Assembly: GCA_964619725.1 (NCBI GenBank)
Contig: CAZUFC010000126.1
Span: forward strand, 1 to 23,423
Source of the DNA: an uncultured bacterium
Lineage (GTDB): Bacteria; CSSED10-310; CAZUFC01
Direction: 5' to 3'
Length of the DNA stretch: 23,423 nt
Numbering within the stretch: position 1 is the stretch's first letter; each line of letters begins with the position of its first letter. Under the pieces are notes generated by a model. That model was not told where the DNA came from. It did not search any database and saw only the letters and a list, made by a program, of their open reading frames with translations. Positions 1-23,423 of this stretch are shown here, piece by piece. The position numbers and the translations under genes are program-made.

Positions 1-45
1 AGCATTAAATTTTGAATCGACAATCGAGTTTATGGACAGGCACTA
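1..45. repeat. Short dispersed repeat with terminal inverted repeats, left copy (truncated at window start)
   Basis: Bases 1-41 match 23383-23423 at 39/41 positions. TGGACAGGCACT (33-44) is the inverted repeat of AGTGACTGTCCA (23372-23383) at 11/12. Confidence 0.9.
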
Positions 46-96
46 ATTAAGAAGCTTTGAAAATATGATCAGACCGACACATATCTCCAGGTAATT

Positions 97-206
97 ATTT
101 TGTTGCGATACCGACCCCGAAACAAACGGCCCTTGATGAATATAACGGGTGATTTCAATCATTTAAGCGCTTCATGAAAAAATGTAATCCCCGTTTGATC
201 AGTCCC
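97..206 (-). repeat. Partial copy of the GGGACTGATCAAA MITE-like repeat family
   Basis: The reverse complement of 183-206 (GGGACTGATCAAACGGGGATTACA) closely matches 10476-10499 and 18770-18793. The reverse complement of 97-120 matches 18835-18858 at 21/24. Confidence 0.75.
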
Positions 207-303
207 AGGAAAAATTAATCTCTCCCCCTCCATAGAACCAACCAACGATTCAAATTATAAATACGCCAAGGCCCCGACGAACAGAAGTCAATGCCTGCTA
301 AAC

Positions 304-354
304 GTCCTTTCAGTCCCTTAGGTCCCTTAAGTCCCTTTGTCCCTTTGTCCTTTC
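304..354 (+). repeat. Short tandem repeat, six units of GTCC(C/T)TT(N1-2)
   Basis: gtcctttca gtcccttag gtcccttaa gtcccttt gtcccttt gtcctttc read directly from the sequence. Confidence 0.9.
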
Positions 355-431
355 CCAGGCAAAGGCACAACAGAACCGAACCAAAGAGCAGCATAATTAG
401 AAAGGCATTGTCACCCTGTTGAGTATATTTT

Positions 432-521
432 TTAACGATTTCTCCTTATGGAACAACCCGTAAGAGCAGCTCCGAGCATCAGGATCAAAGCGACGATACC
501 GGCGGCGCTGAAAGTTGGAAT
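432..521 (-). other. IPTL-CTERM-like protein sorting signal ([29 protein letters not shown])
   Basis: IPT[L/F] motif, transmembrane helix and basic tail at the extreme C-terminus after a Pro/Thr linker, which is the IPTL-CTERM architecture. Confidence 0.85.
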
Positions 522-3500
522 AGGCATGGGAGTCGGAACGACGGTATTGGTTGGGGTAGGTGAAATAGGGGTAGAAGTGGGTGAATATGTTGGGACAGGC
601 GTCATGGTGGCGGTGGGAGAGAGTGTTGGAGTAGAGGAGAGCGTCGGGGTAGCGGACAGCGTGGGAGTAGGCGAAACGGTAGGAGTAGAGCTGAGCGTAG
701 GAGAAGGCGTAACCGTGGGAGTAGGAGTTACGGTAGGCGTAATGAGTTCGAAATCCTGATTGGTCAGAATATTGCTTTCCACTTCGAGGCCATAGAGAGT
801 TTGCGGAACATAACCGGTCGCTCCGGCCGTCACGTCGTAGGAGCCGTTGGGAATGCGGTGTATTTCGTAGTACCCGTTGGAATCGCTGCCGTCCGGATCG
901 GAATAACCGCCGCCGGCCGTCACGGAAGCGCCCTGAATAGGATTGAGGGAGCCGGCTTCCCTGACGAAACCGGTGATGCCTCCGCCGACGTGGAAAGTCC
1001 AGTTCCAGCCGGGTTCGTCGTAGATTATTCCTTCGTAATCGTTCGCATCATGAGTTTCAACGGTCAATTGAATATCCGGAGCGCCGGCGGGAATCTGCCA
1101 GTACCAGGAATGGAACCCGTCTTCATTGTGATCAAGCGTGACTTCCCAATCTTCTCCGGCGGCATGACTGTCGTATTCCGCCGTACCCGTATCGCCGTCA
1201 GTATCGATTTTCAAGGTATAAACCAGATCGAAAGCGTAAAAAGGATGCGGGTTCTCGCCTCTTACTCTGATTTGAGCCGTTTCGCCCGGATAGAACACGT
1301 TCGTCTCCTGATCGCTCATGTTCAGTATGGTGACTGTTTGAACTCTGGGATCGACGTCGAATGTATAACCTTCGCAGACATGCGGCAATTCGGGCGCAGC
1401 CTGGTCGGCCTGTTCCTGGCTTTCCGCGCAGACGAATATGCTGGAATCGGCCAGCGTCAAAACCGCGAGCGAATTTGTACTGACGACGTAATGACCGCCG
1501 TTGAAATGCTGCGTCGTGATCGAGAATGTGTTGGTGGCCGAACCGCCCGGATTGATGTTCAAATATCCGGGATCGAATGAGAATCCATATGTGCCGCTCG
1601 GTATGATGTCGTCCAGTTCAGCGATCAGATGTCCGTTGATGAAAAGGTCTATGTAGTGCGGCCTTACGTTGGACCGCGGCTGAAACGTGGTGTAAATGAC
1701 AGCGGTTTCCACGCCTTCTATCGCTCCCACATTAACGTCGAATTGCATCGAAATGGAAGGCCGGTTGGTGCAGAACCAGTTGGCCATGGGGTAACACAGT
1801 TCCGTTCCGGCAACTGTAACCTCCCATAACTGCCTGGGCGCTTCGCAATTGAATTCAAGCGGCAGAGAGACCTCTTCCCCGGCTGCAGCAGCCATAATTT
1901 CTCCTGAAAGAGAAGGTTGGCCTTCTTCAAACAGCGGTTCAACTTCAAAATCAATATGTTCGCTGGATTGCAGCAGGTAGTGATCGATTCTGGGAATGAA
2001 GAGCACATGCCCGAGCAAATCAGCGCCTGCCGACACAGAAAGGTCGGTGAGCGGATCGCCGGAATTGCTGACGCGGCATGATTTTACTTCAGTAACCGGG
2101 TCTTCGGATTCCTCGGTCAGCGAAAACGCGACATAAGGCCAGGTCACGCAAACCGTCGTAGGCGCCGTATCGGTAATCGGATCGCCCGTTTCATCAGCGA
2201 CAAGCGATATGACCAGATCATCGAAACAGACTTCGACCTTGCCCTCCCCGTCATTTTGAACGACATCCTGCGCATGTATCACCAGTTCGATATCCCTGGT
2301 TTCTCCCGCTGCCAGCGCTACCGTTTCATCTTCGCTTCCGGGACCCACGAAGTTGACTATAAGCGATTCATGAGGATTCTCAATATGCAGTTCAACCGTA
2401 TGGCTGACAGTATCTTCGTTGTGCACGCCGACCCAGACATGCTGATCGTAGTCGCGTTCCACCGTGAATGAGTAGCTCTCTTGAGTGAAAACTACCCCGT
2501 TGCCGACAGTGAAGGTCCAGACAGGTGATGTGTAATCGCCGCAGAGCGATTCGGCTCGGATGTACCATTCGTAAGTTACGTTGCGTGTAAGTTGATCCAG
2601 TTCGATCATGTGGACCGTTTCAGCGGTCGCCACAGGCAGTTCTATGTATCCAGCCGCTCCAGATTCGCGGTAAAACAGGCTCGTATCTGAAGTCACTGAA
2701 GTATTCCAGCTCAACGTAACCTCGTTGCTGCCGGTAGTCGTTCCATTGACCGGATTCCTCTGGGTTATTTCCACGCTGCCGGTAACTTCCAGAGTTGCTG
2801 AATCGACATAGGGTTCGCTCAATTGCAGGGATGTCGCTGTCACGTCGAAAGCATAGGACCCAACGGCGGAACATTCATCCGGCACAGTCACGCTTATCGT
2901 CGCTTCGCCGGTTTCTCCTGCATTAAGGACCAGCGGATTCGGCGAAAGATCATACCAGGCGCCGGAAAGCGATCCGGAAAGGTTCAGAGCGAACGTATCC
3001 GGACCCAGGTTCCCGTTGTGCACTTGAACCGTAAAGTCTGTTTCGGTTCCTACCGCCGTTTCTTTATGTTCCGGTTCGACGTTTAATGAAATAGCTCCGG
3101 GGCAATACACTATCGGCGCATTGCGCAGAGCCGTGTTGTTCATTTCATTCGATTCCATAACTTCGTCGGCGACATCGGCCTCAACCGAAATGACCGTATC
3201 GCATGCCGCAGTCCAGGCGATTGAAACCGTGACGGAACCGTCAGGATTTAAAGGTCCGCCGGCCTGATCCGTGCCGATCTGCAAAGGTCCCGACCCGTCG
3301 TCCGCATAAAACCTCACGGAAAATGTCCCGGAAGAGGCATTGCCGAAATTATGAACGGTCGCCTCAATCGTCGTCGCTTCATTCTCTTCCGGATAAGAAG
3401 GAATGAAGGAAATGTCCTGGCTGCGTACGGCCAGGTCAGGCGCCGGCGTCGGTGAACTCGTGACCGTGGGCGTCGGCGTTTTCGTGCCGATCTGAGTCGG

Positions 3501-6500
3501 CGTCGGCGTCGACGTAGAGATCGGACTGGGCGTTCTTGTCGGCGTCAGAGTCGCGGTCGGCGATAATGTGACTGTCGGCGTTAGAGTGGCAGTTTCCGTG
3601 GGCGTCTGTGTCGATGTTTGCGTGGGGGTCAGTGTGCCTCCATAAGTCGTCGCAACGACTTCTTCACCCTCTACTGAATAAGATGGCAGTACAGCGTCAT
3701 ACGCGAATATGCGATAATAAAAGGTTTCGTTTGGAGTGAGGCCGGTGTCGGTCCAGGGAGAGGTTGAATGATCGTCAGCGCCTTTGTATACGATTTCCAC
3801 TCCGGGGGAAACTTCTGAACCGGTTGCCGCATGATAATGCTGTCTTTCTGATGGTCTCCAAGTGATGCCGGCGTCGGATCGAGCGATGATAACGCCCGCG
3901 AAATCATTGACGGGCGGATTATTCCAGGTCAGACTGACCGATGTCGCTGACGTTGCATCTACAGAAAATTCCATCGTATCCGGCGGTGCGCTTTTCGCTG
4001 ACTGATTGTTGGGATAATAGTATACGCCGTTGTTTCCGCCATAAAGAATATCCTTCTTTCCGTCGTCGTTCCAGTCGCAGATATCTACTTCATAACGCAC
4101 TTCAAGATTGCCGTAGGAGCCGGGAATATAACCCTCATCAATCAAGACGGGAGAGCCCGGAACGCCATGATTTCGGTAATTCTTCAGATAATCCCATCCT
4201 GGCCCTGAAATAACTAAGAAATCGGGGTCGCCGTCTTCTTCGTAATCCCAGATGTGAGGGCACTCCCAACCATTGGATGGAATAGGAGATTCATATCCCG
4301 GCCATCCGTAATGCAACATAGTCGGCACAAAGTGGAAGTCCGGGTCTGCGTCTGTGCCCTGGTTCAAATAAACATATTGATGATGATAAGCATTGACGAA
4401 AAGGTCCTTCTTGCCGTCGGAATTCCAGTCAGCAGTCTCAATGGGACGCGAGCGCCTGGGTCCCAGATCGTAATAACCTGCTGTCAGCTTCTGCGGTTCG
4501 GCGAATACCGGATCGTAGTTTTCTCCGATATTGAGGAACAGATATATATCCCCTCTGTCGTCATAATCCGGATTCGTTACAAGCAGGTCCTTCTTCCCGT
4601 CATTGTCCCAATCCACAATTTCCGGACTCAGGTAACTCCAATACTCAAAACCGATCCAGCGGCCCGATTCCGTCGTCAAAACGAGCTGTTTCGTCATTTT
4701 TTCATCCCCAGCCTCGCCAGAGTTGAATATCACATAATGCTTGCCGTTCCAGCCGCAGTTCAAAAGAAGGTCCTGACGGCCGTTTTCATCCCAATCAACG
4801 ATTCGTGGAACTTTGCTGATGTTGAAAATGCTTGTTTCCTCGTTGCCGGGAACATAATGCCCCTCTTTATAGACCCGTTCCGCATTTGTGCCTTTATTGG
4901 GATAATAGACGATGTTATCCATCCGCGTCGAAGTAATCAGGTCTTCATTTGCGTCCCCGTCGATGTCTCTGAATTCATAATGATTATCCCACTCCATAAC
5001 GACCACGCCGTAGGAATCGTAAAGCAATGTTTCCTCAGAGAAGGATGGATTTGCATCACTGCCCACATTCTCGAAAAGGACCAGACGAGTAGAATTTTGA
5101 TTTCCTTTTACCAGAAGGTCCTTCTTGCCGTCTACATCCCAGTCGGTCACCCAGGGTTCAGCCTGATATCCCATATCTATTTCTGAATAGCCGACATGAA
5201 TGGCTGTGCCTTCAGCTAGCTCCGGATCGGTTTGCGAACCCGAATTGATGAACAGATGTACCCTTCCGTCATTCGCTCCCACGACAAGATCGTCTTTGCC
5301 GTCATTATTCCAGTCTACGGGAAAAGGATCGGCTTCATGGCCCACGTCAAGCATTCCATATCCTGCTTCAAGGTTTACGCCTGACAGGAACGCAGGATTA
5401 GTATCAGAGCCATGATTTTCATAGTAGATGACCCCTCCATCACCCTTACCGACAAGTAAATCCCTGTTTCCATCGGCATTCCAATCAAAATGCAACGGTA
5501 CGGAGGCAGTTCCAGCATCGATGTAACCGTAAACGTTTTGCAGACGTGAACAATCCTGCAGTTTAGGCTCCTGCGACGTTCCGATATTCATGCAAAGCCA
5601 GATATATCCTAGCCAGTCGCCGGACAATACATCAAGCTTCCCGTCGTTATCCCAGTCAGTCATGCTGAATTTATAATTGTTCCCCGTTCCGCTTGAATCA
5701 ATTATAAATGCGTCACGTTTAATTTCAATTTTTTCATCGAACTCAGGAGGTCCCGCCGGCCCGGGAGTGGGAGTATCCGTCGGCAGAGGGGTATCGCTCG
5801 GCAGAGGACTGGGCGTCGGCGTCGGGGTGTCTCCTGAAGCCAGAGTATTCACTTCGACGCCATCAGTCGAGTAAGAGGGAAGCACGGCGTCATAGGCGAA
5901 GGCCCGGTAATGGTAAACGTGTCCGGGCATCAGACCGGCATCGGTCCAGGGTGTCGTCGAGTGATCGTCATCACCCTTGTAAACGATCTCCAGGCCGGGC
6001 GAAACCTCAGCCCCGGTTCCCGCGTGATAATGCTGCGCATCAGAAGGCCGCCATACAATCGGAGACAGTGAACGCACGATAATAACGCCCGCGAAATCGT
6101 TCACTGCGGGATTCGTCCAGGTTAAACTCGCCGTCGTCTCTGAGGCCCCGGCGACGCTGAATGAACCCACTTCCGGCGGCGCGGTCATTCCGGCCTGTTG
6201 GTTGGGGTAGAGCAGTACGCCTATGTCCTGTCCGATTATCAGGTCCTTTCTGCCGTCTTCATCCCAATCCGCCACATCCGCAAAAGCTACGCTTTCGCCG
6301 TCAACATAACCGTATGCGGACATGAGATATCCGGCGTCTACCAGTTGCGGATTCCCGATAGACCCCTCGTTGTTGTACATGTGAAGCCTGTCTCGGCGCT
6401 GATTCGTTACCATGATGACGTCAGGGTCCGCATCTTCTTCGTAATCCCACACTCTCACCGTGCAATAAGGCGAACCGGGCAGATAATTCCCGTATCCGGC

Positions 6501-9500
6501 TCCATACCTCAGCAGACTTCCCGATGAAAAAGCCGGCGCTGCATCCGTGCCCTCATTTAAAAAGACATACTGGTAGGTGCCGTAAGTACCCCAGTGATCG
6601 GTCCCCAACAGCAGGTCTTTTTTACCGTCGGAATTCCAGTCGATCGTCTCTATGCCTTTTGTCGACTTGGGTCCTATATCCGCATAGCCGTCCGTCAGTT
6701 TATAAGGAGAACCGAATTCTGGATCGTAATTCTCTCCGGAGTTAAGATAAATATACACGTCGCCGTTCTGACTATAATCCCTGTGGGGCGCCAGTATATC
6801 CTTTTTGCCGTCATTATCCCAGTCAATCACTTCAGGCGTCATATACTCGAACCAGCCGCCTTCAAAACCTACAAGCTCTCCGGTCGTCGTCGTCAGCCTG
6901 CGCTGTCGCGTCAGTTTGTGCTCGGCTGTCGTTCCCGTATTGAACACCACATAATGACTGCCGTTTCTGCTTGTATTGAAAAATATATCCTTTAATCCAT
7001 CCTCATCCCAGTCCACAACGCGAGGAATCTTCGCATACCTGAACATCATAGTCGGTTCATCCCCGGGAACATAAAAAGCTTCATCGTAAATACGAGCGGC
7101 ATTAGTCCCTTTGTTGGGATAATACATCACCGCGCCGATATCATTGGCTATCGCCAGGTCCTCCCTGCCGTCGCCGTTCCAGTCCGCGAACGCCCATACA
7201 TCCTCTTCATTCAAGGGAATGGCGCTGTTTCCTCCGAAAAGATGCGTCTGATCCTCAAATACCGGAGCGCTGTCTGTTCCCACATTCTCAAACCACCATA
7301 ATTTAGACTCATTATTGCCGCCGGAAACCAGCAGGTCCTTCTTGCCGTCTCCGTTCCAGTCCGTTACCCAGGGCTTGGCGTTACTGCCTATGTCCAGTCC
7401 TGTGCCGTTCACCTGGACAAGGGCGCCGGAGTCCAACTGAGGGGATGATGAGCTGCCGACGTTCAAATACAAGTGAACTTTGCCGTCGCCGGCTCCAACC
7501 AGCAGATCATTTTTGCCGTTGTTGTTCCAGTCTGTCACGAAAGGATTGGAATTGTAGCCGACATCCAGCGTTCCGTAGCCTGCAGAGAGATTGGAACCGG
7601 AATTAAAGGAGGGTGAACCGTCGGTCCCGTAATTTTGATAATAAACCACCCGGCCGTCCGAATTGCCTATAAGAAGGTCTCTTTTTGCGTCTCCATTCCA
7701 GTCGGTATGTACGGGCGCTGAAGACCACCAGCCTACGTCCAGGTCGCTGTAGTTCGCCTGCAGAAGATACGCATCGTCCAGCTTCGGCTCGCTTGCCGTA
7801 CCGCTGTTCATGCATACCCAAACGCGACCGTCGTGATGACCCGAAATAAGGTCCTTCAAACCGTCGTTATCCCAATCCGTCACCCAGGGCGACCAGCCGT
7901 TCTGTCCTGATATGCGATAAGCCTCACGCTTTATTTCCAGCGGCTCACCGAATTCAGGCGGTCCGGCAGGCCCGGGAGTCGGCGTATCAGTCGGTAAAGG
8001 CGTATCGGTCGCTGTAGGACTGGGACCGGGCGTCGGCGTATCGCCCGACGTCAATGTATCAACCTGGACCCCGTTTACTGAATAAGAGGGTAAAACAAGA
8101 TCATACGTGAAAATGCGATAGTAATAATGATGACCAGGCGTAAGTCCCGTATCGGTCCAGGGGGTCGAGGAATGATCGTCCGAACCCTTGTAAACCACTT
8201 CTATGCCCGGAGAAACTTCTACTCCCGGCACGACATGATAATGCTGCCTGTCCGACGGCTTCCACTCAATGGAAGACTCCGAACGCACTATGACGACTCC
8301 CGCAAAATCATCGTCCGAAGGATTCTGCCACGTCAATCCCACACTGTAATCCGATACCGTGTCCACGCTGAAAACACTCGCCTCGCCCGAAGACGTCATA
8401 TTCGTCTGGCTGTTGGGATGAAAGAATATTCCTGCCCGGCGGACACTCAGTATATCCTTTTTCCCGTCTTCGTCCCAGTCCACGACCTCCAGCTCGGAAT
8501 CCCAGCTCGCACCTATGTAGCCGTAACCTGCTTCCACTCGTCCCGCTTCCTCCAGGTGCGGCGTTCCGGGAACGCCGGTATTGACGTAGTGCGTGTAATA
8601 ATCGGAATCATCATCGGTTCTTATTATTATGTCTATGTCTCCGTCTTCTTCATAATCCCAGGCGTGAGTCTTCCCTTCATACGGTCCCAGTATGGGTTCC
8701 GCATACCCCGACGAGTATTCCATGATTACGTTTCCGGAATCGAACGAAGGATTCGCGTCCGTCCCATTGTTTACATAAACGTGGTGATAATATCCGTTGC
8801 TGCTGTGTCTTTCCCGGGCGCCCAGAAGCAAATCCTTCTTGCCGTCCGCATTCCAGTCCGCTATCTCAATCGCCCTAACTCCCTCAGGACCCAGATCGCC
8901 GTATCCCGCAGTCAGCTTCTGCCCATCCGCAAACTCAGGCAAATAATTTTCATTGACGTTAAGATACAAATAAATGTCGCCCGCATCATTGGAGTGGTCA
9001 TTGGGAATAAGGATATCCTTCTTGCCGTCGTTGTTCCAGTCGATTATCGCAAATGAGGAGTATCCCCAATGGGTTCCCAGATTCTCCCCGTTTGCCGTGC
9101 ACAAGGACAACTGCTTCTCAAATTTAGGCGTGGCCGAAGTTCCTGTATTAAAAACGACATAATGACGGTTGTAATAATTGTGAGGACTTACCACTAAATC
9201 CTTGTCTCCGTCTTCATCCCAATCGACCGTCCTCATCGATTTGTTGCTGTAAAATATCGCTCCGCCTTCATCGCCGGGAATATATACCGCTTCCTTAAAC
9301 TCCCGGGCAGCATTCGTTCCCTTGTTCGGATAATACATCGCATAGCCTTTGGCGCTTACCTTTACCACATCTTCCGCCCCGTCACCGTTGATGTCCGTAA
9401 AAGAAAACGTCCCCCGGAAACTGTTTACCGGCACAAATCCGTCTTCGTTAAAGATGACGGTTTCCGCCGTAAATGACGGCGAAGCATCCGTTCCCGTGTT

Positions 9501-10292
9501 TAAAAAGGCCGATACCCTGTCCGGAGATGTCCCGTAACAGAGAAGGTCCTTTTTGTCGTCGCCGTTCCAGTCCGTCACCCACGGTACGGAATTATTTCCC
9601 ATGTCTATTGTACCGTATCCGACTGTCAGAGCCGTCCCGGAGGACAACTGCGGCGAAGAATTCGTGCCGACATTTAAATATAAATAAATATGCCCGGAAG
9701 ACTCCCCTAAAAGCAAATCATCCTTTCCGTCATTGTTCCAGTCGACTATGAAAGGTACGGCATCGTAACCCACGTCCAAAGCGCTGTAATTCGCCTGAAG
9801 ATCGGTTCCCGACGTAAATTGAGGACTCCCGGATGAGCCCGTGTTTTTGTAAAATTTTACATTTCCCGAACCGGTTCCGACCAGCAAGTCCTTTAAGCCG
9901 TCTGCATCCCAATCCCACATGAATGGGGCTGATTCATAACCCACGTCCAAATCGGAATACCCGACCTGAACAGCCGTTGAGTCCTGAAAAGCAGGCTCCG
10001 TCTCCGTTCCATTGTTTATGTTCAACAAAACATGGCCTTCCCAGTAACCCGACAACAAATCATATTTGCCGTCATCATTCCAGTCGCTTGTGCAGATTGA
10101 TACAGGATTGTCGCCATACACCCGTATGCATTCACGCTTTATTTCAATCTCTTCACCCAGTTCAGGAGGACCCGCTCTGTCGCGGTCGCCGGTCCTGCCT
10201 GCCAATGCCGCCTTCTCTTCTCCAAAAACCGCAGGAATTAAGGTTATAATCAGCGCCGATAATATAAAAATTCTCAGTAATTTTGTCGTCAT
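432..10292 (-). CDS. Giant cell-surface protein (3286 aa): signal peptide, 3 x [10 FG-GAP/VCBS-like repeats + FN3 + Pro/Thr linker], CARDB, Ig/FN3-like domains, carboxypeptidase regulatory-like domain, Pro/Thr stalk, IPTL-CTERM-like signal
   Basis: Uninterrupted 9.86-kb ORF with an N-terminal basic+hydrophobic signal. It has 30 DWxxDGxxDLL-type motifs, FN3 motifs (LTWxNP...WTDTGL.P...YYYRIF), a CARDB start ([12 protein letters not shown]), [21 protein letters not shown]...[12 protein letters not shown], and ends IPTF-TM-RRNR. Confidence 0.95.
3640..10175 (-). repeat. Three tandem intragenic modules with a period of ~2210 bp (~737 aa)
   Basis: AGPPE(L/F)xExxEIKR recurs at ~10175, ~7967 and ~5756. 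Each module ends in a near-identical FN3 segment (HYH...EVSPG.E.VYKG.DDHS..PWTD.GL.P). Confidence 0.95.
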
Positions 10293-10475
10293 CTGTTACC
10301 CCCTGTTAAAAATGCAGACCCAATGGATCCTCATTCCTTTTTAATAATCACGGCAGGCCATGTCAAATCAGCCCCTGAAAAGATTCCGCTGACCCGTTGT
10401 CCGTTTAATTGTCGTCAGGCTTAGGCAGAATCGGACATCCTTTCCCTTTCAGAATCCACAGGTATAATAAGTTCA

Positions 10476-10519
10476 GGGACTGATCAAATAGGGATTACAC
10501 TTTTTGGCATTGATCAAAA
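10476..10519 (+). repeat. GGGACTGATCAAA-family repeat end followed by GGCATTGATCAAAA
   Basis: GGGACTGATCAAATAGGGATTACAC at 10476-10500. GGCATTGATCAAAA at 10506-10519 equals the reverse complement of 18899-18912. Confidence 0.75.
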
Positions 10520-10700
10520 TTAAGCCTTTCGAGGTTTCAATTCGATGAGTGCGCAATTTGCAAAAGGCCGTGAGACATCATGAATTCAATACGTATTTGT
10601 GGTTCCGTAAGAAGAAAAACAACCCCCGATACGCTAATGTCCATGCTTCGTCGCGAGCGACTTGCAGCGCCATAAGCGTATCTTTCCCCTTTACTGGGTC

Positions 10701-10800
10701 CGTTGATTAATCGAATATGAGGACTATTCCAAACCATAAGAAACATCATCATGACTCCACATTGAAACAGAACTCATGTTTGAATTTCGATTAATCAACG
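10701..10800. repeat. 100-bp segment bounded by a perfect 15-bp inverted repeat (MITE-like)
   Basis: CGTTGATTAATCGAA (10701-10715) and TTCGATTAATCAACG (10786-10800). Confidence 0.75.
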
Positions 10801-10847
10801 CTCTTCTGCCGGATTTAGCCCGGGCAAAGCATCCAGGACTTTTAAAA

Positions 10848-10891
10848 AATCAAAGTATTAGTTATCAGTGTTTTTCGCATTTCACGGGCCA
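10848..10891 (-). promoter_or_regulatory. Possible sigma54-type -24/-12 element and IHF-consensus site
   Basis: Minus-strand TGGCCCGTGAAATGC (10891-10877) has GG-N10-GC spacing. AATCAAAGTATTA (10848-10860) fits WATCAANNNNTTR. The site is ~580 bp from the start codon, so it is uncertain. Confidence 0.25.
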
Positions 10892-11111
10892 GGGCTAATT
10901 TGCCGGAAAATCCGCGGAAATCCTACTTTTGTGAACCCCTAAATCCATAAACCTCGTATGCTGATGGAATTAGTCGCTAAAAGTGTTATGATTAAATATG
11001 CCGTCACTTGGCGAGCTGGTAAGTAAAAGAGCGAGGCAGCGGAATTTTCCCTCGCAGAAAAGAATTTGAACAACATGCTGCCCGTTGTCAGCCTGAAGAA
11101 AGGAGAAGGCG

Positions 11112-12029
11112 ATGAAAAAGGAGAAAATAAATTACGGAGGCTGGGAAAACAGCTTGCGACTTTCGAACGGAATTGCAGAATTAATAATAATAACGGATGT
11201 CGGACCGCGAATTATTCATTACGGACTGGAGAACGGACAGAACGAATTCAAGGAATTTGAAGAGATGAGGGGAAAAAAGGGCAGCCGTAAATGGCGAATA
11301 TACGGCGGACACAGATTATGGCATGCGCCCGAAAGAAAAGACAGGACTTACTATCCCGACAATCATCCCATTGAAGTGAAGGAGCGGGAAGATTCGATCA
11401 GCCTGATTCAACCAGTTGAACCGGCGACCGGCATATCCAAAGAGATCAACGTATTGCTGGAACCGGTAAGCGCTCAGGTTCGCGTAACTCATATCCTGCG
11501 CAACAATGGAGTATGGCCGGTAAAGCTTTCTCCCTGGGCTCTGTCGGTCATGCATCCCGGAGGAACAGCGATTGTACCGCATGCACCCCGGGGAGAACAC
11601 GATAAAGAACTGACGCCGACGCACAGCATGTCGCTCTGGGCTTATACCGATATGTCGGACCCCAGGTGGCGGTGGGGCAACAAGTATGTCATGCTTCGTC
11701 AGAATGCCGGCATGCCGGCGCCTCAGAAAATAGGCTTACGAGCGGTCGACGGATGGATGGCCTATTGGAACCGTAACCGGCTTTTCGTTAAACGATTCCC
11801 CTTCTTTCCCGATGCTGAATATCCGGACTACGGCTGCTCCGCAGAAATCTTCACTAACGCGGATATGCTTGAACTCGAATCTCTCGGTCCTATGACAACG
11901 CTCGAACCCGGCGAATACCTCGAACATCAGGAATACTGGAATTTGTTCGATGAAGTCGCAAAACCTGAAACGGAACAGGATGTCGACGACATTCTGCTCC
12001 CGCTTATCCAATCATGCCGTCAACTATAA
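11112..12029 (+). CDS. Conserved protein, DUF4380-like, probable galactose-mutarotase-like fold (305 aa)
   Basis: AAGGAG RBS upstream. Motifs YGGW..L.NG..ELII..DVGPRII, YGGHRLWHAPE and LELESLGP...LEPGE...HQEYW are typical of this uncharacterised family. Confidence 0.8.
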   Translation: MKKEKINYGGWENSLRLSNGIAELIIITDVGPRIIHYGLENGQNEFKEFEEMRGKKGSRKWRIYGGHRLWHAPERKDRTYYPDNHPIEVKEREDSISLIQPVEPATGISKEINVLLEPVSAQVRVTHILRNNGVWPVKLSPWALSVMHPGGTAIVPHAPRGEHDKELTPTHSMSLWAYTDMSDPRWRWGNKYVMLRQNAGMPAPQKIGLRAVDGWMAYWNRNRLFVKRFPFFPDAEYPDYGCSAEIFTNADMLELESLGPMTTLEPGEYLEHQEYWNLFDEVAKPETEQDVDDILLPLIQSCRQL

Positions 12030-12059
12030 ATATAGCCTTCCCCGTAAATCCGACGCATC

Positions 12060-12878
12060 ATGACGGATGATGAATTAGTCTCTTTTCTGCGATGGAGCCT
12101 CCCTCGTATGGGGCGCCGCTATGCCGGCGTCAGAAAAGTACGGCGACAAATTCGCAAACGTTTGAGCCGCCGAATGAGTCAGCTCGGTCTCGAATCGCTT
12201 GCCGAATATGAACGCCTTCTGCAACGGAATGAAAAGGAATGGGCGCTGCTGGACTACATGTGCCGGATTACCATTTCACGTTTCTATCGTGATAAAAAAA
12301 TATTCCAGACCATCAAAAACTCAATCCTTCCCTCACTCGCCGCCGGAAAAAGAAATCAATCCGAAGTAAAATGCTGGAGCGCCGGCGGATGCTCAGGTGA
12401 AGAACCTTATACCCTGCAGATTTTATGGCAAAAATGCGTCGTTCCTCGCTTCGATGAATGCCCTGATTTAATGATAACTGTGACGGAAATCGATCCTCTG
12501 CTGATTAAACGGGCAGAACAAGGCTTCTATCCGCCAGGCGCTCTCCGTGATTTTCCCGTGGAGTTGTTCGAGGATGCCTTTATCTTCCTGGACGGGAATT
12601 ACCAGTTGAAAGAAGAATTCAAACAAAATGTACGGTTCTTCCGTCAGGATATCAGAAAAGAAATGCCGGAAGGACAATTCGATATTATTTTATGCAGGAA
12701 TCTGGTCTTTACTTACTTCGAACCCGCAATGCAAAACGAAATTCTCGTGAAATTAACCTCAAAAATGCTGCCCGAAGGATATCTGATAATTGGTATCCAT
12801 GAATCCCTGCCGGATAGGTCGCATTTCCTGGAGCCTGTCGATAATCAAAGGGTAATTTTTCAAATTCACATCTCCTGA
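12060..12878 (+). CDS. cheR: CheR-family SAM-dependent protein-glutamate O-methyltransferase (stand-alone)
   Basis: TISRFYRD, WSAGGCSGEEPYTL, FDIILCRNLVFTYF and GYLIIGIHESL match CheR motifs. Starts 30 bp after the upstream gene, so probably co-transcribed. Confidence 0.9.
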   Translation: MTDDELVSFLRWSLPRMGRRYAGVRKVRRQIRKRLSRRMSQLGLESLAEYERLLQRNEKEWALLDYMCRITISRFYRDKKIFQTIKNSILPSLAAGKRNQSEVKCWSAGGCSGEEPYTLQILWQKCVVPRFDECPDLMITVTEIDPLLIKRAEQGFYPPGALRDFPVELFEDAFIFLDGNYQLKEEFKQNVRFFRQDIRKEMPEGQFDIILCRNLVFTYFEPAMQNEILVKLTSKMLPEGYLIIGIHESLPDRSHFLEPVDNQRVIFQIHIS

Positions 12879-12953
12879 CATTCGCCAATAAAAAATTGTG
12901 AAATTTTTGACGACAAAGCTGCAGACGTTCGAATAAATTCTTGTAAAACAAAG

Positions 12954-12984
12954 TCCCCCCGCCTGCGGGGGGATATAGGGGGGG
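12954..12984 (-). repeat. GC-rich palindromic REP-like repeat (C-rich leader + hairpin on the minus strand)
   Basis: Stem TCCCCCCGC-CT-GCGGGGGGA followed by TATAGGGGGGG, between convergent genes. Confidence 0.7.
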
Positions 12985-13079
12985 CTAAAAACTTCACAAT
13001 TATTATGCCGAGTTGCAATGCAAGAAAATAACACTTTTTCAATAGGTTGTGACATTCTTGTCAGGAGTTCAGAAATTCC

Positions 13080-15284
13080 TTATTCCACGGGTAATATAGT
13101 CAGATAATACGTTGACGAGGGTGACGGATAGCCTGTCGGATAATATGTGGGAATGGAGGTCGGATAAGCGGTCGGATAAGGAGTTGCTGTGGCGGTGTAA
13201 GTCGGGGGATATGTGGGATAGGAGGTTGGATAGGACGTGGGGACTGAAGTGGGATAATCCGTTGGGTAAGGAGTGGCCGTAGCGGTGTAAGTCGGCATGC
13301 TGGTGGGCGTCGTTGTTGAAGTGTGCGTGGGAGGATAAGTCGGATACTCAGTCGGAACGACAGTGGGATAATCCGTGGGATATGGGGTTGCAGTGGCCGT
13401 ATATGTGGGTGGAGAGGTTGGGTAGACAGTAGGAACCATTGTGGGAACGACAGTGGGATATTCGGTCGGCGCGACAGTTGGGTAATCAGTCGGCGCCATC
13501 GTAGGATAGTCAGTCGGCACAAGCGTCAGTTCTTCAGTGGGCGAGGGCGAAGGGGAGGGCGTTGAGGTCATCGTAGGCGTATTAGTCGGAGTTGGCGTCC
13601 GTGTTGGCGTTCGTGTCGGAGTGCGAGTCGGTGTTAATGTGGGGCATGGGTCCAAACAGCTTCCCTGTCCTTTTCCTGAGCTGCCGATGCCTGTGACGCT
13701 GATATCGAATTCCAGGTCTTCGGGACTCCACGTAATGCTTATTGATCCTATAGGCGTACGCCAGGCCCAACCGTAATAGAGTTTGCAATAACTGGAAATT
13801 GTTTCTTCCCGGCATTCGATCTGCGCATCGCCCAGGCACATCCAGGCGGTGCAGTCGGAGGAGCATATCGGCGGAGGATAGTCTTCACATGTCATTTCCC
13901 AATCGATTTCTCCGCTGATGCCGCCCCATATCCATAAAATGTCGTGCCCGCCGGAGCAAGTCTTGCTCTTCGGTTCGAATACCATTATGTTGGACAACAT
14001 TGAATCGAATTCAGGTTCATAATCATTACAGACGCAGATCGTAGTGAATACTTCTTTCTTATCTGCGCCTTCCCAGTAAATTTCGATCTTGTGCTGTCCG
14101 ACTTGAACAATGCCGTCGACCAGAGCGGTCCATTCGGCCAGCATTGCAGGATCGGCGCCTTCAAGCAAGACGGGAGCAACCGATGCCGGTTCCAACGGAT
14201 TTCCGGATACCGTATATGTTATGGAAGGGTCAGTCATCTCCGCCACAGCAGCCTCTCTTTCGGGTTCATTCGCTATGACGCTGAGTTCCGTCCATTCTGT
14301 TATAAGGACATTCGAGCCGAAAGTGGAATTCCAGTTTGCGACGGCCTCATTCAATGCATCGACATAATCCCTGTAAAAGAAATAATAAGGATTCTCCTGA
14401 GCGTCTTCTTCCTCGGCGGACCTTACGGCTTCTGCTTTCTGATGTAAATATGTTGTGGTAAAACCAGGGTTCTCAACGCTGATGTAATACTCTACCAGGT
14501 CCCCGTCCACGGCTCCCGGATACCAGGGTGAAGCGCCGTCGCAATCAGTCCACCAGTAATCGTTATCCCCGTCGTTGCATTTCCAGGTCAGATCATGCGT
14601 CTGCCATTGTCCCTCATTTATCCTGTAATGCAATGTGCAGGCGCTCGCTCCGCCGATGGGGTAAACGCCGCAATAAATGCATACAGGGTCGGCGGTCTCC
14701 TGGGGATAAAGCGCTTCCCGCATCGTCGCATCATAACCGCATGCTTCAGCCGAATCGGGAATATGCCAGGCGTTTACTGTCGGATAAGGCAAAGGCGTCG
14801 GCGATGAAAGAGGATATAATACAATGTCCTCAACAGTATTCTCGCCGGATGCTATCGTCACATTTTCCAACGATTCCGAAGAGTATCCCGATGCGCTCGC
14901 ATACACCCGGTATAAACCTTCATCAACGCCGTTTATTTCCCATTCTCCCAGAGGATTAGTCGTCGTTCCGTATTTATTCACCGCAAAAGCGAAACAAAAA
15001 ACACAGAAAATCATAAGAACGGCCGTTATCACGCTTGTCGACTTTTTCCCCCTCCTGACAAAACTGAGCGTTAATATACCGGATAAAAGGAATATCGACA
15101 ATATTCCGATTGCAGGCACCGCATCAAGCTTGGTCAGAGTTATAGATATGCCCGAATGATCCGTTTCGCCCGCCTTGTAAGCATGGCCCGCCGCATCTGC
15201 TGCGAAACAAGGCGAGAAAAAACCAGACAGAAAAAGCGCCAAACCAACCATGCAAGCCGTCAAGATGCTTTTCGATCCCTTCAT
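13080..15284 (-). CDS. Exported surface protein (734 aa): signal peptide, carboxypeptidase-regulatory-like domain interrupted by a 2-TM insert, Ig-like domain, Cys-rich domain, Pro/Thr linker and Tyr-Pro-Thr repeat tail
   Basis: AGGAGGAG RBS. Signal peptide ending CFA (aa 28). VPAIG-TM-RRGKK-TM-AFA at aa 56-101. TTTNPLGEWEINGVDEGLYRVYASASGY follows. C-terminal (PTxY)n repeats. Confidence 0.92.
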   Translation of the reverse strand: MKGSKSILTACMVGLALFLSGFFSPCFAADAAGHAYKAGETDHSGISITLTKLDAVPAIGILSIFLLSGILTLSFVRRGKKSTSVITAVLMIFCVFCFAFAVNKYGTTTNPLGEWEINGVDEGLYRVYASASGYSSESLENVTIASGENTVEDIVLYPLSSPTPLPYPTVNAWHIPDSAEACGYDATMREALYPQETADPVCIYCGVYPIGGASACTLHYRINEGQWQTHDLTWKCNDGDNDYWWTDCDGASPWYPGAVDGDLVEYYISVENPGFTTTYLHQKAEAVRSAEEEDAQENPYYFFYRDYVDALNEAVANWNSTFGSNVLITEWTELSVIANEPEREAAVAEMTDPSITYTVSGNPLEPASVAPVLLEGADPAMLAEWTALVDGIVQVGQHKIEIYWEGADKKEVFTTICVCNDYEPEFDSMLSNIMVFEPKSKTCSGGHDILWIWGGISGEIDWEMTCEDYPPPICSSDCTAWMCLGDAQIECREETISSYCKLYYGWAWRTPIGSISITWSPEDLEFDISVTGIGSSGKGQGSCLDPCPTLTPTRTPTRTPTRTPTPTNTPTMTSTPSPSPSPTEELTLVPTDYPTMAPTDYPTVAPTEYPTVVPTMVPTVYPTSPPTYTATATPYPTDYPTVVPTEYPTYPPTHTSTTTPTSMPTYTATATPYPTDYPTSVPTSYPTSYPTYPPTYTATATPYPTAYPTSIPTYYPTGYPSPSSTYYLTILPVE
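13083..13520 (-). repeat. Tyr/Pro/Thr low-complexity coding repeat (PTxY units; PTYTATATPYPT x3)
   Basis: About 146 C-terminal residues containing 23 Tyr (manual count), with degenerate 12-bp periodicity in the DNA. Confidence 0.9.
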
Positions 15285-15402
15285 TATACTCCTCCTTTTT
15301 TCCTCCGCTACAAAATGAAAATGGAATAATGGCCAGATGGTGAACGTTATAAATATAAACCTCAGAAGCCCTTACAGTCAAGTTTATTTCGCCGTGTGCA
15401 GA

Positions 15403-15442
15403 CCTCACCCCCCGGCCCCCTCTCCATGAATGGAGAGGGGGA
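15403..15442 (+). repeat. GC-rich palindromic REP-like repeat (C-rich leader + hairpin)
   Basis: A C-rich leader (15403-15415) precedes the perfect stem CCCCCTCTCCA-TGAA-TGGAGAGGGGG (15416-15441), between divergent genes. Confidence 0.75.
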
Positions 15443-15612
15443 GTAAGACAGGGTGATTTGATAGGATATCGGGGGTAAGGGTGGGTAGTTTAATAACATA
15501 GGAATGAGGCGGCTGGTTAGTTTTAGAGAAGATCGAGGGAGGAAGAGGCGTCTGTTTATTCATTATCGTCACTCGTCGATGCCGGCAATGGTAGTGGTAT
15601 CGGGAGGTAAGA

Positions 15613-15641
15613 TTTCATCAAACAAAAAATGCTTGTATAAT
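15613..15641 (+). promoter_or_regulatory. Candidate sigma70 promoter for the radical SAM gene
   Basis: Perfect TATAAT at 15636-15641 and a weak -35 (TTTCAT) 17 bp upstream. This would favour the GTG start at 15701. Confidence 0.35.
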
Positions 15642-15646
15642 AAGTA

Positions 15647-17599
15647 ATGCTTTCGATGACGTTTTTTTTCCGTCGAAATGCCATAAGCGAAAGGCGCTGT
15701 GTGACGAAATTAATATCAAATATTCTGTTCATGATTCCCGCATCTGATGATTCGGAATGTTTTTTTGATCATTTAGGAGTCGGATACCTTTCTGCATCGC
15801 TTCAGGAGCTGTATTTTGAATCGGTCATCGTCAATATGCCTATTCATGATATGAAAAACTTCCAGGCGGCGAAACTCATATGCAGGATGAATCCGGATGC
15901 CGTAGGCATGACCCTTCTGGACGAATCGACGCCTTCTGCGCTGGAATTGACGGCAATGATTCGAAACAAGGGATATAGTGGGCTGGTTATCCTGGGAGGT
16001 TACGGAGCGACGGGACAGATGAAGCTGATACTGAGTCAGAATCCGGGCGTTGACGTGATTGTATACGGCGAGGGAGAAAAGACGTTCCAGGAGCTGATCA
16101 AAAAGATGAAGACTGGGAGTGATTGGAGGGGCACTCATGGAATAGCTTTCAAAGTTGACTCAGGTATACAAGTAAATCCTCCCAGGCCTTTGATCGCAAA
16201 CCTGGATGAGATTCCTTTTCCCGTCAGGCCCAATGCCGAGAGAACCATACTGGAAAGGCTGCAGGCGACGATTCTGGGAACACGGGGCTGCTTCGCTGAT
16301 TGTTCTTTTTGCGCGATCAGAAATTTCTACGGACTCTCGCCAGGCAGAAAAAGGCGATCCCGCAGCATCGAAAACATAGCAGAAGAAATAGACTGGCTGG
16401 CAGGTCGTTATCCTGATATAGCCGAAATCAGTTTTGTCGACGATTCCTTTCTGCCTCCCGGTTCGCAGGGATTGGAACGTGCCTATGAATTCGCCCGAAT
16501 ATTATCCCGTCTCCGGAATAATATTTCTTTGACGATATCCATCCGAGCGTCCCAGGTTGATCGACGGATCATTCGGATGCTCAAACGCGTGGGATTGAAG
16601 TCGGTATTCCTGGGAGTCGAATCGATCAATGAACGTGCTTTGAAACTGCTAAATAAAAATCAGTCCCCCGATGATGCTTATAAAGCCCTGGCCGTGCTGG
16701 ATGAAGAACAAATCGTCAGCGGAATCGGATACATCGGTTTCGATCCTTTTACAACGCCGGATGAGCTGAAAAGATCGGCAGAGTTTTATCTGCAGCGGCT
16801 TAGTAAGGGCTCAAAAGTCGTAACCATTTCCAATTATCTCCGTCTTTTCTCAAATATTCCCCTTCTGGAAGAATTCAAGCAAAAAGGAGTTCTGATCAGG
16901 GAGGATTATTCCTTTGGTTTCAGATTCATCGATCATAAGACAGATTTTATTTTTAAGTGCCTGCAGACGTTAGCGAAAAATTATACGGATAATATCAGCA
17001 TACGTACGAAGCAGGGCGCACTGAATATGCAGGTGATGCGAACTCAGATCGGAAAACGACGCTACAGCATAATCATCGGACAGATCAATCAATCTTTTTT
17101 ACGTATTATAGAAGCCGAGGTCAGGTTATTGTTAGGACTTATAGAACTGATAAAAAGGGATGATATAAACCGGAAGAAACTGACGGAGCTGGTCATTCAG
17201 TTTGAAAAGCAAGTACAAGTATCAGATAACTTCCTGAAAATGCTGGAACAGGAACTGATAGGCAAGAAAGGGAAAAAACGAATAAAAACTTTCTGCGGCA
17301 AATGGAATGGCTCTTGTTTTATTTATGATATGCTCAATGACGAGTTTCATGAAACGGACGAACTGACCCGACGGATAGTCGACAAAATGAACTACAGGTC
17401 CTGGGAGGAGATAGAATCAGGATTGTCTTCTTCAGCAGAAGCGAATAAAGCGCGTCTGATCCGTAAACAAGTCATGAAAAAATTCGCAAAAGATTTACCT
17501 GAACCTCCGTCTTCGCCTCTTTATCCCGGCAGCGCCGAGAAAACGGTCGAAGCCATGTTCGGTTTTGCAGAAACAGCGATGGATGGTTATTCAGATTAA
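15647..17599 (+). CDS. Cobalamin (B12)-binding radical SAM protein with putative C-terminal RRE/PqqD-like domain; true start may be GTG 15701
   Basis: N-terminal B12-binding-domain motifs (HLGVGYLSASL, VILGGYGAT, DVIVYGEGE, NLDEIPFP). TRGCFADCSFC supplies CxxxCxxC at aa 215-222, followed by FVDDSF and VFLGVES. AAGG lies 6 nt before GTG 15701. Confidence 0.93.
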   Translation: MLSMTFFFRRNAISERRCVTKLISNILFMIPASDDSECFFDHLGVGYLSASLQELYFESVIVNMPIHDMKNFQAAKLICRMNPDAVGMTLLDESTPSALELTAMIRNKGYSGLVILGGYGATGQMKLILSQNPGVDVIVYGEGEKTFQELIKKMKTGSDWRGTHGIAFKVDSGIQVNPPRPLIANLDEIPFPVRPNAERTILERLQATILGTRGCFADCSFCAIRNFYGLSPGRKRRSRSIENIAEEIDWLAGRYPDIAEISFVDDSFLPPGSQGLERAYEFARILSRLRNNISLTISIRASQVDRRIIRMLKRVGLKSVFLGVESINERALKLLNKNQSPDDAYKALAVLDEEQIVSGIGYIGFDPFTTPDELKRSAEFYLQRLSKGSKVVTISNYLRLFSNIPLLEEFKQKGVLIREDYSFGFRFIDHKTDFIFKCLQTLAKNYTDNISIRTKQGALNMQVMRTQIGKRRYSIIIGQINQSFLRIIEAEVRLLLGLIELIKRDDINRKKLTELVIQFEKQVQVSDNFLKMLEQELIGKKGKKRIKTFCGKWNGSCFIYDMLNDEFHETDELTRRIVDKMNYRSWEEIESGLSSSAEANKARLIRKQVMKKFAKDLPEPPSSPLYPGSAEKTVEAMFGFAETAMDGYSD

Positions 17600-18615
17600 C
17601 GCCGGCTGGAAATATATATGGCGACGGCCAGGATTATAAGCAGAACCGTCCATATCGATATGGCGCGTCGGGTCGCTTTCCTGGCTTTGCCTGCTTCCCA
17701 CCATTGCCTTGGTCGAATGCCGAGAAGCAGGAATGTAAGGACGCCTGAAAGATTAATGCAGATCAGATTCGTCAGAAATAATAAAAAAGCGCCGCCGGCA
17801 GGTGAAAAAGCGCCGGAACCGAAAAGCAGGCCGGCGGTAATCAAAGGCGGCAGAAGAGCCACGGCGACCATAACGCCTATAAGCGCTGTGGATATGCCGC
17901 TGGTAAATGCCAGAGCTCCCGCGCATCCTGAGGCCAAAGCTAAAACGATATCCGACAAATGAACGACTGTTCGGGCTGAAATTTCGCGGGTTTCGTTACT
18001 GACGGACAGGATAAGGCCTAATACCGCAGAAAAACCCGAAGCTGTCAGTATCCCCAGAATATTCGTCTTAAATGCCTGATAACCCAGTTTGAAATCCGCC
18101 AGAGTCGTCGCCAGGGACAAACCTACGTTAGGCGCTAACAAAGGAGCGATGACCATAGCCCCTATTATTACCGCAACATTGTCCCTCATCAAACCCACCG
18201 CAGCGACGACAGTCGATAGGATTACCATAGCAACGTACACTTTGCTGAATTTCGTGCCGTCCGACAGGTCAGAATATAATTCTTCACGACTGATCCGCAT
18301 GACCGAACGCTGTTCTTTTTTTTCTGCTGTTGATTCAGTTAATTCTGCACTCTCATCTGTTTTTTCTTCATACCGCGGGACGGTCGCTTCGACGGGAAGT
18401 ATCACCGCCCTGAATCGCTCAAATCGAGAAAAGCGGCTTTCCATATCGTCCAGAAACTTTTCTGAATTTTCTACAGTGATGAGAACTCTGATCAGCATAT
18501 GACCGTCCGCACTTTTTCCAGCGCTGAAGTAAATCAAGGATTCATCGTCGGAAATTTCCGACAATTTAAATGCAGCTTCATCAGGCATCATTATTTCGAT
18601 AAGTCTCAATGACAT
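17596..18615 (-). CDS. TIGR00341 / DUF389 family integral membrane protein (339 aa)
   Basis: LRLIEI at the N-terminus, RISREELY, AVIIGAMVIAPLLAP, LIGVMVAVALLPP and FLTNLICINLSG, with multiple TM helices. GGGAG RBS upstream. Confidence 0.92.
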   Translation of the reverse strand: MSLRLIEIMMPDEAAFKLSEISDDESLIYFSAGKSADGHMLIRVLITVENSEKFLDDMESRFSRFERFRAVILPVEATVPRYEEKTDESAELTESTAEKKEQRSVMRISREELYSDLSDGTKFSKVYVAMVILSTVVAAVGLMRDNVAVIIGAMVIAPLLAPNVGLSLATTLADFKLGYQAFKTNILGILTASGFSAVLGLILSVSNETREISARTVVHLSDIVLALASGCAGALAFTSGISTALIGVMVAVALLPPLITAGLLFGSGAFSPAGGAFLLFLTNLICINLSGVLTFLLLGIRPRQWWEAGKARKATRRAISIWTVLLIILAVAIYISSRR

Positions 18616-18769
18616 TCATCGACTCCCTTAATCATAGAAAAATTCTGAATAAAACAGTCAATCAGTTGATCACAATCCAAACGCAACTATGAATACTATC
18701 ATATTCCCGATCCTGCAGAAACATGGTCAGAGTTCAAGCAAAAAAACAGCTCTGAGTCAGTCAAATAGA

Positions 18770-18912
18770 GGGACTGATCAAATCGGGGTTACACGTCTTT
18801 CAAAACGTTTGACAGTTTTTTTCAGTAATCGGTATCGGGGTCGAAATCGAAACAAAATGATGGCAGATTCTGTCGAATTGTAACCTCAAAAGACGCTTTT
18901 TTGATCAATGCC
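18770..18912 (+). mobile_element. Putative 143-bp MITE (GGGACTGATCAAA family, most complete copy)
   Basis: Imperfect TIRs GGGACTGATCAAA / TTTGATCAATGCC, an inner pair GGGGTTACA / TGTAACCTC, and partial copies at 97-206 and 10476-10519. Confidence 0.55.
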
Positions 18913-19036
18913 AGAACCACGAATCAAGCGAATAAGAGGGGCTGTCCTGTGGTAAAGCTAACCCCCGCAGCATATATTTCCCGTGACATTAGATATCTGC
19001 AAAGAAAAAAATCATTTACAAAGAACGAAGAGAAAA

Positions 19037-19078
19037 GTAGGGGTAGCGAGGAATCCAACTCGCTCTCCTTACCCCAAC
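19037..19078 (+). repeat. GTAG-type REP-like hairpin
   Basis: GTAGGGGTA...TACCCCAAC outer stem with one mismatch and an inner AGCGAG/CTCGCT stem. Confidence 0.5.
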
Positions 19079-19134
19079 CGTAAGAAGAAAAAGCATAAGC
19101 GTCTGTTTTGAAAAGCGCCCGGAAGAAAAACAGA

Positions 19135-19366
19135 AAGTAGAAGCGGCATCCTGCCGCTTTCCAAAAAGCTTTCGATATCGAGGAGCGCTAAGATAAACAA
19201 TCCAGACCCGTAAAAAACCAATGGAAACATTCAAAATCATACGGCGGCAACTCAAGCAAAAGGCAACCCCAAACGATCACGGCATAGTCAAGCCCATTGA
19301 ATGAGCCGCCGGACGTCATGGGATTAACGCCCGCCATGGGAACGCGTCAGGATGCCGCGTCTACTT
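19135..19366. repeat. Inverted pair of GTAG-type REP sequences (REPIN-like)
   Basis: AAGTAGAAGCGGCATCCTG (19135-19153) versus the reverse complement of 19348-19366 (AAGTAGACGCGGCATCCTG), 18/19 identical. Each unit is GTAG followed by its own hairpin. Confidence 0.8.
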
Positions 19367-19564
19367 AAGAAGAAAAAGCATCAACGCCAGAATTTTTGAA
19401 GCTTACAAAAGGACAGAAGGGAGTCTGGAATATAAAATCATTTGCATAAGCAAAATCCGGCAGCTGAAAATTTAGCGTCTCAAAAAAGAAAGGGAAATTA
19501 CTTCGTAGTGACGCGACAGAGCTTACTTGTCATAACGCCGGCTGGAGCAGGCAAGAACTAGAAC

Positions 19565-19695
19565 AAGGATGCCGGAGAAAGGTTTTGAGGGGAGGGGTTC
19601 AACCGGTCGCCGGCATCCTTAAACTTTGTTTTAATTTTCATTGAACGGCTTATACGATGCGGAACTGCTTCAGGATTAATTACAGCCGTTCAATG
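19565..19695 (-). terminator. Two adjacent long-loop hairpins downstream of the beta-helix gene (terminator or structured 3' UTR)
   Basis: AAGGATGCCGG/CCGGCATCCTT (19565-19575, 19610-19620) and CATTGAACGGCT/AGCCGTTCAATG (19639-19650, 19684-19695). Confidence 0.5.
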
Positions 19696-19712
19696 GCCGT
19701 TATCTTTTCTCA

Positions 19713-22700
19713 TCAGTAATCCAGAAGCGTGTCCGCATTAAAAATCAAACAGGGATAATGGAATCCCATATCCGCGATTCCTAAGTCCATGACCTGGTTT
19801 GAACTCGTGGTTAAATCATTCAGACAAGTTAATGCGGTATCCGATTCCCAGCAGATGTTTTCCGACATTCTGTCCCCGCTGTCGATGCATGGACTGTTGA
19901 TCACCTGTCCCGCACTTTGACGGCTCAGGTAATAATCGCCGCAGGGACCCGGAACGAAACGGGGGTCTAAACTGATGTTTGCTTCGCCTTTCCAGCCGCC
20001 CTGGACATCTGAGTATTCAACGGTAAGGACGGAATATCCCTGATCGATCGATTCGGGATAGTTGTCCCAGATGATGGAGTTAACGATAAGTCCGGCTCCG
20101 CCTGTATATAGAACTGCTCCCCCGGTTCCGTCTACAGCGTCGTTTTCAGCGAACAGACAGTTTACTAAAACCGGAAAGAACCCGCCCAACATTATTCCGC
20201 CGCCGTTCCCCGCATTATTATGTAAAAAAGCGCAGTTGGTCATTTCAGCATCCCATGACTGGCTGAAAACTCCTCCGCCTTTTGAGAACGCAGAATTATC
20301 TCTGAAAATGCAATTCAAAATTCGAGTATCATGCGACGAGTCCCATACATAGAGTCCTCCGCCGTCGTCTACGGCAGAATTGAATGAAGCCGCAGAATTC
20401 ACTATCTTTACTTCCCCGTTTCTGGAATATATACCGCCGCCTTTACCGGAAGCATGATTGTTTTCAAGCATCGTATTTTTAATTGCGACATCACAGGAAT
20501 TCAGGTATATCCCGCCGCCGTTGTCAGCGCTCTCGTTGTCTCTGATTAGGCTGCAGCTCAGATTCAAGCGCCCGCCGCAGCTCCTGACTGCCCCGCCTGA
20601 GCCGTCATACGCCGTGTTGTTTTCCATTATGCACTCAGTTAAAGAAATTTCGGATGACCGGGAGTGAATACCTCCACCTTCCTCTGCCACGCCGTTTTTC
20701 AGTGTTAATCCGAATAATTCTGCCTCTTGTGAATTATGGCCGATGAAAATTTGAGCTGTTCCGCCGGCATCCAGGTCGGTGCGACGGGGACCCCGGCCCT
20801 GAATACGGACATGACTGATCAACGGTAACGGGAAATATTCACCGGTCGTTTCGTAAGAATATACGCCCGTAGCCATATTTATCGTTACCGGCGCAGACGC
20901 GCTTCCGTAGACCTGGCTCAAGGCGCGCCTTATCGTTTTAAAGGGTGTTTCCCAGGACAATCCGTCATTCGTGTCGTCTCCGTTTTCAGCCACATAAACA
21001 TCCTGAGTGATCGGCGTCAATCGTGAAATTCCCCCTGTCAAATCAAAAAATACTTGCGGCGCCACATAATAGTCCGAATGCATATAACCCTCAAAAATGT
21101 TGTAAGTTGCGTTTATTCCCGAATTATGAGAACAGATATCGGCTCCAAAACCTGCCGAGTTCTCACGGTAATAACCGGTTTTTTCCGGCGATCCGCCGAT
21201 TACCGGGTCTGTTAATTCGGTACACATGACCGCTCCTCCGAACAGTCGCGCCCGATTGCCTGAAAAAATGCCGTTATATATGCGCGCATCCGCCCGGTCA
21301 GCCAGATAGATGGCTCCTCCGCTGCCCGCCATGCACCTGTTGTCCTGAAATATGCAATAACTGACCAGCGGCTCGTTGTTTCCCCCCAGATACAATGCCC
21401 CGCCGTTGCTTGTCGCTTCATTGCCCAGGAAAAAACTATCCGTTATCTCAGAATTAACGCTCGAATCAATATAAATGGCTGCGCCTTCATATCCCCTGTT
21501 ATAGATAAATGTGCAGTTTTCAATTTCCTGACGGCAATCCAAAGAATAAACAGCGCTTCCTTCATTGTTGTAAAACCGGCACCGGGATATAGTAATCGGC
21601 GAACGGTACAGATGCATTCCGCCTCCATGCCCTTCTGAACTGCCGTTTCTTATCGTCAAATCGGAAAAAGTCAACACCTCATCCCAGACGCCGTGAAATA
21701 CCCGGTCTGTTCCTTCCGCATCAATGACCGTCATATCAGTTTCTCGACCTGAAAGGCAGACTCGCTTCACTAAAGGCAATGGAAAACTCTCTCCCGTCGC
21801 CGACGGTGAATATATTCCCTCATCCAGATGTACGTTCGCCGGATGATAATATGTCGAGTGCACGCGGCTGAGCGCATGCCTGATCGTCTGAAAAGCCGTT
21901 TCCCAGCTCAATCCGTCATTATCGTCGTCTCCTGCCGGCGATACGTATACGTCCTGTATGACAGGCGTCATCAGAGACTCGCATTCGGCAAGATCGAACG
22001 AATTCCAGGATGTCACATAGTAATCGGAACAGTGCAAACCCGCAAAAGTATTGTATCTTGCATCAACCCGGGAAATGCTTGTACTGAAAAGGTCTGCTCC
22101 CGATGCGGCGATATTTCCCTCAAAATAGTTCCCTTCATCAGGAAAACCGCCGATGATGTTGTTCCATGCTTTTTCAACATATATTCCGCCGCCTTCATAG
22201 CGGGCCCTGTTTCCCGTTATCTCGCAATTCCTGACATACATATAACGGCAAAATATCGCTATGCCGCCGCCGTACGTGGCGCTGTTGTCCGCAATCGTGC
22301 AATCCCTGACCAATGCCGCTGCCGGCACGTCATTTTTTCCGTAAATGCCGCCGCCCCAATTCGCACTGTTGTCCGCTATCGTGCAGGAATATAAATCAGG
22401 AAATCCGCCCTGAAAATATATGCCGCCGCCCTTCTCAGCCGTTCCCTCCCTCAAGACGCACTCGCGTATCTCAGGCGATGAATCCTCACAGTAAATCGCT
22501 CCGCCCGCTGCATGCCGGATCGTGAATCCCTGAACCACTGAATCGTTCGTCTCGCCGCTCCTGAATACTATCCCGCGCCCCAGTCCCTGACATTCAATCT
22601 CACAACTGCTTGCACCTGATGCCGACTGAAGCGTTACGGCTTTACCCATGAAATCTATCTCACGGTTCTCCTCGCCCACATAAACGCCCTCCGATACCAA

Positions 22701-22844
22701 TACGGTGTCGCCGTCCTGCGCAGCTTCAATGCCGGATTGTATCGTGGGAACCTCTGACGGCACATGCCACACTTCACCGTAACTTATGGCCGGAACTATC
22801 GCCAAAAATATCCAGACTGCTGAAAAATTCGTTAACCATTTCAC
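19713..22844 (-). CDS. Secreted right-handed parallel beta-helix (pectin-lyase-like / Pmp-repeat) protein with two DUF1565-like caps (1043 aa)
   Basis: AAGGAGGAG RBS before a GTG start and a signal peptide. VPSEVPTIQSGIEAAQDGDTVLV at the N-terminus, many GGGI/GGAI + FxxNxA repeats, two DVYV..GDD.NDGLSWET.F.TI motifs, and a C-terminal DMGFHYP. Confidence 0.93.
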   Translation of the reverse strand: MKWLTNFSAVWIFLAIVPAISYGEVWHVPSEVPTIQSGIEAAQDGDTVLVSEGVYVGEENREIDFMGKAVTLQSASGASSCEIECQGLGRGIVFRSGETNDSVVQGFTIRHAAGGAIYCEDSSPEIRECVLREGTAEKGGGIYFQGGFPDLYSCTIADNSANWGGGIYGKNDVPAAALVRDCTIADNSATYGGGIAIFCRYMYVRNCEITGNRARYEGGGIYVEKAWNNIIGGFPDEGNYFEGNIAASGADLFSTSISRVDARYNTFAGLHCSDYYVTSWNSFDLAECESLMTPVIQDVYVSPAGDDDNDGLSWETAFQTIRHALSRVHSTYYHPANVHLDEGIYSPSATGESFPLPLVKRVCLSGRETDMTVIDAEGTDRVFHGVWDEVLTFSDLTIRNGSSEGHGGGMHLYRSPITISRCRFYNNEGSAVYSLDCRQEIENCTFIYNRGYEGAAIYIDSSVNSEITDSFFLGNEATSNGGALYLGGNNEPLVSYCIFQDNRCMAGSGGAIYLADRADARIYNGIFSGNRARLFGGAVMCTELTDPVIGGSPEKTGYYRENSAGFGADICSHNSGINATYNIFEGYMHSDYYVAPQVFFDLTGGISRLTPITQDVYVAENGDDTNDGLSWETPFKTIRRALSQVYGSASAPVTINMATGVYSYETTGEYFPLPLISHVRIQGRGPRRTDLDAGGTAQIFIGHNSQEAELFGLTLKNGVAEEGGGIHSRSSEISLTECIMENNTAYDGSGGAVRSCGGRLNLSCSLIRDNESADNGGGIYLNSCDVAIKNTMLENNHASGKGGGIYSRNGEVKIVNSAASFNSAVDDGGGLYVWDSSHDTRILNCIFRDNSAFSKGGGVFSQSWDAEMTNCAFLHNNAGNGGGIMLGGFFPVLVNCLFAENDAVDGTGGAVLYTGGAGLIVNSIIWDNYPESIDQGYSVLTVEYSDVQGGWKGEANISLDPRFVPGPCGDYYLSRQSAGQVINSPCIDSGDRMSENICWESDTALTCLNDLTTSSNQVMDLGIADMGFHYPCLIFNADTLLDY

Positions 22845-22926
22845 AATGTCTCCTCCTTAAAGATATAATCGTATAGTTTGTTGCCTGTTTTTATCGATAC
22901 ATGAACCGAAATCGTCCTACTTTTAT

Positions 22927-22942
22927 ATCAATATCCATGCCA
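22927..22942 (-). promoter_or_regulatory. Candidate sigma54 (-24/-12) promoter for the beta-helix gene
   Basis: Minus-strand TGGCAT-GGATA-TTGAT versus consensus TGGCAC-N5-TTGCW (GA instead of GC at -12), ~80 bp upstream of the start codon. Confidence 0.45.
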
Positions 22943-23031
22943 GCTTTTTTCGAATTATGGGAAATTGTTGTAATTTAATATAAACATTATGATTTTGTGC
23001 TTTCGTCTTTAACATCTCCGCAGCGTGGAAA

Positions 23032-23178
23032 TTCAAAAATTTTGAATTTTTTTCAAATTTTTTGAACTCCCGATTGAGTTGATCAAAACAATTTTGAATT
23101 AAAAATCAATAAAATCAATTACTTGAAAGGTTTTCTTTGAGTGCCGGATAAACGGAAAGGGGGGTCAAATTTTTTGAA
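23032..23178. promoter_or_regulatory. Three TCAAA-N-TTTGAA palindromic boxes and an IHF consensus site
   Basis: TTCAAAAATTTTGAA 23032-23046, TTCAAATTTTTTGAA 23052-23066, GTCAAATTTTTTGAA 23164-23178. AATCAATTACTTG 23113-23125 fits WATCAANNNNTTR. Confidence 0.55.
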
Positions 23179-23225
23179 TTTGCGCTATGAATGACTGGCA
23201 GCCGGTTTTCGCACAGCATATTTAG

Positions 23226-23367
23226 TTTTTGTCCATAAACGGCGAATTTTTCCCCAATACTGCGTCAGTCTTCGGATTTGCTCAGTCAAAGTATAAGCGC
23301 CGCCCCTGCCTTGCAAATCCTTACCATCCTTGTCTTAAGAAAAATTCGCTCGTTTATGGATCAAAAA
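23226..23367. mobile_element. Putative ~140-bp MITE with ~26-bp terminal inverted repeats
   Basis: TTTTTGTCCATAAACGGCGAATTTTT (23226-23251) versus the reverse complement of 23340-23367 differs by two 1-nt indels. Inner stem GGATTTGC/GCAAATCC (23274-23281, 23313-23320). Confidence 0.6.
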
Positions 23368-23371
23368 TCGC

Positions 23372-23423
23372 AGTGACTGTCCAGCATTAAATTTTGAATC
23401 GACAATCGAGTTTGTGGACAGTC
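23372..23423. repeat. Short dispersed repeat with terminal inverted repeats, right copy (truncated at window end)
   Basis: GACTGTCCA (23375-23383) and TGGACAGTC (23415-23423) form a perfect inverted repeat. Direct-orientation copy of bases 1-41. Confidence 0.9.

Follow-up and report, generated by a model that had tools for sequence, protein, structure and literature searches.

A conserved N-terminal module with an exosortase-type signal and a signal-peptide-like helix inside a predicted split transthyretin-like domain: a candidate 'midcut' anchoring system in candidate division CSSED10-310

Background

Why should a protein carry, 27 residues behind its signal peptide, a sorting signal of the kind that ordinarily ends a protein, followed at once by what looks like a second signal peptide? 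The question is raised by an ORF of 734 amino acids on the minus strand of the window (the whole stretch of DNA analysed here, 23,423 nucleotides, contig CAZUFC010000126.1 of assembly GCA_964619725.1). Exosortases and archaeosortases are widespread, their chemistry and acceptors in bacteria are still unknown, and their substrates are defined by C-terminal signals. A first-pass annotation of the window had proposed that the two elements are inserted inside a beta-sandwich domain, and that excision of the resulting hairpin would leave a short anchored peptide which holds the large passenger by strand complementation. Here we examine this proposal by sequence comparison and structure prediction. 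We read the gene product as a surface or periplasmic protein with a conserved 'midcut' anchoring module of ~165 residues, and we assign the whole chain of events set out below a probability of roughly 0.4.

Results and discussion

Layout of the gene and its product

Translation of the ORF gave the residues quoted in the annotation, and in the same order: a signal peptide, 27 residues, VPAIG with a helix and RRGKK, a hydrophobic helix running to AFA, and then a partial CarboxypepD_reg domain (Table 1). The frame is open and is preceded by a good ribosome-binding site. The passenger consists of two units, and a Pfam scan of aa 159-560 found no family that reached its cut-off. The first unit (aa 160-305) is present in 4-8 repeats in relatives, and the second (aa 305-560) occurs alone in many proteins of ~280 aa. 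Inspection of the translated C-terminus revealed neither a helix nor a basic cluster, in agreement with the annotation, which had remarked on the lack of a C-terminal anchor. The codons of R77-R78 (AGG AGG) resemble a Shine-Dalgarno sequence, and an internal translation start for the passenger was considered; this candidate was dropped, because the next GTG (V84) is 18 nt off and the homologue alignment has no conserved start-like position.

Table 1. Features of the 734-aa ORF (13080-15284) and of the neighbouring gene, in window coordinates
Feature	Position	Strand	Basis or remark
Shine-Dalgarno sequence AGGAGG	15291..15296	(-)	6 nt ahead of ATG; read from sequence
Signal peptide 1, aa 1-28 (M1-A28), hydrophobic, ends CFA↓A	15201..15284	(-)	..A↓AT.. 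in most aligned homologues
aa 29-55, ADAAGHAYKAGETDHSGISITLTKLDA, predicted first two beta strands (A, B) of the split sandwich, a transthyretin-like (CarboxypepD_reg) domain	15120..15200	(-)	AlphaFold2 model, structural match
aa 56-81, VPAIGILSIFLLSGILTLSFVRRGKK, exosortase-type tripartite signal, VPAIG + helix 1 + RRGKK, N-out/C-in	15042..15119	(-)	Conserved motif; AlphaFold2 helix at 61-76
aa 82-101, STSVITAVLMIFCVFCFAFA, helix 2, internal, signal-peptide-like, ends A-F-A, N-in/C-out	14982..15041	(-)	Conserved -3/-1; AlphaFold2 helix at 81-99
aa 102-158, VNKYG...DIVLYP, predicted remaining sandwich strands	14811..14981	(-)	PF13620 on aa 104-156; AlphaFold2 strands 104 to 156, pLDDT 96-98
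aa 159-560, passenger	13605..14810	(-)	Two units, ~145 aa and ~250 aa
aa 561-734 and stop, Pro/Thr/Tyr-rich tail	13080..13604	(-)	PT repeat match, 20 bits
Sorting signal at the C-terminus of the 3286-aa neighbour, ..PIPTFSAAG-helix-RRNR	432..560	(-)	The same signal in its usual, terminal form

Conservation and distribution of the module

The insert noticed in this one protein is common to 47 non-redundant sequences from independent assemblies, in which the module forms the N-terminus and is followed by varied passengers (the set comprises module proteins and genome loci, with duplicates removed). Among 151 proteins (the query and the 150 matches listed), 27 have the module at the N-terminus; the passenger behind it is FGE-sulfatase in 10 of these 27, and LTD, PKD, Calx-beta, NHL, Laminin_G_3, WD40 and others in 1 each. 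At E<=1e-10 the module was detected in 11 of the 14 species genomes of the phylum, with 1-6 copies in each. A paralogue on contig C226 of the same genome has an in-frame TAG within the module.

Conservation per column is highest in strands A-B (2.70 bits), against 2.21 bits in the rest of the sandwich and a mean of 1.37 bits in signal peptide 1, the least conserved segment of the module. Of the 47 sequences, 46 retain P57, and 46 have a small residue where A101 stands. Recurrence in 47 non-redundant homologues goes beyond chance, and we take the arrangement to be almost certainly a real conserved module. The interrupted copy on contig C226 would suit a pseudogene, two recently fused genes or a chimeric assembly; however, the same architecture is found in independent assemblies and in most of the species genomes, and the ORF studied here is open behind its good ribosome-binding site. 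The probability of such an artefact is negligible, and we regard artefact and recent fusion as ruled out by conservation.

A C-terminal sorting signal was present in none of the 27 module proteins, against 6 of the 124 listed matches that have no module. The module and the C-terminal signal are mutually exclusive in this set, in keeping with the annotation's observation on the single protein.

A search for related loci with a 5-row alignment, using narrow patterns, gave 5 loci, all in MAGs of candidate division CSSED10-310. The word-index search with the module alignment returned one protein only, the genome's own paralogue, and no further members or names. An ESM Atlas look-up (best scores 0.89) gave ordinary CarboxypepD_reg/PEGA clusters throughout, mostly archaeal, and nothing that bears on the hairpin.

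The flanks of the hairpin as one predicted domain

The annotation had taken aa 29-53 and aa 102-156 for the two parts of one carboxypeptidase-regulatory-like domain, by comparison with the intact copy in the 3286-aa neighbour. The second part was borne out at the sequence level. PF13620 (CarboxypepD_reg) matched aa 104-156 with positions 29-81 of its 82, whereas the copy in the neighbour covers positions 2-81; the score was 35.9 bits with the whole protein and 38.5 bits with a piece of 158 aa, both above the cut-off of 32.3. In all six further module members scanned, the match likewise begins at HMM position 28-30. For the first part the comparison failed: a Pfam scan of aa 29-56 alone matched no family, and hhalign, run against the profile of the neighbour's intact domain, aligned no more than 65 columns at the C-terminal end. 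Since the sequence alone does not reveal the first strands, the claim of a split domain rests on structure prediction.

An AlphaFold2 model of the module was computed from an alignment of 27 related rows only (mean pLDDT 87, pTM 0.71). Its elements are, in order, strands at 29-37 and 47-52, helices at 61-76 and 81-99, and strands from 104 to 156, with a pLDDT of 98 across the N-terminal strands (aa 31-50). In the model, aa 29-52 and aa 102-159 form one complete transthyretin-like sandwich, from which the two helices jut out as a hairpin. The top structural match was the transthyretin-like domain of human carboxypeptidase D (5aq0_A; 80 of 81 residues, Z 11.8, rmsd 2.0), and this alignment spans 29..159 of the model and so requires both flanks. 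The complete seven-strand sandwich of CarboxypepD_reg is present in the predicted model only.

When aa 29-58 and aa 102-170 were folded as separate chains, as the annotation had recommended, the score was 0.53 against 0.10 for the best control, a weak pass in a test in which the halves of a single domain are apt to succeed by likeness. Of 80 solved complexes, 58 attained the mark for a pass, as did 2 of 110 mismatched pairs; passes at scores of 0.60 or less, however, came from only 7 of those 80 complexes and from both of those mismatched pairs. The contacts in the two-chain runs agreed to at least 95%, and the pLDDT of the partner was at least 73. On the strength of the models, both flanks very probably make up one split domain, much as the annotation had supposed.

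Helix 1 as a probable sorting signal

Behind signal peptide 1, helix 1 is framed by VPAIG and RRGKK with 18 hydrophobic residues in between, which is the tripartite layout of an exosortase substrate. The genome itself provides a standard for comparison. A terminal P[AST]-helix-basic is shared by 138 of its ORFs, and in 117 of these the Pro is preceded by I or V. The internal signal resembles the consensus of these tails (..P[IV]PA..G-helix-basic). The [VILT]P[ATS] motif is found in 41 of the 47 module sequences.

We scanned 6727 ORFs with a matrix built from the 138 C-terminal signals. Two module paralogues ranked 4th and 5th and the 734-aa protein 16th; ranks 1-3 were taken by other ORFs that have an in-frame signal peptide directly behind a sorting signal, with the two joining unrelated domains. 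The internal signal of the 734-aa protein scored 13.7 against a median of 39.2 for true tails (minimum 1.3), and it is without the Pro-rich lead-in of the latter. A loose regular expression for the signal gave 40 internal sites in the 6727 ORFs, mostly in ordinary membrane proteins. The annotation had identified the internal signal as an IPTL-CTERM pattern. This identification was not upheld, as PF18203 (IPTL-CTERM) gave no match at E<=10 on aa 50-85 or in six other module proteins. The conserved motif and its likeness to the genome's own tails suggest that helix 1 is probably cut by an exosortase.

The weak matrix score of this copy would also be in line with a cut by signal peptidase alone. 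Helix 1 would then be an unprocessed stop-transfer segment, and aa 29-101 would stay behind as an integral membrane anchor which holds the passenger by strand complementation; the predicted co-fold of the flanks and the conserved (-3,-1) site at the end of helix 2 fit such an arrangement. Against it stand P57 in 46 of 47 sequences, a motif, [VILT]P[ATS]x[GST], that fits the genome's tails, and the mutual exclusion of module and C-terminal signal. We consider a cut by signal peptidase alone decidedly unlikely.

Helix 2 as a probable internal signal peptide

RRGKK is followed by 19 residues that end in A-F-A, a pattern of signal peptidase I substrates. Position -1 is small in 46 of the 47 sequences and Ala in 42; position -3 is A, V, S, T, G, C, I or L in 42, and both positions fit in 41. 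Within the helix, 29 of 47 sequences share Gly at -8 and 28 share Cys at -5. The VP[AT] motif and the AxA site, whose conservation the annotation had made a condition of its proposal, are both retained in most homologues in the wider forms of [VILT]P[ATS] and the (-3,-1) pattern. We favour, a little less firmly than for the exosortase cut, cleavage of helix 2 by signal peptidase I.

If the exosortase alone acted, the N-terminal peptide would be transferred and helix 2 would remain as an uncleaved signal-anchor, so that the passenger would become an inner-membrane protein of type II, clasped in addition to the modified peptide. The sorting motif in 41 of 47 sequences, the exosortase gene in the genome and the database name 'midcut-by-XrtH' (NF033207), which taken as a name implies one cut, are all compatible with this course. 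Against it, the (-3,-1) pattern is kept in 41 of 47 sequences and Ala at -1 in 42, and helix 2 is short and interrupted by Gly and Cys. An exosortase cut without a second cut is in our opinion unlikely.

A rather improbable alternative is that neither cut takes place. Once signal peptide 1 is gone, the product would remain one chain, the helices would form a permanent hairpin in the inner membrane at the B-C loop, and the likeness to sorting and signal-peptide motifs would be incidental or vestigial. The topology obeys the positive-inside rule with both flanks outside, so that folding of the domain needs no cut; the score of 13.7 against 39.2 is low, and no curated sorting-signal model matches the internal signal. 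Nevertheless, a plain hairpin needs none of the kept residues (P57, the small residue at -1, Gly at -8 and Cys at -5). The ~19 residues from the basic cluster to Ala correspond to the length of a signal peptide, the junction of sorting signal and signal peptide links unrelated domains elsewhere in the genome, and the module never occurs together with a C-terminal signal among the 27 proteins.

Enzymes and cell envelope

The genome holds one gene of the exosortase family, which is small and XrtH/ArtB-like; it encodes 190 aa and lies in the region 13003-13575 of contig C134. It passes only the general signature TIGR04178 (65.7 bits, cut-off 23) and lies below the curated cut-offs for XrtH (TIGR04177, 76.6 bits, cut-off 86) and archaeosortase B (78.2 bits, cut-off 150). 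Three genes for signal peptidase I are also present. All 14 genomes of the phylum carry an exosortase gene, so that co-occurrence of module and exosortase within the phylum is uninformative. The genome contains a BamA match of 535.7 bits and, judged from its gene content, the cell is diderm.

Proposed biogenesis

We propose the following course. Signal peptide 1 would start Sec export and be cleaved off after A28, and strands A-B (aa 29-52) would appear outside the inner membrane. Helix 1 (VPAIG...RRGKK) would then stop further transfer, leaving its basic cluster on the cytoplasmic side, like the C-terminal sorting signals of this organism, and helix 2 would restart export of the remaining protein. 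Outside, strands A-B and aa 102-158 would complete one transthyretin-like sandwich, with the hairpin leaving it at the B-C loop. The XrtH/ArtB-like exosortase would cut at VPA and move the N-terminal peptide of ~29 residues onto an acceptor, signal peptidase I would cleave after AFA(101), and the hairpin would be lost. The passenger of 630 residues would then be held to the anchored peptide by strand complementation only. In this way, an N-terminal end could be anchored by an enzyme that is able to act only C-terminal to what it attaches. Both cleavages, the acceptor and the retention of the passenger are inferred from conservation.

The fold predicted here brings both ends together at the B-C loop, which is what excision followed by re-ligation would demand: the acyl-enzyme (thioester) formed by the exosortase at VPA would be resolved by the alpha-amine of residue 102, freed by signal peptidase, so that the hairpin is spliced out and a continuous domain released. 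Exosortases have a Cys/Arg/His set in common with sortases, and transpeptidation is suspected, though unproven (Haft preprint, 10.1101/2023.06.07.544157). A literature search found no such reaction, and the selective advantage of re-ligation is unclear, since an ordinary signal peptide would yield that soluble product equally well. We consider re-ligation very improbable. If true, it would be an enzyme-catalysed protein splicing in the bacterial envelope, and the hairpin a natural excisable membrane cassette.

Comparison with known systems

Sandwiches of the Ig-like or prealbumin-like type that are completed by strands of another chain are known from donor-strand complementation (chaperone-usher, archaeal thread pili) and from the engineered split CnaB2 domain of SpyTag/SpyCatcher. 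CnaB2 is among the structural matches of our model (8bdw_A, Z 10.0, rmsd 2.5, 86 residues aligned). In those systems the chains are made separately, whereas here a single precursor would supply both halves once the membrane hairpin has been excised. A stop-transfer helix followed by a cleavable internal signal peptide, cut by signal peptidase, is familiar from the structural polyproteins of flaviviruses; these differ in being viral/eukaryotic and in having neither a sortase-type enzyme nor a split domain.

With PEP-CTERM and IPTL-CTERM (PF18203) signals the module shares a tripartite motif that abuts a helix and then a basic cluster, as at the ends of ~140 ORFs in this genome; however, those signals are C-terminal, and here the signal occupies aa 56-81 of 734, with 650 residues after it. 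The tail of the 3286-aa neighbour scores 13.9 bits with PF18203 (cut-off 20.8), and one relative of the passenger, P0007, scores above the cut-off with 26.2 bits.

Among the closest known systems is NF033207 ('midcut-by-XrtH protein'), an NCBIfam subfamily-domain model whose length of 175 positions equals that of the module. At E<=10 it matched 17 of the 27 module sequences (best E 1e-6), all below its cut-off of 45 bits, and the best score among 10 members scanned was 23.4 bits. Their alignments to the model are collinear and take in almost all of the module (P0064, aa 25-173 with positions 13-165; P0075, 33-139 with 25-132; P0051, 35-151 with 23-139). Positions 31-56 of the model align with the C-terminal sorting signal of the 3286-aa neighbour (E 0.04); this is a true sorting signal, and the model therefore has its sorting signal at the same relative place as the module. 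The 734-aa protein itself gave no match to NF033207 at E<=10, the scan of its own genome gave 4 matches, all below the cut-off and none of them this module, and no bona fide members of NF033207 or XrtH were found in 14 control genomes. NF033207 also expects XrtH, the cut-off for which the exosortase of this genome does not reach (76.6 against 86 bits).

In Haloferax volcanii, archaeosortase A (ArtA), which is homologous to exosortases, cuts HVO_0405 at a signal in the middle of the protein; the cut takes place in vivo and depends on ArtA (PMC7157517, PMC9263693). The signal of HVO_0405 is likewise tripartite and of the exosortase/archaeosortase type, and it is cleaved without being C-terminal; it differs in not being a conserved module, and the parts of these reports available to us mention no split domain or subsequent signal peptide. 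A literature search for 'midcut', 'XrtH' or 'IPTLxxWG' in this sense found no paper. The annotation had known of no described system with this arrangement. That statement holds for the split-domain anatomy, which we did not find in print, and has to be narrowed in view of the collinear matches to NF033207 below its cut-off and the published central cut in HVO_0405. The module is a new variant beside the 'midcut' proteins of NF033207 and the centrally cut signal of HVO_0405.

Implications for exosortase substrates

The module suggests how exosortases could hold an N-terminal end, namely by attaching a peptide of two strands that completes the first domain of the passenger. Held non-covalently in this way, the passenger would, if the reading is true, exemplify a new route of N-terminal anchoring that uses a sorting enzyme of the C-terminal type; nature would then have its own version of the engineered split-domain tags, and the role of the proteins labelled 'midcut' in databases would be explained. 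The module is also a compact and testable substrate, with a predicted product of 29 residues whose modification could be read by mass spectrometry. The three top-ranked ORFs of the matrix scan, with their sorting signal and signal peptide between unrelated domains, suggest a general 'cut here twice' cassette that would yield two envelope proteins per ORF.

Conservation of the N-terminal module

Translation of the 734-aa open reading frame, whose ATG is preceded by AGGAGG with a spacing of 6 nt, gave a layout of aa 1-158 identical, residue by residue, to that of the first-pass annotation (see the table). The Pfam family CarboxypepD_reg matched aa 104-156 as HMM positions 29-81 of 82, so that the first 28 positions of the family are missing there, and in all six further members scanned the match likewise started at HMM position 28-30. 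The absence of a C-terminal anchor was also borne out, as neither a C-terminal helix nor a basic tail was found in the 734-aa protein.

Features of the module gene, its surroundings and related loci in the same genome
Feature	Position	Strand	Remarks
734-aa module protein	13080-15284	minus
Signal peptide 1	aa 1-28	minus	ends CFA/A
Segment between signal peptide 1 and helix 1	27 residues	minus	ADAAGHAYKAGETDHSGISITLTKLDA
Helix 1	aa 56-81	minus	VPAIG, hydrophobic helix, RRGKK
Helix 2	aa 82-101	minus	second hydrophobic stretch, AFA at end
Sandwich remainder	up to residue 158	minus	begins VNKYGTTTNPLGEWEING, ends DIVLYP
Passenger region	13605-14810	minus	two units
3286-aa neighbour	432-10292	minus	full CarboxypepD_reg copy (HMM positions 2-81); C-terminus PIPTF-helix-RRNR
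C-terminal sorting signal, example in the window	432-560	minus
CheR methyltransferase	12060-12878	plus
B12-binding radical SAM protein	15647-17599	plus
1043-aa Chlam_PMP/NosD beta-helix protein	19713-22844	minus	no C-terminal signal
Exosortase-family gene	L001:1453-2025	minus	190 aa
Multi-helix membrane protein	L001:837-1481	minus	214 aa
Module paralogue (L009)	C226:1528-2010		in-frame TAG
Giant ORF	C171:6391-15348	minus	mid-protein sorting signal, signal-peptide-like segment, large unrelated domain
Giant ORF, paralogue of the C171 ORF	C203:97-9159	plus	same layout
ORF on C64	C64:15893-18937	plus	signal at aa 290 of 1014

An exhaustive HMMER search, queried with aa 1-560, returned 362 proteins at E<=0.001. 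Among the 150 listed matches, 26 matched the module through their own N-termini (query residues about 13-175), and the others matched the passenger only. Together with the query, these 27 aligned N-termini read ..A/ATVDGHAYKDGQTDHSGITI.LE.LP.VPA.G from the end of the signal peptide, then a helix, RKRNR and a helix ending GL.C..YA, followed by ..YTT.TN..GEY.F.DVEPG.YRLDASAPGYYPE....I.DG.N...DITLYP and a Pro/Thr linker. The source organisms of the relatives are named 'candidate division CSSED10-310', and the module was present at E<=1e-10 in 11 of 14 species genomes of this phylum, in 1-6 copies each (four in the window's genome); the three genomes lacking it are 60, 86 and 92% complete. The passengers behind the module vary: FGE-sulfatase occurs in 10 of the 27, and LTD, PKD, Calx-beta, NHL, Laminin_G_3, WD40 and others were found once each. 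The 158-aa arrangement is a conserved module, far beyond chance.

A beta-sandwich predicted to be split by the hairpin

It had been proposed that the strands ahead of the two helices and the residues behind them are parts of one domain. The sequence alone does not tie the N-terminal strands to the sandwich: no Pfam family matched aa 29-56, and a profile comparison with the intact domain of the 3286-aa neighbour aligned the last 65 columns only. The AlphaFold2 model from the 27-row alignment (mean pLDDT 87, pTM 0.71) has strands on both flanks, in the order strands 29-37 and 47-52, helices 61-76 and 81-99, and six strands within 104-156, with a pLDDT of 98 for the blocks spanning aa 31-50. The best of 1000 re-aligned PDB chains was the 81-residue transthyretin-like domain of human carboxypeptidase D, which aligned over 80 residues in the range 29..159 (Z 11.8, rmsd 2.0). 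Because the stretch from 102 to 159 comprises only 58 residues, the N-terminal strands must belong to the aligned sandwich. The proposal therefore stands at the level of structure prediction, with the two flanks predicted to form one domain.

Modelled as two chains, the flanks aa 29-58 and aa 102-170 passed weakly, with a score of 0.53 against 0.10 for the best control, and halves of a single domain tend to pass by likeness; the partner pLDDT was at least 73 and at least 95% of contacts agreed between runs. For comparison, 58 of 80 solved complexes and 2 of 110 mismatches attained the mark; with scores of 0.60 or below, only 7 of the 80 complexes did so, as did both mismatches. Conservation was highest in the N-terminal strand pair (2.70 bits per column), followed by the sandwich remainder (2.21), helix 1 (1.94), helix 2 (1.68) and signal peptide 1 (1.37), a pattern to be expected if the short peptide had to bind tightly by itself.

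Resemblance of the two helices to processing signals

Six-frame ORFs of the window's genome (9.17 Mb, 344 contigs) included 138 of at least 150 aa with a P[AST]-helix-basic C-terminus (152 by a looser regular expression). The consensus of these tails was PTPPP[IV]PA..xG, with I or V ahead of Pro in 117 of the 138; among the approximately 140-150 ORFs with a P[IV]P[AST]..G-helix-basic end, many are very large (2000-6000 aa). The label IPTL-CTERM, given earlier to the internal signal, does not stand. The C-terminal example in the window scored 13.9 bits on the curated IPTL-CTERM model, and since the genome's signal mostly fails this model, it may be a distinct flavour.

For counts per position, the 27 sequences were combined with matches from the 14 species genomes, and removal of duplicates left 47. 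P57 was kept in 46 of these, preceded by V/I/L/T in 45 and followed by A/T/S in 44; conservation of the VPA-type motif was confirmed, the complete [VILT]P[ATS] occurring in 41. When a matrix from the 138 tails was run over internal windows of 6727 ORFs, two module paralogues ranked 4th and 5th and the 734-aa protein 16th, with a score of 13.7 (median of the tails 39.2, minimum 1.3); its internal signal lacks the Pro-rich lead-in. Helix 1 thus looks like the organism's own sorting signal. A C-terminal signal was carried by 0 of 27 module proteins versus 6 of 124 non-module matches among the 150 listed (including the passenger relatives P0003, P0007 and P0010), a difference that is indicative only, many being truncated by short contigs.

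Ranks 1-3 were taken by the ORFs on C171, C203 and C64. Each has a perfect sorting signal from which the frame runs on, unbroken by a stop codon, into a typical signal peptide and then a large unrelated domain. For C171 and C203, whose ORFs both extend past contig ends, the sequence is a PT-linker, PVPALSG-helix-KKQCR.KELL and M(M)K..-helix-AYA/QTDYY. The junction of sorting signal, basic cluster and signal peptide is therefore not confined to the module in this genome, although in these ORFs the hairpin connects separate domains, whereas that of the module splits one.

Helix 2 resembles a cleavable signal peptide. Between the basic cluster and the conserved Ala are about 19 residues; Gly at -8 (29/47) and Cys at -5 (28/47) are frequent, and -2 is mainly Tyr. 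Position -1 was Ala in 42 of the 47 and small (A/G/S) in 46, and -3 was A/V/T/S/G in 41 (42 with a wider permitted set). Both rules held in 41 sequences, consistent with the suggested signal peptidase I site, and the genome carries three genes for signal peptidase I.

Only one exosortase-family gene was found, despite the approximately 140-150 signal-bearing ORFs. It passed the general signature TIGR04178 (65.7 bits, cut-off 23) and fell below the cut-offs for XrtH (76.6, cut-off 86) and archaeosortase B (78.2, cut-off 150). Such a gene was found in 14 of 14 genomes of the phylum. Its 3' end is overlapped by the gene for the 214-aa membrane protein, which had no NCBIfam match; relatives of this protein were detected by tblastn at 10 of 15 other exosortase loci of the phylum, and it is possibly a conserved partner.

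Proposed processing and known systems

The topology of the module is self-consistent. After signal peptide 1, the strands would lie outside, helix 1 would run out-to-in, the basic loop would lie inside, and helix 2 would run in-to-out, placing all later residues outside. The presence of BamA (535.7 bits) marks the cell as diderm, which would place the hairpin in the inner membrane. In the likeliest course, exosortase would cut at the VPA motif and transfer the approximately 29-residue peptide to its putative acceptor, signal peptidase I would then cut after A101, and the hairpin would be lost, with the passenger retained through the completed sandwich. We infer the two cuts and the retention; what the analysis shows is the anatomy and its conservation, a predicted fold, and that genes for the enzymes are present. 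The earlier interpretation is thus partly supported, its processing steps being a proposal. The competing possibilities are that neither conserved site is cut, that only one is, by exosortase or by signal peptidase, or that the two ends are ligated; transpeptidation by exosortase-type enzymes is suspected but unproven according to a preprint (Haft 2023). If two cuts with transfer do occur, a protein could be tethered by its N-terminus through an enzyme able to attach only what precedes its site. The module is of clear interest to researchers of protein sorting and is readily testable.

That an exosortase signal can lie in mid-protein is an idea for which a curated model and one experimental precedent already exist. 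The 175-position NCBIfam model NF033207 ('midcut-by-XrtH protein') matched 17 of the 27 module sequences at E<=10 (best 1e-6) and did not match the 734-aa protein. The matches were collinear (model positions 13-165) and all under the 45-bit cut-off (best 23.4 bits, 10 members scanned), and by the curated criteria the module is not a member; model positions 31-56 align with a true C-terminal signal. We regard the module as a distant relative or an analogue of the family so named; the phylum's exosortase is XrtH-like but sub-threshold. In the literature, we found no description of 'midcut', XrtH-type or IPTL-CTERM processing in this sense and, among work linking exosortases or archaeosortases to internal or second signal peptides, strand complementation or the phylum, none of the present arrangement; IPTL-CTERM is mentioned for an S-layer protein in one paper. 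The nearest experimental precedent is HVO_0405 of Haloferax volcanii, described as a strain-specific two-gene fusion, in which cleavage of a centrally located tripartite signal depends on ArtA (PMC7157517, PMC9263693). We did not find a description of a signal that, paired with a cleavable-looking second signal peptide, lies within a beta-sandwich and would leave the two N-terminal strands of that sandwich as the anchored piece.

Other observations

The two passenger units (seen in the window's protein and among P0003, P0004, P0007 and P0009) matched no Pfam family above cut-off. The first is an approximately 145-aa 'NAWHIP..EAC' unit with 4-8 repeats in relatives; the second, of about 250 aa, is Cys-rich and the sole unit of many approximately 280-aa proteins, some of which have IPTL-CTERM (P0007) or a dockerin (P0009) at their end. 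The 3286-aa neighbour is built from three approximately 730-aa repeats, in each of which an FG-GAP propeller is joined to an fn3-like unit; after the repeats come CARDB, further Ig-like regions, the intact CarboxypepD_reg, a PT linker and, at the C-terminus, the sorting signal. The beta-helix, radical SAM and CheR genes flanking the module gene include no obvious partner for it.

Codons R77-R78-G79 of the basic cluster are AGG AGG GGG (window 15048-15056 region), resembling a Shine-Dalgarno sequence, with GTG (V84) 18 nt on; an internal translation start there seems unlikely, since relatives have no conserved start downstream. The paralogue on C226 has a TAG at the second Tyr of GYYPE (GGT TAT TAG CCG), past which the frame stays open for about 980 codons; a nonsense mutation, a sequencing error and read-through are the candidate explanations. 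One match in another genome (G011, contig C102) likewise contains one TAG.
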